From contig JALNZV010000007.1 in the NCBI GenBank assembly GCA_023229175.1, positions 18,550-82,549 of the forward strand: DNA of 64,000 nucleotides. The letters run 5' to 3'. The notes under the pieces are model-generated. The model was not told where the DNA came from. It made no database searches and saw only the letters and a program-made list of their open reading frames with translations. This document shows positions 1 through 64,000 of this stretch, in pieces. Origin of the DNA: Tissierellaceae bacterium (lineage in GTDB: Bacteria > Bacillota > Clostridia > Tissierellales > Tissierellaceae). The position numbers and the translations under genes were made by a program. Every line of letters starts with the position of its first letter. Within the stretch, counting starts at the first letter, position 1.

Positions 1-269
1 CCTGCAGCAGCAGAACCTACTAAAAATGCTAATACTGCACCCAATAAGCCTGATTCCTCACCCATGAATTTAACCATAGTATCCCTTGGCACCCATACAT
101 CCAATAGACCTAAGAGAATAAACACAGGAGGTAAAATCAACATCATTTCCTTGGAACTATTTATAATTGTATTTACTGATTTCACTCCAATATCCTTATT
201 CCAAATAAAAGCCAAGGCTACAAGGCCTAAAGACAAAATAAACATAAGGTATCTTTTCAGCAGTTTCAT
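1..269 (-). CDS. Membrane permease subunit (ArsP/YraQ-like two-component permease family); the C-terminal part lies beyond the window start
   Basis: Own minus-strand translation from ATG 269-267 gives MKLLKRYLMFILSLGLVALAFIWNKDIGVKSVNTIINSSKEMMLILPPVFILLGLLDVWVPRDTMVKFMGEESG. The gene starts 1 nt after the stop of the upstream permease gene. It is missing from the ORF track because it runs off the edge. Confidence 0.6.
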   Translation of the reverse strand, partial: MKLLKRYLMFILSLGLVALAFIWNKDIGVKSVNTIINSSKEMMLILPPVFILLGLLDVWVPRDTMVKFMGEESGLLGAVLAFLVGSAAA

Positions 270-270
270 A

Positions 271-750
271 TTACACTACCACCTTTCCGATAATAAACGC
301 CACTACAAAGGCAAGAGTAAAAGCTAAAGAATTTCGCAATATAGTAAATTTCTTGCCAAAAAACTTGATTTCCAATGGGAATGTGATGACACCAACCATA
401 GTTAAAGTAGATATAAACGCACTAAGCTGCATATATCCAGCACCATTTTGCAGCAAAATTGCCGCCAATGGAAAAGCCACAAAAGCAGGTATTAATGTGA
501 CTGAACCCAACAATGCTGCTATGATAACGCCATACCAACCAGAGGAATTACCAATAATCTTACTTATGGTTTCGGGGCTTAAGACAGATACTATAACCCC
601 AATTAAGGTTATCATTGACAACATTTGCGGAAGTATATTTTCAAAAGACTTCCAAGCTTTCATTAAAGATTGCTTCGTCTTTTTTTTGTCCTTCATAAAC
701 GAAACCAACAATAAACCAATAGCTAATGAATAAAAAATTATATTTTGCAT
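271..750 (-). CDS. Membrane permease subunit (second half of a two-component permease pair)
   Basis: 159-aa polytopic hydrophobic ORF. It is translationally coupled to the downstream permease fragment and follows a PadR regulator. Confidence 0.65.
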   Translation of the reverse strand: MQNIIFYSLAIGLLLVSFMKDKKKTKQSLMKAWKSFENILPQMLSMITLIGVIVSVLSPETISKIIGNSSGWYGVIIAALLGSVTLIPAFVAFPLAAILLQNGAGYMQLSAFISTLTMVGVITFPLEIKFFGKKFTILRNSLAFTLAFVVAFIIGKVVV

Positions 751-767
751 ATTAACCTCCTAATAAA

Positions 768-1097
768 TTATTTTAAATTCTCATACTTTTCAATAATAGT
801 TTCAATTTGACTTTTTCTGTTTTTTAACATCCAAATCCAATTTTTCAAGTCTTGTTCGCCGTCCGCCGTAATTTCATAAACTCTCTTCCTTGGACCTTGA
901 TCGCTTTCTGCCCAAGAAGAAGTAATTAGACCTCTTTTCTCCATACTTCGTAAATTTCGATAAATAACTGAAATATTTAGAGAATCCTCCTCAAAACCAA
1001 ACTTATGCAAATCGTTCATCAAATTGTAACCGTATGACTTGTTTTCCTTTAGCAATATCAAAAGACAAGCCTCTAATAATCCACTTCTATTGTGCAT
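768..1097 (-). CDS. PadR-family transcriptional regulator
   Basis: Sequence LEACLLILLKENKSYGYNLMNDL...IYRNLRSMEKRGLITSSW...RKRVYEITADGEQ is a typical PadR winged helix. The ATG at 1097 is preferred over the GTG at 1139, which lies inside its own SD. Confidence 0.8.
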   Translation of the reverse strand: MHNRSGLLEACLLILLKENKSYGYNLMNDLHKFGFEEDSLNISVIYRNLRSMEKRGLITSSWAESDQGPRKRVYEITADGEQDLKNWIWMLKNRKSQIETIIEKYENLK

Positions 1098-1372
1098 ACG
1101 GGAGCAACCCTCTTTATTTTTTTTCACCTTATATATCACCTCACAATAAAATTAAAATCGTTCAATATCTGACAGCATATTACATATGACGACTATATAC
1201 CTATATGCTATATGTTCATTCACTATATACACTAAGCACATAGTAACATAAATAGAATATCATGTCAACAAATTATTTAAAAAATTTTATCTGAATTCCA
1301 TCGTTGAGTTTAGGAAATAAAAGGAATATAATGAAAGTGACATATGTCAACAATTATATTAGGAGGGATATT

Positions 1373-2926
1373 ATGGCTTATAGTCCTTCATTGGGAAGTA
1401 CTATTACAAACACAAAGATGAGGACACCGGAAAATGTATCTCAATTTTCAGGTATGTGCGCAGTTTGTACTTATAATTGCACAGGAACATGTGAAATAGG
1501 CTTGTCGGCAATAAGAGGTTCAGAGGCAATATATCCGTATAAAACAGACATAAACCAGTTTGCATCTGAAAAAGACTATCCACTGGATTTATCACATTTC
1601 AATATTAATGGCAGGGTTTTTGGTGCGGTGGGAATTGAGGAAGATGCCGATAAGGCGACATTTCCAAATGTAAACGTAAAAGCAAATCTAGGCATTAAAA
1701 ACAAAGTAGAACTGGAGGCCCCCATAATACTTCCAGCAATTGCAAAGTTAGATTGGAGGGATTACTTTGCAGGAGCTGCCTTGGCGGGAATTGGGGTAAT
1801 CATTGGAGAAGATGGAATACCAAAGGATGAAAACTTAGTTTTAGAAAATGGAAAGGTAGTATCATCGCCTTTAGTTGAAGACATGGTAAATACTTTTAGA
1901 AAGTATTACAGAGGATATGGAGAAATTGGATTACAAGGCAACTTCGACGATGAAGGTATGGGGGTATTGGATTATGCCATTACAAAATTGGGAGTGAAAA
2001 CAGTAGAATTGAAATTTGGCCAAGGTGCTAAAGGAATACAAGGTATGGGAATAGTAAAGGAATTAGAAGAAGCTCTGAAACAACAGCAAAAAGGGTATTA
2101 TATCAATCCAGATCCCTCAGATTCCAAAGTAGCCGAAGATTATAAAAAGGGCATAGGGCCATTTTTCGAAAAGATTGGCAGAATTCCAATGTGGAATGAG
2201 GAAGCATTACTACAGAGGATTGAGGAATTAAGGAATTTAGGTGCCGAGAGAATCCTATTTAAGGTGGGACCTTTTGACCCTAGGGACCTAGTAACCATCC
2301 TTAAAATTGCATCAAAAGCAGAAGTTGATTTAGTAACTTTTGACGGAGCAGGGGGTGGCACAGGCAATAGTCCATCTAAGATGATGAACGAGTGGGGAAT
2401 ACCAACTGTATACATGGAAAGTATCATATACAAAACATTGAAGAAACTGGAAGAGAAGGGATACCCATTGCCTCAAATCGCAATAGCAGGTGGAATAGTG
2501 ACTGAGGATCATGTATTCAAGACATTGTCCATGGGTGCACCATATGTCGGTTTAGTAGGCATAGGCAGAGGTGCCATGGCAGCAGGTATGAGCGGCAAAA
2601 CAGTAGGAGAACTGCTAAGGCAGGGAAAGGCAGTTAAAGGATACGAAAGATTTGGAAATACTGTAGAAGAGGTATTTACAGGGTATAGGCAGTTGAAGGC
2701 CTATTATGGCAATGATGCAAAAGATATACCTACGGGTGCCGTCGGGGTATATTCATATATTCACAGAGTAGTGACAGGCCTAAAACAACTAATGACTTTA
2801 AATAGAAAATTCGCATTAGAATATATTGAGAGAGATGATATAATTCCATTGACAGAATTAGCTGCGAAGGTCACTGGATTAAAGACATACGACGAGATTT
2901 TAAATGAAGAACTGAAAAACTTATAA
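1373..2926 (+). CDS. FMN-binding glutamate synthase family protein (stand-alone GltB central-domain-like oxidoreductase)
   Basis: Carries the FDGAGGGTGNSP motif and an N-terminal Cys cluster CAVCTYNCTGTCEIG. An AGGAGG SD precedes the ATG at 1373. Confidence 0.75.
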   Translation: MAYSPSLGSTITNTKMRTPENVSQFSGMCAVCTYNCTGTCEIGLSAIRGSEAIYPYKTDINQFASEKDYPLDLSHFNINGRVFGAVGIEEDADKATFPNVNVKANLGIKNKVELEAPIILPAIAKLDWRDYFAGAALAGIGVIIGEDGIPKDENLVLENGKVVSSPLVEDMVNTFRKYYRGYGEIGLQGNFDDEGMGVLDYAITKLGVKTVELKFGQGAKGIQGMGIVKELEEALKQQQKGYYINPDPSDSKVAEDYKKGIGPFFEKIGRIPMWNEEALLQRIEELRNLGAERILFKVGPFDPRDLVTILKIASKAEVDLVTFDGAGGGTGNSPSKMMNEWGIPTVYMESIIYKTLKKLEEKGYPLPQIAIAGGIVTEDHVFKTLSMGAPYVGLVGIGRGAMAAGMSGKTVGELLRQGKAVKGYERFGNTVEEVFTGYRQLKAYYGNDAKDIPTGAVGVYSYIHRVVTGLKQLMTLNRKFALEYIERDDIIPLTELAAKVTGLKTYDEILNEELKNL

Positions 2927-2930
2927 ATTT

Positions 2931-2968
2931 AATGGCACCTTTAAGTCTTGGACTTTAAAGGTGCCATT
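2931..2968. terminator. Symmetric hairpin (14-bp arms), likely bidirectional terminator
   Basis: The arms are aatggcacctttaa and ttaaaggtgccatt, flanked by aaattt on both sides. Confidence 0.6.
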
Positions 2969-3074
2969 AAATTTATGGAAATAATAACCACTTTTTACTC
3001 CTAACTGATATAATAGTAGGTGAAACATTAATAAGAAAGAATAACATTTAATGTTAAAAAGGAGAATAATAAAA

Positions 3075-3554
3075 ATGGCAATACTAAGGGAAATATTTAA
3101 CATATTAAGTATTGAATTTACAGTAATGTTGACAGCAGCATTGCCAATTATAGAATTAAGGGGTGCAATACCCGTAGGTATCTCCTTAGGATTGTCGCCT
3201 TTACACGCTTTTTTTCTTGGTTTTATCGGCAGCCTAATTCCCGTTCCATTTATTTTGATTGCAATTAAGCCCATATTTGACAACTTAAAGAAGACAAAAG
3301 TCTTTAGAAAAATTGTAGATAGGTTAGTTGCCAGAAGTTTTAACAAATCTCACTTTATTCGAAGATATGGTTCCTTAGGACTGTTAATATTTGTTGCATT
3401 GCCAATTCCAGGTACGGGAGTATGGAGTGGCAGCCTTATAGCTGCATTATTGAATATTAGATACAAATGGGCATTTCCCTCTATAATAATCGGTAACCTA
3501 ATATCAGGAGCCATAGTATGGCTGTTAAGCGTAGGAGCATTAAGTATATCATAA
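3075..3554 (+). CDS. Small multidrug export protein family (COG2426-like membrane protein)
   Basis: Motifs LPIIELRGAIPVGISLGL and ALPIPGTGVWSGSLIAALL. An AAGGAG SD lies before the ATG at 3075. Confidence 0.65.
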   Translation: MAILREIFNILSIEFTVMLTAALPIIELRGAIPVGISLGLSPLHAFFLGFIGSLIPVPFILIAIKPIFDNLKKTKVFRKIVDRLVARSFNKSHFIRRYGSLGLLIFVALPIPGTGVWSGSLIAALLNIRYKWAFPSIIIGNLISGAIVWLLSVGALSIS

Positions 3555-3574
3555 TAATAAAGGAGGAGTAGATT

Positions 3575-4081
3575 GTGTTGGGATTAATAAAGACTAGAAA
3601 GAAAGGGTTTAACATCAGATTTGCAGAAGAAAAAGACGTAAAATTAATACTGAAGTTTATCAAGGAACTGGCAGATTATGAAAAACTATTACATGAGGTG
3701 GTGGCAACAGAAGAGATACTGTTTGATTCTTTATTTGTAAAAAAGGCAGCAGAAGTTATTATCGGTGAATACGAAGGAGAACCCATAGGATTTGCTCTAT
3801 TCTTCCACAACTTTTCAACATTTTTAGGTAGGCCGGGAATTTATCTTGAGGATTTGTATATAAGGCCAGAAATGAGAAATCGAGGATATGGAAAGACGCT
3901 TCTTGCATTTCTTGCTAAATTAGCAAAAGAGAGAAACTGCGGTAGATTTGAATGGTGGTGCATAGATTGGAATGAACCATCCATAGAGTTTTACAAAAGC
4001 ATAGGTGCCGTTCCAATGGATGAGTGGACTGTATTTAGGGTGACTGGAAAAGCACTAGATGATTTAGCAAAGGACTTTTAA
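3575..4081 (+). CDS. GNAT N-acetyltransferase (diamine/spermidine acetyltransferase-like)
   Basis: Contains YLEDLYIRPEMRNRGYGKTLLAFLAKLA, the acetyl-CoA-binding R/Q-x-x-G-x-G motif. GTG start after an AGGAGGAG SD. Confidence 0.8.
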   Translation: MLGLIKTRKKGFNIRFAEEKDVKLILKFIKELADYEKLLHEVVATEEILFDSLFVKKAAEVIIGEYEGEPIGFALFFHNFSTFLGRPGIYLEDLYIRPEMRNRGYGKTLLAFLAKLAKERNCGRFEWWCIDWNEPSIEFYKSIGAVPMDEWTVFRVTGKALDDLAKDF

Positions 4082-4188
4082 AACTAGGACCTTTAACCTA
4101 GTCTATTTATTTCCCTATGGAAAGAAGGAATTTTTTTACTTGTGTAGAATAGTATAATAACTAGATGATATTGTTTAGGGGGAAAAAG

Positions 4189-4347
4189 ATGGTAGAAAAT
4201 TTATTGCTAATTGCCAAGGATTTATTGTATTCATTGAGCATAATAGAATTTTCAGAAGAGGAAAAAGATTACATTATTTCTGTAACAAAAAAAGTTATAG
4301 AATTGTCGCTGACGGAACTCATGGAATTACATACTGAATCAAAATGA
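4189..4347 (+). CDS. Small hypothetical protein (52 aa)
   Basis: An ORF with a GGGGGA SD, followed by a hairpin at 4364-4385. No recognisable family. Confidence 0.35.
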   Translation: MVENLLLIAKDLLYSLSIIEFSEEEKDYIISVTKKVIELSLTELMELHTESK

Positions 4348-4443
4348 GTGTAATAAACAGGTAGCCACAGGGCTATCTGTTTATTTAAAATGCTTATGAT
4401 AAAAGGTAAAGGACCAAGTATAAAATACTTGGTCCTTTGATAA

Positions 4444-4527
4444 TGCCGAAGGCGGGAATCGAACCCGCACGGTATTGCTACCACAGGATTTTGAGTCCAG
4501 CGCGTCTGCCAGTTCCACCACTTCGGC
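4444..4527 (-). tRNA. tRNA-Leu (anticodon CAA), type II with long variable arm
   Basis: The reverse complement is GCCGAAGTGGTGGAACTGGCAGACGCGCTGGACTCAAAATCCTGTGGTAGCAATACCGTGCGGGTTCGATTCCCGCCTTCGGCA. It shows the GTTCGATTC T-loop and anticodon loop CUCAAAA. There is one U-U mismatch in the anticodon stem. Confidence 0.9.
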
Positions 4528-4654
4528 GAAATCAATAAACTAATAATACCACAAACTAAAAGATAAATCAATATTTTTATTTTACCTTTGTTTACTGATT
4601 AAACCTTTTAAGGTATACTTAAAGATATGGACAATAGAATGGAGTGATTTTTAA

Positions 4655-7312
4655 ATGGATAGAAAAAAGTTAATGGTTATTGACGGGAGTTCCCTATTAC
4701 ATAGAGCCTTTTATGCCTTGCCGCTATTATCAAATAAAGAAGGTATATATACAAATGGTTTATATGGTTTTTTAACTATGTTATACAAGGTCCAGGAAGA
4801 TATAAATCCTGATTATTTATGCATAGTATTTGATAAGAAAGGTCCAACATTTAGGCATAAAGAGTACGATAAATATAAAGCTCATAGGTCCGCCACTCCT
4901 TCAGAATTAGCCCAACAGTTTCCAATTATGAAAGATATTCTGGAAGCAATGAATATAAGTTACCTAGAATTGTCTGGATATGAAGCAGATGACATAGCAG
5001 GGGCTATAGCAAAAAAAGGTGAAAAGGACTATGAAATTTTTCTAGTTACAGGAGATAAAGATTATTTACAGCTTGCCACAGACAACACAAAAGTATTAAT
5101 TACTAGAAAAGGAATTACAGAGATAGAAGAATACGATAGGAATAAAATAATAGATGAATTTGGCATTACACCCCATCAATTAATAGATTTAAAAGGATTG
5201 ATGGGAGATGCCTCCGATAATATACCAGGGGTACCAGGAATTGGAGAGAAGACTGGATTAAAATTGCTCAAAGAATATGATACAATTGAAAATATTTATG
5301 AAAACTTAGATAATATAAAAGGAAAGAAATTAAAAGAAAATCTAACTGAGAACAAACAACTGGCATTTTTAAGCAGAAGGCTAGGGGAAATAATGACTAC
5401 AGTTCCCACGGACATTGATATAGATGAATTTCAGGTGAAAGAACCAAAGTGGGATAAATTAAAATCTTTGTATGAAAACTTGGAATTCAATAGCTTACTC
5501 AAAAAAATTACCTTTGAAGGGGAAGAGGTAAAATCAGTAGGTCTTGAATACAATATAATAAAAGACAATCAATATAGCTTTATAATAAAGGAGATAGAAA
5601 AGGAAAAGAAATTCAGCTTTAAAATCATCACAGCAGAGGACAATTATATTGAAAGCGAAATAATTGGTATTGGAATAAAAACAAAAAACAAACCAACTAA
5701 TATTATTTTATTTGAAGACGACAAAAAGAAATTCTTTGAGGAATTTAAAACTATATTTGAAGATGAGAAAATAGAAAAGATTGGACACAATTTAAAGAAA
5801 GAAATAGTCACACTTTTGAGGATGTCCATACAATTGTCAGGAATGTCTTTTGATTCGATGATAGCTGGATATTTATTAGATCCAACGCAAAATGGCTATT
5901 TCATTAAAAATCTAAGTGAAGAATACCTAAGTATTCCAGGAACGGACGAAGAAAAGATATTGGGCAAGGGGAAAAAAAGAAAAAGTTATAACCAATTGAC
6001 AGAAAAAGAATTAGGAGAAATAGTATCTTTTACCTTAGATACAGTATTCAGCATTGAAGATAAAATGATGAAGACCATTACAGAGCAAGAAATGATAGAC
6101 CTCTATAATGATGTAGAATTACCCTTAGTAGAGGTGTTGGCTAATATGGAATACGAAGGGTTTAAAATAGATACAAATGAATTAAAGAGATTAGGTAAGG
6201 AGTACGATGAAGAAATCGAAAAACTTACCCGGGAAATATACAATCTAGCCGGTGCGGAATTTAATATAAATTCTCCAAAGCAATTGGGCGAGATTCTATT
6301 TGACAAATTGGGGCTACCAATTATAAAGAAGACAAAAACAGGATATTCAACAGATGCTGAGGTACTGGATAAATTAAAAGATATGCATCCTATGATAGAA
6401 AAGGTACTGAGATATAGGCAAATAGTAAAGTTAAAATCCACGTACATTGACGGACTTTTGGCATTAATCAACGAAGACACAAAAAGAATACATTCCAGCT
6501 TCAATCAAACCATAACTTCTACTGGGAGAATAAGCAGCACAGAACCAAATCTACAGAATATCCCTGTCAGGACAGAAGACGGTAGGAAAATAAGAAAAGC
6601 CTTTGTAGCGGAAGATGGTTATTCCCTGGTAGATGCAGATTATTCTCAAATTGAGTTGAGAATATTAGCCCATATATCAAAGGATCCAAAGCTGATAGAT
6701 GCCTTTATACACAATGAGGATATACATAGAAAAACAGCTTCAGAAGTATTCAATGTATCCATGGAAGAAGTAAGCTCCCATATGAGATCCAGTGCAAAAG
6801 CTGTAAACTTTGGTATAATTTATGGAATTTCAGATTATGGACTATCTAGAGATTTGAATATCACTAGGAAAGAGGCAAAAATATATATAGATAAATACCT
6901 GAAAAATTATGAAAAAGTCAAAGATTATATGGAGGACATTGTGAACATAGGAAAAGAGCAGGGATATGTAGAGACAATACTCCATAGGAGGAGATATGTA
7001 CCTGAACTGCAGGCAAGAAATTTCAACATAAAGTCCTTTGGAGAACGTATAGCCATGAATACCCCTATCCAAGGCTCCGCAGCAGACATCATAAAGATGG
7101 CTATGGTAAAGGTGTTTTGGGAATTGAAAAAAAGAAACCTAAAATCTAGATTAATACTGCAAATTCACGACGAATTAATAATTGAGGCGCCGATAAACGA
7201 ATCTGAAGAAGTCAAAAAAATACTTAAAGATGTCATGGAAAACTCAATAAAACTAGACATACCCCTATTAGTAGACCTAGAGGTTGGTGATAGCTGGTAT
7301 GAAACGAAATAA
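4655..7312 (+). CDS. polA: DNA polymerase I
   Basis: 885 aa with a 5' nuclease N-terminus (LMVIDGSSLLHRAFYA) and polymerase motifs DYSQIELRILAH, KAVNFGIIYG and QIHDELI. Confidence 0.97.
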   Translation: MDRKKLMVIDGSSLLHRAFYALPLLSNKEGIYTNGLYGFLTMLYKVQEDINPDYLCIVFDKKGPTFRHKEYDKYKAHRSATPSELAQQFPIMKDILEAMNISYLELSGYEADDIAGAIAKKGEKDYEIFLVTGDKDYLQLATDNTKVLITRKGITEIEEYDRNKIIDEFGITPHQLIDLKGLMGDASDNIPGVPGIGEKTGLKLLKEYDTIENIYENLDNIKGKKLKENLTENKQLAFLSRRLGEIMTTVPTDIDIDEFQVKEPKWDKLKSLYENLEFNSLLKKITFEGEEVKSVGLEYNIIKDNQYSFIIKEIEKEKKFSFKIITAEDNYIESEIIGIGIKTKNKPTNIILFEDDKKKFFEEFKTIFEDEKIEKIGHNLKKEIVTLLRMSIQLSGMSFDSMIAGYLLDPTQNGYFIKNLSEEYLSIPGTDEEKILGKGKKRKSYNQLTEKELGEIVSFTLDTVFSIEDKMMKTITEQEMIDLYNDVELPLVEVLANMEYEGFKIDTNELKRLGKEYDEEIEKLTREIYNLAGAEFNINSPKQLGEILFDKLGLPIIKKTKTGYSTDAEVLDKLKDMHPMIEKVLRYRQIVKLKSTYIDGLLALINEDTKRIHSSFNQTITSTGRISSTEPNLQNIPVRTEDGRKIRKAFVAEDGYSLVDADYSQIELRILAHISKDPKLIDAFIHNEDIHRKTASEVFNVSMEEVSSHMRSSAKAVNFGIIYGISDYGLSRDLNITRKEAKIYIDKYLKNYEKVKDYMEDIVNIGKEQGYVETILHRRRYVPELQARNFNIKSFGERIAMNTPIQGSAADIIKMAMVKVFWELKKRNLKSRLILQIHDELIIEAPINESEEVKKILKDVMENSIKLDIPLLVDLEVGDSWYETK

Positions 7313-7916
7313 ACTTAGGCTCATAGGATTGACAGGAGGTATTGCCACAGGCAAATCAACTGTATCAAACATGCTTATTGACAAAGGGTATGCAGTAATA
7401 GATTCAGACAAAATATCCAGGGAAGTAGTAGAACCTCAAAAACCAGCTTATAATAAGATAACTCAGGAATTCGGAAAAAGTATAATAAACGAGGATAAAA
7501 CAATAAACAGAAAAGCATTGGGGAAGCTGATATTTAACGATGACCAAGCTAGAAAAAAACTAAATTCAATCATACATCCCTATATACTGAATCAAACCTT
7601 AAAAATCATAGGAGATTTATCTAAATCAAATGATATAATATTTCTAGATATTCCACTATTATTTGAAGAATACCAATTATTCACAGAATACGGTATTGAA
7701 TTTGATGAAATATGGCTGATTTACACCACAAGAAATACGCAAATAAAAAGGCTTATGGATAGAGATAAAATAAGCAAAGAAGAAGCTTTAAAAAAGATAG
7801 CAGCACAAATAGATATAAATGAGAAGAAGACAAGATCTTCCAAGATTATCGATAATGGGGGAGATTTAAGAGAATTAAAATTAAAGATTGAAAAAGCATT
7901 AAATGAAATAATCTAA
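7299..7916 (+). CDS. coaE: Dephospho-CoA kinase
   Basis: P-loop sequence IGLTGGIATGKST. The ATG at 7299 overlaps the polA stop by 14 nt. Confidence 0.9.
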   Translation: MKRNKLRLIGLTGGIATGKSTVSNMLIDKGYAVIDSDKISREVVEPQKPAYNKITQEFGKSIINEDKTINRKALGKLIFNDDQARKKLNSIIHPYILNQTLKIIGDLSKSNDIIFLDIPLLFEEYQLFTEYGIEFDEIWLIYTTRNTQIKRLMDRDKISKEEALKKIAAQIDINEKKTRSSKIIDNGGDLRELKLKIEKALNEII

Positions 7917-7935
7917 ATCTTGGAGGGGTAGCTCG

Positions 7936-8583
7936 TTGTTAAGACCAATAAGATTAATAAAAAAAATAATAACATCAATTGTAGTCATAGTTTTTATACT
8001 TTTCGTAGGGCTATTTTATATAACGACAAAATACCCCTTGATATACGAAGAATCTATAGAAAAATACTCTGCAGAATACAATATTGACTTCTATCTAATA
8101 GCATCTATTATCAACGTAGAGAGTAAATACGACAAGAATGCAGTATCAAAAAAAGGTGCCAGAGGTTTAATGCAGATAAGCTCTCAAACTGGACAATGGG
8201 CCAGTGAAGTATTGTCAATAGAAGATTATGATGACGACACGCTTTTTAATCCAGAAACTAATATAAAGATTGGAGCATGGTATTTAGACACGTTAATGGG
8301 TGAATTCGACAGCAGATTTGACTTAGTGTTGGCAGCTTATAATGCTGGCAGCGGAAACGTGAGTAAATGGCTATGTCAAAGAGAATACTCAGAGGATGGA
8401 GTAAACCTTACAAATATACCCTTTAAAGAAACAGAAGATTATTTAAAAAGAGTAAAACAAAATTATAAGGTTTATAGTAAGATATATGGAAATATAAAAA
8501 GCGGAAGAAAAACAGACTCCTTTTATATTAATTTATTACATAATATTAGAAGGACCATAAAATCATTTATAGGGATTATATAG
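7936..8583 (+). CDS. Lytic transglycosylase (SLT domain), membrane anchored
   Basis: Contains VESKYDKNAVSKKGARGLMQI and AAYNAGSGNV, with an N-terminal TM helix. TTG start after a GGAGGGG SD. Confidence 0.85.
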   Translation: MLRPIRLIKKIITSIVVIVFILFVGLFYITTKYPLIYEESIEKYSAEYNIDFYLIASIINVESKYDKNAVSKKGARGLMQISSQTGQWASEVLSIEDYDDDTLFNPETNIKIGAWYLDTLMGEFDSRFDLVLAAYNAGSGNVSKWLCQREYSEDGVNLTNIPFKETEDYLKRVKQNYKVYSKIYGNIKSGRKTDSFYINLLHNIRRTIKSFIGII

Positions 8584-8594
8584 GGAGGACAAAG

Positions 8595-10337
8595 ATGAAA
8601 CTAACAAAGTATATAGCAATCACAATAATAGCACTGATGATTTTGGCTGTCCTTAGCGGCTGTCAAATACAAGATGAGAATTTGGATATGGAAGATAATA
8701 TAGAAGACGACATAGAAGCCATAGTAGAGTACACGCCTGAGTTTGGAGGACAAATAGTTGTACCGCTGACTAATTTTGATACTTTAAATCCTCTAATGAC
8801 AGAAAATAGCAGCTACTATTTTTTTAGCAAGCTAATTTTCGAAGGTCTATTTGAGTTTGACGAAGATTTAAATATCAAAACGCAACTGGCAAAGTCCTAT
8901 AGCATAAAAGACCATGGCAGAACAATAGAAATTGAGCTAATGGACGAAATATATTGGCATGATGGTGAAAAATTAACACCAGAAGATGTCCAATTTACAA
9001 TTAACACCATTAAATACGCAGATATAGACAGCACCTACAATCAAATGTTCTCCAAGGCATTGGGATCTTTCAGTCCAAGCGATTTACGCAGGATAATCGA
9101 TATTAAGATTATAGAGGATATGACCTTCGAGATTACATTTGACAGGGCCTTTAACAATAATTTAGAAGTATTGACATTCCCCATAATTCCTAAGCATCTT
9201 TTTGAAACTACAAAAGGTGGAAACAAGGATTACGCCAGTGCATTGGAGGTCAACAATTATACACCCATAGGCACAGGGCCATTTGTATTCCAATCATATG
9301 AAAAGATGAAGCAAATAACCTTAATTGCAAACGATAATTATAGGAGAAGCAGGCCCTATATCGACAATATAACAGGAAAGGTATTAGAGAATGAAGAAGA
9401 TATACTAACAGCATTTGAAACAGGGCAAATAAATATGGCAACAACCATAGGAGTAGACTGGGACAAGTATAAGCAAAACAATAGAATAAAAACATACGAA
9501 TTTGTTTCAAACAACTATGAATTCTTAGGGTTCAACTTTAAAAATGAAGTTTTCTCCGAAGAAAATGGAAATAACCTGAGAAAGGCAATGGTTTATGGAA
9601 TAGATAGACAATCCATTATCCAAAATCTATACCTTGGCCACGGCACTCAAATAGATGTGCCGATACATCCAGACTCATGGTTATTGTCATCAAAGTCCAA
9701 TACATATGGATATAATTTGGAATTGGCAAAAAGTGAAATTATGAAATTGGGTTTTGAAGATACAGATGGAGACGGAATCTTAGAGGATCAAGAAGGAAAT
9801 AAACTTTCATTTAGACTGCTGACCAATTCTTATAATTTAATGAGAATGAAAACAGCAGAATTAATTAAGAACGACCTTGCAAAATTGGGAATTGAAATAA
9901 CGATTTTTCCGGAAGGGAAAAGAAGCGATGAGCTGACAGCAGAAGATATAGAAGAACAATGGAAAGAAGTGAATGATGTTTTAATATCAGGAGACTATGA
10001 CATAGCCCTTTTAGGCTGGCAAATATCAGTTATTCCCGATTTGTCCTTTGCATTTCACAGCTCGCAAATAGGATATAATACCAATTTCATAAATTACTCC
10101 AGCGAAAATATGAACCAATTATTAGAAAAGGCATTTTTGGATGGAAATAGAGGAAACAAGGTAAAAGCATATGACAAAATACAGGAGTTAATAGTAGACG
10201 AGCTCCCATATATAAGTTTATTTTTTAAAAACAAGGCTTTACTATTAGATAAAAAAATTGTAGGGGATTTGGAACCAACATTTTTCAATCCATATAAGGG
10301 CATAGAAAATGTATTTATACCGAAAGACCTGCAGTAA
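8595..10337 (+). CDS. ABC transporter substrate-binding lipoprotein, family 5 (peptide/nickel type)
   Basis: 580 aa with lipobox LSGC and the family-5 SBP architecture. No permease or ATPase genes are adjacent. Confidence 0.8.
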   Translation: MKLTKYIAITIIALMILAVLSGCQIQDENLDMEDNIEDDIEAIVEYTPEFGGQIVVPLTNFDTLNPLMTENSSYYFFSKLIFEGLFEFDEDLNIKTQLAKSYSIKDHGRTIEIELMDEIYWHDGEKLTPEDVQFTINTIKYADIDSTYNQMFSKALGSFSPSDLRRIIDIKIIEDMTFEITFDRAFNNNLEVLTFPIIPKHLFETTKGGNKDYASALEVNNYTPIGTGPFVFQSYEKMKQITLIANDNYRRSRPYIDNITGKVLENEEDILTAFETGQINMATTIGVDWDKYKQNNRIKTYEFVSNNYEFLGFNFKNEVFSEENGNNLRKAMVYGIDRQSIIQNLYLGHGTQIDVPIHPDSWLLSSKSNTYGYNLELAKSEIMKLGFEDTDGDGILEDQEGNKLSFRLLTNSYNLMRMKTAELIKNDLAKLGIEITIFPEGKRSDELTAEDIEEQWKEVNDVLISGDYDIALLGWQISVIPDLSFAFHSSQIGYNTNFINYSSENMNQLLEKAFLDGNRGNKVKAYDKIQELIVDELPYISLFFKNKALLLDKKIVGDLEPTFFNPYKGIENVFIPKDLQ

Positions 10338-10397
10338 TTTAGAATTAAAGATTTGTTGAAAAAAAGATGAAAATATAGTAAAATAATATAGTAAGAC

Positions 10398-10424
10398 ATG
10401 GACTACAATGAAATTGTAGTCCAT
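10398..10424 (+). other. Perfect 12-bp stem, 3-nt loop hairpin between the SBP gene and tRNA-Leu
   Basis: Sequence atggactacaat-gaa-attgtagtccat. No U-tract follows, so it could be a terminator or a processing structure. Confidence 0.4.
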
Positions 10425-10434
10425 AATTAAATAA

Positions 10435-10517
<83 letters not shown>

Positions 10518-10523
10518 TTGATA

Positions 10524-10555
10524 AAAACACTCCATATAATATGGAGTGTTTTTTA
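10524..10555 (+). terminator. Rho-independent terminator after tRNA-Leu
   Basis: Hairpin aaaaacactccat-ataat-atggagtgttttt followed by a T run. Confidence 0.85.
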
Positions 10556-10673
10556 TATAAAAAATTTTAAATAATGGCAATTTTGTATATTGATTACAAT
10601 ACCTAGGTATGCTATAATAATAACAAAGCTACTAGTTAGTTTAATATCAATCAAAACAAGGGGGAAGAAATCA

Positions 10674-11621
10674 ATGAAGATGAAGAGGTTTTTAAGTATT
10701 TTGTTAGCATTGTTACTATCTCTAAGTATTTTGAGTGGCTGTGCAAAGCAAGAGGCACCGCCAGTAGTCGACGACGATGCATCACAGACCCAAGTTAAAG
10801 ATACGACACAAGTCGACGCTCAAGAACCTTTAGACCCTGCAGCAGTCATACTTGAGCACACAACTACTTATCTAAACAACATACCAGAAAACAGCAACAT
10901 GATACCTGCTAAAGAAGCAATGGAACGAATTGAAGAAAATCCAGACGCATTGTTTATTGTTGACATGAGAGCTAAGGAAGATTATGACAAAGGCCACTTA
11001 CCAGGTGCAGTAAACATTCCTTTTGCTCAAATGGGTAAAAACTTAGACAGACTTCCTACAAACAAACAAATAATCATGTATTGCTACTCAGGACAGAATT
11101 CAGGTCTAGGGGTATCTACAGTAAAACTCTTGGGATTTAATGTAATTTCTTTCCAAGGCGGCATGAACTTCGGTTGGAATACATTAGAATTGGGAGAAGA
11201 TACCCTAGAAACAACAGAAAATGCACTACCAGATGCAAAAACGCCAGATTTATCGGAAGAAGAACAAATAGTATGGGATGCAGTAGCAAAATTCTTTGAC
11301 GAAGGAAAAACCTACATGGAAGCAGCAGCAGATGTAAGCGAAATATTAGAAGAAAATCCAGATGCTGTCTTTGTAGTAGACCTTAGATCAGGAGAAGACT
11401 TTGCCAAGGGTCACATAGAAGGAGCGACAAACATTGCATTTAAAGAGGTAGGAAAAAATCTAGATAAAATACCTAAAAACAGACCAGTTTATCTAGCTTG
11501 CTACTCTGGCCAAACAGCAGCGCAAATAATGACAATGCTTAGGCTAAATGGATACAATGCTTCAATAATCACAAGAGGCATGGCAGGCTGGGCTGGGGCA
11601 GAATTACCAGTCGTAGAATAA
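10674..11621 (+). CDS. Extracytoplasmic lipoprotein with two rhodanese (sulfurtransferase) domains
   Basis: Signal peptide with lipobox LSGC, then an acidic linker. There are two rhodanese repeats, each keeping the catalytic Cys loop (MYCYSGQNSG and LACYSGQTAAQ). Confidence 0.85.
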   Translation: MKMKRFLSILLALLLSLSILSGCAKQEAPPVVDDDASQTQVKDTTQVDAQEPLDPAAVILEHTTTYLNNIPENSNMIPAKEAMERIEENPDALFIVDMRAKEDYDKGHLPGAVNIPFAQMGKNLDRLPTNKQIIMYCYSGQNSGLGVSTVKLLGFNVISFQGGMNFGWNTLELGEDTLETTENALPDAKTPDLSEEEQIVWDAVAKFFDEGKTYMEAAADVSEILEENPDAVFVVDLRSGEDFAKGHIEGATNIAFKEVGKNLDKIPKNRPVYLACYSGQTAAQIMTMLRLNGYNASIITRGMAGWAGAELPVVE

Positions 11622-11685
11622 AAAGATTGGGGGCTAAGGCCCCCAAAATAGAATGCTTCTGAGAAAAATATTCGGAGGTGAGATT

Positions 11686-13014
11686 ATGAAAGAAAAATTC
11701 TACCAAAAAGCAATATTTGGTGCCGCAATCCTAATAGCATTATCAGTAGTTATTTTGTTTACCTATCAATTAACAAACAAATCAGAACATATTGCTAAGA
11801 AACTAACAACTCCCGTGGCTATCGAGCCAATAGATAGTAGCAACTGTATAGCTTGTCATACAAGCGAATCCATTATAGGTTCAGTAATAATAGAGTCAGA
11901 TGAAGGCCATGGAGGAGAAGGAGGTTGAGGCGTAGCAGGACCACAGCTGGAAGCTGTAGACATGTACTTAGTATCAAAAGATTTTTTAGAGACTTCACAC
12001 GGACAATTAGGTTGTATCAATTGCCACTCAGGTGAAAACTTACCAACTCAAGAGCAAGCACACGCCACTATGAATCCATACCCATCAGAAGATAACGACG
12101 GAGTCTGTGCTCAATGTCACGTAGGCGTAACTGAGACATATGCCAGTTCCATACACTACAATTTACATGGAATGGAAAATGGATTGATGTCATTTGCAAG
12201 CACGGATTCAATGCCAGATTCACCGGCCCATGCAGAAGTATTTGACAAAAACTGTATGAGCTGTCATGCAACCTGCGGCGAATGCCATGTCAGTAGACCA
12301 AGTAATTATACTGGAGGATTAATAAATCAACACGAATTCTTTAAGACACCTCCAATGGAAGAAACTTGCTACGGGTGCCACGGTGCCAGAACTGCAGGGG
12401 AATTCATGGGAGAAGTAGGATTTTCTGGGGATGTCCATTTCGAATTAGGAATGGATTGTATGGATTGTCACAATATAGATAATTTTCACGGCACAGGAGA
12501 AGTTGGGGAGAGAATGTGGGATGAAGCATTGCCATCATGTCTTGATTGTCATGAAGAGGAAATGTCGGGCAATTCCCAAATCGAAGCCCACAACGCCCAT
12601 GGGGATATGTTATCATGCCAAGTATGTCATGCCCAAGCAAATAACAATTGCTTCGAATGTCATGTCACATATAACGAAGACAAATCTGCATTAAAGAGTG
12701 CCTCAGACAGTAAACTGATGTTTAGAATAGGACTAAATCCAAACCCAACAGAGGAAAGACCATATAAATACGTAACTTTAAGACATATACCTACTGCTGC
12801 CAACTCCTTTGACACAGTAGAACCAAATATGCTCCCAAACTTTGACAACATAAACAATTGGAAATATTCTCCAACACATAATATCCAAAGGAGCACATTC
12901 CAAAATGAGTCTTGTGAATCATGTCATGACAACGACAAACTCTTCTTAAGAGAAGAGGACATAATAGAGTCCGACAGCAAAGAAAACTTAAGACTAATAG
13001 TTCCAAGACCATAG
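11686..13014 (+). CDS. Membrane-anchored multihaem cytochrome c (11 CXXCH motifs), read as one frame through an in-frame TGA at 11926-11928 (candidate selenocysteine codon)
   Basis: ORFs 11653-11928 and 11962-13014 share a frame, and only the TGA separates them. The N-terminal part has a TM anchor and CIACH. The C-terminal part has 10 CXXCH motifs, including doubled ones (CMSCHATCGECH), and no signal peptide. A GGAGGTGA SD precedes the ATG at 11686. Confidence 0.55.
11943..11957 (+). promoter_or_regulatory. Candidate SECIS-like hairpin downstream of the cytochrome UGA
   Basis: ACAGC-UGGAA-GCUGU, a 5-bp stem with a G-containing pentaloop, starting 14 nt after the UGA. Confidence 0.35.
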
Positions 13015-13022
13015 AGAATATG

Positions 13023-13056
13023 AAAACTAAAAGGGGAATTTTCCCCTTTTAGTTTT
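13023..13056 (+). terminator. Rho-independent terminator after the cytochrome gene
   Basis: Hairpin aaaactaaaagggga-att-ttccccttttagtttt. Confidence 0.8.
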
Positions 13057-13082
13057 ACAAAAGATAAATAGGAGAGATTAAT

Positions 13083-14342
13083 ATGATCAAAAAAATAGGA
13101 AGATTTTTAATAAGCTTTCGCTTTGCAATCGTATTATTTATAGCTATAGCTACATATTCTATAATTGGAACAGTTATACCTCAGGGAGTTGCACCTGAAT
13201 TTTACATGGAGAAGTACAAAAGCTTTGGCAATATTATGATGATTTTGCAATTTAACAAAGTCTATAGTTCCTTTATTTATCGGGGATTGTTATTGTTTTT
13301 TCTAGTAAATCTAACAGGCTGCACCATAGATTTATTGCCATCGCAAATGAGGAGAATAAAGGACGACTATTTTCCATCACCAAGAAAAGATTCGGAAAAC
13401 TTGTGGGACCACAAGAAAGACATAGAGTTATTTAAATTACAACTATTAAAAAAGAGATTTAAAATTTACGATACAGAAAAGGGATTTAAGGCGGCAAAAA
13501 ATCGGATAGGCGTACTTGGGCCAACAGTTACCCACCTAGGTATTATTGTAATTATTTTGGGAAGCTTTTTAGGAAACTTATTCGCCTATGAAGGATTTGT
13601 AAATTTAATGCCTGGTGAGACTAAGACATTTATGGAGCAAGGATTTTCCATAGAACTGGAAGACTTTTATTTAGGTTTCAGGGAAGACGGTTCTACAGAA
13701 CAGTACTATAGCGATTTAAAGGTGTTTGAAAATGGGAAACATAAAGATTCCAAAAAAATTTGGGTAAACAATCCCCTAGACTATAAAGGCCTTAGCATAT
13801 ATCAATCCAGCTTTGGGTGGGTAAGCAATTTAAGCATCAAGGATAGTCAAGGAGATATTTTAAATCAAAGCATATTAAAAAACAATGAACAATACTTTTA
13901 CCAACCAAAACATTTAACAGTATATTTATATGGCTATTATCCAGATTTTAGCATAGATCAAATGGGACAACCCATGACCCTTAGCCAAGAAGTCAAACAC
14001 CCCCATTATGCAGTAGTGTTGTATGAGTTTGGTAACTACATTGATTCCTATATAACAGAACCTGGACAGGCCATAAAATATGAAGATATCGAAATAACTT
14101 TTGAGGACTCTTTTCTCTATACGGGCCTTATATATAGGAAGGACTTTGGATATTACTTTGTATTAATAGGGGTACTATTTTTATTTATAGGGCTATTAAT
14201 GTCATTTTACTATTATCCAAAATTCTTAGTAGTAGAAGAAAACTCCATATTGCCAATAACAAGACAAAATATATGGGGATTTACATTGCAGATGAAAAAG
14301 ATATTACAAGCAAATGATGAATCGGAAAAGGAGGAAGTATAA
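13083..14342 (+). CDS. resB: Cytochrome c biogenesis protein ResB/Ccs1 (System II)
   Basis: N-terminus FLISFRFAIVLFIAIATYSIIGTVIPQG, a large extracytoplasmic loop and a C-terminal TM helix. Confidence 0.85.
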   Translation: MIKKIGRFLISFRFAIVLFIAIATYSIIGTVIPQGVAPEFYMEKYKSFGNIMMILQFNKVYSSFIYRGLLLFFLVNLTGCTIDLLPSQMRRIKDDYFPSPRKDSENLWDHKKDIELFKLQLLKKRFKIYDTEKGFKAAKNRIGVLGPTVTHLGIIVIILGSFLGNLFAYEGFVNLMPGETKTFMEQGFSIELEDFYLGFREDGSTEQYYSDLKVFENGKHKDSKKIWVNNPLDYKGLSIYQSSFGWVSNLSIKDSQGDILNQSILKNNEQYFYQPKHLTVYLYGYYPDFSIDQMGQPMTLSQEVKHPHYAVVLYEFGNYIDSYITEPGQAIKYEDIEITFEDSFLYTGLIYRKDFGYYFVLIGVLFLFIGLLMSFYYYPKFLVVEENSILPITRQNIWGFTLQMKKILQANDESEKEEV

Positions 14343-15163
14343 TGGATATTATATACTTTGAAGAGTTGTTTTTCACTTTATCATTTATTATATATATAAT
14401 AGCTTCTTTAGGATTTTTTATATTTTTAGTATCATCGAAAGATAGTGTTGGCAAATTTGCAGTTACAGTATCATTGGCGGGATTTATTGTACACACAGCA
14501 GCCATGGTCCTTAGAATAATAGAATCTGGAAGACTCCCATTTAGCAATCAATTTGAATTTGCCAATAGCTTTACCTGGGGAATAGTGCTTTGTTATTTAG
14601 CGATACATTTTATTTATAAATTCACAGCAGTAGGTACTTTTGTAATGCCCCTGGCATTTTTAATGATGGGATATGCATCTATGCTTCCAAAGACAATAAA
14701 ACCTTTAATGCCGGCACTTCAGAGCAGGTGGCTTTCCATACACGTAGGTACTGCCATTATATCCTACGGTTCATTTGCAGTAGCGGCAGGCCTATCAGTC
14801 ATGTACTTAATCTATGAAAGAAATAAGGGAAAAGGAACCAAAAAATCCCATTTACCAGATGCGGAAATCTGCGATTACTTGAGCTATAGAGTGACTGCCT
14901 TTGGATACCTGATGCTTACATTAGTCATAGTCACAGGTGCAATATGGGCCAAAAGAGCCTGGTCAAGGTATTGGGGATGGGACCCTAAAGAAACATGGTC
15001 ATTGATTACTTGGATTATATATTCTACCTATTTGCACTTGAGATTTAATAGGGGTTGGAAAGGCAAAACAGCTGCATGGTTTTCAGTAATAGGTTTTATA
15101 TGTGTAATATTTACGTTTGTAGGGGTGAATGTATTACTGGCAGGTCTCCATAGCTACAGATAA
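14342..15163 (+). CDS. ccsA: Cytochrome c biogenesis protein CcsA/ResC (System II haem handling)
   Basis: Trp-rich WWD motif WSRYWGWDPKETWSLITW and YLHLR. The ATG overlaps the resB stop. Confidence 0.9.
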   Translation: MDIIYFEELFFTLSFIIYIIASLGFFIFLVSSKDSVGKFAVTVSLAGFIVHTAAMVLRIIESGRLPFSNQFEFANSFTWGIVLCYLAIHFIYKFTAVGTFVMPLAFLMMGYASMLPKTIKPLMPALQSRWLSIHVGTAIISYGSFAVAAGLSVMYLIYERNKGKGTKKSHLPDAEICDYLSYRVTAFGYLMLTLVIVTGAIWAKRAWSRYWGWDPKETWSLITWIIYSTYLHLRFNRGWKGKTAAWFSVIGFICVIFTFVGVNVLLAGLHSYR

Positions 15164-15250
15164 TCACATTAAGATATTAAATATTCTTAATAAATCATAG
15201 AATGCGTAAAATAATCACAAAGTCGTTAATTTGTAAACGAAATAAAAACT

Positions 15251-15268
15251 TTGTTAAATGATTAAAAA
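15251..15268. promoter_or_regulatory. Rex-box-like inverted repeat in the AT-rich rnf upstream region
   Basis: TTGTTAAATGATTAAAAA compared with the clostridial Rex consensus TTGTTAANNNNTTAACAA gives 2 mismatches among the 14 specified positions. Confidence 0.3.
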
Positions 15269-15594
15269 ACTACCAACAGAGATAATTTCAGATAAAAGAA
15301 CATGTTTATGAGTAATCGTTCATATTCATGTTCTTTGACTGTGTATAATAGGTTAAAATTTTGTAATTATGCAAATTTGTATAATTTTTAATACAAAATT
15401 AATACAATATTTACAAATATAAATTGGAATAATATTTAAACTGCAAATAATTGTATAAAAAATGACATTCTTTTACAGGGTCTAATTTATGTACATTATA
15501 ATTGTTTAATGTTATAATATATTAGAATTATTTAAGCATATAATATGTTTAATTATTTTGCGATTTATTAAAACACAATAGAGAGGTGGAAAGA

Positions 15595-16926
15595 ATGAAA
15601 CTAGAAAATCTCACTTTTAAGGGTGGGGTAGACGTACCGCACAGCAAGGCGTTGACAGAGAAAAAGTCCCTAGAATATGCTAAAGAACCTAGCATAGTAT
15701 ACATACCCTTGCATCAGCATACGGGTGCGCCTTGCGAACCCCTTGTCAAAGCAGGAGACAAGGTAAAAATAGGGCAAAAAATTGGCGAATCCAAAGCCTT
15801 TGTATCTGCTCCAATTCACTCCAGCGTATCTGGTACAGTAAAGAACATAAGCAAGATAACCACTCCAACTGGAATGAAATCCGACTGCGTGGTTATAGAG
15901 ACTGATGGCACCAACGAAGTGGACGAGTCGGTTAAGCCTAAGGGCAATTTGGACAACCTAACGCCAAAAGAAATAATTGGGATCATCAAAGAATCGGGCA
16001 TAACAGGCATGGGTGGTGCTGGATTCCCAACTCATGTAAAATTATCTCCGCCGCCTGAGAAAAAAATCGATACCATTATAATAAATGGAGCAGAGTGTGA
16101 ACCGTTTTTGACATCAGACCATAGAGTAATGCTGGAAATGCCAGAAAAAGTCGTTTTTGGACTAAAGGCAATAATGAAAGCATTGGGAGTTGAGAGGGGA
16201 TTCATAGGCGTAGAGACCAACAAAATGGATGCCGTTGATTCTCTTAGATCAGTAATACAAGAAGGCGACAACGTCGAAATCGTCACATTAAAAGCGAAAT
16301 ACCCACAAGGCGACGAAAAGAGAGTCATAGATGCTGTCACTGGTAGAAAAGTTCCTTCAGGTGGACTGCCAATGGATGTAGGCTGTGTAGTGAGTAATAT
16401 AAGTACAGCAAAAGCTATATCAGAGGCAATTTTAGAAGGAAAACCAGTATACGAAAGAGTAGTGACAGTAACAGGTAACGGCGTAAACGAACCTAAGAAT
16501 CTAATAGTTAAAATAGGTACTACATTCCAGGAAGTAATAGATCAAGCCGGTGGATTCAAAGGAGTTCCAGGTAAAATTATTATGGGTGGACCAATGATGG
16601 GCCTTAGTCAATTTTCGACAGAAGTTCCTGTAATCAAAGGTTCTGGTGGAATTTTAGTACTAACTGAAGAAGAAGCCTTAGCAGAAAAAGAATCGCCCTG
16701 TATAAAATGCGGGAGATGCTTGGAAGTATGTCCAGTATTTTTACAACCATTATATATTTCTGCCTTCGCACTTAGAAAGGACTTCGAAGGAGCAGAAAGA
16801 CTTGGGGCCTTAGATTGTGTAGAATGCGGCTCATGTTCTTTTATATGCCCATCAAAGAGGCCATTAGTTGAATCCATAAGATTTGCTAAAAGGGAAGTCC
16901 TTGCAAAGAGGAAAAAATCACAGTAG
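15595..16926 (+). CDS. rnfC: Rnf electron transport complex subunit C
   Basis: Contains GMGGAGFPTHVKL and two 4Fe-4S motifs, CIKCGRCLEVCP and CVECGSCSFICP. Confidence 0.95.
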   Translation: MKLENLTFKGGVDVPHSKALTEKKSLEYAKEPSIVYIPLHQHTGAPCEPLVKAGDKVKIGQKIGESKAFVSAPIHSSVSGTVKNISKITTPTGMKSDCVVIETDGTNEVDESVKPKGNLDNLTPKEIIGIIKESGITGMGGAGFPTHVKLSPPPEKKIDTIIINGAECEPFLTSDHRVMLEMPEKVVFGLKAIMKALGVERGFIGVETNKMDAVDSLRSVIQEGDNVEIVTLKAKYPQGDEKRVIDAVTGRKVPSGGLPMDVGCVVSNISTAKAISEAILEGKPVYERVVTVTGNGVNEPKNLIVKIGTTFQEVIDQAGGFKGVPGKIIMGGPMMGLSQFSTEVPVIKGSGGILVLTEEEALAEKESPCIKCGRCLEVCPVFLQPLYISAFALRKDFEGAERLGALDCVECGSCSFICPSKRPLVESIRFAKREVLAKRKKSQ

Positions 16927-16941
16927 TTAGGGGGAAAATAA

Positions 16942-17952
16942 ATGGAAGGTAAAGTGTTAAATACTACAAAAGCAGAATCAGCAGTGCCTGATATGCTAAT
17001 CGTATCGTCATCACCGCATATTAGGTCCAATGAGTCTGTTGAGAGAATAATGATAGATGTAGTCATAGCTTTGATACCAGCTATGATAGGTGCAGTTTAC
17101 TTTTTCGGATTGAACGCTTTGAAATTAATATTAGTTTCTGCGGCATCAGCAGTAGCTTTTGAGGCCTTAATCCAAAAAATGCTTAAGAAAGAAATCACAA
17201 TTAAAGATTACAGTGCGTTGATTACAGGAATATTAGTTGCATTTAATCTGCCTGCAAATGCGCCATGGTGGATACCGGTCTTTGGTTCAGGATTTGCAAT
17301 TATAGTCGTTAAACAATTATTTGGTGGCATAGGGTCAAACTTTATGAACCCAGCACTGGCTGCAAGGGCAGTCTTATTAGCATCTTGGCCAAATATAATG
17401 TCAACTTATGTATTGCCTGGTGCCGACGCAGTAACCGGAGCAACACCTCTAGCCATAATGAAATTCGGCGGAGTAGACGGTACAGCCTCAGCTACAGTAG
17501 CACAGGCAGGTTCTAATTTGCCATCTATATTAGATATGTTTGTAGGCAATATAGGAGGAGCCATAGGAGAGACATCTGCAGTACTTCTATTATTGGGTGC
17601 AGCATACCTAATATTTAGAAAAGTCATCAACTGGAGGACTCCGGTTGTATATTTAGGTGCAGCAGCAATATTTTTAGCAATATTTGGTGTACCAGCTGAT
17701 GAAATAATATATCACATTTTAGGTGGAGGACTAATTTTAGGTGCGTTCTTCATGGCAACAGACTACGCCACGGGACCAATTACATCCATGGGAAGAATTG
17801 TATTTGGAATAGGTGCAGGATTTTTAACAGCCCTAATTAGGGTAAAGGGTGGATTCCCAGAAGGAGTATCTTATTCTATTCTATTAATGAACGTAGTATC
17901 TCCTTTAATAGAAAAATTCTCTGCTCCAAAAATATTTGGGAGGGCGAAGTAA
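16942..17952 (+). CDS. rnfD: Rnf complex subunit D
   Basis: Polytopic membrane protein with flavinylation-type motif DAVTGATPL. Confidence 0.93.
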   Translation: MEGKVLNTTKAESAVPDMLIVSSSPHIRSNESVERIMIDVVIALIPAMIGAVYFFGLNALKLILVSAASAVAFEALIQKMLKKEITIKDYSALITGILVAFNLPANAPWWIPVFGSGFAIIVVKQLFGGIGSNFMNPALAARAVLLASWPNIMSTYVLPGADAVTGATPLAIMKFGGVDGTASATVAQAGSNLPSILDMFVGNIGGAIGETSAVLLLLGAAYLIFRKVINWRTPVVYLGAAAIFLAIFGVPADEIIYHILGGGLILGAFFMATDYATGPITSMGRIVFGIGAGFLTALIRVKGGFPEGVSYSILLMNVVSPLIEKFSAPKIFGRAK

Positions 17953-18498
17953 ATGAAAGAGACATTAAAATTGGGGATTATATTGTTTGTATTTACAGTA
18001 GTGTCAGCGGGAGTTTTAGCTGTGTCAAACAATGCAACAAAGGGTAAAATTGCAGAGCTTGAGATGGCCGGAAGCATTGGTGCGCTACAGGAAATATTTG
18101 GCGAAGATGTTAAATTTCAACCTTTAGAAGAAAATAAGCAAAATCAAATAATAGAGGCCAATCCATCAGTAGTTGAAATATTTGAAGCTCTTAATGGGGA
18201 CAGCGTAGTAGGCTATGCCATAAAAAACATCTCAAAGGGCTTTGGTGGAGATTTACTGTTAATGACTGGATTTAACATAGATGGCACAGTATCGGGTATG
18301 AGAGTATTAGAGCATTCAGAGACTCCTGGACTAGGAGCCAGATCTGAGGAGCCGGAGTTTACAAATAGATTCATTGGTCTATCTACAGCTGATGACATTA
18401 CTGTAGAAGCCCTGTCTGGAGCAACTGGTACAACCAATGGAGTTTTAGCAGGGGTAAACTCGGCAAGAGAAATATTTAACTCTGAACTCTCAAATTAA
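17953..18498 (+). CDS. rnfG: Rnf complex subunit G (FMN-binding)
   Basis: N-terminal anchor, ETPGLG, and flavinylation motif ALSGATGTT. Confidence 0.93.
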   Translation: MKETLKLGIILFVFTVVSAGVLAVSNNATKGKIAELEMAGSIGALQEIFGEDVKFQPLEENKQNQIIEANPSVVEIFEALNGDSVVGYAIKNISKGFGGDLLLMTGFNIDGTVSGMRVLEHSETPGLGARSEEPEFTNRFIGLSTADDITVEALSGATGTTNGVLAGVNSAREIFNSELSN

Positions 18499-18518
18499 AG
18501 TACTTGGAGGTGGAATGA

Positions 18519-19124
18519 TTGAAACTATTTAAAATATTCAAAAATGGAATTATAAATGATAACCCAATATTTGTACAGTTAATTGGGATGTGTTCAACCC
18601 TAGCAGTTACAACTAGTGTATCCAATGGTCTAGCCATGGGACTTGCAGTAGTGGCAGTTCTTATGGGTTCAAACCTGGTAATATCTTTACTTAGAAACTC
18701 AACACCTGAAAAAATACGTATACCAGCATTCGTTATAGTAATAGCTACTTTTGTTACAATAGTAGAGATGTTTATGAAAGCATATGCGCAGCCAATATAT
18801 CAAGCATTAGGTATATTCCTACCGCTAATAGTAGTAAACTGTATTATATTTGCCCGTGCAGAGGCTTTCGCCTTTAAAAATGGTCCCGTAGCTTCCTTAA
18901 TAGATGGATTAGGAATGGGACTTGGGTATACTTTGGCATTAGTTACTTTATCGACAGTTAGGGAAATCTTTGGGGCAGGGAGTTTCTTTGGTATTCCCCT
19001 ATTTGGCGAAAGTTTCCAACCAGCAGGAATACTAGTAATGCCTCCAGGAGCATTTATAGTACTAGGTATATTAATAGGAATATTCAACGTTGCTAGAAGA
19101 AAAAAAGCAACTAGTGAAATATAG
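18519..19124 (+). CDS. rnfE: Rnf complex subunit E
   Basis: N-terminus NPIFVQLIGMCSTLAVTTS. TTG start after a GGAGGTGG SD. Confidence 0.93.
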   Translation: MKLFKIFKNGIINDNPIFVQLIGMCSTLAVTTSVSNGLAMGLAVVAVLMGSNLVISLLRNSTPEKIRIPAFVIVIATFVTIVEMFMKAYAQPIYQALGIFLPLIVVNCIIFARAEAFAFKNGPVASLIDGLGMGLGYTLALVTLSTVREIFGAGSFFGIPLFGESFQPAGILVMPPGAFIVLGILIGIFNVARRKKATSEI

Positions 19125-19139
19125 ATAGGGGGAAAAATA

Positions 19140-19712
19140 ATGAGTATAGCGACAATTTTAATCGCAACAATATTTGTCAATAACTACGTTTTCGCCCGAT
19201 TCCTTGGTATTTGTCCATTTTTAGGTGTATCCAACAAAATGGAAACAGCAACTGGAATGGGTGTTGCAGTAACATTTGTAGTCACATTGTCTTCTATATT
19301 AACTTATTTTATACAAAAGGGTATATTAGATAAATTAGGACTAGAATATTTACAAACCATAGTATTTATCCTTGTAATTGCAGCGTTGGTACAATTTGTT
19401 GAACTAGTAATCAAAAAGATGAGTCCAACTCTTTACAATGCATTAGGAGTATATTTACCACTTATAACTACAAACTGTGTAGTTTTAGGAGTTGCAATTC
19501 TTAATATTCAAGAAGGATATAACTTAATACAAACCATATTTAATGCAATAGGTTCATCCTTAGGATTTACGTTAGCCTTGATACTTGCATCTGGGGTTAG
19601 GGAAAAGCTAGAATTAGCAGATGTGCCAGAAGCACTAAAGGGCTTTCCTATCGCTCTAATCACTGCAGGATTAATGTCCATCGCCTTTTTAGGCTTCAAT
19701 GGACTTATTTAG
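19140..19712 (+). CDS. rnfA: Rnf complex subunit A
   Basis: Sequence NNYVFARFLGICPFLGVS, paralogous to RnfE. Confidence 0.93.
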   Translation: MSIATILIATIFVNNYVFARFLGICPFLGVSNKMETATGMGVAVTFVVTLSSILTYFIQKGILDKLGLEYLQTIVFILVIAALVQFVELVIKKMSPTLYNALGVYLPLITTNCVVLGVAILNIQEGYNLIQTIFNAIGSSLGFTLALILASGVREKLELADVPEALKGFPIALITAGLMSIAFLGFNGLI

Positions 19713-19722
19713 GAGGTAAATT

Positions 19723-20532
19723 ATGACTGATATATTAAACCCAATCATAGTATTAGGTGGTCTAGGATTAGGATTTGGAGTTTTACTATCCATAGCCTCA
19801 GACATATTTCATGTCGATGTAGACCCCAAAATAGAAGAAATAAGATCCGTACTTCCTGGTGCCAACTGCGGTGCATGTGGGTTCCCTGGTTGTGATGGGT
19901 TGGCAGCAGCCATAGCAGATGGAAAAGCACCTGTCAATGGATGTAGTGTTGGCGGCATGCCTGTAGCAGAAAGAGTAGCTGAAATCATGGGAGAAGACGC
20001 CGAAGACATGAAGAAAATGGTAGCTACTGTACTTTGTCAAGGAGACTGTGACAAAGCCAAGGAAAAGTATGAATACCAAGGGATTACAGATTGTAGAGCC
20101 CAAAACATACAGCAAGCAGGTAGCAAATCTTGTACTTATGGTTGTTTAGGTGGGGGTACTTGTCAAGAGGTCTGTGAATTTGATGCCATAGAAATGATAA
20201 ACGGAGTTGCATTCGTAGACAAAGACAAATGTACAGCATGTATGAAATGTATCGAAGTATGTCCAAAGGGAATAATTGAATTAGTACCATATGAAAATGA
20301 ATTCGTAGTTAAATGTAAAAGCGAGGATGCAGGGAAAGTTGTCAGAAACAATTGCAGCATAGGATGTATTGGATGTCAAATATGTGTAAAAAATTGTCCT
20401 GTAGATGCCTTTAGTTTTGAAAACTACTTGGCAAAAATTGACTACGACATCTGTACTAACTGTGGTATCTGTGCTGAAAAATGCCCAACTAATGCAATAT
20501 TCTCATCTGCGGTAAAGGAATTAGCCGTATAA
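19723..20532 (+). CDS. rnfB: Rnf complex subunit B (polyferredoxin)
   Basis: N-terminal anchor, CGACGFPGC, and several CxxCxxCxxxCP clusters. Confidence 0.93.
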   Translation: MTDILNPIIVLGGLGLGFGVLLSIASDIFHVDVDPKIEEIRSVLPGANCGACGFPGCDGLAAAIADGKAPVNGCSVGGMPVAERVAEIMGEDAEDMKKMVATVLCQGDCDKAKEKYEYQGITDCRAQNIQQAGSKSCTYGCLGGGTCQEVCEFDAIEMINGVAFVDKDKCTACMKCIEVCPKGIIELVPYENEFVVKCKSEDAGKVVRNNCSIGCIGCQICVKNCPVDAFSFENYLAKIDYDICTNCGICAEKCPTNAIFSSAVKELAV

Positions 20533-20558
20533 AAGAGCCAGTTTGGCTCTTTTATTTT
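20531..20558 (+). terminator. Rho-independent terminator of the rnf operon
   Basis: Hairpin agagcca-gtt-tggctct followed by ttttatttt. Confidence 0.85.
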
Positions 20559-20637
20559 GTAAAAATCTAACTTGTAAATGAAAATTATAAATGGTAAACT
20601 AATAATGTATGTAAATGACTGAAACTATAAATAAAGG

Positions 20638-21027
20638 ATGGATTCAATGACAAAAGGAGATAAAATTTTAATAGTCGCAATCATAATAATTAGCTTAGTT
20701 TCCCTAGGGTTTGTTAAAAACAATATAGTCAATTATAATGAAAAATACATCAGCATCCAAGTCAATGGACAAGAGTATAAGAAAGTGATATTTGACAATT
20801 CAGTAATAGGTAAAACCATACCTATAGAGACAGAATTTGGATACAATCTCATAGAAATAGGAGATGGGGATGTCAGAGTAATAGAGGCATCTTGTCCAGA
20901 CAAGCTAGATGTATTACAAGGGGCAATTTCTAGTCCAGGCGAAATGATTGTCTGCTTGCCAAATAGACTAGTCATAGAAATAAAGGGAACAACAGAAACT
21001 AGAGAAATAGACTATATTAGTTACTAA
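20638..21027 (+). CDS. NusG domain II-containing membrane-anchored protein
   Basis: Sequence SCPDKLDVLQGAISSPGEMIVCLPNRLVIEI. The ATG at 20647 is an alternative start. Confidence 0.75.
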   Translation: MDSMTKGDKILIVAIIIISLVSLGFVKNNIVNYNEKYISIQVNGQEYKKVIFDNSVIGKTIPIETEFGYNLIEIGDGDVRVIEASCPDKLDVLQGAISSPGEMIVCLPNRLVIEIKGTTETREIDYISY

Positions 21028-21039
21028 GGATGACAAAGA

Positions 21040-21558
21040 ATGAAAAGAATAAATAAAATAATATTTCTATCACTATTAGTATCCATCGGATTAGCACTAT
21101 CAGTCCTTGAATCGTCAATACCACTACCCATAGTCATACCAGGAGCTAGACTTGGACTTTCAAATATGGTTATATTAGTTACATTGGTCATTTTTGGACT
21201 TAAGGAGGCCATGGTTGTTAGCATATTGAAAAGTGTGGTTTTAGTGCTGATAACAGGTAGTGTCTCCAGTTTAATGTATAGCCTTTCAGGCGGTATACTA
21301 TCAGGTATTGTAATGTATATAGCATACAAATACTTCTCAAAAATCTTCAGCCTAATAGGAGTCAGCATACTGGGAGCAGTAGGACACAATATAGCACAAG
21401 TAAGCACTGCGGTTTATATAATGAGCAATCTTAGAATATATTCGTATTTACCTATTTTGCTGATTACCAGCCTGTTTACAGGTTATTTTGTTGGTCTTTC
21501 ATCTATATTTATATCGAAAAACCTCAAAAAAGGTTTAAGTCATATCTTTAATGCCTAA
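21040..21558 (+). CDS. Gx transporter family protein (heptaprenyl diphosphate synthase component I-like membrane protein)
   Basis: Sequence LALSVLESSIPLPIVIPGARLGLSNMVILV. Five or six TM helices. Usually found paired with the NusG-II protein. Confidence 0.7.
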   Translation: MKRINKIIFLSLLVSIGLALSVLESSIPLPIVIPGARLGLSNMVILVTLVIFGLKEAMVVSILKSVVLVLITGSVSSLMYSLSGGILSGIVMYIAYKYFSKIFSLIGVSILGAVGHNIAQVSTAVYIMSNLRIYSYLPILLITSLFTGYFVGLSSIFISKNLKKGLSHIFNA

Positions 21559-21568
21559 AGGAGAAAAC

Positions 21569-22150
21569 ATGAAAAATATAATATTAGCGTCATCTTCACC
21601 GCGAAGGATAGAAATGCTCGAAAAATACAAACTGGATCCACTGGTGGTTAAGTTGCCCATAGAGGAAAAAGTATCTTTGACCGAAAGGCCAGAGCAGATA
21701 GTCATGTCTTTGGCTTTTGAAAAAGCCTTTCTGGTAAGCAATAAGTATAATAGCGACGAAATAATAATTGGGGCAGATACCATAGTCGTACAAAACCAAA
21801 AAATACTGGGAAAACCAAAGGATGAAGGGGATGCCTTTAACATACTAAAGAATTTAAATGGCAAAGAGCATCAGGTCCTTACTGGAATTTGCGTTATTAG
21901 AGCTAATTCCAGAGAAAAAGTAGTAGATTATGAAACTACAACAGTTAAATTCAGACATATGTCAGAGGACAAAATCCTAAGATATGTAAAGACTGGTGAA
22001 CCCATGGACAAGGCTGGAGCCTATGCAATTCAAGGATACGGTCAAATATTAGTTGATGAAATCCACGGTTCTTACACCAATGTGATTGGCTTACCTATCG
22101 AAAAGCTAGATGACATATTGGAAAAATACTTTAATATTAGTATCTTATAA
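21569..22150 (+). CDS. maf: Maf-like nucleoside triphosphate pyrophosphatase (septum formation protein)
   Basis: Motifs ILASSSPRR, IGADTIV and KAGAYAIQG. Confidence 0.92.
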   Translation: MKNIILASSSPRRIEMLEKYKLDPLVVKLPIEEKVSLTERPEQIVMSLAFEKAFLVSNKYNSDEIIIGADTIVVQNQKILGKPKDEGDAFNILKNLNGKEHQVLTGICVIRANSREKVVDYETTTVKFRHMSEDKILRYVKTGEPMDKAGAYAIQGYGQILVDEIHGSYTNVIGLPIEKLDDILEKYFNISIL

Positions 22151-22163
22151 AGCAGGTGAAAAG

Positions 22164-22871
22164 ATGAGCACTGATATTGATTTAGAAAGAAAATTTACAA
22201 TAAAAGAACTGCCAGAAACTGAAAGACCAAGGGAAAAACTATATATATATGGTCCAGAATCCCTATCTAACGAAGAATTAATAGCCATAATAATTAGAAC
22301 GGGAAATAGAAATGACACTGCCATAGATCTTGCTAGGAAAATTTTAAGCAGGGATAATAGAGGACTAGCCTATTTGAGAGATACTACTTTACAAGAACTA
22401 ATGGAAACAAAGGGAATAGGTCAATCGAAGGCAGCTCAGATTTTGGCGGCCATTGAAATGGGTAAAAGATTGAATTACTTAGAGGCTTTAAATAAATTAA
22501 AGATTAATGAACCGGGTACCATAGCAAATCTATATATGGATGAAATGAGGTTTTTTCAAAGAGAACACTTTAGAATAGTATTATTGGATACAAAAAATCA
22601 AATCATCGTAGCAGAGGAGGTTTCCGTGGGGACTTTAAATGCCTCTATAGTACATCCACGGGATGTATTTAAAGCTGCAATTAAGAGAAATGCCAATGCT
22701 ATGATATTAATGCACAATCATCCTAGTGGAGATCCAACTCCTAGTAAAGAAGACATCAATATTACCAGAAGGCTAATAGATGCAGGAAATTTAATAGGAA
22801 TAAAAGTATTAGATCACATTATTATTGGAGATAATAGGTATGTAAGCTTTAAGGAGAAAAATTTAATTTAA
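22164..22871 (+). CDS. radC: RadC-family JAMM-motif protein
   Basis: Motifs ELIAIIIRTG and HNHPSGDPTPSKEDI. Confidence 0.9.
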   Translation: MSTDIDLERKFTIKELPETERPREKLYIYGPESLSNEELIAIIIRTGNRNDTAIDLARKILSRDNRGLAYLRDTTLQELMETKGIGQSKAAQILAAIEMGKRLNYLEALNKLKINEPGTIANLYMDEMRFFQREHFRIVLLDTKNQIIVAEEVSVGTLNASIVHPRDVFKAAIKRNANAMILMHNHPSGDPTPSKEDINITRRLIDAGNLIGIKVLDHIIIGDNRYVSFKEKNLI

Positions 22872-22894
22872 TGATATAGGAAGGAATGAACATA

Positions 22895-23923
22895 ATGGGA
22901 CTATTTAGCAGTTTTATAAAGGATTTGGGAATAGATTTAGGCACAGCAAATACCTTAGTTTATATAAAGGGAAAGGGAATAGTGGCAAGGGAGCCTTCAG
23001 TAGTAGCAATTCAGGGCAACAACAATCAAGTTTTGGCAGTGGGAGAAGAAGCAAAGAGAATGATAGGAAGGACCCCGGGCAGCATCACAGCCATTAGGCC
23101 CCTAAAAGATGGAGTAATAGCAGACTTTGACATAACAAAATCCATGTTGAAGCACTTCATAAGAAAGGCTACGAGAAGGAGAACATTTTTACAGCCAAGG
23201 GTAGTCGTATGTGTACCAAGTGGAGTAACAGAGGTAGAAAAGAGAGCTGTAGAAGAAGCGGCAATTCACGCAGGAGCTAGGGATGCCTACCTCATAGAAG
23301 AGCCTATGGCTGCAGCTATAGGAGCAGGGCTGCCAGTGCAAGACCCTACAGGTTCAATGATAGTAGATATTGGCGGCGGCACAACAGAGGTGGCTGTCAT
23401 ATCACTGGGGGGAATCGTTACATCAAAATCCATTAGGGTTGGAGGAGATGAATTAGACGATGCCATTGTTAGCTTTATAAAAAGAGAATACAGCCTAATG
23501 ATAGGGGAGCGAACAGCAGAAGACGTGAAAATAAACATAGGCTCCGCAGATATAAATTTAGAAAAAGCAAGCATGGAAATCAGAGGTAGAGATATGATAA
23601 CGGGCTTGCCAAAGACCGTAAATATCAGCTCAACTGAAATATATAGTGCAATGAAAGATCCAGTATTCAACATAATAGATGCCATAAAATCCACCTTGGA
23701 AAAGACACCACCAGAACTTGCCTCGGATATTATGGAACAAGGAATAATGCTTACAGGTGGCGGTGCACTTTTAGAGGGTCTAGACAGATTAATTATTAAA
23801 GAAACAGGAATACCCGTAAATATTGCAGATGAACCACTAGACTGTGTAGCCAAAGGCACAGGAAAAGCGTTAGATAGTATAGATGTACTTAAAAAAACTA
23901 TTTCAAATAAAAGAAAATTCTAA
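22895..23923 (+). CDS. mreB: Rod shape-determining actin homologue MreB
   Basis: Motifs [14 protein letters not shown] and [19 protein letters not shown]. The ATG at 22886 is an alternative start. Confidence 0.95.
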
Positions 23924-23934
23924 GTGGTGATGCC

Positions 23935-24771
23935 ATGTCTTTTTTCAGTAGAAATAAAGAAAAAATCATTGTAACCATAATTGCAATTGCATTAATTTTA
24001 CTCATTGGATTTACAAGTGCAGAAAGGATATTATTGACTAAGTTTGAGAGAGTTTTAGGTAATATCCTTTCTCCCATTGGAAAGTTTACAAATTCTATTG
24101 GAAAAAATACTTCAGATTTCTTCAAGAATGTGGGAGAGATAGGTTCATTGAGAGAGGAAAATGAAAGACTCAAGTCTATAATCAGCCAACTAGAGGAAGA
24201 AAACAGAAGTTTTCAAGATATAATAGGGAAAATCGATTACTTAAAAAATGAAGCAGAGCTTAAAAAAACAACAAAATACAATTTAATAGAGGCCCAGATA
24301 ACCGGTAAAGAACCTGGAAACTGGTACCATAGATTTACAGTAGATAAAGGATTGAAAGATGGAGTTAAAAAAGGAGATACTGTAATTCAAGGGATACAAA
24401 TTGATCAGAATACCATAATCGAGGGCATAGTAGGAAGGGTACAAGATGTTGGAGATAATTGGTCCAAAATTGTGGCCATAGTAGATGAGAACAGCAGTAT
24501 ATCCTTCAAGATTTTAAGGACTCAAGATGGAGGTATATTGACTGGGAATATAGAAAGAAAAATAACAGGGTACCTATTTGACGACAAGGCCGATGTCATA
24601 AAGGGAGACAAGCTATTTACTGCTGGTCTAGGGGGAGCATATTTGAAAGATATTTATATAGGGGAAATCGAGTCAGTCCTAAGCGACGAAGAAGACTTGA
24701 TGAAAACAATACAAATAAAGGCTGCAGTTGATTTTAAGAAATTACACAAGGTCTTTATAATATCCAATTAG
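23935..24771 (+). CDS. mreC: Rod shape-determining protein MreC
   Basis: TM anchor, coiled coil (ENERLKSIISQLEEEN) and a C-terminal beta domain. Position after mreB supports the call. Confidence 0.9.
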   Translation: MSFFSRNKEKIIVTIIAIALILLIGFTSAERILLTKFERVLGNILSPIGKFTNSIGKNTSDFFKNVGEIGSLREENERLKSIISQLEEENRSFQDIIGKIDYLKNEAELKKTTKYNLIEAQITGKEPGNWYHRFTVDKGLKDGVKKGDTVIQGIQIDQNTIIEGIVGRVQDVGDNWSKIVAIVDENSSISFKILRTQDGGILTGNIERKITGYLFDDKADVIKGDKLFTAGLGGAYLKDIYIGEIESVLSDEEDLMKTIQIKAAVDFKKLHKVFIISN

Positions 24772-24793
24772 GATATAGAATAGGGGAGAAGAT

Positions 24794-25294
24794 ATGACCA
24801 TATTTATACTATTACTAGTGGTTTTAGTAAATTTCATCCTGCAAAGCACCATACTTCCGTATATGCCCATTTTAGGTGTAGTGCCAAATATATCCTTACT
24901 GGTTGTCATTACAATTTCTTTGTACAAGGGCAGATTATATGGTGGAATCATTGGCATTGCTATAGGATTGATACAGGATATACTTTTTAGCCCCATAATA
25001 GGCCTAAACGCCTTTATATTCTTTTTTGCAGGATATTTAATAGGTTTGATAGAAAACAAACTGATAAAAGACAACACCCTTATACCTATTTTACTGTCAA
25101 TTATAGGTACAGTATATTATAATTTTGCATACTACATATTTATGTTTTTTCTATCCCATGAAATAGAATTTCTATCCTTTGCAAAGGACGTACTACTGAT
25201 TGAAACCGTATATAACAGTGTACTTATTGTTCCCATATACAAAATGTTTTCCAAGATATTCGCAGTTCCCCAAATCAGATTTGGCAGTAAATAA
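24794..25294 (+). CDS. mreD: Rod shape-determining protein MreD
   Basis: 166-aa polytopic membrane protein directly after mreC. Confidence 0.85.
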   Translation: MTIFILLLVVLVNFILQSTILPYMPILGVVPNISLLVVITISLYKGRLYGGIIGIAIGLIQDILFSPIIGLNAFIFFFAGYLIGLIENKLIKDNTLIPILLSIIGTVYYNFAYYIFMFFLSHEIEFLSFAKDVLLIETVYNSVLIVPIYKMFSKIFAVPQIRFGSK

Positions 25295-25315
25295 TGTGGT
25301 ATTAGAGGTGAGAAC

Positions 25316-28300
25316 GTGAAAATACTAAAAAAGATATTCGATAGATACAATATACTGGTATATATAGTGATAATACTTATGTTTGCGTTGTCATTTAGGC
25401 TGGCCACACTAACCATTGTACAAGGGGAGTATTACAGAGATATATCGGACAACAAAAGGCTAAAGGAAATATATATTACAGCACCGAGGGGCGAAATAAG
25501 AGATAGAAATGGAAGACTCCTAGCAGGTAATAAACCTAGCTTTACAGTACAAATACTAAAAGACGAACTAAATATCCACGATAAAGACAAAAAGAACAAC
25601 GCCTTACTTTCACTAGTCAGATTATTAGAGGAAGACGGTGTCAGTTATTTAGATGATTTTCCAATTGATTTAAATGTGTTTCAGTACAATTCTGAAGAAA
25701 AGGTCCTAAGAGAAACCGAAATAGAAGGGGAAACAGAAGAATATGTGACCCCAGGTGAGAAAGTGATTGACTTAATATTAGAACACGATTTATTAGAAGA
25801 ACTTCTAGGACTATACTACAAATATCCAGAATATGAAGAGCACTATCAATTTATTATGGTAAATAAGGCTTTAGATGCTTTGGAAAGTAAGGACATACAT
25901 GTTCCTATGGAAGCAATTTTAACAGGGTATTCACTTGAAATAAAGTTTATAGAAGGCGAAGACACAGAAAGATGGAAAAGTAGATACGGCATTGACAGCG
26001 ATTTATCGCCTTTGGAATCCATAGTACAATTAATAGATAAAGACAAAAATATATTAAGAAAAATAATTGACCATCCCATATCCCGAAAATTGGCATATGA
26101 TTTGTTGGCAAAAAATAATCTGGAGGGGAACATCGTACTCGAGGAATACGTACTTTCCTTTGATGAAGATTATATGGCACAAAAGAAAAACATGATGAAT
26201 TTTTCAGATAAAGTCAAGGAAAACACAACGGCAAAAGAAGACTTTGTAAATATCTTTATAAAACACTCATTAAATAATCTTTTAGAAAAAGTAATATTGG
26301 AAGAGGATGACAAGGGTAAAGAAGAAGTACTAATCCCAGGTGGCATTCTATTGGAAATGATTAAAGAAAAGGGGATAGATGTTCCCGTATCAATAGAACT
26401 AATTGACGAAGGACAGAATATAATATACAAATATACGGGAGATGATACAATACAAGATAAAACTCCCCTGGAACTATTAATAGAATACGGTAAAGAAGCA
26501 AAAGTATTTGAGGAATTTATTTTAGGTGATAAAATAAAATACTTAGCTCAAGAACAATTGATAAATGACGGTATAAATACTAGAATTTCAGTAGCAAATG
26601 AAATAGAATACGTCTTTATAAATAACAAAATCAGATGGTATAATGAAAATAAGATACCAGAAAATGCCACAATTGCAGAGGCACTTGATATATTAAAAGA
26701 GAGAAATAAAATACCTGAAAAGCTAAGTCCATACGAATCCAGGTCAGTGCTCATAATGTACGAACTTTTAAGTAAACAAGGCCATCTGGCGTATCAGCCT
26801 ATAAATATAGCCTATGGCATTAAAAATACGACAGTAGCAAAAATAGAAGAAAACCTAGGATACTTACCGGGTATTCAAGTATCCATTGAACAGGTAAGGT
26901 ATTATCCAGAGGGAAAAACTGCAGCCCATATACTAGGTTACCTTGGGAAAATAAGCCAAGCAAGTGAAATAGAGAAATATGTAAACCAGAAAAGCTATTC
27001 TCCCAATGATCTTATAGGAAAAACTGGAATAGAAGAAAGCTTCGAAGACTTCCTCAGGGGCGAAAATGGGATTAAAAGAGTAGAAGTAGACGTACTAGGC
27101 AATACCACCAATGTCCTTGATGAGAAAAAACCAATATCAGGTAACAATGTATACTTAAGCTTAGATTGGAATTTGCAAAATTACTCTCAAAACGTACTGC
27201 AGCAAACCTTGGAAAAAATACAGGTTGGCGGGACATATGAGAGTAAATGGGGAGATTATACCTTTGACATCAACAAATCAAAGAAAAGACCCTATGAAAA
27301 CGCCACATCCGGTGCTGTGGTGGTTTTAGACGTAAAGACAGGGGAAACCCTAGCCATGGTCAGCGAACCATCCTATGACCCAAATCTCTTTGCCACAGGC
27401 ATTTCCAATACCGATTGGTTAAGTCTTTTTCCGGAAAATGAAAAAGATCCATTGGCACCCAGGCCACTATACAACATAGCAACACAAACAGCAGTCCAAC
27501 CAGGCTCGACTTTTAAAATGGTCACTGCCCTATCTGCTTTAGAAAAAGGTTTAAGCCCGACAAAGAAGATTAGAGATATGGGGTACGTAGAGATAGGGAA
27601 TTATCGACCTGCCTGCTGGCTTTGGAATCAAAGTAGAAGCACCCATGGATATGAAAATATGTATGAGGCCATCAGGGATTCTTGCAACTACTACTTTTAT
27701 TCTTTGGCAATTGGGAGAAATCAAAGGACTGGAGAGAACATAGGAGTCAAAGTAGAAATAGAAGATATCGTAAACCTTTCCAAACAATTGGGTCTAAACG
27801 ATAAAACAGGAATAGAAATAAATATTCCTGCCGAAACATCTGGTGGAGTCCCTAATCCCCAAAGAAAAATAATCAACACCAAGTCTTCGTTAAAATCATT
27901 TTTACAAAAAAGCATTAGGGATTACATAAAAGAAGATGTAAAACTAAGCGAATACGAAATAAGCTCAATAATAGAAGAGATAATTAGCTGGGTAGAATTG
28001 GAAGAACCCTTGACTAGAGCAGAAGTTGTCAGGAGATTAGACGGCTTTGGATTATATACAGAGAAAAAGTTAGGTAAGGATAAAGAAGGCTTGGCAGATA
28101 AAATAAAATACAGCTATATAAACCAAGCAGGGTGGACAATAGCTGAGACATTGAATGTCACCATTGGACAGGGGCTTAACTCCTATACCCCATTGCAAAT
28201 GTCCAACTATATAGCAACCATAGCAAATGGAGGATATAGAAATAGGGTAACCTTAATCGATAGTGTGAAAAATTATAATAATTCAAAAGTAATATTGGAA

Positions 28301-28681
28301 AATGAAGTAGAATCTGAGAGAATAGAGTTAAACAGTTACGATAATCTAGAGCATGTAAAGAAAGGAATGCTGATGGTCACCACCGAGGGGTCCGTAAGGA
28401 GGATATTCAACAGCTTGCCTGTAAGTGTAGGAACCAAAACAGGTACAGCACAAAAGTCGGGAATTAATCCAGTAACAGGGGAGACTTATGACGACTTCAC
28501 ATGGTTTGTAGCCTTTGCACCCTATGATGATCCAGAAATAGCCATAGCTTCAGTCGTATTTCAAGGAGGTAGCGGAAGCTATGCCGGTCCCATGGTAAGA
28601 GATATAATTGCTGAATACTTGGGATTAAACGCAGTTGGGACTAAAGAATCATTACCTTTTATAAGCACATTGATAAAATAG
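25316..28681 (+). CDS. mrdA: Class B penicillin-binding protein 2 (elongation transpeptidase), unusually long at 1121 aa
   Basis: N-terminal anchor, dimerisation-domain start (APRGEIRDRNGRLLAGN), and transpeptidase motifs STFK, SCN and KTGT. GTG start after an AGAGGTGA SD. Confidence 0.9.
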   Translation: MKILKKIFDRYNILVYIVIILMFALSFRLATLTIVQGEYYRDISDNKRLKEIYITAPRGEIRDRNGRLLAGNKPSFTVQILKDELNIHDKDKKNNALLSLVRLLEEDGVSYLDDFPIDLNVFQYNSEEKVLRETEIEGETEEYVTPGEKVIDLILEHDLLEELLGLYYKYPEYEEHYQFIMVNKALDALESKDIHVPMEAILTGYSLEIKFIEGEDTERWKSRYGIDSDLSPLESIVQLIDKDKNILRKIIDHPISRKLAYDLLAKNNLEGNIVLEEYVLSFDEDYMAQKKNMMNFSDKVKENTTAKEDFVNIFIKHSLNNLLEKVILEEDDKGKEEVLIPGGILLEMIKEKGIDVPVSIELIDEGQNIIYKYTGDDTIQDKTPLELLIEYGKEAKVFEEFILGDKIKYLAQEQLINDGINTRISVANEIEYVFINNKIRWYNENKIPENATIAEALDILKERNKIPEKLSPYESRSVLIMYELLSKQGHLAYQPINIAYGIKNTTVAKIEENLGYLPGIQVSIEQVRYYPEGKTAAHILGYLGKISQASEIEKYVNQKSYSPNDLIGKTGIEESFEDFLRGENGIKRVEVDVLGNTTNVLDEKKPISGNNVYLSLDWNLQNYSQNVLQQTLEKIQVGGTYESKWGDYTFDINKSKKRPYENATSGAVVVLDVKTGETLAMVSEPSYDPNLFATGISNTDWLSLFPENEKDPLAPRPLYNIATQTAVQPGSTFKMVTALSALEKGLSPTKKIRDMGYVEIGNYRPACWLWNQSRSTHGYENMYEAIRDSCNYYFYSLAIGRNQRTGENIGVKVEIEDIVNLSKQLGLNDKTGIEINIPAETSGGVPNPQRKIINTKSSLKSFLQKSIRDYIKEDVKLSEYEISSIIEEIISWVELEEPLTRAEVVRRLDGFGLYTEKKLGKDKEGLADKIKYSYINQAGWTIAETLNVTIGQGLNSYTPLQMSNYIATIANGGYRNRVTLIDSVKNYNNSKVILENEVESERIELNSYDNLEHVKKGMLMVTTEGSVRRIFNSLPVSVGTKTGTAQKSGINPVTGETYDDFTWFVAFAPYDDPEIAIASVVFQGGSGSYAGPMVRDIIAEYLGLNAVGTKESLPFISTLIK

Positions 28682-28718
28682 AATAAATAGCTTTTCAAAA
28701 TTTGGAGGTAAAGACAAA

Positions 28719-29372
28719 TTGAAAAAAGAGGTCATAGAATTTAAGGGGGTAAAAGAAGGTATTTTCGTAAATGTAAACGGAGATAACCTATTAGCTGTCA
28801 AAGAAGAATTAGAGAAAAAGATGAAAACAGCCTATGATTTTTATAAGGGAACCAAGCTTTTAGGAATTAAGGCCAGTTCATTGTCTCCAAAAGAAACACT
28901 GGAACTTAAGTTTATTTTAAGGTATAAATATGATTTTTTGGTTTCAGAGGAGGAGCTGCCTAAAAACATAGGGATAAAGCCGGAAACAAATGAATTGGAG
29001 CCAGATGAAAATGAAGTATTCCAAGGTATAGACGTAGGCATGACAAAGTTTATCAACGGAACACTGAGGTCAGGCCAGATAGAAAAGTTTCACGGAAACA
29101 TCGTAATTGTAGGAGACGTAAATCCAGGGGCCTTGATACAGGCAGGCGGAAATATAATTGTACTAGGTACCTTGCGAGGAGTAGCCCATGCAGGAATGAA
29201 TGGAAATCTAGAATCCATAGTGGCTGCCTATGACTTGCAGCCAACGCAATTGAGAATAGGGAATAAAATTTCTAGGCCGCCAGATGAAGTGTCAGAATCT
29301 TTACATTTGCCGGAAATTGCAAAAATAAGGTCTGGAGAGGTAATAATTGAGCCTTACCTACCTAATAAATAA
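28719..29372 (+). CDS. minC: Septum site-determining protein MinC
   Basis: C-terminal beta-helix repeats (GNIVIVGDVNPGALIQAGGNIIVLGTLRGVAHAG). TTG start. Confidence 0.9.
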   Translation: MKKEVIEFKGVKEGIFVNVNGDNLLAVKEELEKKMKTAYDFYKGTKLLGIKASSLSPKETLELKFILRYKYDFLVSEEELPKNIGIKPETNELEPDENEVFQGIDVGMTKFINGTLRSGQIEKFHGNIVIVGDVNPGALIQAGGNIIVLGTLRGVAHAGMNGNLESIVAAYDLQPTQLRIGNKISRPPDEVSESLHLPEIAKIRSGEVIIEPYLPNK

Positions 29373-29390
29373 AAAAAGGGAGGAAATATT

Positions 29391-30203
29391 ATGGATAAAG
29401 AAAAATTGGGAACAGCCATAGTCATCACTTCAGGTAAAGGTGGTGTTGGTAAAACAACTACCTCAGCTAATCTTGGGACAGGCCTTGGAATTCTTGGATA
29501 TTCAGTAGTTGTAGTAGATGCAGACATAGGACTTAGGAACCTAGACGTGGTCATGGGACTTGAAAACAGAATTGTATATGATATAGTCGATGTTGTAGAG
29601 AAAAATTGTAGATTAAAGCAGGCATTGATTAGAGATAAAAGATTTGACAAACTGTATCTTTTACCAGCGGCTCAAACAAAGGATAAAACTGCCGTAAGTC
29701 CAGAGCAAATGTTGGAATTAATAGGAGATTTAAAAAAAGAGTTTGATTACATAATCATAGACTCGCCTGCAGGAATAGAACAAGGTTTTCAAAACTCTAT
29801 AGCAGGGGCAGATATGGCCTTAATCGTCACTACTCCGGAAATATCAGCTGTGCGGGATGCAGACAGAGTAATAGGTATTTTAGAATCAAAAGGCCTATAC
29901 AATCCTAAGCTATTAATCAATAGAATCAGACAGGAAATGGTAAAAAGAGGCGATATGATGAATATCGAGGATATAATCGACATATTGGCCATCGACTTAC
30001 TGGGAATAGTTCCCGATGACGAGGCCATAGTTATCTCTACCAATAGGGGAGAACCAGTAGTCATCGATGGAAAGACTTTATCTGGAAGGGCCTTTAACAA
30101 TATCGCCAAAAGAATAACAGGGGAAGAAGTAGAACTTTTGAATTTAGATGACAACCAAGAAGGAAAACTTAGCAAAGTATTTAAACTATTATTCGGTAAA
30201 TAG
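29391..30203 (+). CDS. minD: Septum site-determining ATPase MinD
   Basis: Deviant Walker A SGKGGVGKTT and a C-terminal amphipathic helix. Confidence 0.96.
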   Translation: MDKEKLGTAIVITSGKGGVGKTTTSANLGTGLGILGYSVVVVDADIGLRNLDVVMGLENRIVYDIVDVVEKNCRLKQALIRDKRFDKLYLLPAAQTKDKTAVSPEQMLELIGDLKKEFDYIIIDSPAGIEQGFQNSIAGADMALIVTTPEISAVRDADRVIGILESKGLYNPKLLINRIRQEMVKRGDMMNIEDIIDILAIDLLGIVPDDEAIVISTNRGEPVVIDGKTLSGRAFNNIAKRITGEEVELLNLDDNQEGKLSKVFKLLFGK

Positions 30204-30214
30204 GGGGGGAATCC

Positions 30215-30484
30215 ATGGATTTTATAAAGCTATTCACTAAAAAGGAAGAAAAGAGCAAAAACGTAGCAAAGGAAAGGCTGAAATTAGTGTTGGTACACGA
30301 TAGAGCTGATCTCTCACCGAAGTTTTTAGATATGATAAAAGGCGATATTATTAGGGTAATATCCGAGTATGCAGAAATTGATGAAGAAGGTTTAGATATC
30401 AAGCTTACAAGGATGAAGCGAGATGTGGATAGCACCACTATTTCTGCCTTAGTAGCCAACATTCCTATAGTGAAGATGAAATAA
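30215..30484 (+). CDS. minE: Cell division topological specificity factor MinE
   Basis: 89 aa with AKERLKLVLVHDR. Confidence 0.92.
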   Translation: MDFIKLFTKKEEKSKNVAKERLKLVLVHDRADLSPKFLDMIKGDIIRVISEYAEIDEEGLDIKLTRMKRDVDSTTISALVANIPIVKMK

Positions 30485-30500
30485 ATACAAAAAATAGGTA

Positions 30501-30529
30501 TTGATAAGTTCTAAACTATAAGATATAAT
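30501..30529 (+). promoter_or_regulatory. Sigma-A-type promoter for the FMN-binding lipoprotein gene
   Basis: TTGATA, 17 nt spacer, TATAAT. Confidence 0.55.
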
Positions 30530-30583
30530 ATAGACTGGTAAAACAAATGAATATATATTAATAAACAGGAGGAAGAAGAAATT

Positions 30584-31381
30584 ATGAGTAAGAAAGTTTT
30601 AGCATTGGCGTTGGTGTTAGTATTAATGGTTGGAGTATTTGCAGGATGTTCAAAACAAGAGGCTCCAGTTGACGAAAGCAGCAAACCAGTTGACACAACT
30701 GATACGCAAGCAGGAGATTTAGTAGACGGTACTTATTTAGTAAAAAACCCAGTTAGCGATCACGGAAACTATCAAATGGTAAAATTGGAAGTAAGCGGTG
30801 GACAAGTAGTAGCATTTGACTTCAACGAATATCTATCAGATTCAGGCGAAGCAAAAAGTGCTGACAACTATGCATATGCAGATGGTTTAGCAGTAATTGC
30901 AAACTTAAACGAACAATTCAACGAAAAGAAAGACTTAGACGCAATAGATTATGACGCTGTATCAGGAGCAACTTCAACAAAAGGCAGCTTCAAAGAAATA
31001 GTAGCTGTAGCCTTAGAAAAGGCAGCAAAAGGCGAGACATACGAACCAGTTTATGAAGATGGCGTATACGAAGCAGTAGCAGACGAAGATAGCCATGGTT
31101 GGTTGGCACAAGTTAGCGTTAGAGTACAAGACGGTCAAATAGTAGGTGTTGACTATGCTGAATTAGCAATAGAAGATTCAGAAGACGCAAAAGAAGGCGA
31201 CAGAAAATCAGTAGATAACTACCCATATCCTCGTCCAATGGAAGTAGCAGAAGAACTACACAAGATGATAATTGACAACAACGGAACAGAAAATCTTGAT
31301 GTAGATGCTATAACTGGTGCTACATCTACAAGAGGCTTAGTATTAGAACTTGTGAACGAAGCATTAAGTTCAGCAAAATAG
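30584..31381 (+). CDS. Surface lipoprotein with two FMN-binding domains (PplA-like)
   Basis: Lipobox FAGC plus an acidic linker. An internal duplication gives two repeats, each ending in a flavinylation-type motif (DAVSGATSTKG and DAITGATSTRG). Confidence 0.8.
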   Translation: MSKKVLALALVLVLMVGVFAGCSKQEAPVDESSKPVDTTDTQAGDLVDGTYLVKNPVSDHGNYQMVKLEVSGGQVVAFDFNEYLSDSGEAKSADNYAYADGLAVIANLNEQFNEKKDLDAIDYDAVSGATSTKGSFKEIVAVALEKAAKGETYEPVYEDGVYEAVADEDSHGWLAQVSVRVQDGQIVGVDYAELAIEDSEDAKEGDRKSVDNYPYPRPMEVAEELHKMIIDNNGTENLDVDAITGATSTRGLVLELVNEALSSAK

Positions 31382-31390
31382 GAAACAATA

Positions 31391-31417
31391 AAACCCTAAC
31401 TAAGAGTTAGGGTTTTT
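31391..31417 (+). terminator. Rho-independent terminator
   Basis: Hairpin aaaccctaac-taag-agttagggttttt. Confidence 0.8.
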
Positions 31418-31442
31418 AATTTACAAGAGGAGTGACTAGAGA

Positions 31443-32495
31443 GTGAAAAAAAATATATTGAAACTTACATTTATAGTCCTTTCATTGGGATTGCTCTTAA
31501 TGGGCTGTACAGGAAACTCAAATAACGATCTAAACTATATAGCTAGAACTGATTTTCTAATGGACACAGTCATGACCATTAGAATATACGACAACCAAAA
31601 AGAAAAAACCCTAGATAAAGTTTTCCAAAGATTACAGGAAATAGAGGACAGAATGAGCTCACATATAGCCACATCAGATGTAAGCAAAGTCAACGACAAT
31701 GCAGGTATTGGACCAGTAACAGTCCACGAAGATACATACGAAGTAATAGAGAGGGTAAAATACTACGCAGAGTTGTCAAAGGGTAAATACGATCCTACCA
31801 TAGGAACTTTAGTAGACTTGTGGGATGTCAAAGCAGAAGAAAAGGAAAGAGACTTTATACCGACAACAGAAGAAATAGAACAGGCAAAATCAATGGTAGG
31901 ATATGAAGATTTAGAACTATTAGGTGACAATCAAGTGTATTTAAAGCGAAAAGGTATGAAAATAGTCCTTGGAAGCATAGTGAAGGGGTATGCAGCAGAC
32001 GAGGCAAAGAGAGTACTTGTAGAAAACAAAGTGGAAAAAGCAATTATAGATTTAGGAGGCAACCTCTATATTCATGGTGACAAAGGTGACGGCACTCAAT
32101 GGCGTATAGGAATACAAGACCCTTTCAATCCCACTGGAAGCTATGCGGGGATACTAGAAGTATCAAATATATCCGTTGTCACATCTGGAGATTATGAAAG
32201 ATTTTTTATACACAAGGGTAAAAAATACAACCACATAATCGACCCCCATACGGGATATCCCACAGATAATGAATTGACGGGGATTAGCATAATTTCAGAT
32301 GAGTCCATAGATGGGGATGCCCTTTCAACAACTGTATTTGTAATGGGGCTTGACGAAGGGATGAAATTTGTAAATAGTTTAGAAAACATCGAAGCCATAT
32401 TTATTACAAAGGATAAATCCATATATACAACAGAAAACTTAAAAGGCATATTTAATTTGCCAAAGGATTCCCCATTTACAATCAAAGATTATTAA
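31443..32495 (+). CDS. apbE: FAD:protein FMN transferase (ApbE/FmnB family) lipoprotein
   Basis: Lipobox LMGC. ApbE motifs MDTVMTIRIY, YDPTIGTLVDLW, GSIVKGYAADE and ITSGDYERF-like (VVTSGDYERF). Confidence 0.9.
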   Translation: MKKNILKLTFIVLSLGLLLMGCTGNSNNDLNYIARTDFLMDTVMTIRIYDNQKEKTLDKVFQRLQEIEDRMSSHIATSDVSKVNDNAGIGPVTVHEDTYEVIERVKYYAELSKGKYDPTIGTLVDLWDVKAEEKERDFIPTTEEIEQAKSMVGYEDLELLGDNQVYLKRKGMKIVLGSIVKGYAADEAKRVLVENKVEKAIIDLGGNLYIHGDKGDGTQWRIGIQDPFNPTGSYAGILEVSNISVVTSGDYERFFIHKGKKYNHIIDPHTGYPTDNELTGISIISDESIDGDALSTTVFVMGLDEGMKFVNSLENIEAIFITKDKSIYTTENLKGIFNLPKDSPFTIKDY

Positions 32496-32544
32496 ATGGA
32501 ATAAAACAGGCCCAATGTAAATAAAATATATTGGGGTGAAGAAA

Positions 32545-32826
32545 ATGAATAGAAAAACAAATAGAAATGCCATAATTAACGGCCTATTTAACAGACAAAT
32601 CAACAAAATTATAGTGATGTTGGCCTTGCTCTCAATTGTTTTTATTATGAAAACTATGAATAACAGTACATCAAAAGAAGTATTAAACTTTTTGAATAGG
32701 AATATCAATCGAGATTTTGTATTTAAAGAAGACAGTAAATGGTTAATTGAAGGCGTAAAAAAGCTGGCTGACCTATCCAAAATAGGAGTAGAACATTTAA
32801 AACCTTGGGGAATCCCGAGGTTTTAA
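32545..32826 (+). CDS. Small hypothetical membrane protein
   Basis: 93 aa with a basic N-terminus and one TM helix (IIVMLALLSIVFIM). A GGGGTGA SD precedes it. Confidence 0.5.
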   Translation: MNRKTNRNAIINGLFNRQINKIIVMLALLSIVFIMKTMNNSTSKEVLNFLNRNINRDFVFKEDSKWLIEGVKKLADLSKIGVEHLKPWGIPRF

Positions 32827-32901
32827 TTTGATAAATCTAACCCTATTAAATAATATACAAAAATGTTAATATAGTACTAGAATAATGAAAGGTGGAAACA
32901 G

Positions 32902-34746
32902 ATGATAAATATAAAAACCCTAGATAAAATACTAAAAAAGGTGGAAAAACCTGCAAGATACATTGGAATGGAGCAAAATTCCATAGAAAAAGACATATCC
33001 AATGCAAAAGTGAAATTCGCCTTTTCATTTCCCGATATATACGATGTGGGCATGTCTCATTTAGGACTTCATATATTATATAACTTAATAAACAATGAAA
33101 AAGATTATGTTTGTGAAAGAGTATTTGCACCGTGGACTGATATGGAAGAAGAAATGAGAAAAGAGAATCTTCCCCTATTTACATTAGAAAGCAAAGAAGA
33201 AGTAAAGAATTTTGATTTCTTAGGATTTACACTCCAATACGAAATGAGCTACACTAATATTTTAAATATATTGGATTTGTCAGATATACCCCTTAGAGCA
33301 AAAGACCGAGGGGACAATGCCCCATTGGTAATAGCAGGAGGTCCCTGTGCATATAATCCAGAGCCCTTGGCAGAATTCATAGATTTCTTTGTAATAGGCG
33401 AAGGTGAGGAAATAACCTTAGAAATACTAAAACTGTACGAGAAACATAAAGCTGAAAATTGGAGCAAAGATAGATTTTTAGAGGACATAGCTACCATGGA
33501 AGGCATTTATGTACCTAAGTTTTACCAAGTAGTTTACAATGAAGATAATACAATAAAAGAAAGAAAAGTATTAAATTCCACAGCACCCGAAAAGATTAAA
33601 AAGAGAATGGTGAAAGACCTAAATACTATGTTTTCACCGGAAAGCATGGTAGTACCTTATATAGAAACAGTACACGACAGAGTTATAATGGAGATTTTTA
33701 GGGGTTGTACCAGGGGCTGTAGATTTTGCCAGGCAGGTATGATTTATAGACCCGTTAGAGAAAAATCCGTAGATAGATTAGTGGAATTGGCAGAGAACTT
33801 GGTAGAAAATACAGGGTATGAAAATGTTTCCCTATCTTCCCTAAGCTCCTGTGATTACTCTGAGCTACATCTATTAATTGAAAAGTTAATGGAAAATTTC
33901 GAGGAAAAGAAGGTAGGAGTATCCCTGCCATCTCTTAGGCTTGATTCCTTCATAGTGGATATCCTGCAGGAGATAGAAAAGGTAAGAAAATCAGGGCTAA
34001 CATTTGCACCAGAGGCGGGGAGCCAAAGGCTGAGGGATGTCATCAATAAAGGAGTTACAGAAGAAGATTTGGTAAACACTGTAACTAGAATATTTAGGGA
34101 AGGGTGGTCTACAGTAAAATTATACTTTATGATAGGATTGCCTACGGAAACAGACGAGGACGTATTAGGTATAAGGGACTTAGCATATAAAGTAAAGGAC
34201 ATATTCTTTGAAACCCCCAAGGAGCAGCGAAAAGGAAATCTAAAGATTACAGCCTCTGCATCCTGTTTTGTGCCAAAACCCTTCACTCCATTCCAATGGC
34301 TAGGTCAGGATTCCATAGAAGAATTTTATAGAAAGGCATATCTAGTCAAAAACAACATAAAGGACAATAAAATCAAATTTACATTTCATGATCCAAAACT
34401 CTCTTACCTAGAGGCTATAATTTCCCGTGGAGACAGGAAAATATCAGAATTGATTTTAAAAGCCTGGGAGATGGGCTGCAAATTTGACGGATGGTCAGAG
34501 CATTTCAAATACGATACTTGGATTGAGGTCATGGAGGAGCTGGGAATAGACGGTGACTTTTATGCCTTAAGAAATAGGGACTTAGAGGAAAACTTACCGT
34601 GGGATTTCATAGATCCGGGAGTGTCTAAAGAATACCTAAAAAGAGAATACAACAAATCCTTAGGGGAAAAGATAACAGATGACTGCAGGATTAGTTGCAA
34701 TGCCTGCGGCATAGTAGATTGCACCATGAGGGGGTATAAGTTTTGA
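32902..34746 (+). CDS. B12-binding-domain radical SAM protein (TIGR03960-like)
   Basis: CTRGCRFCQAG radical SAM cluster motif. 614 aa. Typically paired with the following DUF2344-type gene. Confidence 0.85.
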   Translation: MINIKTLDKILKKVEKPARYIGMEQNSIEKDISNAKVKFAFSFPDIYDVGMSHLGLHILYNLINNEKDYVCERVFAPWTDMEEEMRKENLPLFTLESKEEVKNFDFLGFTLQYEMSYTNILNILDLSDIPLRAKDRGDNAPLVIAGGPCAYNPEPLAEFIDFFVIGEGEEITLEILKLYEKHKAENWSKDRFLEDIATMEGIYVPKFYQVVYNEDNTIKERKVLNSTAPEKIKKRMVKDLNTMFSPESMVVPYIETVHDRVIMEIFRGCTRGCRFCQAGMIYRPVREKSVDRLVELAENLVENTGYENVSLSSLSSCDYSELHLLIEKLMENFEEKKVGVSLPSLRLDSFIVDILQEIEKVRKSGLTFAPEAGSQRLRDVINKGVTEEDLVNTVTRIFREGWSTVKLYFMIGLPTETDEDVLGIRDLAYKVKDIFFETPKEQRKGNLKITASASCFVPKPFTPFQWLGQDSIEEFYRKAYLVKNNIKDNKIKFTFHDPKLSYLEAIISRGDRKISELILKAWEMGCKFDGWSEHFKYDTWIEVMEELGIDGDFYALRNRDLEENLPWDFIDPGVSKEYLKREYNKSLGEKITDDCRISCNACGIVDCTMRGYKF

Positions 34747-35432
34747 TAATCAGAGCAAAGTTTTTCAAAAAAGGATATTTAAGGTATATTTCACATTTGG
34801 ACTTGATGCGCTTGTTTCATAGGACATTTAACAAGGCAAAAATACCAATAGGGTACAGTGAAGGATTCAACCCCCATCCGAAATTCTCCATAGCAAACCC
34901 CTTAGCTCTGGGAATAGAATCAGATGAAGAGTATATAGACATAGAACTAGATAACATGGAAGTTGAAGATTTTATTGAAAAAATGAACCTGGTACTTCCA
35001 AAGGACGTCCAAATAATAGAGGGTAAAAGCATTGAAAAAGGTGAAACCATAGACTCTTTAATATCATGGGCACATTATGAAATCGAATTTGAGTTAAAAG
35101 AAAATATTGAAGGTTTTGGGGAAAACCTTATGAAATGGTTGCAAAGAGATGAGATTAATATAGATAAAATAAGAAGAAAAAAGAAAAAAGAAATTAAAAG
35201 GGTAGAAAATATTAGGCCATTAATTGGCAATTTGACCGTAAAAGAAATCCATGAAAAAAACGTTGTGCTAAATACACTGCTAAAGGCAGGCAGCAATGGA
35301 AATTTAAAACCCATGGATCTTGTGGAAGCTATGAACAGAGACATGGAGCTAAAAATAGATTTACAGTCAATGGATATCAGGCGAACAGGCCAGTATGCAG
35401 AAAAAGATAATAATATATTTAAGCCCTTATGA
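34743..35432 (+). CDS. Radical SAM-associated protein (TIGR03936/DUF2344-like)
   Basis: Sequence KGYLRYISHLDLMRLFHRTFNKAKIP. The TTG start overlaps the upstream stop. Confidence 0.8.
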   Translation: MIIRAKFFKKGYLRYISHLDLMRLFHRTFNKAKIPIGYSEGFNPHPKFSIANPLALGIESDEEYIDIELDNMEVEDFIEKMNLVLPKDVQIIEGKSIEKGETIDSLISWAHYEIEFELKENIEGFGENLMKWLQRDEINIDKIRRKKKKEIKRVENIRPLIGNLTVKEIHEKNVVLNTLLKAGSNGNLKPMDLVEAMNRDMELKIDLQSMDIRRTGQYAEKDNNIFKPL

Positions 35433-35446
35433 GTGGGAGTGTTTTT

Positions 35447-36682
35447 ATGGGATATATTTTTATGGAGACCGTAGGTGAATACCATAAAGTAGGCATAGTA
35501 GAAGACAATAGACTAGTAGAATTTCACCTGGACAAAGTCGATAAAGAAAAATTAATAGGAAATATATATAGAGGCAGAGTAATAAATGTATTGCAAGGTA
35601 TGGAAGCTGCATTTATAGACATAGGCGAGTATAAAAACACATATCTAAATGTAAAGGATGCATTGCCAAGGGAATTGATGCACGCCGACGAAAAATATAA
35701 AATATCTGAATTACTCAAACAAGGACAAGAAATAATAGTTCAAGTAAAGAAGGAACCCTATGGAAATAAAGGCGCTAAAATTACAACCCATATTGAAATA
35801 CCGGGAAGATACCTAGTATTTACACCATTTTCGAAAAGGGTAAATATATCTAGAAAAATCGAAGATTCAAAGAGAATAAGGGAACTAAAAGATTTAGGAT
35901 ATAAAATTATGAAAGAGGGATATGGGCTCATATTCAGGACAGCATCGGAATTTGCCGACGACTCATTGCTTATGAAAGAATATGAAATTCTGCATTCTAT
36001 CTATACAAAAATTGAAAGAGAAAAGAATTTTTTACCTTGCCCCAAATTGCTTTATAGAGAGCCAACCTTGGGGTACCAAATAATAAGGGACACTTTTGAC
36101 CAAAATACGGAAAAGATAATAGTGAATTCAAAGGAAGTATATAATGACCTAAAGGAAATGGAAAATAACTTTCCCTTTAAATTTTCCGAGAGATTAGAGT
36201 ACAATAAGGATTTTTCAATAAAATACGATTTAATAATACAAGAGGACATCAAATACGCACTGGAAAAAAAGGTTCCCCTACCTAGGGGGGGATACATCGT
36301 TATAGACGAAACAGAGGCCTTAGTTGCCATAGACGTAAATACAGGGAAATACGTAGGATCGAAATCCCTTGGGGACACAGTTTTAAAGACAAACCTAGAA
36401 GCTGCAAAGGAAATAGCAAGGCAAATTCGCCTAAGGGATATAGGCGGAATTATAATTATAGATTTTATAGATATGAAAAAAGCAGATGATATAGAGACAG
36501 TACTGGATACATTGGAGAAATACCTAAAAGATGACAGGGTAAAAGTAAATATAGTGGATATTACAAAATTGGGTCTAGTAGAATTAACTAGAAAAAAAAT
36601 CAGAAGGCCCTTGACCACAGAGTTTTATAGAAAATGTCCTCATTGCAGCGGTAAGGGCTACATTTTACAAAATGAGTATTGA
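35447..36682 (+). CDS. rng: Rne/Rng family ribonuclease (RNase G-like)
   Basis: S1 domain (GNIYRGRVINVLQGMEAAFIDIG) and catalytic core (EALVAIDVNTGKY, GGIIIIDFIDM). The start is uncertain among 35429, 35447 and 35462. Confidence 0.88.
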   Translation: MGYIFMETVGEYHKVGIVEDNRLVEFHLDKVDKEKLIGNIYRGRVINVLQGMEAAFIDIGEYKNTYLNVKDALPRELMHADEKYKISELLKQGQEIIVQVKKEPYGNKGAKITTHIEIPGRYLVFTPFSKRVNISRKIEDSKRIRELKDLGYKIMKEGYGLIFRTASEFADDSLLMKEYEILHSIYTKIEREKNFLPCPKLLYREPTLGYQIIRDTFDQNTEKIIVNSKEVYNDLKEMENNFPFKFSERLEYNKDFSIKYDLIIQEDIKYALEKKVPLPRGGYIVIDETEALVAIDVNTGKYVGSKSLGDTVLKTNLEAAKEIARQIRLRDIGGIIIIDFIDMKKADDIETVLDTLEKYLKDDRVKVNIVDITKLGLVELTRKKIRRPLTTEFYRKCPHCSGKGYILQNEY

Positions 36683-36707
36683 CAATCTCTTGAGAATTTG
36701 ATAAACT
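36679..36707 (+). promoter_or_regulatory. Sigma-A-type promoter of the rplU operon
   Basis: TTGACA (overlapping the rng stop), 17 nt spacer, TAAACT. Confidence 0.6.
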
Positions 36708-36709
36708 AT

Positions 36710-36790
36710 CTTGGTGTAGAGCCGCTCAATCTGGGTTTTAAGACCATTGGCACCCTGTATTGGCGAGACTAGGTTAGAGGAGGTGCAATC
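36710..36790 (+). ncRNA. Ribosomal protein L21 leader-like 5' UTR structure
   Basis: A GC-richer structured segment (ggtgtagagccgctcaatctgggttttaagaccattggcaccctgtattggcgagactagg) sits between the promoter and the rplU SD, where Firmicutes carry the L21 leader. Confidence 0.55.
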
Positions 36791-36792
36791 TC

Positions 36793-37107
36793 ATGTACGC
36801 TGTAATAGAAACAGGTGGTAAACAATATAGAGTTCAACAAGGAGACGTAGTATTTGTTGAGAAACTAGATGCACAAGAAGGGGACAACGTATCCTTCGAC
36901 AAAGTTTTGTTAATGTCAGATGAAGGCAATGTAGTCGCTGGTAAACCGTATGTTGATGGTGCAAAGGTAGATGCCGTTGTTTTAGAACAAGGTAAGGCAA
37001 AGAAGATTATCGTATTTAAATATAAATCGAAAAAGAATTATAGAAAGAAAAAAGGACATCGTCAACCATTTACAAAGGTAAAAATCGAAAACATAATTGG
37101 TTTATAA
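36793..37107 (+). CDS. rplU: 50S ribosomal protein L21
   Basis: N-terminus [18 protein letters not shown]. Confidence 0.97.
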
Positions 37108-37108
37108 T

Positions 37109-37456
37109 ATGATAAATGCTAGATTTTATAAAGATAAAAAAGGCAATATCAGAAAGTTTACCATAAAAGGACATGCAAATTACGCCAAGCGGGGAAACGA
37201 TATAGTATGTGCCGCAGTGTCTGCACTTGCTCAAACAACCCTATTATCAATTGTGAAGGTATGCGGTGTAGAGGAAAACCAAATCAATTATATAGTAGAA
37301 GAAAAGACAGGTTTTCTAGAAGTAGAGTTGCCTATAGATTTAGACAATTCCACCTTAGAAAAAACACAAATTGTATTGGAAACTTTAAAATTAGGAATAA
37401 ATTCAATAATAGAAATTTACCCAGAGTATGTGAAGCTCGAAAATGGGGAGGTGTAA
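37109..37456 (+). CDS. prp: Ribosomal-processing cysteine protease Prp
   Basis: Sequence GHANYAKRGNDIVCAAVSAL, located between rplU and rpmA. Confidence 0.9.
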   Translation: MINARFYKDKKGNIRKFTIKGHANYAKRGNDIVCAAVSALAQTTLLSIVKVCGVEENQINYIVEEKTGFLEVELPIDLDNSTLEKTQIVLETLKLGINSIIEIYPEYVKLENGEV

Positions 37457-37459
37457 TCG

Positions 37460-37750
37460 ATGATTAAAATGAATTTACAATTATTTGCTTCTAAAAAAGG
37501 AGTAGGTAGTTCAAGAAATGGTAGAGATAGCCAAGCTAAAAGGCTGGGCGTTAAAAGAGGCGATGGACAGTTTGTCCTAGCAGGTAATATCATAGTAAGA
37601 CAAAGAGGAACAAAAATACACCCAGGAAACAACGTTGGTAGAGGTGGAGACGATACACTATTTGCAACAGTAGATGGTGTAGTTAGTTTTGAAAGAAAAG
37701 GCAGAGACAAAAAGCAAGTTAGCGTTTACCCTGTAGAAGTATTGGCGTAG
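37460..37750 (+). CDS. rpmA: 50S ribosomal protein L27 (with the Firmicutes N-terminal propeptide)
   Basis: N-terminus [24 protein letters not shown]. The [10 protein letters not shown] context is the Prp cleavage-type motif. Confidence 0.97.
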
Positions 37751-37753
37751 ATA

Positions 37754-37786
37754 TAAAGCTTACCATTAGGTAAGCTTATATTTTTA
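37754..37786 (+). terminator. Rho-independent terminator
   Basis: Hairpin aagcttacc-atta-ggtaagctt followed by a T run. Confidence 0.8.
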
Positions 37787-37877
37787 CTAAAATTAGGATT
37801 TACATTTTATTTTAGCAAGCGGGAAAACTAATCAAATAAATTATTAAAAAACGAGAGATTGTGTGAGGATGATGTTT

Positions 37878-39146
37878 ATGTTTATAGATGTGGCAAAAAT
37901 CCAGGTTAAGGCAGGCAAAGGCGGAGACGGCGTAGTAGCCTGGAGAAGAGAAAAATACGAGCCTTCTGGAGGACCCTATGGTGGAGACGGAGGAAATGGA
38001 GGCAGCATAATACTTAAGGCAGATGAGGGCATCAGAACTTTGATGGATTTCAGGTACAAAAGGGTATACAAAGGCGAAAATGGAGAAGATGGCAGGACAA
38101 AAAAACAATTTGGCAAAGCAGGAAAAGACATTATATTGAGAGTTCCCGTTGGCACATTGATAAAAGATGCAGATACAGGCGGAGTAATTGTAGACTTAAA
38201 AGAAAAAGATCAATTAGCTGTCATAGCCAAAGGGGGCAGAGGCGGTAGGGGCAATGCAAAATTTGCCACGGCCACACGACAAGCCCCAGGGTTTGCAGAG
38301 CCGGGAACGAAAGGGCAGGACAGAAATATTATATTAGAGCTAAAATTGCTTGCAGATGTGGGACTAATAGGTTTTCCCAACGTCGGAAAATCAACTGTTC
38401 TCTCAATATTATCTGCAGCAAAGCCTAAAATAGCTAATTATCATTTCACTACCCTGAAGCCAAATTTGGGAGTAGTTAGAGTGGGGGAGGAAAAGTCCTT
38501 TGTCATCGCTGACATACCAGGTCTAATAGAAGGTGCCCATGAAGGTGCAGGGCTTGGCCATGAATTTTTAAGACATATCGAGAGGACTAGGATTTTAGTA
38601 CATGTTTTAGACATATCCGGCAGCGAACACAGAGATCCCCTAGAAGACTTTTACAAAATCAACAGTGAATTAGGCCAATACAACGAAAAGTTAAAAGATA
38701 AGCCACAACTAATAGCCGCCAACAAAATGGATATAGAAGGTGCAGAAGAGGGACTTCGAAAGGTAAAAGAAGAGCTAGAACAAAAGGGATACAAAGTATA
38801 TCCCGTATCCGCAGCCACCATGGAGGGAATAGAGCAATTAAAATATGCAATATGGGATTTACTTATAAATACAGAGCTAAACTATGAAACATATGACGAA
38901 GAATTTGTATACGTCGAAAAAGAAGAAGAACAAATTATCGTAAGGAAAGAAAACGAAGACTATATTGTAGAGGGACCATTTATAGAAAGGCTGCTCAATG
39001 CAACCTATTTTGACAACGTTGACTCCCTTAGATATTTCCAAGAGGCCCTAAGGAAAAGAGGAGTAGTAGACCAGTTAATAGAACTGGGAATAGAAGAAAA
39101 CGATCCAGTATTCATATGCGGGTATGAATTTGAGTTTTTTGATTAA
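37878..39146 (+). CDS. obg: GTPase Obg/CgtA
   Basis: Motifs MFIDVAKIQVKAGKGGDG and GFPNVGKST, plus a C-terminal OCT domain. Confidence 0.96.
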   Translation: MFIDVAKIQVKAGKGGDGVVAWRREKYEPSGGPYGGDGGNGGSIILKADEGIRTLMDFRYKRVYKGENGEDGRTKKQFGKAGKDIILRVPVGTLIKDADTGGVIVDLKEKDQLAVIAKGGRGGRGNAKFATATRQAPGFAEPGTKGQDRNIILELKLLADVGLIGFPNVGKSTVLSILSAAKPKIANYHFTTLKPNLGVVRVGEEKSFVIADIPGLIEGAHEGAGLGHEFLRHIERTRILVHVLDISGSEHRDPLEDFYKINSELGQYNEKLKDKPQLIAANKMDIEGAEEGLRKVKEELEQKGYKVYPVSAATMEGIEQLKYAIWDLLINTELNYETYDEEFVYVEKEEEQIIVRKENEDYIVEGPFIERLLNATYFDNVDSLRYFQEALRKRGVVDQLIELGIEENDPVFICGYEFEFFD

Positions 39147-39159
39147 TGGAGGTGTTATC

Positions 39160-39774
39160 TTGAAAATAGGTATAATGGGCGGGACCTTTGATCCAATACA
39201 CTTTGGCCATTTGATAATGGCAGAATACGCCAGGGAAACCTTAGACTTAGATAAAGTAATATTTGTCCCAACAGGTATACACCCTTTAAAAGTCAATAAA
39301 GCCATTAGTCCGTCCCATATTAGAGTAGAGATGATATCCTTGGCCATAGAATCAAACTCATGCTTTGAAGTATCCACCATAGAAATCGATAAAGAAGGAA
39401 TTTCCTATACCATAGATACCCTAAGGCTATTAAAGGGAAAATATAAAAGCAGTGAATTGTATTTTATACTGGGTACAGACATACTCTTTGAAATAGAAAA
39501 ATGGAAAGACTTTAGGCAACTCTCAAGGATATGCAAACTAGTATTATTCCATAGGGCAGGGGATACAGACAGTATAGTAGAGGATAAAATCAGGCAATTA
39601 AAAATGCAATATGGGTTGAAATTTGAGAAAATAGAATCTCCAAAAATCGAAATATCATCTACAGAAATACGAAATAGAGTATTTAATAATAAGAGTATCA
39701 AATACATGCTGCCACAAAATGTAGAAGAATATATCGCAGGCAATAATCTCTATAAGGGGGATACAAATGTATAA
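39160..39774 (+). CDS. nadD: Nicotinate-nucleotide adenylyltransferase
   Basis: N-terminus (M)KIGIMGGTFDPIHFGH. TTG start after a GGAGGTG SD. Also ISSTEIR. Confidence 0.92.
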   Translation: MKIGIMGGTFDPIHFGHLIMAEYARETLDLDKVIFVPTGIHPLKVNKAISPSHIRVEMISLAIESNSCFEVSTIEIDKEGISYTIDTLRLLKGKYKSSELYFILGTDILFEIEKWKDFRQLSRICKLVLFHRAGDTDSIVEDKIRQLKMQYGLKFEKIESPKIEISSTEIRNRVFNNKSIKYMLPQNVEEYIAGNNLYKGDTNV

Positions 39775-40333
39775 ATCCATAGAAAAAGATCTAATAATAG
39801 ACATAGGAAAAAAGAGATACGAACACTCCCTAAGGGTAATGGAAATGGCAATGAAACTTGCAAAGATTTACGATATAGATGTGGAAAACGCAAGGTTAGC
39901 GGCACTTCTCCACGACTGCGGAAAACTCCAAGGTCAAACAAATTTGTTGAAAGTGGCCAAGGATTTTGATATAATCATAGATAATTATATGACATATAAT
40001 GGGGATTTAGTCCATGGTCCTTTGGGGGCTTACATCGCAAAGACCAAATACAACATAAAAAATGAGGAAATACTAAATGCCATAAGATACCATACAACTG
40101 GGAAAAAAGATATGACAACATTGGAAAAGATAATTTATATATCTGATTACATAGAGCTAGGCAGAGATTTCCCTGGACTTAGGAAAATGAGAAGGCTTTC
40201 ATTTAAAGACCTAGACAGGGGACTTTTAATGGCCATGGGCAGTACAATTAGCTTTTTAGTAAAAGAAAATAAATTAATCCATCCACGGACCATTGAAGCA
40301 AGAAATTATCTAATAATGGAATTGGGGATATAA
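39767..40333 (+). CDS. yqeK: HD-domain bis(5'-nucleosyl)-tetraphosphatase YqeK
   Basis: Motifs HSLRV, LLHDCGK and RYHTTG. Confidence 0.88.
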   Translation: MYKSIEKDLIIDIGKKRYEHSLRVMEMAMKLAKIYDIDVENARLAALLHDCGKLQGQTNLLKVAKDFDIIIDNYMTYNGDLVHGPLGAYIAKTKYNIKNEEILNAIRYHTTGKKDMTTLEKIIYISDYIELGRDFPGLRKMRRLSFKDLDRGLLMAMGSTISFLVKENKLIHPRTIEARNYLIMELGI

Positions 40334-40375
40334 TATATATAATTAAAGGTTAAAACAAATTTAGGGGGTTAAGGA

Positions 40376-40726
40376 ATGTTGGATACGGAGAACAAATTGT
40401 CAATTATCACCAAAGCCTGTGAGGAGAAAAAGGGAATAGATACGAGAGTACTTAATATTTCAGAATTAACACCTATAGCAGACTACTTTGTAATCGTAAG
40501 CGGGAATTCATCGGCTCAAGTAATGTCCATAGCTGACGAGGTGGAAAAAAAGGTATTTGAGGCAGGCTACACAGAGATATCGAAAGAAGGATATCAAAGT
40601 GGCAGGTGGATACTTATGGATTTAGATGATATAATAGTACATGTATTTCATAAGGAAGAAAGGGACTATTACAATTTAGAGAGACTTTGGTCGAACAAAA
40701 AAGAAAAATCAAAGGAGGAGGAATAA
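40376..40726 (+). CDS. rsfS: Ribosome silencing factor RsfS
   Basis: Motifs ADYFVIVSGNSSAQV and WILMDLDDIIVHVF. Confidence 0.92.
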   Translation: MLDTENKLSIITKACEEKKGIDTRVLNISELTPIADYFVIVSGNSSAQVMSIADEVEKKVFEAGYTEISKEGYQSGRWILMDLDDIIVHVFHKEERDYYNLERLWSNKKEKSKEEE

Positions 40727-40729
40727 ATA

Positions 40730-41110
40730 ATGACATTAAAATTTATTTCTACAGAAAAAGCACCAGCTGCAGTAGGTCCATATTCACAAGGGATTAAAGC
40801 TGGTAACATTATATTTACATCTGGGCAGTTGCCTGTAGTTTTAGAAACGGGAGAAGTACACAAGGGAGATATACAAAAAGAAACGAAACTGTGTCTAGAA
40901 AATGTGAAGGCAGTATTGGAAGCAGAAGGTGCAACCATAAAGGACATAGCAAAAGTTACAGTATTTGTAACAGATATGAACAATTTTTCATCAATAAATG
41001 AGGTATACGACGAGTTCTTTGAAGGACACAAACCTGCCAGATCTTTGGTTCAAGTATCAGCATTGCCAAAGGGAGCAGATATAGAAATCGAAGCAATAGC
41101 AGCATTGTAA
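40730..41110 (+). CDS. ridA: RidA family reactive-intermediate deaminase
   Basis: Motifs APAAVGPYSQGI and PARSLVQVSALPKGADIEIEAIA. Confidence 0.92.
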   Translation: MTLKFISTEKAPAAVGPYSQGIKAGNIIFTSGQLPVVLETGEVHKGDIQKETKLCLENVKAVLEAEGATIKDIAKVTVFVTDMNNFSSINEVYDEFFEGHKPARSLVQVSALPKGADIEIEAIAAL

Positions 41111-41114
41111 TATG

Positions 41115-41140
41115 AAAAAAGCCACGGAAACGTGGCTTTT
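41115..41140. terminator. Bidirectional terminator between the convergent ridA and carboxypeptidase genes
   Basis: Sequence aaaaaagccacg-gaaa-cgtggctttt. Confidence 0.85.
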
Positions 41141-41151
41141 AAAATATAGAT

Positions 41152-42408
41152 TTACGCTCCAAATAAAGTGGCACTTCTTTGTTTACGCCTTTTTCTCCTA
41201 TTACTGATAACCCATACCCTAGATAAAATAAGTACAAGAAATACAAACCAATACCAATTATTAACCAACCTCTTTAAAAGGCTTGGAGCCTCAAGGGCAT
41301 CTATATCCATAGTAGATATAATATGGGATTCAGCAACTTTGTGATCATCTATCCAATATTCCATTTTGCCAATCACCTGGTTTTTTTCAATAGGTGCAGC
41401 AATAGGTGAATCAGCTATAATTCTCTCTTCAATAGAGGTGTTTTTATTTTTTTGTAATATATAATAGGAATCTGATTTTGTTATACCAGCTACATAAGGT
41501 TGTACACCATTTTCTACCTGAAAATTTTCAATAAACTTGTTGGCAAAACCAATCCTAGCTTTCTCGAAATTATTTATGCCATAATTCAACAGCCTGTGGG
41601 TATCAGAGTACACATCCTTGGGATCAGACTTAAGCACAACGGAAATAAGCTTATTGTCCAGATCCTCATAAGAAGTGACTAAACAATTGCCTGCAGCAAT
41701 GGTATAACCGGTTTTAACGCCGTTTACCCCCTCAAATTTAATTGGGATAGAATTGCCATCTAAATTTATTTTCTCATTGCTGTATAAAAGCTTGTTCGAG
41801 GACTTCAAATATCTCTCCTCAGTCTTTACATTAGTTACTGGTATAGTATAAGTATAATTGCCGACAATACTTCTGAAAATTTCATTTTCCATGGCATATC
41901 TAGCAATTAACGCTAAGTCGTATGCTGAAGTATAATGATTTTCATCTGGAAGTCCGTTGGGATTTACAAAATTGGTATTGAGAGCCCCAAGGGATTTTGC
42001 TTTTTCATTCATCAGCTTGGAAAATCCTTCAATACTTCCGCTGATATGCTTTGCTATGGCCAATGCGGCATCGTTGGCTGAGGGAATTAAAAGGGCATTT
42101 AACATTTGTTCCATCGTCAGTCTTTCACCGGGCTCCAGGGCAATATGGCTGCCATCTGTTAAATCAACAACTTCTTGATCCACAATTACAATATCATCTA
42201 AATCCGATAGTTCAATTGCCAATATTGCAGTCATTATTTTAGTTGTACTGGCAGGGTAAAGCCTTTTATGGGGATTTTTCTCGTAAAGGATTTCCAAAGA
42301 ATCCACATCAATTAAAATTGCCCCCTCACCAGTAAGATTTAAATCTTCCGCAAAGGAGTATGTACTTACAGCTAACAGTAGAACAATTAAAAAAATAACT
42401 TTCTTCAA
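41152..42408 (-). CDS. Serine-type D-Ala-D-Ala carboxypeptidase (PBP5/DacB-like) with a C-terminal membrane anchor
   Basis: Motifs YPASTTKIMTA (SxxK), PSANDAA (SxN) and VKTGYT (KTG). A TTG start at 42408 gives the signal peptide MKKVIFLIVLLLAVS. Confidence 0.88.
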   Translation of the reverse strand: MKKVIFLIVLLLAVSTYSFAEDLNLTGEGAILIDVDSLEILYEKNPHKRLYPASTTKIMTAILAIELSDLDDIVIVDQEVVDLTDGSHIALEPGERLTMEQMLNALLIPSANDAALAIAKHISGSIEGFSKLMNEKAKSLGALNTNFVNPNGLPDENHYTSAYDLALIARYAMENEIFRSIVGNYTYTIPVTNVKTEERYLKSSNKLLYSNEKINLDGNSIPIKFEGVNGVKTGYTIAAGNCLVTSYEDLDNKLISVVLKSDPKDVYSDTHRLLNYGINNFEKARIGFANKFIENFQVENGVQPYVAGITKSDSYYILQKNKNTSIEERIIADSPIAAPIEKNQVIGKMEYWIDDHKVAESHIISTMDIDALEAPSLLKRLVNNWYWFVFLVLILSRVWVISNRRKRRKQRSATLFGA

Positions 42409-42591
42409 AACATACACCACCTTTATTTTTATGTAAATAAACTCAACAATAAAATTATATCAGAAATAAAGAAAAAATGTAGGATGAATTTCTAAGTTTT
42501 ATAAAAACTATAAAAATCTTAAAAATAAAGCAGGAGAAAACAAAATTAAGTCGAATTATTATATATGAAATCGAGAAATGGGGGTATATAA

Positions 42592-43203
42592 TTGGTGACC
42601 TTTACAAAAAGAGAACAAATAGCTATACTAGTAATTGCCTTAATAATGATTTTTACCTTGGGATTTAAATTTGTAAAGAAGGAAATAACTAAGCCAAAAG
42701 AGTTGGATTTAGAGATATACAATGAAGAACCAACTGCAAATATGGAAGAATTTGAAGATGAAGAGGACGAAGATGAATTTATAATGGTTCATATAAGCGG
42801 GCAAATAAATTTTCCGGGAGTAATTGAAATAAAAAAAGGAAAAAGACTAATAGATGCAGTAGAAATGCTTGGAGGCTTGAAAAAGGAAGCAGATATAGAT
42901 AGGATAAACCTGGCAAAAAAGTTGGAGGACGAAGAAAAGATATATATACCTAAAATAGGTGAAGAACCTGGAGAAACAGTGAGTTATTCTACAGTAGAAA
43001 CTAAATCCGAGGGAAAGATTAACATTAACAAAGCAAGCAAAAGCGAATTGTCCACATTGCCTGGCATTGGCGAGATTTTGGCAGATAGGATAATCCAATA
43101 TAGAGAAGAGACTCCTTTCAAAACCATAGAGGATATAAAAAATGTATCTGGCATAGGAGATAAAAAATTCGAATCAGTAAAGGAATTAATAATTGCTAAC
43201 TAG
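42592..43203 (+). CDS. comEA: ComEA-family DNA-binding protein (SLBB plus helix-hairpin-helix)
   Basis: TM anchor, then ININKASKSELSTLPGIGEILADRII and NVSGIGDKKFE. Confidence 0.85.
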   Translation: MVTFTKREQIAILVIALIMIFTLGFKFVKKEITKPKELDLEIYNEEPTANMEEFEDEEDEDEFIMVHISGQINFPGVIEIKKGKRLIDAVEMLGGLKKEADIDRINLAKKLEDEEKIYIPKIGEEPGETVSYSTVETKSEGKININKASKSELSTLPGIGEILADRIIQYREETPFKTIEDIKNVSGIGDKKFESVKELIIAN

Positions 43204-43217
43204 AAGGAGGTGAGTAA

Positions 43218-44252
43218 ATGGAAATTAAATTGACACAAATGACCAAAGCCTCGGGGTGAGCCGCTAAAATAGGACCCGATGTCCTGGCGCAAGTTTTGCG
43301 TCATATACCAAAATCAGAAGATGAAAAACTGCTTGTAGGACTTGATACATCCGACGATGCAGCAGTTTATAAGATAAATGAGGAAATTGCCATGATTCAA
43401 ACTGTGGATTTTTTCACTCCCATAGTTGATGACCCTTATACATTTGGACAAATAGCAGCTACCAACGCCCTGTCAGATATATATGCCATGGGGGGCGAAC
43501 CAAAATTAGCCATGAATATAGTATGTTTTCCCACATGTTTAAGCCCCGATATCCTAACGGAGATTTTAAAGGGAGGCTATGACAAGGTAAAGGAAGCAGG
43601 AGCCATAGTGGTAGGAGGCCACACAATAGAAGATGATGAACCAAAGTTTGGATTATCGGTCACAGGATTTGCACATCCAGATAAGATACTGGCAAATAAA
43701 ACGGCTAAGGTAGGGGATTTGCTAATACTTACAAAACCTTTGGGCATAGGAATAATTAACACCGCTATCAAGGGAGAATTAGTGGATAAGGAATCTTATG
43801 ACGAAGCAGTTATGGCAATGACAACATTAAATAAATACGCTAAAGAAGTAATCGACAAAGTAGGAGGCGTAAACAGCCTGACAGATGTCACTGGATTTGG
43901 CCTAATAGGCCATGCCTACGAGATGGCAGATGCCAGTTCAGTATCCATTAGGATAGACCATAAAAAGATACCAGTAATAACAAAAGCCATAGAATATGCA
44001 AACATGGGTCTAGTACCTGCTGGTGCCTACGCAAACAGAGGGTATGTAGATGAATTTATCAAGATAAATAAGGACGTGCCAGAATATATGGAAGATATAC
44101 TATGTGACCCCCAAACATCAGGAGGACTTTTAATATCCATACCAAAAGAAAGGGCAGATATTTTGCTAGAGGAGTTAAAATCTACCCCTACAAGATATGG
44201 AATAATTGGAGAAGTAGTGGAAAAACAGGAATATCACATATACGTTGATTAA
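43218..44252 (+). CDS. selD: Selenide, water dikinase (selenophosphate synthetase), selenocysteine-containing (UGA at codon 14, 43257-43259)
   Basis: The ATG at 43218 after a GAAGGAGGTGA SD gives MEIKLTQMTKASG-U-AAKIGPDVLAQVL, in frame with ORF 43296-44252. U occupies the catalytic Cys position of the LTQ..GxG(C/U)xxK motif. Confidence 0.9.
43271..43285 (+). promoter_or_regulatory. Candidate SECIS hairpin of selD
   Basis: AGGAC-CCGAU-GUCCU, starting 11 nt after the UGA. Confidence 0.5.
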
Positions 44253-44271
44253 GAAGGGAAGGGATCTATAA

Positions 44272-45690
44272 TTGGAAAACCTATTTGCCTTATTGCCAAA
44301 AGTAGACGATTTACTAGAATCAGAGAACATAAAAGATTTACTAGATTATATACCGAGAAAGCTGGTTTTGGACAGCATACGAATAGAAATAGAGGCAATA
44401 CGAGAAAAAATAAAAGGACAAAGACCAAAAGACGAAATAAATAAAGAAATTGAAGATATTCACTTTAAGATAAGGAAAAGGGCAGAGAAAAGAAATAAAA
44501 ACAAACTTAAAAGAGTTGTCAACTGCACAGGTGTAGTCATACACACGAATTTGGGCAGATCTCTAATAAACAAGGAAATAATGGAAAATATCAGTGAAAT
44601 AGCAACTAATTATTCAAATCTCGAATACGACTTGGAGACTGGAACTAGGGGTTTGAGATACAGCCATTTAGAGGAAATAATTACAGAAATAACAGGTGGC
44701 GAATCCACCATAGTAGTAAACAACAACGCCGCTGCAGTATTGTTGGTACTTAGTACCATAGCTAAGGGAAAAGAAGTCATAGTCTCCCGTGGTGAGCTAA
44801 TTGAAATAGGAGGGGCATTTAGAATACCAGAGGTAATGGAACAAAGTGGAGCTACTTTAATTTCAGTTGGAACCACAAATAAAACCCATTTAAGGGACTA
44901 TGAAAATGCCATAAACGAAGATACAGGAGCACTATTGAAAGTGCATACCAGTAACTATAGAATATTAGGGTTTACGTCATCAGTAGATTCAGAAAAACTA
45001 TTTGAACTGAGGAAAAAATACGATATACCTTTAATAGAGGACTTGGGGAGTGGAGTACTGGTAGACCTATCTAAATACGGAATAGAATACGAACCCACAG
45101 TACAAGAAAGTATAAAAAAAGGCGTCGATGTAGTGACTTTTAGCGGAGACAAGTTATTAGGCGGACCTCAAGTGGGAATTATCGTAGGTAGACGGAAATA
45201 TATAGAAGAAATGAAAAAGAACCCCTTGACTAGGGCATTCAGAGTTGATAAATTTACTATTTCAGCATTGGAAGCAACTTTAAGATACTACTTTGACGAG
45301 GAAAGAGCTATAAATGAAATTCCAACCCTAAAGATGCTGACCATGAGCATGGAAGAGATTGAGAAGAAAACTAAGGTACTTCAAGAAAGGATACTGGAAA
45401 AAATAGAGGATCCTGGGATGACAATTCATATAGAAAATAGCTACTCTGAAGTTGGAGGAGGTTCTTTGCCTTTGGAAAAGCTGCCTACAAAATGTATAGT
45501 TGTGACCCTAGAGAAAATGAGTACCCAAGCATTTGAAAACAACTTGAGAAGATTTCATATACCTATTATTACGAGACTATATAAAGATAAAATTTATTTT
45601 GATTTAAGGACAATCAGAAATGAAGAATTTGATATAATAGTAGAGGGCCTACTATATGCCTTTGAAAAAACAAAAGGAGTAATGCAATGA
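44272..45690 (+). CDS. selA: L-seryl-tRNA(Sec) selenium transferase
   Basis: Motifs NCTGVVIHTNLGRS and TFSGDKLLGGPQVGII (PLP lysine). TTG start. Confidence 0.93.
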   Translation: MENLFALLPKVDDLLESENIKDLLDYIPRKLVLDSIRIEIEAIREKIKGQRPKDEINKEIEDIHFKIRKRAEKRNKNKLKRVVNCTGVVIHTNLGRSLINKEIMENISEIATNYSNLEYDLETGTRGLRYSHLEEIITEITGGESTIVVNNNAAAVLLVLSTIAKGKEVIVSRGELIEIGGAFRIPEVMEQSGATLISVGTTNKTHLRDYENAINEDTGALLKVHTSNYRILGFTSSVDSEKLFELRKKYDIPLIEDLGSGVLVDLSKYGIEYEPTVQESIKKGVDVVTFSGDKLLGGPQVGIIVGRRKYIEEMKKNPLTRAFRVDKFTISALEATLRYYFDEERAINEIPTLKMLTMSMEEIEKKTKVLQERILEKIEDPGMTIHIENSYSEVGGGSLPLEKLPTKCIVVTLEKMSTQAFENNLRRFHIPIITRLYKDKIYFDLRTIRNEEFDIIVEGLLYAFEKTKGVMQ

Positions 45691-47597
45691 AACACGTCAT
45701 TATCGGAACAGCTGGTCATATTGATCACGGCAAAACAACTTTAATAAGGGCTATCACCGGTAGAAATACAGATAGATTGAAAGAAGAGCAGGAAAGGGGA
45801 ATATCCATAGAGCTAGGTTTCACCTATTTTGACCTACCATCTAATCAAAGGGCTGGTATAATCGACGTACCTGGACATGAAAAATTTATAAAAAACATGC
45901 TTGCAGGAGTCATGGGTATAGATATAGTACTATTAGTAGTGGCAGCCGACGAGGGAATTATGCCTCAAACTTTGGAGCACCTTCACATATTGGACCTACT
46001 TGGTATTAAAAAAGGTTTTGTAGTCCTAACAAAGACAGATTTAGTAGATAAAGAATGGATTGATATGGTAGAGGAAGAAGTAGAAAGCGAAATATTGGGA
46101 ACGTTTTTAGAAAAATCTCCAATAATTAGAGTGTCATCAACCACTAAGGCGGGTATAAACGAAGTTATCGAGATAATAGACCAATACGCCAATGAATTAG
46201 AGGAAAAGGACACCAAAGATATGCCTAGATTGCCTGTAGACAGGGTATTTACAATATCGGGTTTCGGTACCGTAGTCACAGGAACCCTTCTATCGGGGCA
46301 GCTTAGCATTGGAGAAGAACTGCAAGTATTTCCAGGACAAAGAAAGGCAAGAATAAGAACCTTACAAGTTCACGACCAATATGCGAAGACTGCCTATGGA
46401 GGGCAGAGAGTAGCTATAAATCTAGCAGGATTAAAGAAAGACGATATCCAAAGAGGAGATACCCTAGCACCTGTAAATTCCATGTCAGACACCATGATGC
46501 TAGATGTGAAGATAAAACTTTTAAAAGGTGCAGATAGATATATAGACAATAGAACTAGGCTTAGACTATACGTCGGCACCAAAGAAATCCTCTGCCGTAT
46601 TGTGCTGCTCGATAGAGAACAATTGGGGCCAGGAGAAGAGACCTATGCACAACTTAGGCTAGAGGAAGAAACTGTAGCAAAAAGAGGAGACAAATTTATC
46701 ATTAGATTTTATTCTCCCATGTATACAATTGGAGGGGGAGAAATACTAGAGCCAAATCCAAAGAAGAAAAAGCGATTTGACGAAAAGGCCTTAAAAGAAT
46801 TAGAAGTAAAAGAAAAGGGGACATCCATAGATATAACAGAAAAAATCATTGAAGATAACTCAAAGAATTTTCCAACCACAAAAGAAATTGCAGTACTGAC
46901 GTCGATGTTGGAGGAGAGCGTAAGGGATGAGGTACAAAGTCTAATGGAAATGAAAAAAGTAATCTCCTTTCAACTGACGAAGGACCTGCACGTGATTCAC
47001 AAAAACTATTATGAGGAAGTGAAAAATAGGATAATAGAGGAATTGCAGAATTTTCACAAAAAATATCCTTTGAGATGGGGAATGTCCAAGGAAGAAATAA
47101 AAAACAAATATTTAGGAAATGCAAAGCCGAGAGTAGGAGATAGTTTCCTTGACAACTTAGTAAAAGAAGGGTACCTATCACAAAGGTTAGAAAACCTTTC
47201 CATTATAGACTTTGAAATAAACCTAAGCCCCCTTCAGCAAAACATAAGGGAAGAAATATTGAAAAAGTTCAATAGTAGTCCCTACCAACCGCCAAAGAAA
47301 GAAGACTTAGACACCATAGGGAATAGCCCCAAAGGAGAAGCAGATGAAGTCTTCATATCCATGGTGAACGATGGCGACATTGTAAAACTAAATGAGGAAT
47401 TACATCTATCAAAAGAAGCATATGAAAATGCAGTAAATATATTAAAGGAATATTTAAAGGAAAAAGAAAGTATAACAACTGGTGAGTTTAGAGATCTTTT
47501 AAATACCAATAGAAAAGTAGCCATTGCCCTTTTGGAGTATTTTGACCAAATTAAACTGACCAAAAGAGAAAAGGATATTAGGGTAATAAATAAATAA
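45687..47597 (+). CDS. selB: Selenocysteine-specific translation elongation factor
   Basis: G motifs [21 protein letters not shown] and TKTD. C-terminal winged-helix repeats. Overlaps the selA stop. Confidence 0.95.
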
Positions 47598-47623
47598 ATT
47601 TGGCTAAATACTGAGGTGGATAA

Positions 47624-48319
47624 ATGGAGACGAAAATCTTAATAATCGATGGGGACAAGGCCTTTGTAAAAGGGTTAAAATACAGCCTAGAACAAGACGG
47701 GTACACCATAGATGCAGTTTATAGTGGGAAAGAGGTAGTTGAAAGAATAACAAAATACAAATATAATTTAGTAATGTTGGATTTGTTGTTACCAGATTAC
47801 GACGGATTAAATACATGTAAAGAGATTCGAGATGTATCTCAGGTTCCTATCGTGGTCATAACTAAAAAAGATGAAGATATCAATAAGATCTTAGCCTTAG
47901 AATATGGGGCAGATGACTACATGGTGAAACCATTTAATATTTTAGTCTTAAAAGCAAAGATAAAGGCAATACTAAGAAGGGAAAACTATAAAAATGTAGA
48001 ATTGAACAATCAAGTGCTTAAAATGCATGATTTTACCATAAATACTGTTGGAAGAAAAGTGACGATAAACAATAAAAATATAAACTTAACAGGGAAAGAA
48101 TTCGATCTTTTCTATGTGCTGATTTCCAATCCGGGCAAGGTATTTAAAAGGGAAGAACTACTTGAATTAGTTTGGGGATACGCATATTTCGGTGATTTGA
48201 GGACAGTAGATGTTCACATCAGAAGAATAAGAGAAAAATTGGAGAAAGACTCCCTAGACAAACAGTATATAATGACAAAATGGGGAGTAGGCTATTATTT
48301 TAATAATACTAACATATAA
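47624..48319 (+). CDS. OmpR-family response regulator (no cognate kinase adjacent)
   Basis: Receiver domain (LVMLDLLLPDYDG, MVKPF) plus a winged-helix output domain (LTGKEFDLFYVL, VWGY). Confidence 0.88.
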   Translation: METKILIIDGDKAFVKGLKYSLEQDGYTIDAVYSGKEVVERITKYKYNLVMLDLLLPDYDGLNTCKEIRDVSQVPIVVITKKDEDINKILALEYGADDYMVKPFNILVLKAKIKAILRRENYKNVELNNQVLKMHDFTINTVGRKVTINNKNINLTGKEFDLFYVLISNPGKVFKREELLELVWGYAYFGDLRTVDVHIRRIREKLEKDSLDKQYIMTKWGVGYYFNNTNI

Positions 48320-48349
48320 TATTAAAAGATATAGAAAAGAGGCATTACT

Positions 48350-49030
48350 ATGGCATTAGGGATATTGGGAGGCATGGGCCCGCAGGCTACATGTCAGCTA
48401 TTTCAAAGAATAATAAAACTCACAAATGCAGAAAATGATCAGGACCATATACACACCATAATAGACAGCAATACAAAAATACCAGACAGAACAGAATACA
48501 TCCTTGGAAATGGGAAAGACCCAAGGCCGGAAATGATTAAATCCATAGTAAAACTGGAGGCTATGGGTGTAGATAATATAGCAATCCCTTGCAATACAGC
48601 CCATTTTTTTTACGATGATATTAAAAAATATACAAAAGTAAACATAATCAATATGATATACGAAGCAGGGAATTACCTAAGAAAAAATAATAAGGAAGAT
48701 AAAGAATACCTATTGTTGGCTACCGAGGGGACTTACAAAACTCGGGTTTACGAGAAATACTTCAATGCCATGGGATTAAACATATTGGTACCGGATGATA
48801 GAGATAAAAAGATTCTTATGACATGGATTTACAAGGTAAAATCTTCTGCAATAGATATAGAATTAAAGGAATTTGAAGAATTAGTAAGTAAATACACAGA
48901 AGCTAAAGACATACCAATCATAATCGGTTGCACAGAGCTATCCGTATTGGTAGAAGAAATAAAGTACAGAAAAAAGTATTTTGATTCAATGACAATATTA
49001 GCAAAGAAATGCGTGGAATTATCTATATAG
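48350..49030 (+). CDS. Aspartate/glutamate racemase family protein
   Basis: Motifs LGILGGMGPQAT, IPCNTAH and IIGCTELS. Confidence 0.88.
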   Translation: MALGILGGMGPQATCQLFQRIIKLTNAENDQDHIHTIIDSNTKIPDRTEYILGNGKDPRPEMIKSIVKLEAMGVDNIAIPCNTAHFFYDDIKKYTKVNIINMIYEAGNYLRKNNKEDKEYLLLATEGTYKTRVYEKYFNAMGLNILVPDDRDKKILMTWIYKVKSSAIDIELKEFEELVSKYTEAKDIPIIIGCTELSVLVEEIKYRKKYFDSMTILAKKCVELSI

Positions 49031-49095
49031 AATGCAATTTGACAGAATTTTAAATCTTTGCTACAATACTTATTATAATAAAACATTCTTTTATA

Positions 49096-49215
49096 AGGCT
49101 GAATCTTTTATGGAAAGAGCGGGGGAACCAATTTTTGGGGTGAATCTTCTTTAAGAAGTAGGGCTACTCTTCAGTCCGAATCCGACAGCTAACCTCGTAG
49201 GCTTAAGAAGAGGGG
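49096..49215 (+). ncRNA. c-di-AMP riboswitch (ydaO/yuaA class)
   Basis: Conserved blocks GCGGGGGAACCA, TTTGGGGTGAATC and CCGAATCCGACAGCTAACCTCGTAGGC, located upstream of an osmoprotectant ABC operon. Confidence 0.8.
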
Positions 49216-49241
49216 GTTGATAGTTGCGTATATTAATTTTT

Positions 49242-49267
49242 AGGCTATGGATCTCCATAGCTTTTTT
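49242..49267 (+). terminator. Intrinsic terminator (expression platform of the riboswitch)
   Basis: Hairpin ggctatgga-tc-tccatagc followed by tttttt, about 60 nt before the start codon. Confidence 0.75.
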
Positions 49268-49326
49268 GTGTGCATTTTCAAGGGCAGATCCACCGTGAAT
49301 TTGGGTCAATAGCAGTGTAAAGGAGG

Positions 49327-50436
49327 ATGTCAGTGATAAGTTTTAAAAACGTAACAAAAAAATTCGATTCTTTTGTAGCTGTAGATAATCTAAATGTAGA
49401 ATTCAATACTGGGGAAACCATAGTGTTAATAGGACCTAGCGGGTGTGGGAAAACTACGACATTGCGTATGATAAACCGACTAATAGAGCCGACAGAAGGC
49501 AGTATTTCAATTAATGGAACAGACATACACAAAACAAATCCTGTAGAATTAAGGAGAAATATAGGGTATGTAATACAGCAGATAGGTTTATTTCCCCATA
49601 TGAATATAGCACAGAACATAGGATTAGTTCCATACCTTAAAAACGTACCAGAATCTAAGCGTAAACAAAGAGTAGAAGAACTATTAGAATTTGTAGATAT
49701 GGATCCATCAGAATTCTACAATAGATATCCCAATGAACTAAGTGGGGGACAACAACAGCGTATAGGTGTGGCAAGGGCCCTTGCAGCAGATCCAGAAATA
49801 ATATTGATGGACGAGCCCTTCGGTGCTTTGGACCCCATTACAAGGTCAACATTGCAAGACGAGCTCCTGGAAATACAGGACAGGATAAAAAAGACAATAA
49901 TCTTTGTAACCCATGACATGGACGAGGCATTAAAATTAGCGGATAAAATAGCAATTATGAAGGACGGAAAGATATTACAATTTGACAGTCCAGAGGAAAT
50001 ACTTAAAAACCCAAGTCATGGATTTGTAGAAGAATTCATAGGCAAAGACAGACTATTAAAACAACCAGAATTTATCATAGTCAAAGATATAATGATTACA
50101 GACCCCATAACCATATCGCCGGAGCGAACATTGAACCAAGCTTTGGAAAAGATGAGAAAAGAAAAAGTAGATAGCCTGATGGTCACAGATAGTGAAAGTA
50201 AATTTATAGGTCTTATAACAGCCAATGATGTACTAGACAATTTTGATAAGTCCTATAAAGTAAATGAAGTAATACGAGCCAATGTACACCAAGTATCTGA
50301 AGATGCAAATGTCAGTCAGGTACTATCTATAATGGCACAAGAGCAGGTTGGATATGTTCCAGTTACAGATGATAAACAAAAACTTACGGGACTCATTACA
50401 AGGTCAAGTCTAGTCAACGTTTTAGGGCGAAGTTAG
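49327..50436 (+). CDS. Glycine betaine/carnitine/choline-type ABC transporter ATP-binding protein with tandem CBS domains
   Basis: Walker A GPSGCGKTT, signature LSGGQQQR, Walker B ILMDEPF, and a C-terminal CBS pair. The GTG at 49333 is an alternative start. Confidence 0.9.
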   Translation: MSVISFKNVTKKFDSFVAVDNLNVEFNTGETIVLIGPSGCGKTTTLRMINRLIEPTEGSISINGTDIHKTNPVELRRNIGYVIQQIGLFPHMNIAQNIGLVPYLKNVPESKRKQRVEELLEFVDMDPSEFYNRYPNELSGGQQQRIGVARALAADPEIILMDEPFGALDPITRSTLQDELLEIQDRIKKTIIFVTHDMDEALKLADKIAIMKDGKILQFDSPEEILKNPSHGFVEEFIGKDRLLKQPEFIIVKDIMITDPITISPERTLNQALEKMRKEKVDSLMVTDSESKFIGLITANDVLDNFDKSYKVNEVIRANVHQVSEDANVSQVLSIMAQEQVGYVPVTDDKQKLTGLITRSSLVNVLGRS

Positions 50437-50463
50437 AAAATCATAGAAAAAGGAGAATAGAAA

Positions 50464-51105
50464 ATGTCACTGTTAAACTTTTTAAAAAATAACCCAAGCC
50501 TAATATTTAATCTGATATTGGAGCATCTCCAACTGACGGGCACAGCAATCCTATCGGCAATTGTAATAGGAGTCCCCTTAGGTATTATAATTACCCGCTA
50601 TAAGAAATTAGCAGATCCGATATTGGCAATAGCCAGTATATTTCAGACAATACCCAGTATTGCATTCTTTGGTTTGCTAATACCAATCCTGGGAATAGGA
50701 AAGAGAACAGCTATCTTAGTGCTATTTCTATATGCTCTACTCCCTATAGTAAAAAATACCTACACGGGAATAAAGGAAGTATCTCCCTTTATGATAGATG
50801 CTGGCAGGGGAATGGGCATGACAAACATGCAAATATTACGAATGGTGGAGCTGCCACAATCCCTATCGGTGATTATGGCAGGAGTCAGAATAGCAACAGT
50901 AATCAATATTGGAACTACTACCATAGCAGCATATGTAGGTGGAGGTGGACTAGGAGAACTAATATTCAGAGGTATACAAATGTATAGAAACGAAATGATT
51001 TTGGCAGGGGCCGTACCGGCAGCATTATTGGCTATTTTCGCAGATAAGATACTTGGATATGTAGAATATCGCCTTATGCCAAAAGGTCTAAGGAAAAAGG
51101 CCTAA
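50464..51105 (+). CDS. Osmoprotectant ABC transporter permease
   Basis: 213-aa polytopic protein of the BPD-transporter type, placed between the ATPase and the SBP. Confidence 0.88.
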   Translation: MSLLNFLKNNPSLIFNLILEHLQLTGTAILSAIVIGVPLGIIITRYKKLADPILAIASIFQTIPSIAFFGLLIPILGIGKRTAILVLFLYALLPIVKNTYTGIKEVSPFMIDAGRGMGMTNMQILRMVELPQSLSVIMAGVRIATVINIGTTTIAAYVGGGGLGELIFRGIQMYRNEMILAGAVPAALLAIFADKILGYVEYRLMPKGLRKKA

Positions 51106-51125
51106 AGAAAAAGGAGGAGAATTTT

Positions 51126-52022
51126 GTGAATAGAAAAATAAAGTTTTTGTCAATCATAATAATCATTAGTATATTACTATTGAGCATGGCAGGATGCAGC
51201 AGCGAAAAAGAAGGAGATGTAGTTAGGGTAGGAGGAAAAAACTTCTCAGAGCAATATATTATGGCAGACATGCTGAGAATATTAATAGAGGAAAAAGCAG
51301 GTCTAGAAACTACTATGACGACAAACTTAGCAGGAAATGTACTATTTGATGCCATAAAATCAGATCAAGTAGATTTATACCTAGAGTATACAGGCACTGG
51401 ATTAGTAAATCTGGGGAGAGAAACCATATACGATCCAGACGAAGTATATAGAAGTGTAAAAGAGGGATTTGAAGAAGAATTACAAATAAAATGGTTGGAA
51501 CCCTATGGTTTTAACAATACTTATGCAATGGTAGTCACAAAGGAAACAGCAGAAAAATATAATTTGAAGACAATATCGGACATGGCAGCAGTTGGAGAAG
51601 AAATGGATTTAGGCTGTACTTATATATTTACTGAAAGAGATGACGGTTATCCAGGCCTTAGCAAACACTACGATTTTGAATTTAATGATGTCATAGGAAT
51701 GGATCCAGCTCTTATGTATCAGGCTTTAGTCCAAGGCAGTGTAGATGTAATCAGTGCTTTTGCAACAGAAGGAAGAATATCCGCCTTTGATTTAGTAATA
51801 TTAGAAGACGATAAACAATTCTTCCCGCCATACGATGCAGCACCTATAGTGAGAATGGACTTACTGGAAAAACATCCAGAAATAGAAGAAATATTAAATC
51901 TATTAGCAAACAAAATCGACGACATAAAAATGGCCGAACTAAATGCAGCAGTAGACTTAGATAAGAGAGAACCAGAAGACGTAGCACGAGACTTCCTTAT
52001 AGAATTAGGTCTAATAGATTAA
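51126..52022 (+). CDS. Glycine betaine/osmoprotectant ABC substrate-binding lipoprotein
   Basis: Lipobox MAGC with OpuCC-like motifs (EQYIMADM, YLEYTGTG, FFPPYDAAPIV). GTG start. Confidence 0.88.
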   Translation: MNRKIKFLSIIIIISILLLSMAGCSSEKEGDVVRVGGKNFSEQYIMADMLRILIEEKAGLETTMTTNLAGNVLFDAIKSDQVDLYLEYTGTGLVNLGRETIYDPDEVYRSVKEGFEEELQIKWLEPYGFNNTYAMVVTKETAEKYNLKTISDMAAVGEEMDLGCTYIFTERDDGYPGLSKHYDFEFNDVIGMDPALMYQALVQGSVDVISAFATEGRISAFDLVILEDDKQFFPPYDAAPIVRMDLLEKHPEIEEILNLLANKIDDIKMAELNAAVDLDKREPEDVARDFLIELGLID

Positions 52023-52083
52023 TATATAAATAAATATATAGATAAGTATAGAGATAAATATATAGATAAATAGAATAGTAAAT

Positions 52084-52111
52084 AAAAGCCCGCCTGAAAA
52101 GGCGGGTTTTT
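52084..52111 (+). terminator. Rho-independent terminator
   Basis: Hairpin aaaagcccgcc-tgaaaa-ggcgggttttt. Confidence 0.88.
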
Positions 52112-52179
52112 AAAAAAACAATTGCCAGCAATCTATCTCTGATATAATATATAAGTAAGATGAAAAAAGGGAGGATATC

Positions 52180-53022
52180 ATGGATAGATTATCATTAGAA
52201 GCGAGAATAAATGCAGAAGTATATAATTACAGCGGTAAAATAGGGCTATATGCCAACGATTTCAAGGGAAATGTAATAGAAATCAACTCAGAAGACAAAT
52301 TTGAGACAGCCAGTACCATAAAATCCTATATATTAGCAGAATTCTATAGACAAGTATATGAAAAGAAAATCGATAGAAATAAAGTACTAAAATACGAAAA
52401 AGAGAATTTTGTAGTAGGAAGTGGAGTACTTAGGGACCTAGATTTTGGAGTTGAAATGACAGCCAAAAGCTTTGCAACCCTAATGATAGTCATCAGCGAT
52501 AATATAGCTACGAATATAATGATAGACCTACTGGGAATTGACAATATAAATAATACCATACGCGATTTGGGACTTAATGATACAGTATTGCACAACAAAA
52601 TAGACTTTGAAAAATACAGTCAATTAGGAACTACTACTCCAAAGGACTACGGAAAGCTTTTTGAACTGATTTACAAAAAAGAACTGTGGAGTCCTGAGCT
52701 ATCTGAAGAAATGCTAGAAATATTTAAGAACCAGCATTATAACACAATGCTTACAAGAAACTTGCCCCAATATTTCTTAGACTCAGAAAATACTGGAGAT
52801 GAAGAATTGATATACATAGCATCCAAAAGCGGTAGCATGGATGCCTGTAGAAATGACGGTGGAATAGTAAATACTCCAGGAGGAGGATATATAATAACCT
52901 TATTCACAAAAGAATTTGTAGATAATCTATATTACAATGAGCACGAATCTTATAGATTTGGCGGAAAAGTAAGCAGATTGATGTTCGACCAATTTATATC
53001 ACTTGGCGGGTCTTTTAAATAA
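52180..53022 (+). CDS. Class A beta-lactamase-family serine hydrolase (no signal peptide seen)
   Basis: Motifs ASTIKSY (SxxK), SDN and KSG. Confidence 0.75.
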   Translation: MDRLSLEARINAEVYNYSGKIGLYANDFKGNVIEINSEDKFETASTIKSYILAEFYRQVYEKKIDRNKVLKYEKENFVVGSGVLRDLDFGVEMTAKSFATLMIVISDNIATNIMIDLLGIDNINNTIRDLGLNDTVLHNKIDFEKYSQLGTTTPKDYGKLFELIYKKELWSPELSEEMLEIFKNQHYNTMLTRNLPQYFLDSENTGDEELIYIASKSGSMDACRNDGGIVNTPGGGYIITLFTKEFVDNLYYNEHESYRFGGKVSRLMFDQFISLGGSFK

Positions 53023-53040
53023 ATCAAAAGGGGGAGTATC

Positions 53041-53760
53041 ATGAAACCTATAATAGGGATTACAACATTTGAAGAACAGTCAAAGGGGTACCACACTGTA
53101 AAAAGCACATATATAAATGCAGTATTTGCAGCGGGAGGAATACCAATTAATATCCCCATAATCAAGGACGAAGAGGATTATGAGACTTATGTAAATCTGG
53201 TGGATGGCATAATATTCACAGGAGGCCTGGATATTTCCCCCCTCACATATGGGGAAAATCCAGTAAAGGAAATTAATCTAATGTCATCCCGAAGAGACGA
53301 ATATGAGTTGGGATTATTTAAAAAAGTTTATGAAATGAAAAAGCCCATACTGGGAATATGCAGAGGTAGCCAATTGATGAATGTCGCCCTAGGCGGCAGC
53401 CTATATCAGGACATCAATACACAAGTGCAAGAAGCCCTAGGCCATGCCCCTAAATCTATGGAAGCTGATGAATTTTTCCATTGGATAAATATAGAAAGAA
53501 ATAGTCAACTTTACGAAATATTTGGGAAAGACAAGATACAGGTCAACTCATTTCACCATCAGGCAATAAAAGAATTGGGAAAAGATCTGAAAGTAATCGC
53601 CCTTTCAGAAGATGGCATAATAGAAGGGATACAAGGAACAAAAGAAGGATTTGTATTGGGCGTTCAATTTCATCCTGAAGCCCTTTCACCCCGCTACCCC
53701 GAATATCTAAAGATATTTGAGGAGTTAATCACTGCGTCGAAGAAAAACAAATCGTCCTAA
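53041..53760 (+). CDS. Gamma-glutamyl-gamma-aminobutyrate hydrolase family (peptidase C26, class I glutamine amidotransferase-like)
   Basis: Motifs ILGICRGSQLMN (nucleophile Cys), NSFHHQAI and QFHPE. Confidence 0.85.
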   Translation: MKPIIGITTFEEQSKGYHTVKSTYINAVFAAGGIPINIPIIKDEEDYETYVNLVDGIIFTGGLDISPLTYGENPVKEINLMSSRRDEYELGLFKKVYEMKKPILGICRGSQLMNVALGGSLYQDINTQVQEALGHAPKSMEADEFFHWINIERNSQLYEIFGKDKIQVNSFHHQAIKELGKDLKVIALSEDGIIEGIQGTKEGFVLGVQFHPEALSPRYPEYLKIFEELITASKKNKSS

Positions 53761-53777
53761 ATATTTGGAGGGATCTA

Positions 53778-54917
53778 ATGAGAAATACGTGGTTGGAAAT
53801 AAATTTAGATAATATTAAATACAATTTACAGAGAGCACGGGAATTAATAGGTCCTAAAATAAAGATAGCAGCAGTACTAAAGGCAAATGCCTATGGGCAC
53901 GGTTCAGTATACACGGCAAAGGCCTTAATAGAAGAGGGAATAGATATGTTAGCTGTTGCCTGTTTATCTGAGGCCATTGAACTTAGAAGGGAATACACCA
54001 ATATACCCATATTGATTATGGGATTTACCGAAGATGAGCACCTTAGAATAGCCGCTCAGAAGAATATCACCTTGACCATATTCAGCCTTGAACAAGCTAA
54101 GCTATTATCAGATATAGGGAAAGAAATAAATAAGAATATTAAAATCCATATAAAAGTAAATACTGGAATGAATAGAATAGGATTTAGAGCCAATAAAGAG
54201 ACAATAAACACTATAGAAGAGATACATTCATTTGGTAATATAATAATAGAGGGGATATTTAGTCACCTTGCATTAAAAAATGCTGATACAGATAGAGAAC
54301 AATTTGAAATATTTATGGAAATAGTAAAAAAACTGGAATCAAGAGGCATCTTCATAGAATTAAAACACATATGTGATGGTATTGGCATGGTTTATTACCC
54401 TGACTACCGATTAGATATGGTTAGAATAGGTTCATTTATATACGGTGGTCAAACCCTAAAAAAGGAAGCTGAGCCCCTTAGATTGGCCATGACATTTAAG
54501 ACGAAAATATCCCAAGTAAAGGAAATAGAAAAGGGAGAGGGCGTAGGCTATGATTACGACTTTGTTGCCCCTGACAAATGTATAGTTGGTACGCTGCCAG
54601 TGGGTTATGCAGATGGATATATGAGGTGTCTTACGGGAAAAGGAGAAGTAATCGTAAGGGGAAAAAGAGCATCAGTCATCGGAAAAATATGTATGGATCA
54701 GCTTATGATAGATTTGACTAATATACCAGAGGCAAAGCCGGGGGATGAAGCAATCCTATTGGGAGGATATCCAGGACCATCCATTCCGTTAGCAGAGCTG
54801 GCTGAAAAGGCAAATACAAATAAAAATGAAATCCTCAGTATAATAAGCAGAAGAGTACCTAGGATATATACAGAGGACCACAAAAACGTTGCACAGGTCG
54901 ATTATTTATTGGACTAA
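53778..54917 (+). CDS. alr: Alanine racemase
   Basis: Motifs AVLKANAYGHG (PLP lysine), RIGFR and GYADGY. Confidence 0.92.
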   Translation: MRNTWLEINLDNIKYNLQRARELIGPKIKIAAVLKANAYGHGSVYTAKALIEEGIDMLAVACLSEAIELRREYTNIPILIMGFTEDEHLRIAAQKNITLTIFSLEQAKLLSDIGKEINKNIKIHIKVNTGMNRIGFRANKETINTIEEIHSFGNIIIEGIFSHLALKNADTDREQFEIFMEIVKKLESRGIFIELKHICDGIGMVYYPDYRLDMVRIGSFIYGGQTLKKEAEPLRLAMTFKTKISQVKEIEKGEGVGYDYDFVAPDKCIVGTLPVGYADGYMRCLTGKGEVIVRGKRASVIGKICMDQLMIDLTNIPEAKPGDEAILLGGYPGPSIPLAELAEKANTNKNEILSIISRRVPRIYTEDHKNVAQVDYLLD

Positions 54918-54920
54918 ACT

Positions 54921-54950
54921 AAAACCCTTGAGTAAATTCTCAGGGGTTTT
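54921..54950 (+). terminator. Rho-independent terminator
   Basis: Hairpin aaaacccttgag-taaatt-ctcaggggtttt. Confidence 0.8.
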
Positions 54951-55041
54951 CCAATTAATCTTGTAAAACCTTGATTTTTTGAGTCAAAAGATAGATAATA
55001 AAAAGGTATATATATTTACATAAGAGAAAAGAGGAATCAAA

Positions 55042-56388
55042 ATGAAAGAATACAATATGTTAGAAGATAATCCGGGGAAATCCCTTTTATTTTTTGCCTT
55101 GCCAATGATAATAGGAAATCTATTTCAACAATTTTACAATATGGCCGACTCTATAATAGTAGGTAAATTCGTCAGTGAAGATGCCTTGGCAGCCGTAGGA
55201 GCATCCTACTCCTTGACTACGGTATTTATAATGATAGCCATAGGCGGCGGTATAGGATCTGCTGTTATCATATCCCAGTACTTGGGGGCAAGAGAATACG
55301 AGAAGATGAAAACATCCATATATACTGCTTTGATAAGTTTCTTTGCAGTCAGCGTGCTAATGTTTGTCTTTGGGCTAATGGCAAATAAAAAGTTGCTGAC
55401 TATGTTAAATACTCCTGCAAACATATTTGACGATGCGGCCCTATACCTAAGAATTTATTTCATGGGTTTACCATTTTTATTTATGTACAATATATTGTCC
55501 TCAATATTTAATTCATTGGGAAAGTCGAGAATACCACTATATTTTCTAATATTTTCATCCCTATTAAATATAGCCCTCGACCTATATATGGTCATAGTAC
55601 TAAAAATGGGCGTAGCAGGCGTGGCCATAGCCACAGTCATTGCACAGGGAATATCTGCAGTTATATTATTTTTAGTATTGTTAAGGACCATGGAGTTATA
55701 TAAAATTGAATCGGAAAGAGTCGGTTTGTTCAATATTCAAATGCTCAAAAAAATGGTTACCATAGCATTGCCATCGATTTTGCAACAGTCTATAGTATCC
55801 ATAGGAATGGTAATAGTTCAATCCGTAGTAAATAGTTTTGGGTCCTCAGTATTAGCAGGGTATTCTGCGGCTACGAGAATAGAAAGTATAAGCATAGTGC
55901 CCATGATAGCCATGGGAAACGCCATATCTACATTTACAGCACAAAACCTAGGAGCGGGACAGCAAAATAGGGTAGAAGAGGGATACAAAGCAGGATATAA
56001 AATAATTATTTCCATGGCAATAATCCTTGGGTTAATTATTGCCCTATTCTATAGACCGATTATCTCCATATTCTTAAATGTAAAAAGCGGCACTGAGGCA
56101 TTTTATACGGGAATAAATTATTTAAAGTTTATAGGATATTTCCTTGTATTCCTGGGATTGAAAGCTATTACAGATGGGGTGTTGCGTGGAGCAGGAGACA
56201 TGACCTTATTTACCATATCAAATTTAGTGAATTTAAGTATTAGGGTTGTAATAGCCTTTAGATTTGCCCATATTTGGGGAGTGCAGGCAATTTGGTACGC
56301 AATACCAATGGGATGGGCTGCTAACTACATTATTTCATATATCTATTACCTTACAGGAAAATGGCAGCATAAAAGTATAATGATTTAG
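55042..56388 (+). CDS. MATE family efflux transporter
   Basis: 448 aa, 12 TM helices, with the N-terminal motif PMIIGNLFQQFYNMADSIIVGKF. Confidence 0.9.
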   Translation: MKEYNMLEDNPGKSLLFFALPMIIGNLFQQFYNMADSIIVGKFVSEDALAAVGASYSLTTVFIMIAIGGGIGSAVIISQYLGAREYEKMKTSIYTALISFFAVSVLMFVFGLMANKKLLTMLNTPANIFDDAALYLRIYFMGLPFLFMYNILSSIFNSLGKSRIPLYFLIFSSLLNIALDLYMVIVLKMGVAGVAIATVIAQGISAVILFLVLLRTMELYKIESERVGLFNIQMLKKMVTIALPSILQQSIVSIGMVIVQSVVNSFGSSVLAGYSAATRIESISIVPMIAMGNAISTFTAQNLGAGQQNRVEEGYKAGYKIIISMAIILGLIIALFYRPIISIFLNVKSGTEAFYTGINYLKFIGYFLVFLGLKAITDGVLRGAGDMTLFTISNLVNLSIRVVIAFRFAHIWGVQAIWYAIPMGWAANYIISYIYYLTGKWQHKSIMI

Positions 56389-56424
56389 CAGCTAATAAAC
56401 GTAACCATGTAAACCATAAGAACA

Positions 56425-56469
56425 AAATAATTAGTTGTGAATATATTATTATTGAACAACTAATTATTT
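56425..56469. promoter_or_regulatory. Perfect 13-bp inverted repeat abutting the SD of the LysM gene
   Basis: Arms aaataattagttg (56425-56437) and caactaattattt (56457-56469) with a 19-nt AT loop. Confidence 0.4.
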
Positions 56470-56483
56470 AAGGAGGAAAGCTT

Positions 56484-57080
56484 ATGGTTTTAAATAAAAT
56501 GTCATGTCCGCCAAATTCAATGCCATATACAATAAAAGCAGGAGATACCTTTTTCTCTATTGCAGGAACATTTGGAATATCCCTAGACGCCATTTTGGCA
56601 GCAAATCCTGGGGTAGATCCTAATAGGTTATTTATAGGTCAGGTTATCTGTGTTCCAACACCTGGACCAGGACCGGGACCATCACCAGGACCTAGCCCTT
56701 GCCCAACACTTAGGGTAGGTAGCAGGGGGGCATCTGTCACACAACTGCAAACATTGCTGAGAAATGCAGGCTTCGACCCAGGACCCATAGATGGAATCTT
56801 TGGCACTAGAACTCAGGCAGCTGTAATAGCATTTCAAAGAAGCAGAGGACTAGTACCAGATGGGATAGTAGGTATCAATACTTGGACTGCACTGGGTGTA
56901 CAATGTGCTCCTAGTACCACATGTCCACAGGGCACCTTTGCTTATACTATTCGCTCTGGCGATACCTTATATTTTTTAAGTATTAGATACCACACCACTG
57001 TAGATGCCATCATGAGGGCAAATCCAGGTATCAATCCAAATAACCTGCAAGTTGGGCAAGTAATCTGTATACCAAATTAA
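56484..57080 (+). CDS. LysM / PG_binding_1 / LysM peptidoglycan-binding protein without a signal peptide
   Basis: Two LysM repeats (YTIKAGDTFFSIAG...GQVICVP and YTIRSGDTLYFLSI...GQVICIP) flank a PGBD1 domain (LQTLLRNAGFDPGPIDGIFGTRTQAAVIAFQ). A PGPGPGPSPGPSP linker is present. Confidence 0.85.
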   Translation: MVLNKMSCPPNSMPYTIKAGDTFFSIAGTFGISLDAILAANPGVDPNRLFIGQVICVPTPGPGPGPSPGPSPCPTLRVGSRGASVTQLQTLLRNAGFDPGPIDGIFGTRTQAAVIAFQRSRGLVPDGIVGINTWTALGVQCAPSTTCPQGTFAYTIRSGDTLYFLSIRYHTTVDAIMRANPGINPNNLQVGQVICIPN

Positions 57081-57106
57081 AATAATGTAAAATAATACTC
57101 CATAAT

Positions 57107-57949
57107 TTACGAATGTAAAGTATGGAGTATTTTTTCAATTAAAATCCCTTCTCTTTTAAGATAATCATATTTACAACTTTCTTTAATTCCATTTAGTATA
57201 AAGTTTACACTTTTATTTAGTGCAGTTTCAAGGCTATCATTCATTAATAAACTGCCAATAATTACACTGGTAAAAGCATCCCCTGTACCTAAGAAATTTA
57301 CATTGATGTAATCAGTTCTTACATTTAAAAATAAATCTTTAGACTTATCATATGCGTATACATTAATTTTATCATTACTCGAAATATCAGGTACACTAGT
57401 TATTATTACAATATCAGGGCCAAGATTAGATAATTTGAGCAGTATTTCCTTGATTTCAGATTCGGTGAAATTAGAAGAATATTCTTCGCCAAGCAAATAG
57501 ATAGCTTCTGTAAGATTAGGTGTGATAATATCTGCCTTGGAAACCAAAATCCTAATTTTTTCAACAAGATCCTTATTAATAGTAGGGTAAAGTTTACCTT
57601 CATCACCTAAAACAGGGTCAACCACAAGCAAGGTAAATTCAGTTTTGAAACTTTCAATAAATTTTAAGATAATGTCTACTTGATTTCCAGAACCTAAAAA
57701 TCCGCTATAGATGCAATCAAATTTTACCTGAGTCTTTTTCCAGTGTAATAAATATTCTTCCATGGTAGTTGTCAAATCTACAAAAGAAAAGTCTTTGTAT
57801 CCAGCAGTATTACTTGATAATATGGCAGTAGGAAAAGGACATACTTGAATGCCCATACATGATAGAATTGGAATTACCGCAGAAAGCGATGATCTTCCTA
57901 ACCCAGATAAATCATGGATTGCGGCAACCTTTTTAACTGGATTTTCCAT
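57107..57949 (-). CDS. pdxK: Pyridoxamine/pyridoxal kinase
   Basis: N-terminus VAAIHDLSGLGRSSLSAVIPILS, plus ribokinase-fold motifs ITPNLTEA and LGTGDAFTS. Confidence 0.85.
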   Translation of the reverse strand: MENPVKKVAAIHDLSGLGRSSLSAVIPILSCMGIQVCPFPTAILSSNTAGYKDFSFVDLTTTMEEYLLHWKKTQVKFDCIYSGFLGSGNQVDIILKFIESFKTEFTLLVVDPVLGDEGKLYPTINKDLVEKIRILVSKADIITPNLTEAIYLLGEEYSSNFTESEIKEILLKLSNLGPDIVIITSVPDISSNDKINVYAYDKSKDLFLNVRTDYINVNFLGTGDAFTSVIIGSLLMNDSLETALNKSVNFILNGIKESCKYDYLKREGILIEKILHTLHS

Positions 57950-57963
57950 GACTCCACCTCTCC

Positions 57964-58890
57964 TTATTTTAATCTATATGTCATATAATTTTTGTAGTCA
58001 ATTACTTCAATATTTTTATCAGCAGATAATCTTTTTAAAAAATTGTCAATATCTTTATTGTTTCTTTTTTCTAGAAATGTTTTGAGCTCGAATTGATTCA
58101 TGGGATGTCTCTTGATAATACTGAGTATAGCTTTATAGTCGTCTTCAATTTCGCTATAAAAACCTTCTGACACTAACTTATCAATAGATATGCCACCTAA
58201 TATGGAAATAGCCTCATTTAGGCTTTCATTAGAAGGAGGTAGCACAAAAGATTCGGCAGGTGGACGAACAGGCACATTAAGATATAATCTTTCATAGTTG
58301 ATTTTTTTCAAGATATCCTTGAGCCTTAAATAAAAGTTTTTGTTGTCGTTGATACCTTTTATAATCATAGTTTCTATCCAAAGCTGACCTTTGAAATCTT
58401 TGGAAAAGTCAATTAGACCTTCAACCATATTGTCAAATGAAATATCTCCATGTGGTCTATTAATAGTTTTAAAAGTTGATTTATCAACGGCATCTAGAGA
58501 TGGCAGTACTATATCAGCCTCCAATAAATCATCTCTTATGGATGGAATACTTAATAAAGCACCATTTGTTATTATAGCTATAGGTTTATCAGTGAATTTC
58601 TTTAGTTCCCTAATTAAATTACCTATTCCAAGATATAAAAGAGGTTCACCTTCACCTACTATGGTAATTACATCGAAATCAATGTCTTTGATAAGATACT
58701 TCTTAAACTCGCCGATAATACTCGAGAGTTCAAAAAAAGCAATCTGCTGATTAACCATTTTTTTTGTACGACCTAGTTGACAATATATACAAGAATAATT
58801 ACAATGGCCTTTAGGTATTGGACTGATGCCTAAAGATAATCCCATTCTCCTTGAAGGAACAGGACCATAGACATAATAAAAAGTTGACAT
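57964..58890 (-). CDS. Radical SAM protein (COG0731-like) with a C-terminal winged-helix-like tail
   Basis: Motifs YGPVPSRRMGLSLGI and CNYSCIYCQLG (CxxxCxxC). Confidence 0.75.
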   Translation of the reverse strand: MSTFYYVYGPVPSRRMGLSLGISPIPKGHCNYSCIYCQLGRTKKMVNQQIAFFELSSIIGEFKKYLIKDIDFDVITIVGEGEPLLYLGIGNLIRELKKFTDKPIAIITNGALLSIPSIRDDLLEADIVLPSLDAVDKSTFKTINRPHGDISFDNMVEGLIDFSKDFKGQLWIETMIIKGINDNKNFYLRLKDILKKINYERLYLNVPVRPPAESFVLPPSNESLNEAISILGGISIDKLVSEGFYSEIEDDYKAILSIIKRHPMNQFELKTFLEKRNNKDIDNFLKRLSADKNIEVIDYKNYMTYRLK

Positions 58891-59026
58891 ATAAACACCT
58901 CCGATTCAAAATGTACCAGTACAGTAATTATTGTGTACCCATCTTCTTCAAGTATACAATATTTAACTATAAAAAGTCAACTATTTCCAATCAAATAAGA
59001 TGATACTAACTATCATATGGTAATGG

Positions 59027-59055
59027 TTGTCAATTGATAACAAATAAGATATAAT
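59027..59055 (+). promoter_or_regulatory. Sigma-A-type promoter for the KaiC-like gene
   Basis: TTGTCA, 17 nt spacer, TATAAT. Confidence 0.5.
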
Positions 59056-59123
59056 AGAAACACACCTGCTAAAATTATATCAAACAGCCAAACTACATAA
59101 TAAAAAAATATGGAGGGATAGTT

Positions 59124-59888
59124 TTGAAAAATCTTAAACTAGAAGAAAAATGGCTAAATGATATGATTCCGCAAGGATTACCATATCCAAGTTCCACATT
59201 GATAAGTGGACCAGGTGGTACAGGCAAACCATTAATAGGATTTGCTTTTATCTACAATTGGCTAAGGAATGGAGGGAAAGTAATATTTGTTGCATTACAA
59301 TACCCTGATACTAGATTTGTAAGGGAAACCTTAGAAAAATTATATAATCTAAATATGGACCATTATCAAGAACGAGTGGTATATGTTCAAGCAGATTTTG
59401 AGTCTGAAGAAATGAAGGTCTTAGATGGAAATATAATAAATGTTAATCTTGCCAAGCCAGAAGTATGGCAAGAGGTAATAGATAAAGCAGAAGGCATAAT
59501 GGTTTCATCTGATGAGCAGGAGACATTAGGTACTATGGTATTTGCTGCAGCTTTAAATTTATTGCTATTTTCTCCCACATATAAAGATGTACATTTAAAA
59601 AATCTAGAAAGTTTTTTGAAAGCAAATGATGAGAAATCATACTTATTCACAGTTAGTACCACTATGTTTAAGGAAGAAATAGAAAGGTTAGAAAAGGCTG
59701 CTGACAATTTAATGTTTGCTGAGATGGGTGAGGAGATGCAGATGTATTTGGGAATTGAACGAATGGCAAATCAGGACATTGTATTAAATGAAAGGGAGGT
59801 ACCATTTGCCAAAGAGTTGCTTACGGAAATTAAGGAGATTGCCGACTACTCAAGGAAAAAGGTAATCCCAACTCTAAAAAAGATTTAA
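59124..59888 (+). CDS. KaiC/RecA-superfamily ATPase-like protein with degenerate Walker motifs
   Basis: The P-loop-like sequence SGPGGTGKPL has Pro in place of Ser/Thr after the Lys, and no clear hhhhD Walker B is visible. TTG start after a GGAGGG SD. Confidence 0.6.
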   Translation: MKNLKLEEKWLNDMIPQGLPYPSSTLISGPGGTGKPLIGFAFIYNWLRNGGKVIFVALQYPDTRFVRETLEKLYNLNMDHYQERVVYVQADFESEEMKVLDGNIINVNLAKPEVWQEVIDKAEGIMVSSDEQETLGTMVFAAALNLLLFSPTYKDVHLKNLESFLKANDEKSYLFTVSTTMFKEEIERLEKAADNLMFAEMGEEMQMYLGIERMANQDIVLNEREVPFAKELLTEIKEIADYSRKKVIPTLKKI

Positions 59889-59910
59889 TTTAAATTGACT
59901 AGGGGACACA

Positions 59911-60016
59911 CCCTTGACACAAAAGTAAAACCTACTATAATATACTAGTGTCAAGTATCACAAGAATTTTATGGGGGTAGATGGGTGCTGGTGTGCCCAC
60001 TGGTCTTCAAAACCAG
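59911..60016 (+). repeat. Direct repeat copy A: selC promoter plus the 5' half of tRNA-Sec (through the 3' side of the anticodon stem). A truncated, non-functional tRNA copy.
   Basis: 104 of 106 nt identical to 61952-62057. Identity ends right after ...CTTCAAAACCAG. Confidence 0.9.
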
Positions 60017-60143
60017 TATGACACCCTATAAACGTTGAAAAACAGCTAAATAAAAACGGCAAGAGAGGCTAAAAACCCAACTTTGACACACAATTGACAC
60101 ACCAACGACACAACGAAAAATTAATATATATTTTAATACATAA

Positions 60144-60170
60144 CCCGTCTTGTAAAAGGCGGGATTTTTT
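60144..60170 (+). terminator. Intrinsic terminator downstream of the truncated tRNA-Sec copy
   Basis: Stem CCCGTC-ttgtaaaa-GGCGGG followed by attttttatt. Confidence 0.65.
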
Positions 60171-60305
60171 ATTGTCATCCTGAGACCCACACTGTCATTC
60201 CGAGTGAAACGAGGAATCTTATCTTTTGTCGATATAACCATTTACAAAACGAATGATATATGTCAGACTATAATCGTTCAATTAATGAAGGATACAAGAG
60301 AATAG

Positions 60306-60450
60306 ATGAAATTTTTTAGTCCTACATCAGAATTAAAAGAATTATTACTATTACAACATATAGAAAAAAAATCCAGATACAACACAAAAAGAAATAGCTA
60401 ATGTAATAGATGGAGCCCCATCTATGGTCAATTATTTAGGTAGATCTATC
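60306..60450 (+). pseudogene. Fragment of a winged-helix (MarR/ROK-N-terminal-like) regulator gene, frameshifted in an A8 run
   Basis: MKFFSPTSELKELLLLQHIEK then A8 (60364-60371). One fewer A restores NPDTTQKEIANVIDGAPSMVNYL. The frame then runs into repeat sequence. Confidence 0.5.
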
Positions 60451-60583
60451 GTTGCACACCGTTATGAAACGAGGAATGAATTGTCACCTGAAAGTGCAAC
60501 GACAAATAAAACGATGGGATAATCGTTGCAAAACTATAATATTTATGGTAAGGTTATACTATAAATATTCTGGAGGTGTGTTT

Positions 60584-61858
60584 ATGGATGATAAGGAGAA
60601 ATACAACTTGGAATTCAAAGTAGAAATCACAAGAACTTTTCTGAAGACTGTCAGTGCATATGCTAATTATAATGACGGAGAAATAATATTCGGTGTTGAT
60701 GATAATGGGGACCCAGTAGGTATAAATGAAGCAAAAGATGAATCCATAAGAGTAGAGAATATGATAAATGATTCTATAGCTCCTGTTCCTAATTTCGATA
60801 TAGAAACCAGAGAGCTAGAAGGCAAGACAATTATTGCATTAATAGTAAAAAAGGGTAAGGATACGCCCTATTATTATCAAGGAAAGGCTTATAAAAGGTC
60901 TGATACTTCTACAGTAGAGGTGGATAGATTTGAGCTACGAAGGTTAGCTATAGAAGGAATAAATATGGATTATGAGGAAAGAAAAGCATCTTGTCAAGAT
61001 TTAAATTTTAATGTACTAGAATCTAAATTAAAAGAAAAGGCTGGGGTAGAAAAAGTTAATCTAGATGTTTTAAAAACCCTAAATTTATTTAGCAGAGATG
61101 GATATTACAACATCGCAGGAGAATTATTAGCGGACAGTAATAATATAGCTTTTTCAGGAATTGATATAGTGAGGTTTGGAAAAGACACTAATATAATTCT
61201 TTATAGGGAGACTATCAGTAACAAATCTTTATTGGCACAATATGATAGGGCAGTGGAGATTTTTGAACAATACTACCTATATGAAGAAATAGAAGGCTAT
61301 AAGCGAATGAAAAAGGAGCTAATACCAAGAGAAGCCTTTAGAGAATCCTTAGCTAACTCAATAGTCCATAGAGTCTGGGATATAAATTCCTATACCCAAA
61401 TAGCCATGTATGAAGACAGGATAGAAATTAATTCTCCAGGAGGATTGCCTAAGGGTATTTCGGAGGAAGAATATTTATATGGAAATATTTCAATTTTAAG
61501 AAACCCTATAATTGCAGGTGTTTTCCATAGGTTAGATATCATAGAGAAGTTTGGAACAGGTATAGCGAGAATTAATGAAGAATATACACATAGCATATCG
61601 AAACCATCTTTTGATGTAAGTGAAAACAATATAAAGATAGTTTTGCCAATTACTGAAATTGGTAAATTGAATTTAAGTGGTGATGAAATGCTTGTTTATA
61701 GAATCTTTAAAGAAGAAATTGAGCTTTCACGATCAGAGATAGACTTAAAATCTGGGTTTGAAAAGTCAAAAACCCTTAGGATTATTAGTGGTCTTATTGA
61801 TAAAAATATTATCCAGAGGATGGGTAGTGGTGCTGGAACAACTTATAGATTAAAATAA
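60584..61858 (+). CDS. AlbA_2 (Schlafen-like) DNA-binding domain / HATPase_c_4 / C-terminal wHTH protein
   Basis: N-terminus KEKYNLEFKVEI...VSAYANYNDGEIIFGVDDNGDPVGI, mid-region ANSIVHRVW...IEINSPGGLP, and C-terminus FGTGIARI. A GGAGGTG SD precedes the ATG at 60584. Confidence 0.75.
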   Translation: MDDKEKYNLEFKVEITRTFLKTVSAYANYNDGEIIFGVDDNGDPVGINEAKDESIRVENMINDSIAPVPNFDIETRELEGKTIIALIVKKGKDTPYYYQGKAYKRSDTSTVEVDRFELRRLAIEGINMDYEERKASCQDLNFNVLESKLKEKAGVEKVNLDVLKTLNLFSRDGYYNIAGELLADSNNIAFSGIDIVRFGKDTNIILYRETISNKSLLAQYDRAVEIFEQYYLYEEIEGYKRMKKELIPREAFRESLANSIVHRVWDINSYTQIAMYEDRIEINSPGGLPKGISEEEYLYGNISILRNPIIAGVFHRLDIIEKFGTGIARINEEYTHSISKPSFDVSENNIKIVLPITEIGKLNLSGDEMLVYRIFKEEIELSRSEIDLKSGFEKSKTLRIISGLIDKNIIQRMGSGAGTTYRLK

Positions 61859-61951
61859 ACTAAAAAAGCTATTAGAGCAGGAAATTGCAGAAAAGTATCA
61901 ATAGAATGTGGCAGTGGAGCATCGGGGGGAGAAAAACTGACTAAAAATCTG

Positions 61952-62057
61952 CCCTTGACACAAAAGTAAAACCTGCTATAATATACTAGTGTCAAGTATC
62001 ACAAGAATTTTATGGGAGTAGATGGGTGCTGGTGTGCCCACTGGTCTTCAAAACCAG
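61952..62057 (+). repeat. Direct repeat copy B (the functional selC promoter and tRNA 5' half)
   Basis: See 59911-60016. Confidence 0.9.
61955..61982 (+). promoter_or_regulatory. selC promoter
   Basis: TTGACA, 16 nt spacer, TATAAT. It is bracketed by the inverted repeat CTTGACAC/GTGTCAAG. Confidence 0.65.
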
Positions 62058-62110
62058 CTTGAGGCGTTAGGAGCGTCTTAGGTGAGTTCGATTCTCACAT
62101 ACTCCCGCCA
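62014..62110 (+). tRNA. selC: tRNA-Sec (anticodon UCA), CCA encoded
   Basis: Sequence GGGAGTAGATGGGTGCTGGTGTGCCCACTGGTCTTCAAAACCAGCTTGAGGCGTTAGGAGCGTCTTAGGTGAGTTCGATTCTCACATACTCCCGCCA. It has a long acceptor and D stems, a long variable arm and anticodon loop CUUCAAA. Confidence 0.92.
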
Positions 62111-62139
62111 CAAGAAAAAAGCGACCTAGGTCGCTTTTT
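62092..62139 (+). repeat. Direct repeat copy 1: last 19 nt of tRNA-Sec plus its terminator
   Basis: 47 of 48 nt identical to 62729-62776. Confidence 0.9.
62114..62139 (+). terminator. selC terminator
   Basis: Hairpin aaaaaagcgacc-tagg-tcgcttttt. Confidence 0.85.
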
Positions 62140-62192
62140 AATCATTTTCGCCATTGTATATTAAATGTCTTATAAAACTAAGTGAGTTTCAA

Positions 62193-62597
62193 TTAATTAT
62201 CTAGTCCTAGATATTCTTTTAAAGCTGATTGCAAAACTTGAGAGAAATTAACTTTATTTTCTTCTGCAAGTTTGTTAAGCCATTGAGGAATAGTTAATGT
62301 TTTCTTTACAGATAGGTTTTCTATGGCGGGGCGAATTAAGGGCATATAAACTTCAACTAATACTGCCCTTTGATTTATGTCTAAGGGTACCTTATTTAAA
62401 GGAGTAGGGTCGGGAATTTCATCGCTGTCATCTTCAAGGCCATATAAATGAAGACCCATGGCATCCTTGGCCATATACATAGCTTCTTCATCTGTATCTG
62501 CACAAGAAAAACATCCAGGTAGATCGGGGAACGAAACTGATATTCCATCATCATCATAATTAAATACTGCTGGATACATATATTTGTCTTTTTTCAT
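62193..62597 (-). CDS. hicB: HicB-family antitoxin (RHH/CopG-like C-terminus)
   Basis: N-terminus MKKDKYMYPAVFNYDDDGISVSFPDLPGCFSCADTDEEAMYMAKDAMGLHL. An AAGGAG SD precedes the ATG at 62597. Confidence 0.85.
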   Translation of the reverse strand: MKKDKYMYPAVFNYDDDGISVSFPDLPGCFSCADTDEEAMYMAKDAMGLHLYGLEDDSDEIPDPTPLNKVPLDINQRAVLVEVYMPLIRPAIENLSVKKTLTIPQWLNKLAEENKVNFSQVLQSALKEYLGLDN

Positions 62598-62637
62598 TAC
62601 AGGTCTCCTTTCTCTTAAAATTCGAAAGCAAAAGGAA

Positions 62638-62688
62638 CTAATCTTTGATATCAATTCCTGCTTGTTTTAAAATGCTAAAAACTGTATT
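62638..62688 (-). pseudogene. hicA: Relic 3' end of hicA toxin gene (16 codons)
   Basis: Reads NTVFSILKQAGIDIKD* directly upstream of hicB. ILKQAGI is the characteristic HicA C-terminus. An in-frame TGA lies immediately upstream. Confidence 0.6.
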
Positions 62689-62693
62689 TCAAC

Positions 62694-62722
62694 ATTATAA
62701 CACGTATAAAAATACGTGTCAA
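62694..62722 (-). promoter_or_regulatory. Promoter with embedded perfect palindromic operator
   Basis: Minus strand: TTGACA, 17 nt spacer, TATAAT. The palindrome ACACGTAT-nnnn-ATACGTGT (62700-62719) runs from the last three bases of the -35 hexamer through the spacer to one base short of the -10. Confidence 0.65.
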
Positions 62723-62728
62723 TCAATT

Positions 62729-62776
62729 TTCTCACATACTCCCGCCACAACAAAAAAGCGACCTAGGTCGCTTTTT
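62729..62776 (+). repeat. Direct repeat copy 2 of the selC 3' end plus terminator
   Basis: See 62092-62139. Confidence 0.9.
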
Positions 62777-64000
62777 TATACTACGAGTGCTCTTTTATCA
62801 GAGAATTTCTCGTAAGTTTTTTCTGTAACTATTTCTTCCAATATATCCACTACCTTGTGTACATCTTCAAAAGAATTATATAGGGCAACAGGTGCAAGCC
62901 TTATGACATTTGGCTCACGGAAATCAGGTATTACATTTTTTTCCTTTAGTGCCAAGCTAATTCTATAAGCATCGTCGTGCTCAAGGGCGATATGTCCACC
63001 ACGTCTATTGTGATCCTTTAAGGTGCCATTTTTGAAACCATATTTCTCTAATCTATTTTCAATCAAGAAAACTAAATAGTCCGTTAAGAATAAAGACTTC
63101 TCTCGAATATTATGGATGCCAGCCGCATTAAATAGTTTAAGAACTCCCTCAATAGGTGCCATGGACAGCATATTGGGTGTACCAGTAAGCCATGCATCTG
63201 CGTCAAGCTCTGGGTCGTGTCTGTGATCCATTAAAAATTGAGATTCTTTTTTGTTTCCAAACCAACCAGCCAAACCAGGGTCAGTGCCAAAATGTTTCTT
63301 GTTTATATAAAGGGCTGCATTGGAGCCAGGTCCACCGGACAAATGCTTGTAAGTACACCATACAGCAAAGTCAGGGTCGACCTTTTTAAAATCGTGGGGT
63401 ACAGAACCAATAGAATGACTTAAATCCCAACCTACGATTATTCCCTTGTCATGACCTGCCTTTGTCAATCTCTCCATATCAAGTAGCTGGGCAGATCTGT
63501 AGAGCACACTTGGCAATAGAGCTACTGCAACATCGTCTGTCATAGCCTCTATTATATCATCCTCTTCGATATTTCTCCCGTCCCTGGATTTTACCACTTT
63601 AATAGCTTTATCTGGGTCCAAGCCATGTAACTTAACTTGGCTAGCTACTGCATGGGCATCAGATGGAAAATTCAACTCATCGACTAAAATCTTATATCTC
63701 TCTCCAGTTGGTCTGTAAAATGTAGCTAGAGCAGAATGTATATTCATAGTAGTATTGTTGGTAATTGTGATTTCATTTTCGTCAGCATTGACAAGTGGTG
63801 CAGATAGGCCGCCTAAATACTGAGGGTACTTGAAATACTTGCCGTCCTTTACATTCCATATAAGGATTTTTTCTTTTTTCCATACATCTAACATTTCCAG
63901 TAAGCTTTCCTCAGCGTCCTTGGAGCAAGCACCTAAGGAATTTCCGTCAAAATATAATTCACCTTCACCTAAATAAAATCGTTCCCTGTAGGATTTCAGT
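62776..64000 (-). CDS. kynU: Kynureninase (PLP-dependent); the N-terminus lies beyond the window end
   Basis: Motifs FAVWCTYKHLSGGPGS (PLP Lys), LYFDGNSLG and WLTGTPN. The frame stays open upstream of the listed Met to position 64000 (..LKSYRERFYLGEGELYFDGNSLGACSKD..). Confidence 0.85.
   Translation of the reverse strand, partial: LKSYRERFYLGEGELYFDGNSLGACSKDAEESLLEMLDVWKKEKILIWNVKDGKYFKYPQYLGGLSAPLVNADENEITITNNTTMNIHSALATFYRPTGERYKILVDELNFPSDAHAVASQVKLHGLDPDKAIKVVKSRDGRNIEEDDIIEAMTDDVAVALLPSVLYRSAQLLDMERLTKAGHDKGIIVGWDLSHSIGSVPHDFKKVDPDFAVWCTYKHLSGGPGSNAALYINKKHFGTDPGLAGWFGNKKESQFLMDHRHDPELDADAWLTGTPNMLSMAPIEGVLKLFNAAGIHNIREKSLFLTDYLVFLIENRLEKYGFKNGTLKDHNRRGGHIALEHDDAYRISLALKEKNVIPDFREPNVIRLAPVALYNSFEDVHKVVDILEEIVTEKTYEKFSDKRALVV

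What the first reader, a model, noticed from the sequence alone, without database searches (positions are those of the whole stretch)
10674..15163. Surface rhodanese lipoprotein, multihaem cytochrome and dedicated System II maturation genes: a possible extracytoplasmic chalcogen/metal reductase module in a Gram-positive
Four co-directional genes make up the cluster.
- A lipoprotein with two rhodanese domains. Both keep the catalytic Cys loop (CYSGQNS and CYSGQTA), whereas tandem rhodaneses often keep only one.
- The 11-haem cytochrome. Its first haem follows the TM helix closely, in a NapC/NirT-like arrangement that could accept electrons from the quinone pool.
- resB and ccsA.
No thiol-reduction partner (ResA/CcdA type) is visible here.
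From established knowledge, periplasmic rhodanese-like Sud delivers polysulfide sulfur to a respiratory reductase in Wolinella. A rhodanese-family lipoprotein (ExtH) has been reported in a Geobacter multihaem cytochrome conduit cluster linked to selenite/tellurite reduction. Multihaem cytochromes carry extracellular electron transfer in Gram-positive Thermincola.
The pairing here, with a putative Sec in the cytochrome and the rnf operon next door, suggests an uncharacterised sulfur/selenium or metal reductase at the cell surface.
Basis: inference. Interest (0 to 1): 0.7.

Follow-up and report, generated by a model that had tools for sequence, protein, structure and literature searches.

The report
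Selenocysteine 11-haem cytochrome–rhodanese module
This Tissierellaceae cluster encodes a cell-surface 11-haem cytochrome containing selenocysteine, a sulfur-carrying rhodanese lipoprotein and dedicated haem-attachment genes; the cytochrome–rhodanese pair recurs in hundreds of anaerobes from at least five phyla, is annotated as a truncated protein, and is probably an unrecognised enzyme that reduces thiosulfate or polysulfide sulfur.

Summary
Four co-directional genes encode a lipoprotein with two Cys-active rhodanese domains, an 11-CxxCH cytochrome interrupted by one in-frame TGA, ResB and CcsA.

The TGA is a selenocysteine codon. It sits at the same aligned position in 78 of 78 related loci from Bacillota, Spirochaetota, Chloroflexota, Desulfobacterota and Nitrospirota. 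A hairpin follows it in 88% of loci, against 19% of control windows, with 16 different stem sequences. Divergent homologues carry Cys there. The window itself holds selD, selA, selB and tRNA-Sec.

An exported rhodanese is adjacent or fused in about 85–90% of loci. Sphaerochaetaceae place selA and selB between the two genes. Lineages carry either System II or System I haem-attachment genes next to the cytochrome.

The closest characterised system is Geobacter MccSep/ExtKL, a 5-haem Sec polysulfide reductase in the cluster that also holds rhodanese ExtH. This family fails every MccSep membership test.

The Dethiobacter member, described as a 10-haem hypothetical protein, is upregulated on thiosulfate.

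Most likely function: a rhodanese-fed, Sec-dependent reductase of sulfane sulfur from thiosulfate or polysulfide. The NapC/NirT-like and rnf links are not supported, and the electron donor is unknown. I rate it a new variant of a known kind, apparently an uncatalogued selenoprotein family.

The parts
10590..10618 (+). Promoter-like site (TTGATT-17-TATAAT with an extended TG) upstream of the rhodanese gene
   Evidence: This is a consensus match only.
10674..11621 (+). Lipoprotein with two rhodanese domains, both with an active-site Cys (CYSGQNS, CYSGQTA). Proposed carrier of sulfane sulfur.
   Evidence: Partners in other loci all have a signal peptide or lipobox, and CY[ST]GQT is conserved in Bacillota and Spirochaetota.
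11686..13014 (+). Membrane-anchored cytochrome c of 442 residues with 11 haem motifs and Sec at residue 81, read through the TGA
   Evidence: Family conservation.
11926..11928 (+). In-frame TGA, the selenocysteine codon (U81)
   Evidence: TGA at the aligned position in 78/78 loci. Cys in divergent homologues.
11943..11957 (+). SECIS-like hairpin (ACAGCU-GGA-AGCUGU) starting 17 nt after the U of UGA
   Evidence: Hairpins of at least 6 bp occur in 88% of loci against 19% of control windows, with 16 distinct stems.
13033..13055 (+). Terminator-like hairpin plus T-run between the cytochrome gene and resB. Possible attenuator.
13083..14342 (+). ResB (CcsB-type), System II cytochrome c synthase subunit
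   Evidence: PF05140. Directly downstream of the cytochrome in 30 loci.
14342..15163 (+). CcsA (NCBIfam name CcsB), System II haem-handling subunit
   Evidence: TIGR03144 above its cut-off. Found in 35 loci.
43218..47597 (+). selD (itself with an in-frame TGA), selA and selB: the Sec-insertion machinery needed to decode the cytochrome
62014..62110 (+). tRNA-Sec (anticodon UCA)

Best explanation
The cluster encodes an extracytoplasmic reductase of sulfane sulfur made of two proteins tethered to the outer face of the cytoplasmic membrane.

Shown:
- The cytochrome is one 442-residue polypeptide. UGA-81 is decoded as selenocysteine with the help of a downstream hairpin and the selABD/tRNA-Sec genes of the same genome.
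- It carries 11 c-type haem motifs and is accompanied by its own System II haem-attachment genes, ResB and CcsA.
- Its conserved partner across phyla is an exported rhodanese.

Inferred:
- The rhodanese Cys takes a sulfane sulfur from thiosulfate (releasing sulfite) or from polysulfide, forming a persulfide.
- The selenolate of Sec81 attacks that S-S bond.
- The resulting Se-S adduct is reduced to sulfide by electrons delivered through the haem chain.
- The family has exactly 10 invariant non-motif His for 11 haems and no spare Cys. One haem therefore lacks a conserved His distal ligand and probably forms the catalytic centre together with Sec. Sec may ligate it directly, or it may sit beside an open or weakly ligated haem.

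In fermentative Tissierellia this would give an electron sink or respiratory acceptor. The electron donor to the haem chain is not identified.
For: Sec is genuine.
- TGA is conserved in 78/78 loci from five phyla.
- The upstream frame keeps haem 1 and a signal peptide, anchor or lipobox.
- 55 of 75 loci have no Met codon within 24 codons after the UGA, so the 10-haem part could not be made or exported on its own.
- A hairpin follows the UGA in 88% of loci against 19% of control windows, with compensatory stem changes.
- Divergent homologues carry Cys at the site.
- selD, selA, selB and tRNA-Sec are in the window.

The link to rhodanese is strong.
- A rhodanese lies within 5 kb on the same strand in at least 40 of 48 loci with enough flank. 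tBLASTn finds partners in three further loci.
- Fusion proteins exist: P0070, P0076, L038 and L061.
- There are 2 to 6 rhodanese domains per partner, and all partners are exported.
- Sphaerochaetaceae have the order rhodanese-selA-selB-cytochrome-resB-ccsA.

Functional precedent.
- Geobacter MccSep/ExtKL is a Sec-containing multihaem cytochrome. It reduces polysulfide, and less well selenite, by Sec attack next to a specially ligated haem. It lies in the cluster that also holds rhodanese ExtH.

Physiology.
- The Dethiobacter alkaliphilus member WP_008516925.1 matches DealDRAFT_1917 and sits next to rhodanese DealDRAFT_1918.
- It is upregulated on thiosulfate relative to ferrihydrite.
- Both strains reduce thiosulfate yet lack Dsr and molybdopterin reductases.

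Residue count.
- 11 CxxCH, 10 invariant non-motif His, invariant Sec and no conserved extra Cys.
Against: - There is no biochemical test of any member.
- MccSep itself showed no thiosulfate activity and is not homologous beyond the generic haem core.
- Dethiobacter strain Z-1002 has the cluster but cannot reduce elemental sulfur, so the module is not sufficient for S0 respiration.
- The proteomic change in Dethiobacter is modest. It is reported in the text seen; the column meanings in the supplementary table are ambiguous.
- No electron-input protein is conserved next to the module.
- Thiosulfate reduction to sulfide plus sulfite has a very low potential (my own knowledge).
- The Sec loop was modelled with pLDDT below 50, so its position relative to any haem is not shown.
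- Met224 (90% conserved) or Met256 (85%) could be the missing haem ligand instead of Sec.
- In Desulfobulbaceae and Nitrospirota the second partner rhodanese has Ser in place of the catalytic Cys.
- A terminator-like hairpin separates the cytochrome gene from resB.
Confidence: 0.5

Rival explanations
1. Selenite/tellurite reductase, or a selenium-acquisition device. The Sec-cytochrome reduces chalcogen oxyanions outside the cell, and the rhodanese carries the resulting selenium as a perselenide for detoxification or for supply to SelD.
For: - MccSep also reduces selenite.
- The ext cluster was first linked to selenite/tellurite reduction.
- The only NCBIfam matches of the cytochrome, all weak, are to ExtN, ExtO and ExtM of that operon.
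- selA and selB are embedded in the Sphaerochaetaceae locus.
Against: - Polysulfide is MccSep's preferred substrate.
- The NCBIfam scores are 50 bits against cut-offs of 200 to 800.
- An 11-haem enzyme conserved in hundreds of species from sulfidic, soda-lake and oil-field settings fits an abundant substrate better than a trace element (inference).
- The Dethiobacter member responds to thiosulfate.
Confidence: 0.15
2. The module runs in the oxidative direction. It would be a TsdA/SoxAX-like oxidase that takes sulfane sulfur or thiosulfate from the rhodanese and passes electrons into the haem chain.
For: - Members occur in Desulfobulbaceae and Desulfurivibrionaceae, relatives of sulfide-oxidising and sulfur-disproportionating bacteria.
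- Haems with a His/Cys-type ligand pair catalyse thiosulfate oxidation in TsdA and SoxAX, as discussed.
Against: - Most carriers are fermenters or sulfidogens (Tissierellia, Gudongella, Sphaerochaetaceae, Dethiobacter) with no evident high-potential acceptor.
- The Dethiobacter member is upregulated during thiosulfate reduction.
Confidence: 0.1
3. An OcwA-like terminal reductase for extracellular electron transfer to Fe(III), other metals or shuttles at the Gram-positive surface, with Sec and the rhodanese playing accessory roles.
For: - The best match to a solved structure is OcwA of Thermincola (6i5b, E = 1.6e-7).
- There are 11 haems and a membrane anchor.
Against: - The match consists of short haem-motif fragments.
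- The family is periplasmic with a cleavable signal peptide in diderm bacteria.
- An invariant Sec and an obligate rhodanese partner are not explained by metal reduction.
- The Dethiobacter member is lower on ferrihydrite than on thiosulfate.
Confidence: 0.07
4. A NapC/NirT-type quinol dehydrogenase coupled to the neighbouring Rnf complex.
For: - A TM helix precedes haem 1, and rnfCDGEAB lies 420 bp downstream.
- rnf is also near the module in L034.
Against: - There is no PF03264 match.
- The N-terminus is a lipobox or a cleavable signal peptide in other lineages.
- rnf adjacency is seen in only 4 of 74 loci, and in L034 it lies across a divergent LysR gene.
Confidence: 0.03
5. The TGA is a true stop or a pseudogene lesion. 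That would give a separate 80-residue monohaem protein and a 10-haem protein.
For: Public annotations call only the 350-residue downstream ORF.
Against: - The TGA is conserved in 78/78 loci.
- A hairpin follows it, and Cys homologues exist.
- The downstream part has no signal peptide or start codon in most loci.
- The Sec machinery is present.
Confidence: 0.01

Closest known systems
MccSep (ExtKL, GSU2937-2936) with rhodanese ExtH, Geobacter sulfurreducens (PMC13510729, PMC5877670)
   Same: - A multihaem c-type cytochrome with a single catalytic Sec encoded by an in-frame UGA plus a downstream hairpin.
- Annotated as two ORFs.
- Extracytoplasmic.
- Sits in a cluster that also holds a rhodanese-family protein.
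- Cys-type relatives exist.
- Acts on chalcogens (polysulfide, selenite).
   Different: - 5 haems against 11.
- MccSep's Sec lies in a C-terminal Ig-like domain (DGUP), whereas here it lies in an N-terminal loop between haems 1 and 2 (GG-U-G).
- MccSep needs a haem-ligating Cys239, and this family has no non-motif Cys.
- No NCBIfam ExtKL match. Profile similarity is E = 0.0046 over about 80 residues of haem core.
- The partner rhodanese is not ExtH-like by NCBIfam.
- There is no porin or bc-like ExtOP module.
DealDRAFT_1917 / DealDRAFT_1918 of Dethiobacter alkaliphilus (PMC10376724)
   Same: - The same family: P0052 is 56-57% identical to the window protein.
- A rhodanese gene is adjacent.
- Proposed by the authors as a non-canonical determinant of reduction of sulfur compounds, and upregulated on thiosulfate.
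   Different: - Described there as a 10-haem, SirA-like hypothetical protein with no signal peptide.
- Its Sec codon, first haem and N-terminus were not recognised.
- The gene order is cytochrome then rhodanese, and no adjacent resB/ccsA was seen.
Sud-Psr polysulfide respiration of Wolinella succinogenes (my own knowledge)
   Same: A periplasmic rhodanese-type sulfur carrier hands polysulfide sulfur to a membrane-associated reductase.
   Different: - The reductase there is a molybdopterin enzyme (PsrABC) fed by menaquinol, not a Sec haem protein.
- Sud was not among the solved-structure matches of this rhodanese at E <= 1e-3.
OcwA (6i5b), MccA, NrfA and the octahaem reductase superfamily
   Same: Weak profile similarity in haem-binding segments (E = 1.6e-7, 4e-5 and about 1e-3). 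These are multihaem enzymes with one special catalytic haem.
   Different: - No CxxCK or CX15CH motif.
- Different haem count.
- Sec is present.
- Matches are fragmentary, and Foldseek found nothing.
His/Cys-ligated haems of TsdA, SoxAX and DsrJ
   Same: A chalcogen-containing side chain at a c-type haem is used for sulfur-sulfur chemistry. The count of 10 His for 11 haems is compatible with an analogous His/Sec haem.
   Different: The ligation is not shown here, there is no sequence relationship, and no Sec-ligated haem c has been described as far as I know.

Membership tests
Bacterial selenoprotein (genuine Sec decoding) | In-frame UGA conserved at the same position in orthologues | tested here: met
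   TGA in 78/78 loci with upstream sequence, from five phyla
Bacterial selenoprotein (genuine Sec decoding) | SECIS-type hairpin shortly downstream of the UGA | tested here: met
   A stem of at least 6 bp starts at +12 to +17 in 88% of 75 loci against 19% of 2391 control windows. There are 16 distinct stems and G/U-rich loops. No Rfam match.
Bacterial selenoprotein (genuine Sec decoding) | Homologues with Cys at the Sec position | tested here: met
   P0112, P0116, P0118, P0133, P0159, P0179, P0193 and others
Bacterial selenoprotein (genuine Sec decoding) | selA, selB, selD and tRNA-Sec in the genome | tested here: met
Bacterial selenoprotein (genuine Sec decoding) | Selenium detected in the protein | not testable with these tools
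   Needs mass spectrometry or 75Se labelling
MccSep / ExtKL (NF040886) | Five conserved CxxCH motifs | tested here: not met
   11 invariant CxxCH
MccSep / ExtKL (NF040886) | [quoted passage not shown] | tested here: not met
   Sec is residue 81 of 442, between haems 1 and 2, in a GG-U-G(V/A/P) context
MccSep / ExtKL (NF040886) | Strictly conserved haem-ligating Cys outside CxxCH | tested here: not met
   No conserved non-motif Cys in 67 full-length members
MccSep / ExtKL (NF040886) | Match to the family model or to the solved sequence | tested here: not met
   No NF040886 match at E <= 0.01. 9wt8 and 9wt9 are absent from the single-sequence search. The profile gives E = 0.0046 over 80 residues.
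MccSep / ExtKL (NF040886) | Polysulfide reductase activity dependent on Sec | not testable with these tools
   Needs an enzyme assay
NapC/NirT quinol dehydrogenases (PF03264) | Match to the family model | tested here: not met
   No PF03264 match
NapC/NirT quinol dehydrogenases (PF03264) | Conserved N-terminal membrane anchor next to the quinol-site haem | tested here: not met
   The anchor is replaced by a lipobox or a cleavable signal peptide in other lineages
System II cytochrome c maturation (ResB/CcsB + CcsA) | Both subunits recognised by family models and adjacent | tested here: met
   PF05140 E = 1e-52, PF01578 E = 1e-52, TIGR03144 at 272 bits against a cut-off of 188
System II cytochrome c maturation (ResB/CcsB + CcsA) | Thiol-reducing partner (CcdA/ResA) | tested here: inconclusive
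   None inside 10.6-15.2 kb or among the conserved neighbours. The rest of the genome was not seen.
Catalytic rhodanese sulfurtransferase | Rhodanese fold with an active-site Cys loop | tested here: met
   Two PF00581 domains with CYSGQNS and CYSGQTA. All NCBIfam equivalogs are below their cut-offs.
Catalytic rhodanese sulfurtransferase | Extracytoplasmic location, as for Sud and ExtH | tested here: met
   Lipobox here, and a signal peptide or lipobox in all 66 partner proteins. These are sequence-based predictions only.
NrfA / MccA / octahaem reductases | Signature active-site haem motif (CxxCK, or CX15CH) | tested here: not met
   All 11 motifs are CxxCH. Only fragmentary profile matches.

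The most novel reading that the evidence does not exclude
Sec81 is itself the sixth ligand of one c-type haem, giving a His/Sec-ligated haem that would be unprecedented as far as I know. This selenolate-haem centre, fed with persulfide sulfur by exported rhodaneses, would define a new and widespread class of respiratory thiosulfate/sulfur reductase. It would be the missing enzyme in organisms such as Dethiobacter that reduce these compounds without Dsr or molybdopterin enzymes. It would also be the reason why otherwise cytochrome-poor fermenters (Tissierellia, Sphaerochaetaceae) carry a self-contained package of cytochrome, maturation genes and, in Sphaerochaetaceae, selAB.
Probability: 0.25. 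Interest if true: 0.9.

Novelty: new variant of a known kind. Interest (0 to 1): 0.72.

Why it matters
Only one multihaem selenoenzyme, MccSep, has been characterised, in work posted in 2025 and published in 2026. This would be a second, architecturally unrelated family.

- It is larger (11 haems) and has no heme-ligating Cys partner for the Sec.
- Relatives were found in at least 584 species-level genomes.
- It is systematically annotated as a truncated "hypothetical" or "cytochrome c3 family" protein, or even as a sulfurtransferase.
- It offers a concrete, testable candidate for thiosulfate and sulfur reduction in bacteria that lack the canonical reductases.
- It would add a family to the prokaryotic selenoproteome. 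A May 2026 review lists no such family.
- It shows rhodanese plus Sec-cytochrome as a recurring solution for handling sulfane sulfur outside the cell.
- Cultured carriers exist for direct tests: Dethiobacter alkaliphilus, Gudongella oleilytica, Anoxynatronum buryatiense and Thermanaerothrix solaris.

Tried and rejected
- AlphaFold2 on the natural Cys-form P0112 with a 72-sequence alignment. The overall pLDDT was 80, but the Sec/Cys loop was below 50 because few database proteins cover the N-terminus. Coordinates are not exposed, so haem-ligand geometry could not be measured.
- Foldseek of the model against the PDB gave only noise, with the best E = 4.
- Single-sequence and profile searches of PDB sequences gave only fragmentary haem-motif matches.
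- Rfam found no SECIS family in the region.
- RNA folding of the window hairpin alone is not better than shuffles, z = +0.67. The support comes from the comparative data.
- The NapC/NirT idea was rejected.
- rnf as a functional partner is not supported.
- A YeeE-like sulfur transporter as a conserved partner was found only in L034 and L037.
- Other neighbours are not conserved: a pyridine-nucleotide disulfide oxidoreductase, a polyprenyl synthase, methyltransferases and an ABC permease.
- His, Met or Tyr at or near the Sec column in members lacking Cys/Sec was noted as a hint of haem ligation. The alignment there is too loose to count as evidence.
- Literature searches for a prior description of an 11-haem selenoprotein found none in the open-access library. 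Subscription journals are not covered.
- I could not retrieve the full MccSep sequence for a profile-profile comparison.

Full report
**1. What is in the window**

Four co-directional genes occupy 10674-15163.

- The first (10674-11621) encodes a 315-residue lipoprotein. Its lipobox is LSILSG-C. It has two Pfam rhodanese domains, each with an active-site Cys loop, CYSGQNS and CYSGQTA. All NCBIfam rhodanese equivalogs score below their cut-offs.
- The second gene starts at the ATG at 11686, with GGAGG 7 nt upstream, and ends at 13014.
- The second gene has eleven CxxCH motifs and no other cysteine. One in-frame TGA lies at 11926-11928, in the context GHGGEGG-TGA-GVAGPQ. Counted from the Met at 11686, that is residue 81.
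- ResB follows at 13083-14342 (PF05140).
- CcsA follows at 14342-15163 (TIGR03144, above its cut-off).
- rnfCDGEAB starts at 15586.

A promoter-like site precedes the rhodanese gene. A terminator-like hairpin with a T-run (13033-13055) separates the cytochrome gene from resB, so co-transcription of all four genes is not assured.

The organism is a Tissierellaceae bacterium. The downstream cytochrome ORF is 100% identical to MAG proteins MCK9443883.1 and MFA7533006.1.

**2. The TGA is a selenocysteine codon**

- *Public gene calls stop at the same point.* A protein search returned 728 relatives. Nearly all were about 350 residues long and covered only the part downstream of the TGA.
In all 78 of the 80 retrieved loci that had upstream sequence, the frame continues upstream through a TGA at exactly the aligned position. 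That frame holds a conserved first haem motif, C(I/V)xCHT, and a signal peptide, lipobox or anchor.
- *The taxa are diverse.* They are Tissierellia, Gudongella, Tindallia, Anoxynatronum, Syntrophomonadaceae and Peptococcaceae, together with Sphaerochaetaceae, Anaerolineae, Desulfobulbaceae/Desulfurivibrionaceae and Nitrospirota.
- *The downstream part cannot stand alone.* In 55 of 75 loci no Met codon occurs within 24 codons after the UGA. The 10-haem part also has no export signal of its own.
- *A hairpin follows.* A hairpin with a stem of at least 6 bp starts 12-17 nt after the UGA in 88% of loci. Only 19% of 2391 control windows in the same genes have one.
- *The hairpin varies in sequence, not in position.* There are 16 different stem sequences, for example ACAGCU/AGCUGU, GCGCCGGA/UUCGGCGC, GCCCCUC/GAGGGGC and GGCUCC/GGAGCC. 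The apical loops are G/U-rich.
- *Cys homologues exist.* More divergent homologues have Cys at the site: Bipolaricaulota P0112, P0116 and P0118, plus P0133, P0159, P0179, P0193 and others. A few database proteins show W there, which I take as TGA read with another genetic code.
- *The machinery is present.* The window carries selD (itself TKASG-TGA-AAKIGP), selA, selB and tRNA-Sec.

The alternative that the gene is split or broken is excluded for practical purposes.

**3. Anatomy of the family**

I rebuilt 67 full-length read-through sequences.

- All eleven CxxCH motifs are invariant. Some Chloroflexota add two more at the C-terminus.
- Sec is invariant, and there is no conserved Cys outside the motifs.
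- Exactly ten non-motif His are invariant: H105, 126, 157, 216, 251, 268, 302, 305, 367 and 398.
- One haem therefore lacks a conserved His distal ligand. Met224 (90%) and Met256 (85%) are the only other candidate ligands.
- Arg235, Arg366, Tyr362 and Trp392 are also invariant or nearly so.
- The N-terminus varies with cell envelope and lineage. It is a hydrophobic anchor in Tissierellia and Gudongella. It is a lipobox in Sphaerochaetaceae and Chloroflexota. It is a cleavable signal peptide in Desulfobulbaceae.

This variation argues against a conserved NapC/NirT-type quinol site, and Pfam gives no PF03264 match.

An exhaustive HMM search of 1.84 billion representative proteins found 199 clusters at E <= 1e-30 and 705 at E <= 1e-10.

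**4. Conserved partners**

- *Rhodanese.* An exported rhodanese protein lies on the same strand within 5 kb in at least 40 of 48 loci with enough flank, and within 1.5 kb in 35. tBLASTn finds partners in three further loci (L028, L049, L056).
- *Order and copy number vary.* Tissierellia and Gudongella have one protein with two domains upstream. Syntrophomonadaceae and Peptococcaceae have it downstream. Chloroflexota have a four-domain protein downstream. Desulfobulbaceae and Nitrospirota have two tandem two-domain proteins downstream.
- *Fusions exist.* Cytochrome-rhodanese-rhodanese fusions are P0070, P0076 and L038. A rhodanese-repeat-cytochrome fusion is L061.
- *Sphaerochaetaceae.* The order is rhodanese-selA-selB-cytochrome-resB-ccsA (Pfam).
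- *Haem-attachment genes travel with the cytochrome.* System II (resB-ccsA) follows it in Tissierellia, Gudongella, Tindallia, Anoxynatronum and Sphaerochaetaceae. System I (ccmB, ccmE and ccmF by Pfam, with ccmA- and ccmC-like ORFs alongside) precedes it in Syntrophomonadaceae-type loci.
- *Possible lateral transfer.* The cytochrome is about 60% identical between Tissierellia and Sphaerochaetaceae, which are different phyla.
- *rnf.* It is adjacent only in the three closest relatives and, beyond a YeeE-like transporter and a divergent LysR gene, in L034.
- No other neighbour is conserved.

**5. Comparison with known systems**

The closest characterised analogue is Geobacter sulfurreducens MccSep. 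It is encoded by gsu2937-2936 (extKL), in the extHIJKL... cluster whose first gene encodes the rhodanese-like ExtH.

MccSep has these features:
- It is a periplasmic homotetramer with five haems per subunit.
- One haem is His/Cys-ligated.
- The catalytic Sec sits in a C-terminal Ig-like domain.
- It reduces polysulfide and, less well, selenite.
- It does not reduce thiosulfate.
- It is needed for S0 respiration.

The present family works on the same theme but is not a member of that family:
- It has 11 haems rather than 5.
- Its Sec lies in an N-terminal loop.
- It has no haem-ligating Cys.
- It gives no match to the NCBIfam ExtKL model.
- It gives no match to 9wt8 or 9wt9 with the single sequence.
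- The family profile gives only E = 0.0046 over about 80 residues of haem core. That is weaker than its matches to OcwA (1.6e-7) and MccA (4e-5) and similar to NrfA.

A May 2026 review of prokaryotic selenoproteins lists only three cytochrome families: ExtKL, a GSU2204-family protein and an OTR-family octahaem protein. None of them matched here. RefSeq annotates the cultured Gudongella and Dethiobacter members as truncated "multiheme c-type cytochrome". JGI names several of them "thiosulfate/3-mercaptopyruvate sulfurtransferase".

**6. Physiological evidence from a family member**

- Dethiobacter alkaliphilus WP_008516925.1 (P0052) is 56-57% identical to the window protein.
- It matches DealDRAFT_1917. 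That protein is listed as a 10-haem hypothetical protein next to rhodanese DealDRAFT_1918, which is what truncation at the TGA would give. In the proteome table it is followed by the rhodanese WP_008516926.1.
- It was significantly upregulated in thiosulfate-grown relative to ferrihydrite-grown cells.
- Both strains of the species reduce thiosulfate, carry the cluster, and lack Dsr and molybdopterin reductases. Strain Z-1002 has the cluster but cannot reduce S0.

This favours thiosulfate, or sulfane sulfur in general, over solid sulfur as the substrate.

**7. Proposed mechanism**

Shown:
- The cytochrome is a single exported polypeptide with Sec and 11 haem motifs.
- It is genetically coupled to exported, Cys-active rhodaneses and to haem-attachment genes.

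Inferred:
- The rhodanese forms a persulfide from thiosulfate or polysulfide.
- Sec81 attacks the S-S bond.
- The Se-S intermediate is reduced through the haem chain, releasing sulfide.
- The haem that lacks a conserved His ligand forms the catalytic centre with Sec, possibly by direct Sec-Fe ligation.

Open points:
- The electron donor is unknown.
- The position of the Sec loop is unknown. The AlphaFold model had pLDDT below 50 there, and Foldseek was uninformative.
- The real substrate range is unknown.

**8. Verdict**

A chalcogen reductase with Sec and rhodanese: yes. A NapC-like quinol oxidase, an rnf link or a metal reductase: no.
- The finding is best classed as a new variant of a known kind. 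It is a second, non-homologous family of multihaem selenoenzymes. It is widespread and currently mis-annotated, and cultured carriers are available for decisive experiments.

Noticed in passing
window 43218-44252 (+): selD itself contains an in-frame TGA (MEIKLTQMTKASG-TGA-AAKIGP), so it is a Sec-type SelD. It is followed by selA (44272-45690) and selB (45687-47597). The ORF finder lists only the part after the TGA.
   Followed up: partly
window 13033-13055 (+) and 11627-11646: A terminator-like hairpin with a T-run lies between the cytochrome stop and the resB start. It may attenuate or uncouple expression of the maturation genes. The GC hairpin between the rhodanese and cytochrome genes has its T-run only on the minus strand.
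   Followed up: no
L030 2344-9429; also L008, L010, L036, L044: In Sphaerochaetaceae, selA and selB sit between the rhodanese gene and the Sec-cytochrome gene. This suggests that the Sec machinery and this selenoprotein are inherited together, and the cytochrome may be a principal selenoprotein there.
   Followed up: partly
L038 1884-6546; L034 166-3475: Syntrophomonadaceae-type Bacillota place System I maturation genes (ccmABCEF) directly upstream of the same cytochrome, whereas Tissierellia and Spirochaetota use System II. The cytochrome thus travels with whichever maturation system is at hand.
   Followed up: partly
L034 6440-7702 and 9097-11469; L037 2-763: A YeeE/YedE-like sulfur transporter (PF04143) follows the rhodanese gene in L034, then a divergent LysR gene and rnfC-rnfD. 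This is a second lineage with rnf within 5 kb of the module. A YeeE-like gene also occurs in L037.
   Followed up: partly
window 11686-13014 compared with L006-L036: The cytochrome is about 60% identical, and CcsA about 59% identical, between Tissierellia and Sphaerochaetaceae, which are different phyla. This suggests lateral transfer of the whole module.
   Followed up: no
P0139, P0141, P0144, P0152, P0184 (alignment): Divergent family members without Cys or Sec at the site carry Met, His or Tyr at or next to the aligned column. All three residues can ligate haem iron. The alignment in this loop is loose, so this is only a hint that the position is an axial ligand.
   Followed up: partly
L072 8192-10119; L057 8124-10117: Desulfobulbaceae and Nitrospirota loci have two paralogous two-domain rhodanese proteins downstream. 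The first keeps Cys only in its second domain. The second has Ser in place of the catalytic Cys, so it is probably not a sulfurtransferase.
   Followed up: no
L061 3932-8000; L055: Some Anaerolineae fuse up to six CYTGQTA rhodanese domains to the N-terminus of the Sec-cytochrome in one reading frame of about 1500 residues. The start codon was not verified.
   Followed up: no
PDB chain 28pb_A: An unnamed 278-residue 'Cytochrome c' in the PDB sequence file matches the haem 2-3 region of the family profile at E = 3.8e-7, as strongly as OcwA does. Its identity could not be looked up.
   Followed up: no

What the first reader, a model, noticed from the sequence alone, without database searches (positions are those of the whole stretch)
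11686..13014. In-frame TGA fuses two ORFs into one membrane-anchored 11-haem cytochrome c: candidate new selenoprotein
ORFs 11653-11928 and 11962-13014 are in the same frame. Only TGA (11926-11928) and 11 sense codons (GVAGPQLEAVD) separate them, with no other stop.
- The upstream piece has the only TM/signal-anchor helix (FYQKAIFGAAILIALSVVILFTYQL) and one CIACH.
- The downstream piece has 10 CXXCH motifs but begins MYLVSKDFLETSHG, with no signal peptide. Haem attachment by the ResB/CcsA system encoded just downstream happens outside the membrane, so a signal-less decahaem protein makes little sense as a separate product.
- The ATG at 11962 has only a weak GGAAG SD.
- A 5-bp stem with pentaloop (ACAGC-UGGAA-GCUGU, 11943-11957) starts 14 nt after the UGA. 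Its geometry resembles the hairpin 11 nt after the genuine UGA-Sec of selD in this window (43271-43285).
- selD, selA, selB and tRNA-Sec are all in this window, so the host decodes UGA as Sec.
The putative Sec sits in a Gly-rich segment (EGHGGEGG-U-GVAGP) between the membrane-proximal haem and the decahaem body. I do not recognise this as a described selenoprotein family.
Basis: partly seen in the sequence, partly recalled or inferred. Interest (0 to 1): 0.85.

Follow-up and report, generated by a model that had tools for sequence, protein, structure and literature searches.

The report
Selenocysteine-containing eleven-haem cytochrome c
What is annotated as two genes is almost certainly one gene for a membrane-tethered eleven-haem cytochrome containing selenocysteine, the founding example of a widespread selenoprotein family that I did not find in any catalogue I checked and that probably reduces sulfur compounds outside the cell together with a rhodanese.

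Summary

**The gene.** ORFs 11686-11925 and 11929-13014 form one frame, interrupted only by TGA at 11926-11928.

**Evidence for Sec:**
- In 82 of 82 relatives checked (window, one metagenome contig, 78 GTDB species from at least 7 phyla, two cultured strains), the stop at this position is TGA. It is never TAA or TAG.
- The upstream piece always carries an export signal and a CXXCH. The ATG at 11962 is not conserved.
- Full-length homologues have Cys at the position, and more rarely His, Met or Tyr.
- A hairpin follows the UGA and shows compensatory changes across clades.
- selD (itself UGA-containing), selA, selB and tRNA-Sec are in the window. In seven Spirochaetota species selA (with selB in six) sits directly upstream of this gene.

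**Novelty.**
- The family matches no NCBIfam model above cut-off and no PDB sequence or fold.
- It is absent from a 2026 catalogue of 119 selenoprotein families.
- It is unrelated in sequence and architecture to the recently described five-haem selenoenzyme MccSep.

**Function (inferred).** A rhodanese is a neighbour in 45 of 79 loci and is fused in some. The Dethiobacter orthologue is up-regulated on thiosulfate. I infer an extracytoplasmic, rhodanese-coupled reductase of sulfur or selenium compounds. Sec would be at, or ligating, a haem.

The parts
11686..13014 (+). Single gene for a 442-residue selenocysteine-containing undecahaem cytochrome c (11 CXXCH; U81)
   Evidence: One frame with a single internal TGA. 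All 11 CXXCH motifs and 10 non-motif His are conserved in at least 99% of 80 read-through orthologues. Homologues were found in 591 of 600 candidate genome stretches.
11686..11790 (+). N-terminal export signal / membrane anchor (MKEKFYQKAIFGAAILIALSVVILFTYQL)
   Evidence: Read from the sequence. In other clades the same position carries a lipoprotein signal with a lipobox Cys (translations). SD GGAGGTG lies 7 nt upstream of ATG 11686.
11845..11859 (+). Haem 1 attachment motif CIACH (C54, C57, H58)
   Evidence: Conserved in 99% of 80 orthologues. Every upstream piece in 80 of 80 loci has a CXXCH.
11926..11928 (+). In-frame UGA, read as selenocysteine (U81), in motif GGEGG-U-GVAGP
   Evidence: TGA at the homologous position in 80 of 80 loci, in Dethiobacter alkaliphilus and Desulfitibacter alkalitolerans and in L001. 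Cys, His, Met or Tyr in full-length homologues.
11943..11957 (+). Candidate bacterial SECIS hairpin (ACAGCU-GGA-AGCUGU), 14 nt after the UGA
   Evidence: Present in all 8 members of the window's clade, with a C-G to U-A compensatory change in L016/L018. In the other clades the hairpin starts 12-15 nt from the U of UGA and is supported by covariation. The energy of the window hairpin alone is not significant.
10674..11621 (+). Double-rhodanese lipoprotein (lipobox LSGC; active-site loops CYSGQNS and CYSGQTA), probable partner
   Evidence: Pfam Rhodanese 7e-33, two domains. A rhodanese gene lies on the same strand within 3 kb in 45 of 79 related loci. Fusions to the cytochrome exist: P0070, P0076, P0189, P0194.
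13033..13055 (+). Terminator-like hairpin plus T-run just after the cytochrome stop codon
   Evidence: Consensus scan only.
13083..14342 (+). ResB (CcsA-partner) of System II cytochrome c maturation
   Evidence: Pfam ResB 1e-52. Directly downstream of the cytochrome in 23 of 79 loci.
14342..15163 (+). CcsB/CcsA haem lyase subunit of System II
   Evidence: TIGR03144 272 bits, cut-off 188. No other CXXCH-bearing long ORF exists in the window, so this pair probably serves this cytochrome.
43218..44252 (+). selD, itself with UGA-Sec at 43257-43259 (ASG-U-AAKIG) and hairpin at 43271-43285
   Evidence: TIGR00476 383 bits. Sequence and fold.
44272..45690 (+). selA
   Evidence: TIGR00474 624 bits.
45687..47597 (+). 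selB
   Evidence: TIGR00475 365 bits.
62014..62110 (+). tRNA-Sec (anticodon UCA)
   Evidence: ARAGORN. Rfam RF01852 72 bits.

Best explanation
**Gene and product.** Positions 11686-13014 are one gene. Its mRNA is translated through UGA 11926-11928 as selenocysteine, using the selA/selB/selD/tRNA-Sec system encoded in the same window. SelB would be recruited by a small hairpin that starts 14 nt after the UGA.

**Export and maturation.** The 442-residue product is exported and stays tethered to the outer face of the cytoplasmic membrane by its N-terminal helix. In other lineages a lipid anchor does this. It receives eleven c-type haems from the ResB/CcsB system encoded immediately downstream.

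**Position of Sec.** Sec81 lies 23 residues after the first haem motif, in a Gly-rich loop that packs against the haem-rich body.

**Inferred function.** The protein is the catalytic subunit of an extracytoplasmic reductase. It acts on sulfane-sulfur compounds (polysulfide or elemental sulfur, thiosulfate or tetrathionate) or on the analogous selenium species. The neighbouring double-rhodanese lipoprotein binds and hands over the chalcogen atom. The selenolate of Sec81 attacks it. Electrons arriving through the haem chain reduce the Se-S(Se) adduct and release sulfide.

**Possible ligand role.** Sec81 may itself be the distal axial ligand of the one haem that has no conserved distal histidine.

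**Shown here:** gene continuity, TGA conservation, Cys homologues, hairpin covariation, Sec machinery, rhodanese linkage.

**Inferred:** Sec insertion in vivo, substrate, ligand role, electron donor.
For: **1. TGA conservation.**
- TGA occurs at the homologous in-frame position in 80 of 80 loci, never TAA or TAG. Each upstream piece has a CXXCH.
- The same holds in L001 and in cultured D. alkaliphilus AHT1 and Desulfitibacter alkalitolerans.

**2. Truncated annotations.**
- Most of the listed database homologues are about 350 aa and cover only the downstream 79% of the fused protein.
- The Met at 11962 is replaced by K, T or E in other clades.

**3. Residues at the Sec column.** Full-length homologues have Cys there (P0112/116/118, P0141-144, P0162, P0174, P0176, P0205, P0206, P0214, P0227).

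**4. Post-UGA hairpin.**
- 60 of 80 hairpins start 12-15 nt from the U of UGA, with 41 distinct stems.
- 75.6% of cells are paired against 55.5% in shuffles (0 of 500 reach this).
- 113 cells have changes on both sides against 41 in shuffles.
- The covariation score is 0.455, against at most 0.205 for slid controls.

**5. Sec machinery.**
- It is in the window.
- selA lies directly upstream of the cytochrome gene in seven Spirochaetota species, with selB in six of them.

**6. Link to rhodanese.**
- A rhodanese is adjacent in 45 of 79 loci.
- It is fused at the C terminus (P0070, P0076, P0189) or N terminus (P0194; Chloroflexota L033/L039/L061/L068).

**7. Expression in Dethiobacter.**
- The orthologue (WP_008516925 = DealDRAFT_1917) has the rhodanese DealDRAFT_1918 as its next gene.
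- It is detected in the proteome and up-regulated on thiosulfate compared with ferrihydrite (PMC10376724).

**8. Ligand arithmetic.**
- There are 11 CXXCH motifs but only 10 conserved non-motif His, plus the invariant Sec.
- Non-Sec homologues carry C, H, M or Y at that column.

**9. Structure model.** In the AlphaFold model of the Cys-type P0144, pLDDT is 89.7 overall, 74-96 for the haem-1 segment, and 67 for the Cys loop with flanks at 86-91.

**10. Precedent.** MccSep is an unrelated multihaem selenoenzyme that reduces polysulfide and selenite, and its operon also holds a rhodanese (PMC13510729).
Against: - No direct evidence of selenium incorporation exists for any member.
- The window's own hairpin is short (5-6 bp) and thermodynamically unremarkable: z = +0.84, and rank 0.21 within its gene. 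In its clade only one compensatory change is seen.
- The 80 loci were the best-scoring matches to a Sec-type query, so they are biased towards Sec-type members.
- The covariation controls do not fully remove shared ancestry or coding constraints.
- Rhodanese was not detected next to the Desulfobacterota and Nitrospirota members.
- No electron-input module (quinol dehydrogenase) is visible next to the window gene. Only Rnf lies downstream.
- The ligand role cannot be tested without coordinates containing haems. Some homologues have Trp (a true TGG in L084), Leu or Ala at the column.
- The thiosulfate up-regulation in Dethiobacter is modest (log2 about 1.3, three peptides).
Confidence: 0.8

Rival explanations
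1. Two separate genes. TGA 11926-11928 is a genuine stop. A 7-kDa monohaem membrane protein and a 39-kDa decahaem protein are made independently, the second starting at ATG 11962.
For: - This is how all public annotations read it.
- TGA is a functional stop elsewhere in the window, in 4 of 65 long ORFs.
- A GGAAG lies before ATG 11962.
- The window hairpin is not energetically distinctive.
Against: - The downstream piece has no export signal, although c-type haem attachment is extracytoplasmic.
- ATG 11962 is not conserved.
- The stop is TGA in 82 of 82 cases and never TAA or TAG.
- The 11 codons between TGA and ATG are conserved as protein.
- Single-ORF Cys homologues exist.
- The hairpin shows covariation.
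- selA is adjacent in seven Spirochaetota loci, with selB in six.
Confidence: 0.04
2. It is a genuine selenoprotein, but its job is extracellular electron transfer to Fe(III) or other insoluble acceptors, or plain electron storage. It would resemble other Gram-positive surface multihaem cytochromes, with Sec only tuning one haem's potential.
For: - It has eleven closely spaced haems.
- It gives weak profile similarity to MtrC/OmcA, DmsE and GSU2203-type cytochromes.
- His, Met and Tyr variants at the Sec column are compatible with a purely electron-transfer haem.
- The His-type homologue sits with an NrfCD-like quinol module.
Against: - The Dethiobacter orthologue is higher on thiosulfate than on ferrihydrite.
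- Linkage and fusion to rhodanese point to chalcogen chemistry.
- Sec is costly, and in known enzymes it is a catalytic residue.
Confidence: 0.12
3. It is a genuine selenoprotein whose physiological substrates are selenium or tellurium oxyanions (selenite/tellurite detoxification or respiration) rather than sulfur compounds. It would be analogous to the Geobacter ext cluster.
For: - The best NCBIfam similarities are to ExtN and ExtM of the 'selenite/tellurite reduction operon'.
- The rhodanese partner parallels ExtH.
- MccSep also reduces selenite.
Against: - The scores are far below the family cut-offs (49.9 against 200).
- MccSep prefers polysulfide.
- Many carriers are sulfur or thiosulfate reducers, and the Dethiobacter protein responds to thiosulfate.
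- The family is too widespread for a niche Se/Te role.
Confidence: 0.12
4. An artefact of this assembly (a base-call error creating TGA), or a decaying pseudogene.
For: A single base (TGA versus TGC, TGT or TGG) separates the readings. One low-coverage metagenome contig has TGG at the site.
Against: The same TGA occurs in 81 independent assemblies, including isolate genomes. Both halves are under strong purifying selection.
Confidence: 0.01

Closest known systems
MccSep (GSU2937-2936, ExtKL), the multihaem cytochrome c selenoenzyme / polysulfide reductase of Geobacter sulfurreducens (Mihara et al., Sci Adv 2026, PMC13510729)
   Same: - It is an exported multihaem cytochrome c with one UGA-encoded Sec, annotated as two ORFs.
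- A SECIS-like hairpin lies just after the UGA.
- Sec and Cys forms both exist.
- It is encoded with a rhodanese-type lipoprotein (ExtH).
- It is found in sulfur-cycling anaerobes.
- Sec acts next to a haem with non-His distal ligation.
   Different: - There is no detectable sequence relation: NF040886 is not hit by any of 28 members.
- It has 5 haems rather than 11.
- Its Sec is near the C terminus, in an Ig-like domain (motif DGUP), rather than 23 residues after haem 1 (motif G-U-G).
- MccSep has a separate conserved Cys ligand, whereas this family has no other conserved non-motif Cys.
- It is a soluble periplasmic tetramer, whereas this protein is membrane- or lipid-anchored.
- It occurs mainly in Desulfobacterota and Nitrospirota, whereas this family also spans Bacillota, Spirochaetota and Chloroflexota.
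ExtN / ExtM c-type cytochromes of the Geobacter selenite/tellurite reduction (ext) operon (NCBIfam NF040967, NF040943)
   Same: - They give the best profile similarity to the haem-rich body: residues 95-318 align to ExtN positions 26-234 at E 2e-13.
- Their operon context also has a rhodanese. In Desulfitibacter this family sits with an FeS protein and a b-type cytochrome, like ExtO and ExtP.
   Different: - The score is 49.9 bits against a cut-off of 200.
- The alignment starts at profile position 26, so the haem-1 and Sec segment (residues 1-94 here) is not matched by the ExtN profile.
His/Cys-ligated haem enzymes of sulfur metabolism (TsdA thiosulfate dehydrogenase/tetrathionate reductase, SoxAX, DsrJ)
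   Same: By inference only: one haem lacks a conserved distal His, and a chalcogen-bearing residue (Sec or Cys) is positioned to ligate it and to form covalent adducts with thiosulfate or sulfane sulfur.
   Different: - There is no sequence or fold relation.
- Those are dihaem or trihaem proteins.
- The ligand would be selenolate rather than thiolate.
- This has not been tested structurally.
Octahaem tetrathionate reductase family selenoproteins (TIGR04315), listed as GenBank-annotated in the 2026 selenoproteome catalogue
   Same: They are multihaem cytochrome c selenoproteins linked to sulfur-compound reduction.
   Different: Only 4 of 28 members touch TIGR04315, at E no better than 1e-4 and far below cut-off. 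The haem number and Sec position differ.
DealDRAFT_1917 of Dethiobacter alkaliphilus (Front Microbiol 2023, PMC10376724)
   Same: It is a true orthologue (56% identity, P0052). Its rhodanese is next door, and the protein is detected and up-regulated on thiosulfate.
   Different: It was described there as a 10-haem 'SirA homologue' without signal peptide or TM helix. The upstream 75-codon ORF and the in-frame TGA (L082) were not recognised.

Membership tests
Bacterial selenoprotein (UGA-Sec decoding) | In-frame UGA conserved at the same position in orthologues | tested here: met
   82 of 82 are TGA, never TAA or TAG.
Bacterial selenoprotein (UGA-Sec decoding) | Homologues with Cys aligned to the UGA | tested here: met
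   At least 15 full-length homologues have Cys at the column.
Bacterial selenoprotein (UGA-Sec decoding) | SECIS stem-loop immediately downstream of the UGA | tested here: met
   For the family: a hairpin starts 12-15 nt from the U of UGA in 60 of 80 loci, and covariation is 0.455 against 0.144 in shuffles. For the window alone the result is inconclusive: a 6-bp hairpin at +17 with z = +0.84.
Bacterial selenoprotein (UGA-Sec decoding) | Host encodes selA, selB, selD and tRNA-Sec | tested here: met
   selD itself has UGA.
Bacterial selenoprotein (UGA-Sec decoding) | Selenium demonstrated in the protein | not testable with these tools
   Needs 75Se labelling, ICP-MS or peptide MS.
Multihaem c-type cytochrome | Multiple CXXCH motifs with matching distal ligands, an export signal and a maturation system | tested here: met
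   11 CXXCH and 10 conserved His. Pfam Cytochrome_C7, c3_2 and Paired_CXXCH match. There is an N-terminal anchor. ResB and CcsB are adjacent.
MccSep / ExtKL (NF040886) | Match to the family model; five haems; Sec in a C-terminal Ig-like domain | tested here: not met
   No hit at E up to 0.1 for any of 28 members. There are eleven haems. Sec is at residue 81 of 442.
ExtN (NF040967) | Score of at least 200 bits over the whole profile | tested here: not met
   49.9 bits, profile positions 26-234 of 415.
OTR-family octahaem cytochrome (TIGR04315) and GSU2204 family (NF041027) selenoproteins | Match to the family model | tested here: not met
   TIGR04315 is hit by 4 of 28 members at E no better than 1e-4. 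NF041027 is not hit.
His/Cys(Sec)-ligated haem sulfur enzymes (TsdA/SoxAX type) | A chalcogen side chain coordinates the iron of the catalytic haem | not testable with these tools
   Indirect support only: the 11 haems / 10 His / 1 Sec count and the C, H, M, Y spectrum at the column.
Any solved structure | Sequence or fold similarity to a PDB entry | tested here: not met
   The best phmmer hit has E 0.02 and is a generic haem motif. The best Foldseek E is 1.5 for a model with pLDDT 89.7.

The most novel reading that the evidence does not exclude
Sec81 is the distal axial ligand of one of the eleven haems, giving a natural His/selenolate-ligated c-type haem. This haem would be the catalytic centre of a previously unrecognised, phylogenetically very broad respiratory reductase for sulfane sulfur or thiosulfate (or selenium species), fed by a dedicated rhodanese. 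In some Spirochaetota the selA-selB genes sit in the same gene cluster, which suggests the Sec machinery there may serve this enzyme.
Probability: 0.3. Interest if true: 0.9.

Novelty: new variant of a known kind. Interest (0 to 1): 0.78.

Why it matters
**Annotation.**
- It would add a large selenoprotein family that public genomes currently mis-annotate. Relatives were found in at least 591 genome stretches, and Sec-type members in at least 7 phyla.
- Existing annotations show a tiny hypothetical protein plus a 'signal-less' decahaem cytochrome, or even a 'thiosulfate sulfurtransferase'.

**Physiology.**
- It offers a concrete candidate for the long-sought non-molybdenum sulfur/thiosulfate reductase of Gram-positive and Chloroflexota anaerobes. 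Dethiobacter, for example, lacks a canonical one.
- It would be a second multihaem selenoenzyme with no detectable relation to MccSep, which points to convergent use of Sec next to haem for chalcogen-chalcogen bond chemistry.

**Chemistry.** If Sec ligates the haem, this would be a His/Sec c-type haem. I found no report of one; the only natural Sec-ligated haem I found is a P450 in a 2024 preprint.

**Testability.** Cultured carriers exist, so the proposal can be tested directly.

Tried and rejected
- **Structure of the window protein:** I modelled Cys-type homologues instead.
- **First model (P0112):** pLDDT was below 50 across the haem-1 and Cys segment, so it said nothing about the site. 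A second model (P0144), built on more full-length rows, was good. Coordinates cannot be read, however, so Sec-to-haem distances could not be measured.
- **PDB searches:** Foldseek with both models and phmmer against PDB sequences gave only noise.
- **Search with the 80-residue N-terminal piece:** it found only 20 close relatives and did not help depth.
- **Folding energy of the window hairpin:** not distinguishable from shuffles and only rank 0.21 within its own gene. I rejected it as evidence on its own.
- **Single fixed structure for all 80 hairpins:** this fits only the majority register. The Desulfobacterota register is shifted by 1 and the window's clade by 6 in the i+j sum. The covariation figures are therefore conservative.
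- **Code 4/25 reassignment of TGA:** rejected, because TGA ends four ordinary genes in the window. The 'W' in P0004 is a TGA mistranslated by the source. The W in P0194 is a real TGG, on a contig with 1.9x coverage.
- **Rnf as partner:** rnfC is adjacent only in L002 and L024, so I did not include it.
- **Literature:** searches for an earlier description found MccSep, the 2026 catalogue and the Dethiobacter paper, but no report of this family as a selenoprotein.
Full report
**1. The observation**

- ORF 11653-11928 and ORF 11962-13014 share a frame. Between them lie TGA (11926-11928) and eleven sense codons (GVAGPQLEAVD).
- The probable start is ATG 11686, 7 nt after GGAGGTG. The read-through product has 442 residues.
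- It has a hydrophobic N-terminal anchor, a first haem motif C54-I-A-C57-H58 (11845-11859), the UGA codon at residue 81, and ten further CXXCH motifs.
- The Sec machinery is in the window. tRNA-Sec is at 62014-62110 (ARAGORN and Rfam). selD, selA and selB all score well above their NCBIfam cut-offs. selD has its own UGA at 43257-43259, in the classic ASG-U-AAK context.
- TGA is otherwise a rare but real stop here. It ends 4 of 65 long ORFs; the three I checked, including selA/selB, are four-base start-stop overlaps.

**2. Comparative test of the in-frame TGA**

A protein search with the fused sequence found 728 relatives.
- Most of the 120 best listed are about 350 residues and cover only the downstream 79%. 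Gene callers everywhere stop at the same place.
- One apparently full-length hit (P0004) has 'W' at the site. Its DNA has TGA.

I fetched the best 80.
- In every locus where the region could be read, the last stop upstream of the body is TGA. It lies 108-117 codons before the CH[AST][TS]CGxCH motif, and the piece upstream of it contains a CXXCH. That is 78 species plus the window and L001.
- The species are Bacillota, Spirochaetota, Chloroflexota, Desulfobacterota, Nitrospirota, an actinomycete and a Phycisphaerae member.
- The isolate genomes of Dethiobacter alkaliphilus AHT1 and Desulfitibacter alkalitolerans show the same.
- The Met codon at 11962 is not conserved; it is K, T or E elsewhere.
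- The upstream pieces carry either a TM anchor or a lipoprotein signal.

'Two genes' and 'assembly error' are therefore excluded for practical purposes.

**3. Cys and other residues at the site**
- Three Bipolaricaulota proteins from the first search are single ORFs with Cys at the position.
- An exhaustive HMMER search with one of them returned roughly as many full-length non-TGA forms as truncated Sec-type pieces among the top 150 cluster representatives.
- At the aligned column:
  - Cys is commonest, in at least 15 proteins, and is doubled to CC in three.
  - His occurs in P0159, and is adjacent to the column in P0150 and P0154.
  - Met occurs in P0151, and in P0270 by eye.
  - Tyr occurs in P0163, P0187 and P0189.
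  - Trp occurs in a few. It is a real TGG in the one case I could check, on a contig with 1.9x coverage.
  - Leu or Ala occur rarely.

**4. The RNA element**
- Folding 48 nt from each UGA shows a hairpin in almost all loci.
- In 60 of 80 the stem starts 12-15 nt from the U of UGA. Loops are GUU, AGGU or AGUUA, and there are 41 distinct stem sequences.
- Stems differ by clade while keeping complementarity:
  - GGCUCC/GGAGCC and GCCUCC/GGAGGC in Chloroflexota
  - GCCCCUC/GAGGGGC in Desulfobacterota
  - GCGCCGGA/UUCGGCGC in Spirochaetota
  - the mirror-image GGAGCC/GGCUCC in L081
- On the majority register, 75.6% of cells pair against 55.5% in shuffles (0 of 500 shuffles reach this).
- 113 cells have changes on both sides, against 41 in shuffles.
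- The covariation score is 0.455, against 0.144 for shuffles and at most 0.205 for slid controls.
- The post-UGA window ranks in the best 5% of windows of its own gene in 35 of 80 loci.
- The window's clade (8 sequences) has the hairpin 4-5 nt further downstream, as ACAGCU-GGA-AGCUGU. L016 and L018 show one compensatory C-G to U-A change, which costs an Ala-to-Thr substitution.
- Taken alone, the window hairpin is not significant (z = +0.84). Its size and distance match the selD element of the same genome.

**5. Genomic context**
- In the window the gene order is: double-rhodanese lipoprotein (10674-11621), cytochrome, terminator-like hairpin, ResB, CcsB, then the Rnf genes.
- No other long ORF in the window has a CXXCH. 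The System II pair probably serves this cytochrome.
- Across 79 related loci, a rhodanese gene lies on the same strand within 3 kb in 45. ResB and CcsB follow directly in 23, all Bacillota or Spirochaetota.
- Rhodanese is also fused to the cytochrome. The fusion is C-terminal in P0070, P0076 and P0189, and N-terminal in P0194 and several Chloroflexota loci.
- In seven Spirochaetota species selA lies between the rhodanese gene and the cytochrome gene, or directly upstream of the cytochrome gene, on the same strand. selB accompanies it in six of them. This is independent contextual support for a selenoprotein.
- In Desulfitibacter the cluster continues with an FeS protein and a b-type cytochrome. 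The His-type homologue sits with an NrfH-like protein, an FeS protein and an NrfD-like protein. These are plausible quinol-oxidising input modules. None is visible beside the window gene.

**6. What is known**
- NCBIfam gives only sub-threshold, generic multihaem hits. The best is ExtN at 49.9 bits against a cut-off of 200.
- None of 28 family members touches ExtKL (NF040886) or the GSU2204 family. Four touch the OTR octahaem model, at E no better than 1e-4.
- These three are the only CXXCH-type entries among the 119 families in the 2026 catalogue of prokaryotic selenoproteins (PMC13188914).
- MccSep, the ExtKL protein, was characterised in 2026 as a five-haem polysulfide/selenite reductase (PMC13510729). 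Its Sec325 lies in a C-terminal Ig-like domain and acts next to a His/Cys-ligated haem. It is the closest functional precedent, but it is unrelated in sequence and architecture.
- The Dethiobacter orthologue (WP_008516925 = DealDRAFT_1917, with the rhodanese DealDRAFT_1918 next door) was reported as a 10-haem protein without signal peptide or TM helix. It was called a 'SirA homologue', had earlier been mis-named a sulfurtransferase, and was significantly up-regulated on thiosulfate against ferrihydrite. Selenocysteine is not mentioned (PMC10376724).
- RefSeq names the truncated products 'multihaem c-type cytochrome' or 'hypothetical protein'.
- There is no relative among solved structures by sequence or by fold.

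**7. Mechanism**

*Shown:* one gene; a conserved UGA; a SECIS-like element; an export signal; eleven haem motifs; dedicated maturation genes; linkage to rhodanese.

*Inferred:* the protein sits on the outer face of the membrane with the rhodanese lipoprotein. Both rhodanese domains keep the catalytic Cys, in the loops CYSGQNS and CYSGQTA. The rhodanese would deliver a sulfane sulfur (or selenium) atom to Sec81. The Se-S adduct would then be reduced by electrons from the haem chain.

Two observations suggest that Sec81 may itself ligate a haem.
- In 80 Sec-type sequences there are eleven CXXCH motifs but only ten conserved non-motif histidines (453-residue numbering, from the ATG at 11653: 116, 137, 168, 227, 262, 279, 313, 316, 378, 409). 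The invariant Sec is the eleventh candidate ligand, and there is no other conserved Cys or Met.
- The residues that replace Sec in homologues are Cys, His, Met and Tyr. These are the classical haem axial ligands.

The AlphaFold model of a Cys-type homologue (pLDDT 89.7) packs the haem-1 segment confidently on the body. The Cys loop has intermediate confidence. This argues against a floppy linker. I could not read coordinates, so the ligand role stays a hypothesis, at about 0.3.

A natural Sec-ligated P450 was reported in a 2024 preprint. The novelty would therefore be a His/Sec c-type haem, not Sec-haem ligation as such.

**8. Caveats**
- There are no selenium data for any member.
- The 80 loci are biased towards Sec-type sequences.
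- The covariation controls cannot fully remove phylogeny and coding constraints.
- The substrate and the electron donor are inferred.
- Rhodanese was not found beside the Desulfobacterota and Nitrospirota members.

**9. Verdict**

This is a real feature, correctly read by the first stage. It is a selenocysteine-containing undecahaem cytochrome c and belongs to a large family absent from the selenoprotein catalogue and curated models I checked. Multihaem selenoenzymes are now a known kind, so I rate it a new variant of a known kind. I give it high interest, because the family is broad, is mis-annotated everywhere, can be tested in cultured organisms, and may carry an unprecedented haem ligation.

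Noticed in passing
L006 1626-7368 (also L007, L010, L011, L015, L019, L027): In Spirochaetota (Sphaerochaetaceae) relatives, selA lies directly upstream of the cytochrome gene on the same strand, and selB accompanies it in all but L015. In several loci they sit between the rhodanese gene and the cytochrome gene. The Sec machinery thus appears to be part of this gene cluster.
   Followed up: partly
window 15586-20532: A complete rnfCDGEAB-like cluster starts 423 nt after ccsB. The same order occurs in the close relative L002, and rnfC is near the gene in L024. Whether Rnf could feed electrons to this outward-facing cytochrome, as proposed for MmcA-Rnf in Methanosarcina (from my own knowledge), is open. 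Adjacency is not general (3 of 80 loci).
   Followed up: partly
window 43218-43295: The mechanical ORF list starts selD at TTG 43296. The real gene starts at ATG 43218 and reads through UGA 43257-43259 (MEIKLTQMTKASG-U-AAKIG), so selD is a second selenoprotein gene in the window.
   Followed up: yes
window 49087-49219: A c-di-AMP riboswitch (Rfam RF00379, 108.6 bits) lies upstream of an ABC-transporter ATPase-like ORF at 49327-50436.
   Followed up: no
window, all long ORFs: Stop codon use is TAA 48, TAG 13, TGA 4. Three of the four TGA stops (34744-34746, 35430-35432, 45688-45690) are four-base overlaps with the next gene's start, including selA/selB; the fourth (36680-36682) is not.
   Followed up: partly
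NCBIfam NF040967 vs NF040968: The model named 'FeS_ExtO' (a b-type cytochrome iron-sulfur subunit) matches this c-type cytochrome over the same residues (95-318), the same profile positions (26-234) and almost the same score as 'cytc_ExtN'. The two models look near-duplicate, or one is mislabelled.
   Followed up: no
L085 1104-5906: A His-type homologue (P0159, His at the Sec column, with extra C-terminal haem motifs) is followed by a small NrfH-like cytochrome, an Fer4_11 FeS protein and an NrfD-like membrane protein. This is a likely quinol-dehydrogenase input module for this kind of cytochrome.
   Followed up: partly
L083 6127-8860: In Desulfitibacter alkalitolerans the Sec-type cytochrome is followed by a rhodanese, an FeS protein (Fer4_11) and a b-type cytochrome (Ni_hydr_CYTB). 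This resembles the ExtH/ExtN/ExtO/ExtP set of Geobacter.
   Followed up: no
L084 627-655: One metagenome contig (coverage 1.9x) has TGG (Trp) where relatives have TGA. Several other database proteins (P0145, P0172, P0173, P0236) also show W at or next to the column. I could not tell whether these are errors, code-4 gene calls or real Sec-to-Trp losses.
   Followed up: partly
window 10435-10517: A tRNA-Leu(GAG) gene lies immediately upstream of the rhodanese gene. A long spurious ORF on the minus strand (10245-10580) overlaps it.
   Followed up: no

Follow-up and report, generated by a model that had tools for sequence, protein, structure and literature searches.

What placed a second copy of the selC promoter, together with the first half of the gene for selenocysteine tRNA (tRNA-Sec), upstream of the intact gene in a Tissierellaceae bacterium, with a 1.9-kb islet in between? 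We analyzed this locus within a 64,000-nucleotide stretch of contig JALNZV010000007.1 (assembly GCA_023229175.1), hereafter the window. An earlier account of the same DNA, hereafter the sequence-only reading, had attributed the arrangement to a tyrosine-integrase element that inserted in the anticodon region and brought in a promoter and 5′ half, the opposite of the usual polarity. The evidence below makes it likely that the islet is the decayed remnant of an element integrated at the tRNA-Sec anticodon stem-loop by a tyrosine integrase.

A duplicated promoter and tRNA-Sec 5′ half bracket the islet

By direct reading and by script, the two repeats match at 104 of 106 nt, as originally described, and a repeat search scores the pair as 111 nt at 96%. 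One mismatch falls in the promoter spacer (59934 A, 61975 G) and the other at tRNA nt 4 (59976 G, 62017 A). Both copies hold tRNA-Sec nt 1–44 and the consensus promoter claimed for them, TTGACA, 16 nt and TATAAT, with a score of 12/12. Identity stops where the sequence-only reading had put it, just past the shared ..AACCAG (60016 and 62057), on the 3′ side of the anticodon stem. A whole-genome search returned exactly these two copies. ARAGORN, a check proposed by the same reading, finds a single tRNA-Sec; the right copy alone is intact. It exceeds the gathering score of Rfam RF01852 (47 bits), and the left copy, which lacks the variable and T arms, falls below it at 32 bits. The left junction and the islet appear again in an independent metagenome contig (L039, 99.2% identical to window positions 59000–61894), and the right junction is present solely in the window's own contig, part of a metagenome-assembled genome (MAG).

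Table 1. Features of the tRNA-Sec locus, in window coordinates.
Feature	Position	Strand	Support
Left repeat, candidate attL side: promoter, leader and tRNA-Sec nt 1–44 (59973–60016)	59911..60016	+	
Displaced promoter of left repeat	TTGACA 59914–59919, TATAAT 59936–59941	+	
Conserved 'type-1' element arm	60017..60176	+	Homology at same junction elsewhere
Winged-helix regulator gene: promoter region and first ~40 codons, frameshifted, truncated	60234..60432	+	
424-aa SLFN_AlbA_2 + HATPase_c_4 protein, sole intact cargo gene	60584..61858	+	Pfam E = 1.6e-21, 4.9e-20
Gene-tail remnant	61855..61911	+	98% identical to end of G001:C103
Right repeat, candidate attR side: promoter (TTGACA 61955–61960), leader and tRNA-Sec nt 1–44	61952..62057	+	
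Intact tRNA-Sec, anticodon TCA	62014..62110	+	ARAGORN; Rfam 72 bits, E = 8e-14
Second repeat, proximal copy: last 19 nt of tRNA-Sec, from T loop, and terminator hairpin	62092..62142	+	
HicB-like antitoxin gene	62193..62654	-	Pfam HicB_lk_antitox, E = 3.4e-15
Second repeat, distal copy: presumed displaced ancestral 3′ end and terminator	62729..62779	+	

Relatives carry the same truncation and integrase-bearing elements

In a sample of 401 genomes of the order, 150 contain the tRNA-Sec 5′ half, and six of these (6/150) hold an extra one. All six extra copies comprise the promoter and 5′ half and end at or just past the anticodon loop, which upholds the claim of opposite polarity. The repeat ends in the loop itself, at nt 39, in genomes G032, G085 and G024 and in Tissierella sp. 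Yu-01. By eye, the two promoters have diverged in G032, G145, G158 and Yu-01, and tRNA nt 1–39 in these four genomes are identical or one base apart. The single mismatches lie at nt 15 in G145 and nt 22 in Yu-01, which places the crossover between nt 16–23 and nt 39, that is, in the anticodon stem-loop.

In the complete genome of Tissierella sp. Yu-01 (CP120677.1), a 10.2-kb element that encodes a tyrosine integrase and a xis-like protein lies between the truncated host copy (nt 1–39) and the element's own promoter with the rebuilt tRNA-Sec. The order runs selB, response regulator, truncated copy, arm, methylase and RadC at the start, and DUF927 primase-helicase, HTH_17 xis-like gene, integrase, promoter and full tRNA-Sec at the end. 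In Caloranaerobacter azorensis DSM 13643 the integrase, P0001, lies immediately 5′ of the promoter and tRNA-Sec, and Geosporobacter ferrireducens and two metagenome contigs share the order integrase, promoter, tRNA-Sec. All five P0001 homologs that are at least 59% identical (5/5) lie upstream of tRNA-Sec and point in the same direction. G032 marks a step in a decay series: a 73-aa integrase C-terminus is all that is left (53% identical, E = 9e-19), adjoining the truncated copy.

The elements of Yu-01, C. azorensis and G. ferrireducens resemble the islet in their tRNA-Sec target, 5′ polarity, anticodon-loop junction and a terminator-like hairpin in the arm adjoining the stranded copy; the islet shares with the P0001 clade the target, the polarity and an element-borne promoter. 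These relatives, with the same target and junction and an integrase, support the original attribution to a tyrosine-integrase element. They differ from the islet in length (~10 kb) and in gene content: an integrase (about 388 aa, Arm-DNA-bind_4), a primase-helicase module and an HTH_17 xis-like gene. The left arm of these elements, which we call type 2, is not homologous to the type-1 arm of the window. The search for integrase-bearing kin that the sequence-only reading had suggested thus succeeded for target and polarity, but none of the elements found has the type-1 arm.

By analogy with the intact elements, we infer that the left repeat is the original host copy, given its likeness to the truncated copy of Yu-01, and that the right repeat is the element-borne one, which would now drive the working tRNA-Sec.

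Sister integrases, about 50% identical, adjoin tRNA-Ser in Lutisporaceae and Pelotomaculum MAGs, with int at the tRNA-proximal end. They belong to the same integrase lineage and have similar G/C-rich repeats in the int-side arm. Unlike in the tRNA-Sec elements, the tRNA is encoded on the other strand and its 3′ end faces int, the classic polarity, so that the tRNA-Sec clade appears to be a flipped derivative.

The islet retains a conserved arm and no integrase

The type-1 arm, just past the left junction, contains three GACACA repeats in 11-nt phase (60085, 60096 and 60107) and a predicted intrinsic terminator (stem 60144–60163 plus a T run). At this junction, G158:C502, G102:C65 and three metagenome contigs have sequence 82–88% identical to the window's left arm; for family f4 the identity spans 160–550 non-coding nt. 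The PdxK orthologs of the window and family f4 lineages share only 61% protein identity, so horizontal spread of the arm is implied. In an alignment of arms, the window clusters with G158 and G102 (type 1), apart from G085, G032 and Tissierella (type 2).

The arm search covered family f4 in full (25 genomes), 401 genomes of the order and 399 of the class. Matches in this sample were confined to G158, G102 and, in part, G118, with no linked integrase in any of the three; the intact integrase-bearing examples all have type-2 arms. Viral contigs gave no match. Among metagenome sequences we found one nearly identical contig and three others where an rve transposase ORF directly adjoins the arm.

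Two other identities for the arm were considered and rejected. As a structured RNA, six arms compared with RNAalifold show no compensatory pair besides the terminator, and the fold z-score is -1.6. A host-DNA origin was suggested by PdxK and radical SAM genes that lie close to G102's truncated copy, but the arm is far more conserved than the coding orthologs; PdxK is orthologous at the 61% noted above, and the radical SAM genes are unrelated. Separately, G102 shares ~25 nt of A/T-rich sequence with the region upstream of G158's full copy, which we judged not to be element-related.

Homology of the islet's left part to relatives extends as far as 60432, through the regulator remnant. G158 has an intact start of this gene (L030, from 2195), and L037 contains the whole gene (2329–2940). 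Short repeats that flank the remnant (e.g., 60192–60221) are found again in many genomes. The SLFN_AlbA_2 protein has weak matches only in PADLOC, and relatives of its gene, with 70–74% nucleotide identity, occupy other loci of G013, G018 and G021.

The gene tail takes up the position predicted for an integrase and right arm. In G001:C103 similar coding-like sequence continues, and we suggest that the tail is the putative end of an Rpn-type gene; an integrase remnant, as an identity for this 58-nt match, was rejected by this comparison and by tblastn with P0001. As the sequence-only reading had stated, no integrase remains: neither Pfam searches of the islet ORFs nor tblastn with P0001 (E up to 10) detected one in the islet, as ORF or remnant, and no integrase at least ~59% identical to P0001 adjoins the promoter in the window. 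The best P0001-type integrase in the genome, and the sole related one, shares 33% identity and is encoded on a different contig (C57). Because the islet has no integrase and its left arm matches that of another family at 82–88%, we consider it a decayed and probably immobile remnant.

Integration and decay, weighed against other origins

We propose that the attP of the element carried the promoter, the leader and the first ~39–44 nt of tRNA-Sec. Integration would have stranded the host promoter and 5′ half upstream, as the left repeat, and fused the element's promoter and 5′ half, the right repeat, to the host 3′ half, giving a working chimeric gene. The arm's terminator is predicted to halt transcripts of the orphaned left promoter. 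Later loss of the integrase and right arm would have left the Schlafen/AlbA_2-type gene, the broken regulator and the gene tail, and with that loss the islet would now be fixed. What we observe are the repeats, one intact tRNA, a conserved arm and, in relatives, intact integrase-bearing elements of the same polarity at tRNA-Sec. From these we infer that an integrase of this kind was once present in the islet, and also which copy in the window derives from host or element. Several points count against this scheme: none of the integrase-bearing elements found has the type-1 arm, the same-genus genomes yielded no syntenic empty site, the right junction comes from this one MAG contig, and the window copies, unlike those of most intact relatives, are 98% identical through the promoter too. 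The last of these calls for gene conversion or for a donor whose promoter was almost the same.

That same identity, 104/106 with the promoter included and abrupt at both ends, is the pattern left by single crossover of a cloned fragment. A circular DNA bearing a ~106-nt copy from the same species could have integrated by a Campbell-type RecA crossover, with no site-specific integrase, in keeping with the absence of one from the islet. We find this quite unlikely, since the junction lies at the anticodon stem-loop in each independent case, even in cases with different promoters and only 39 nt in common; the conserved arm just past the junction is common to another family; and elements of the same geometry with an integrase exist.

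Near-identical copies are also expected of a recent tandem duplication of the tRNA-Sec region, with deletion of the left 3′ half, later gain of genes and no mobile element. An ancestral tandem arrangement in related genomes was the outcome that the sequence-only reading had named as fatal to insertion. Instead, five genomes of the same genus have a single copy each, so the duplication is not ancestral. None of their tRNA-Sec loci shares flanking genes with the window, and for this reason no syntenic empty site was found among the five; in G001 the promoter is quite different and the 3′ flank is rearranged. The left 420 nt of the islet are, moreover, homologous to same-junction sequence in other families and metagenomes, and the truncation point recurs independently, which together make duplication very improbable.

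Chimeric joining of the MAG contig via the 106-nt repeat would suit a 71-contig MAG and the ending of related assemblies and contig L039 at or near the repeat, but such an artefact is highly improbable, as the junction of truncated copy and arm is novel, not repeat-mediated, and seen again in L039, and as G032, G145 and the complete Tissierella genome each hold both copies on one contig.

A second islet lies at the 3′ end of the gene

The locus also holds a second repeat, not mentioned for this locus in the sequence-only reading, which consists of the last 19 nt of the tRNA and the terminator (62092–62142 and 62729–62779, 49/51 identical). The HicB-like antitoxin gene is the sole ORF of the 586-nt islet between these copies. 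The downstream flank of the distal copy (TTTTTTATAC.ACGA) matches that of the single tRNA-Sec in G001, of the same genus, and the flank of the proximal copy does not resemble it; the proximal copy thus appears to have arrived with the 3′ islet. With its fragment downstream, in the same orientation and identical from the T loop, this region (62092–62779) has the form of a classic 3′-fragment island, and Pfam searches of its ORFs found no integrase. It is a second decayed remnant, of classic polarity, and the working tRNA-Sec gene is therefore probably a three-part mosaic.

Relation to known islands

The enterobacterial selC islands (LEE, SHI-2 and retronphage phiR73) attach at selC and restore its 3′ end, with no promoter needed. 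They use the same gene as the islet in a different phylum. The parallel drawn in the sequence-only reading is no more than an analogy; the host here is an AT-rich member of the Clostridia, of the same order as Caloranaerobacter. CIMEs of Streptococcus thermophilus are att-flanked remnants of ICEs that lack an integrase, and with both att sites functional they can be mobilized by a resident ICE. Direct att repeats around cargo and the missing recombinase give the islet a likeness to CIMEs. Its left arm is conserved, but its right arm appears to have been replaced by the unrelated gene tail upstream of the right promoter, and the genome holds no cognate integrase.

Of the islands tabulated in Islander, 3760 have a 3′ tDNA fragment and 159 a 5′ one (Table 1 of Hudson, Lau and Williams, 2015, PMC4383910); 5′-fragment polarity thus accounts for about 4% of Islander islands, a known minority class that is rare but already catalogued. 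Crossover sites in that work fall into two main classes, of which one is centered on the anticodon (PMC4383910). The 5′-fragment islands lie between an intact tDNA and, upstream of it, a displaced 5′ end that reads the same way. The islet matches this layout, with its fragment (59973–60016) upstream of the intact tDNA and both on the + strand; the shared sequence stops on the 3′ side of the anticodon stem. Islander requires an integrase and a 2-kb minimum; the islet has no integrase and is under the length filter, so Islander would not call it. It is a decayed remnant of the 5′-fragment class, not a functional member. In the literature searched, we found little on integration at tRNA 5′ ends beyond Islander's Table 1 (PMC4383910), and no description of a tRNA-Sec family of 5′-rebuilding polarity in Clostridia. 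The islands of dusA-specific integrases (PMC4482086) likewise enter a target gene at its 5′ end and so have to rebuild that end; they differ from the islet in their protein-coding target, Proteobacterial hosts and unrelated integrase family.

Consequences for tRNA-Sec and its promoter

Elements at tRNA genes nearly always rebuild the 3′ end, promoter-free. The tRNA-Sec family rebuilds the 5′ end and must therefore carry its target's promoter. The element-borne promoter has GACAC in the -35 box and the start region, within an 8-bp inverted repeat (CTTGACAC / GTGTCAAG). By eye, sole-copy tRNA-Sec promoters in several families of the order are similar to it, and the host-side attL promoters (Tissierella, G102) and the single-copy promoter of G001 look different. 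Given GACAC here and the three phased GACACA repeats in the type-1 arm, the promoter could double as a P arm, in which binding of Int or the excision factor controls tRNA-Sec, and the similarity across families, set against the differing host-side copies, would allow that elements repeatedly replace the selC promoter and capture selenoprotein control; we consider this unlikely. A related and likewise unlikely reading is that the unit of orphaned promoter, 5′ half, arm and terminator persists as a chimeric small RNA.

The window locus and its intact relatives form a clean, sequence-defined 5′-rebuilding family, and comparison of the tRNA-Sec clade with its tRNA-Ser sisters of ordinary polarity is a tractable way to ask what determines the polarity of integration. 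For annotation, promoter-bearing tRNA 5′ fragments are island ends that integrase-dependent finders miss. For the organism, an essential gene of selenoprotein decoding can become a mosaic transcribed from foreign DNA.

The tRNA-Sec locus carries a duplicated promoter and 5' half

The direct repeats that bracket the islet were recovered by direct reading, by script and by repeat search, and share 104 of 106 bases, as the sequence-only reading had claimed; identity stops in the anticodon stem, on its 3' side. Both copies comprise TTGACA, a 16-nt spacer and TATAAT (12/12), a leader of ~31 nt and tRNA-Sec nucleotides 1-44, and they are the only two copies in this genome, a MAG of 71 contigs. The claim that only the right copy is complete also held: ARAGORN finds a single tRNA-Sec, which scores 72 bits in Rfam, and the left copy, without variable and T arms, scores 32 bits, under the gathering score of 47.

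The left truncated copy together with ATGACACCC could pair like a shortened acceptor stem, and in Rfam this stretch aligns end to end once an internal deletion of 36 nt is allowed, so the type-1 arm (the window's left arm) may start with a relic of a tRNA 3' strand. An 8-bp inverted repeat covers the -35 box and start region of both promoter copies; a comparable layout is seen by eye in promoters adjoining the full tRNA-Sec of G085, G014 and other genomes. Its GACAC core occurs three times in the left arm, in 11-nt phase, and once directly outside the left repeat.

Features of the tRNA-Sec region, in window coordinates
Feature	Position	Detail
PdxK-like kinase and radical SAM genes	57107-58890	between LysM and KaiC-like genes
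GACAC core outside left repeat	59905	
Left repeat	59911-60016	truncated tRNA-Sec
Inverted repeat CTTGACAC / GTGTCAAG	59913-59955; 61954-61996	
Mismatch, promoter spacer	59934; 61975	A; G
Left truncated copy with ATGACACCC	59973-60026	
Mismatch, tRNA nucleotide 4	59976; 62017	G; A
GACAC cores in left arm	60085; 60096; 60107	
Non-coding arm, 160 nt (islet)		three GACACA repeats in 11-nt phase; intrinsic terminator
Short repeats (islet)		same repeats in many genomes
Winged-helix regulator gene (islet)		broken; promoter and first ~40 codons remain
SLFN_AlbA_2 + HATPase_c_4 protein gene (islet)		sole intact gene
Gene-tail remnant (islet)		58 nt
Right repeat	61952-62057	
Intact tRNA-Sec	62014-62110	
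Proximal 3' repeat	62092-62142	last 19 nt of tRNA-Sec (T loop to CCA) and terminator
Distal 3' repeat	62729-62779	

Pfam searches of the islet's ORFs found no recombinase, and tblastn with a relevant integrase as query gave no hit, in agreement with the earlier statement that none remains. The KaiC-like ATPase gene upstream of the islet is host DNA, because the same-genus genome G001 has it behind the same MatE and LysM genes. The PdxK-like and radical SAM genes are absent there in G001 (L016), an indel adjoining the island-prone tRNA-Sec locus.

The same polarity recurs across the order

A search of 401 genomes of the order for tRNA-Sec nucleotides 1-39 gave matches in 150, with two matches in six (the window's genome, G024, G032, G085, G145 and G158) and one copy in each of the five same-genus genomes. 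In 6/6 two-copy genomes the extra copy is a promoter with a 5' half that ends at the anticodon loop or stem, which supports the proposal of a polarity opposite to the usual one, the insert bringing promoter and 5' half. The promoter pairs of G032, G145 and G158 are clearly diverged by eye and their nucleotides 1-39 are identical or one base apart, the pattern that a foreign, element-borne promoter would be expected to leave. The 3'-fragment polarity also exists at tRNA-Sec: G035 has an integrase-bearing island of this kind, and in G039 a further 3' fragment is present.

In G145 (C40, L024 292-16686) a 16.3-kb segment runs from the truncated copy to the second 5' half, with metabolic genes, among them PFOR, IclR, M24 peptidase, BenE and QRPTase; a Pfam scan of ten ORFs gave no integrase, and its end resembles, by eye, a TnpB-like gene fragment.

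Intact elements carry a tyrosine integrase, a decaying one its remnant

In Caloranaerobacter azorensis DSM 13643 (G085), the tyrosine integrase P0001, preceded by a Prim-Pol/D5 gene, is encoded on the strand of the full tRNA-Sec and ends ~140 nt before the tRNA promoter. Its truncated copy lies on a separate contig, followed by the arm, an MNT/HEPN pair and DUF1643, a gene content also found on integrase-bearing contigs (L046, L047). Full-length P0001 homologues (~388 aa) have Arm-DNA-bind_4, SAM-like and catalytic domains.

Tissierella sp. Yu-01, whose genome is complete (CP120677.1), has the entire structure on one molecule: selB, a response regulator, a host-type promoter with tRNA-Sec nucleotides 1-39 and the arm; then a DNA methylase, RadC, DUF960, a DUF927 primase-helicase and an HTH_17 xis-like gene; and finally an integrase 75% identical to P0001, the right arm, a different promoter and the full tRNA-Sec. 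Because nucleotide 22 is the sole difference between its 39-nt repeats, the crossover is placed between nucleotides 23 and 39. The order integrase, promoter, tRNA-Sec also occurs in Geosporobacter ferrireducens and two metagenome contigs; all five P0001 homologues of at least 59% identity show it. The elements of Yu-01, C. azorensis and G. ferrireducens thus support the suggested tyrosine-integrase element with crossover at the anticodon loop.

G032 is a case of decay under way: its truncated copy is preceded by 73 aa of an integrase C-terminus (53% identical, E = 9e-19) and by a homologue of G085's right arm, and the 5.4-kb islet encodes an ABC transporter as well as a two-component system, and no integrase. 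The remnant and right arm precede the truncated, not the full, copy (C100, L019 5436-11375), which suggests that two elements inserted in tandem and then decayed; the remaining cargo genes encode a response regulator, a histidine kinase, an ABC ATPase and an FtsX permease.

Origin of the islet

Most probably, an integrase inserted an element at the tRNA-Sec anticodon stem-loop; the element's attP would have borne the promoter and the tRNA-Sec 5' half, and integrase and right arm would have been lost afterwards. After the window's truncated copy comes sequence that matches G158:C502 at 87-88% identity (83% over 554 nt including promoter and regulator gene start), G102:C65 at 82-83% and three metagenome contigs at 86-87%. 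G158 and G102 come from a different family, and G102's PdxK shares 61% protein identity with its orthologue in the window; non-coding DNA so well kept at the same junction indicates a horizontally spread element arm. Integrase-bearing relatives do sit at tRNA-Sec with the same polarity, as had been sought, but their arm type differs from the window's (alignment A2). No integrase linked to the type-1 arm was found in genomes of the order, class and family or in viral and metagenome contigs, and this is the main gap in the argument.

In three metagenome contigs, L037 (2040-2100), L036 and L038, the type-1 arm begins at CAAAACCAG and adjoins an rve-type transposase ORF, with no tRNA 5' half; the ..TTGGTCT.. 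directly upstream loosely resembles the anticodon stem, so these may be a secondary integration site.

A Campbell-type homologous insertion is improbable, kept alive by the fact that the window's two promoters are 98% identical, unlike those of most intact relatives; their similarity probably comes from gene conversion along the homologous stretch, or from a donor whose promoter was almost identical. Tandem duplication and assembly error are both unlikely, since the junction between truncation and arm is found again in other genomes and in the independent contig L039 (99.2% identical over 59000-61894).

A second islet at the 3' end

The last 19 nt of tRNA-Sec and its terminator are repeated (49/51 identical) around 586 nt whose only gene is HicB-like. 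The flank of the distal copy, and not that of the proximal one, matches the flank of G001's single tRNA-Sec; the distal copy is thus ancestral and the proximal 3' end and terminator presumably imported. This hicB islet is a decayed island whose polarity is the classic 3' one and whose junction falls in the T loop. Taken together, the two islets imply that the working tRNA-Sec is probably a mosaic, in which one element gave the promoter and nucleotides 1 to ~39-44, the host the middle, and a second element the last 19 nt and terminator.

Between tRNA-Sec and the gene that follows, G001 lacks the genes for kynureninase and the Lrp-type regulator, which sit on its contig C10. Since G001 keeps ~45 nt from the end of the Lrp gene (L015, C57, 5259-5330, against window 64680-64730, L023 ~1230-1280), the two genes were deleted or moved there.

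Place among known islands

In the Islander survey, 3760 islands have a 3' tDNA fragment and 159 a 5' one, and a 5' fragment that lies upstream of the tDNA passes the survey's filters (PMC4383910); this polarity is thus rare yet catalogued. The window's islet differs from such entries in lacking the integrase that Islander calls for, and is a decayed remnant of that kind. The searched literature gave no description of the order's tRNA-Sec element family or its integrase clade. The feature is a member of a known minority kind, its observation confirmed and its interpretation as an element supported.

Two further homologues, ~50% identical to the tRNA-Sec clade, lie beside a tRNA-Ser encoded on the other strand, whose 3' end faces the integrase, the classic polarity (L048 3700-3931, L049 5200-5500). 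The arm adjoining the integrase has G/C-rich, GCCGTCG-like repeats, as in the tRNA-Sec clade. The tRNA-Ser and tRNA-Sec integrases may offer a sister pair in which to study what sets polarity.
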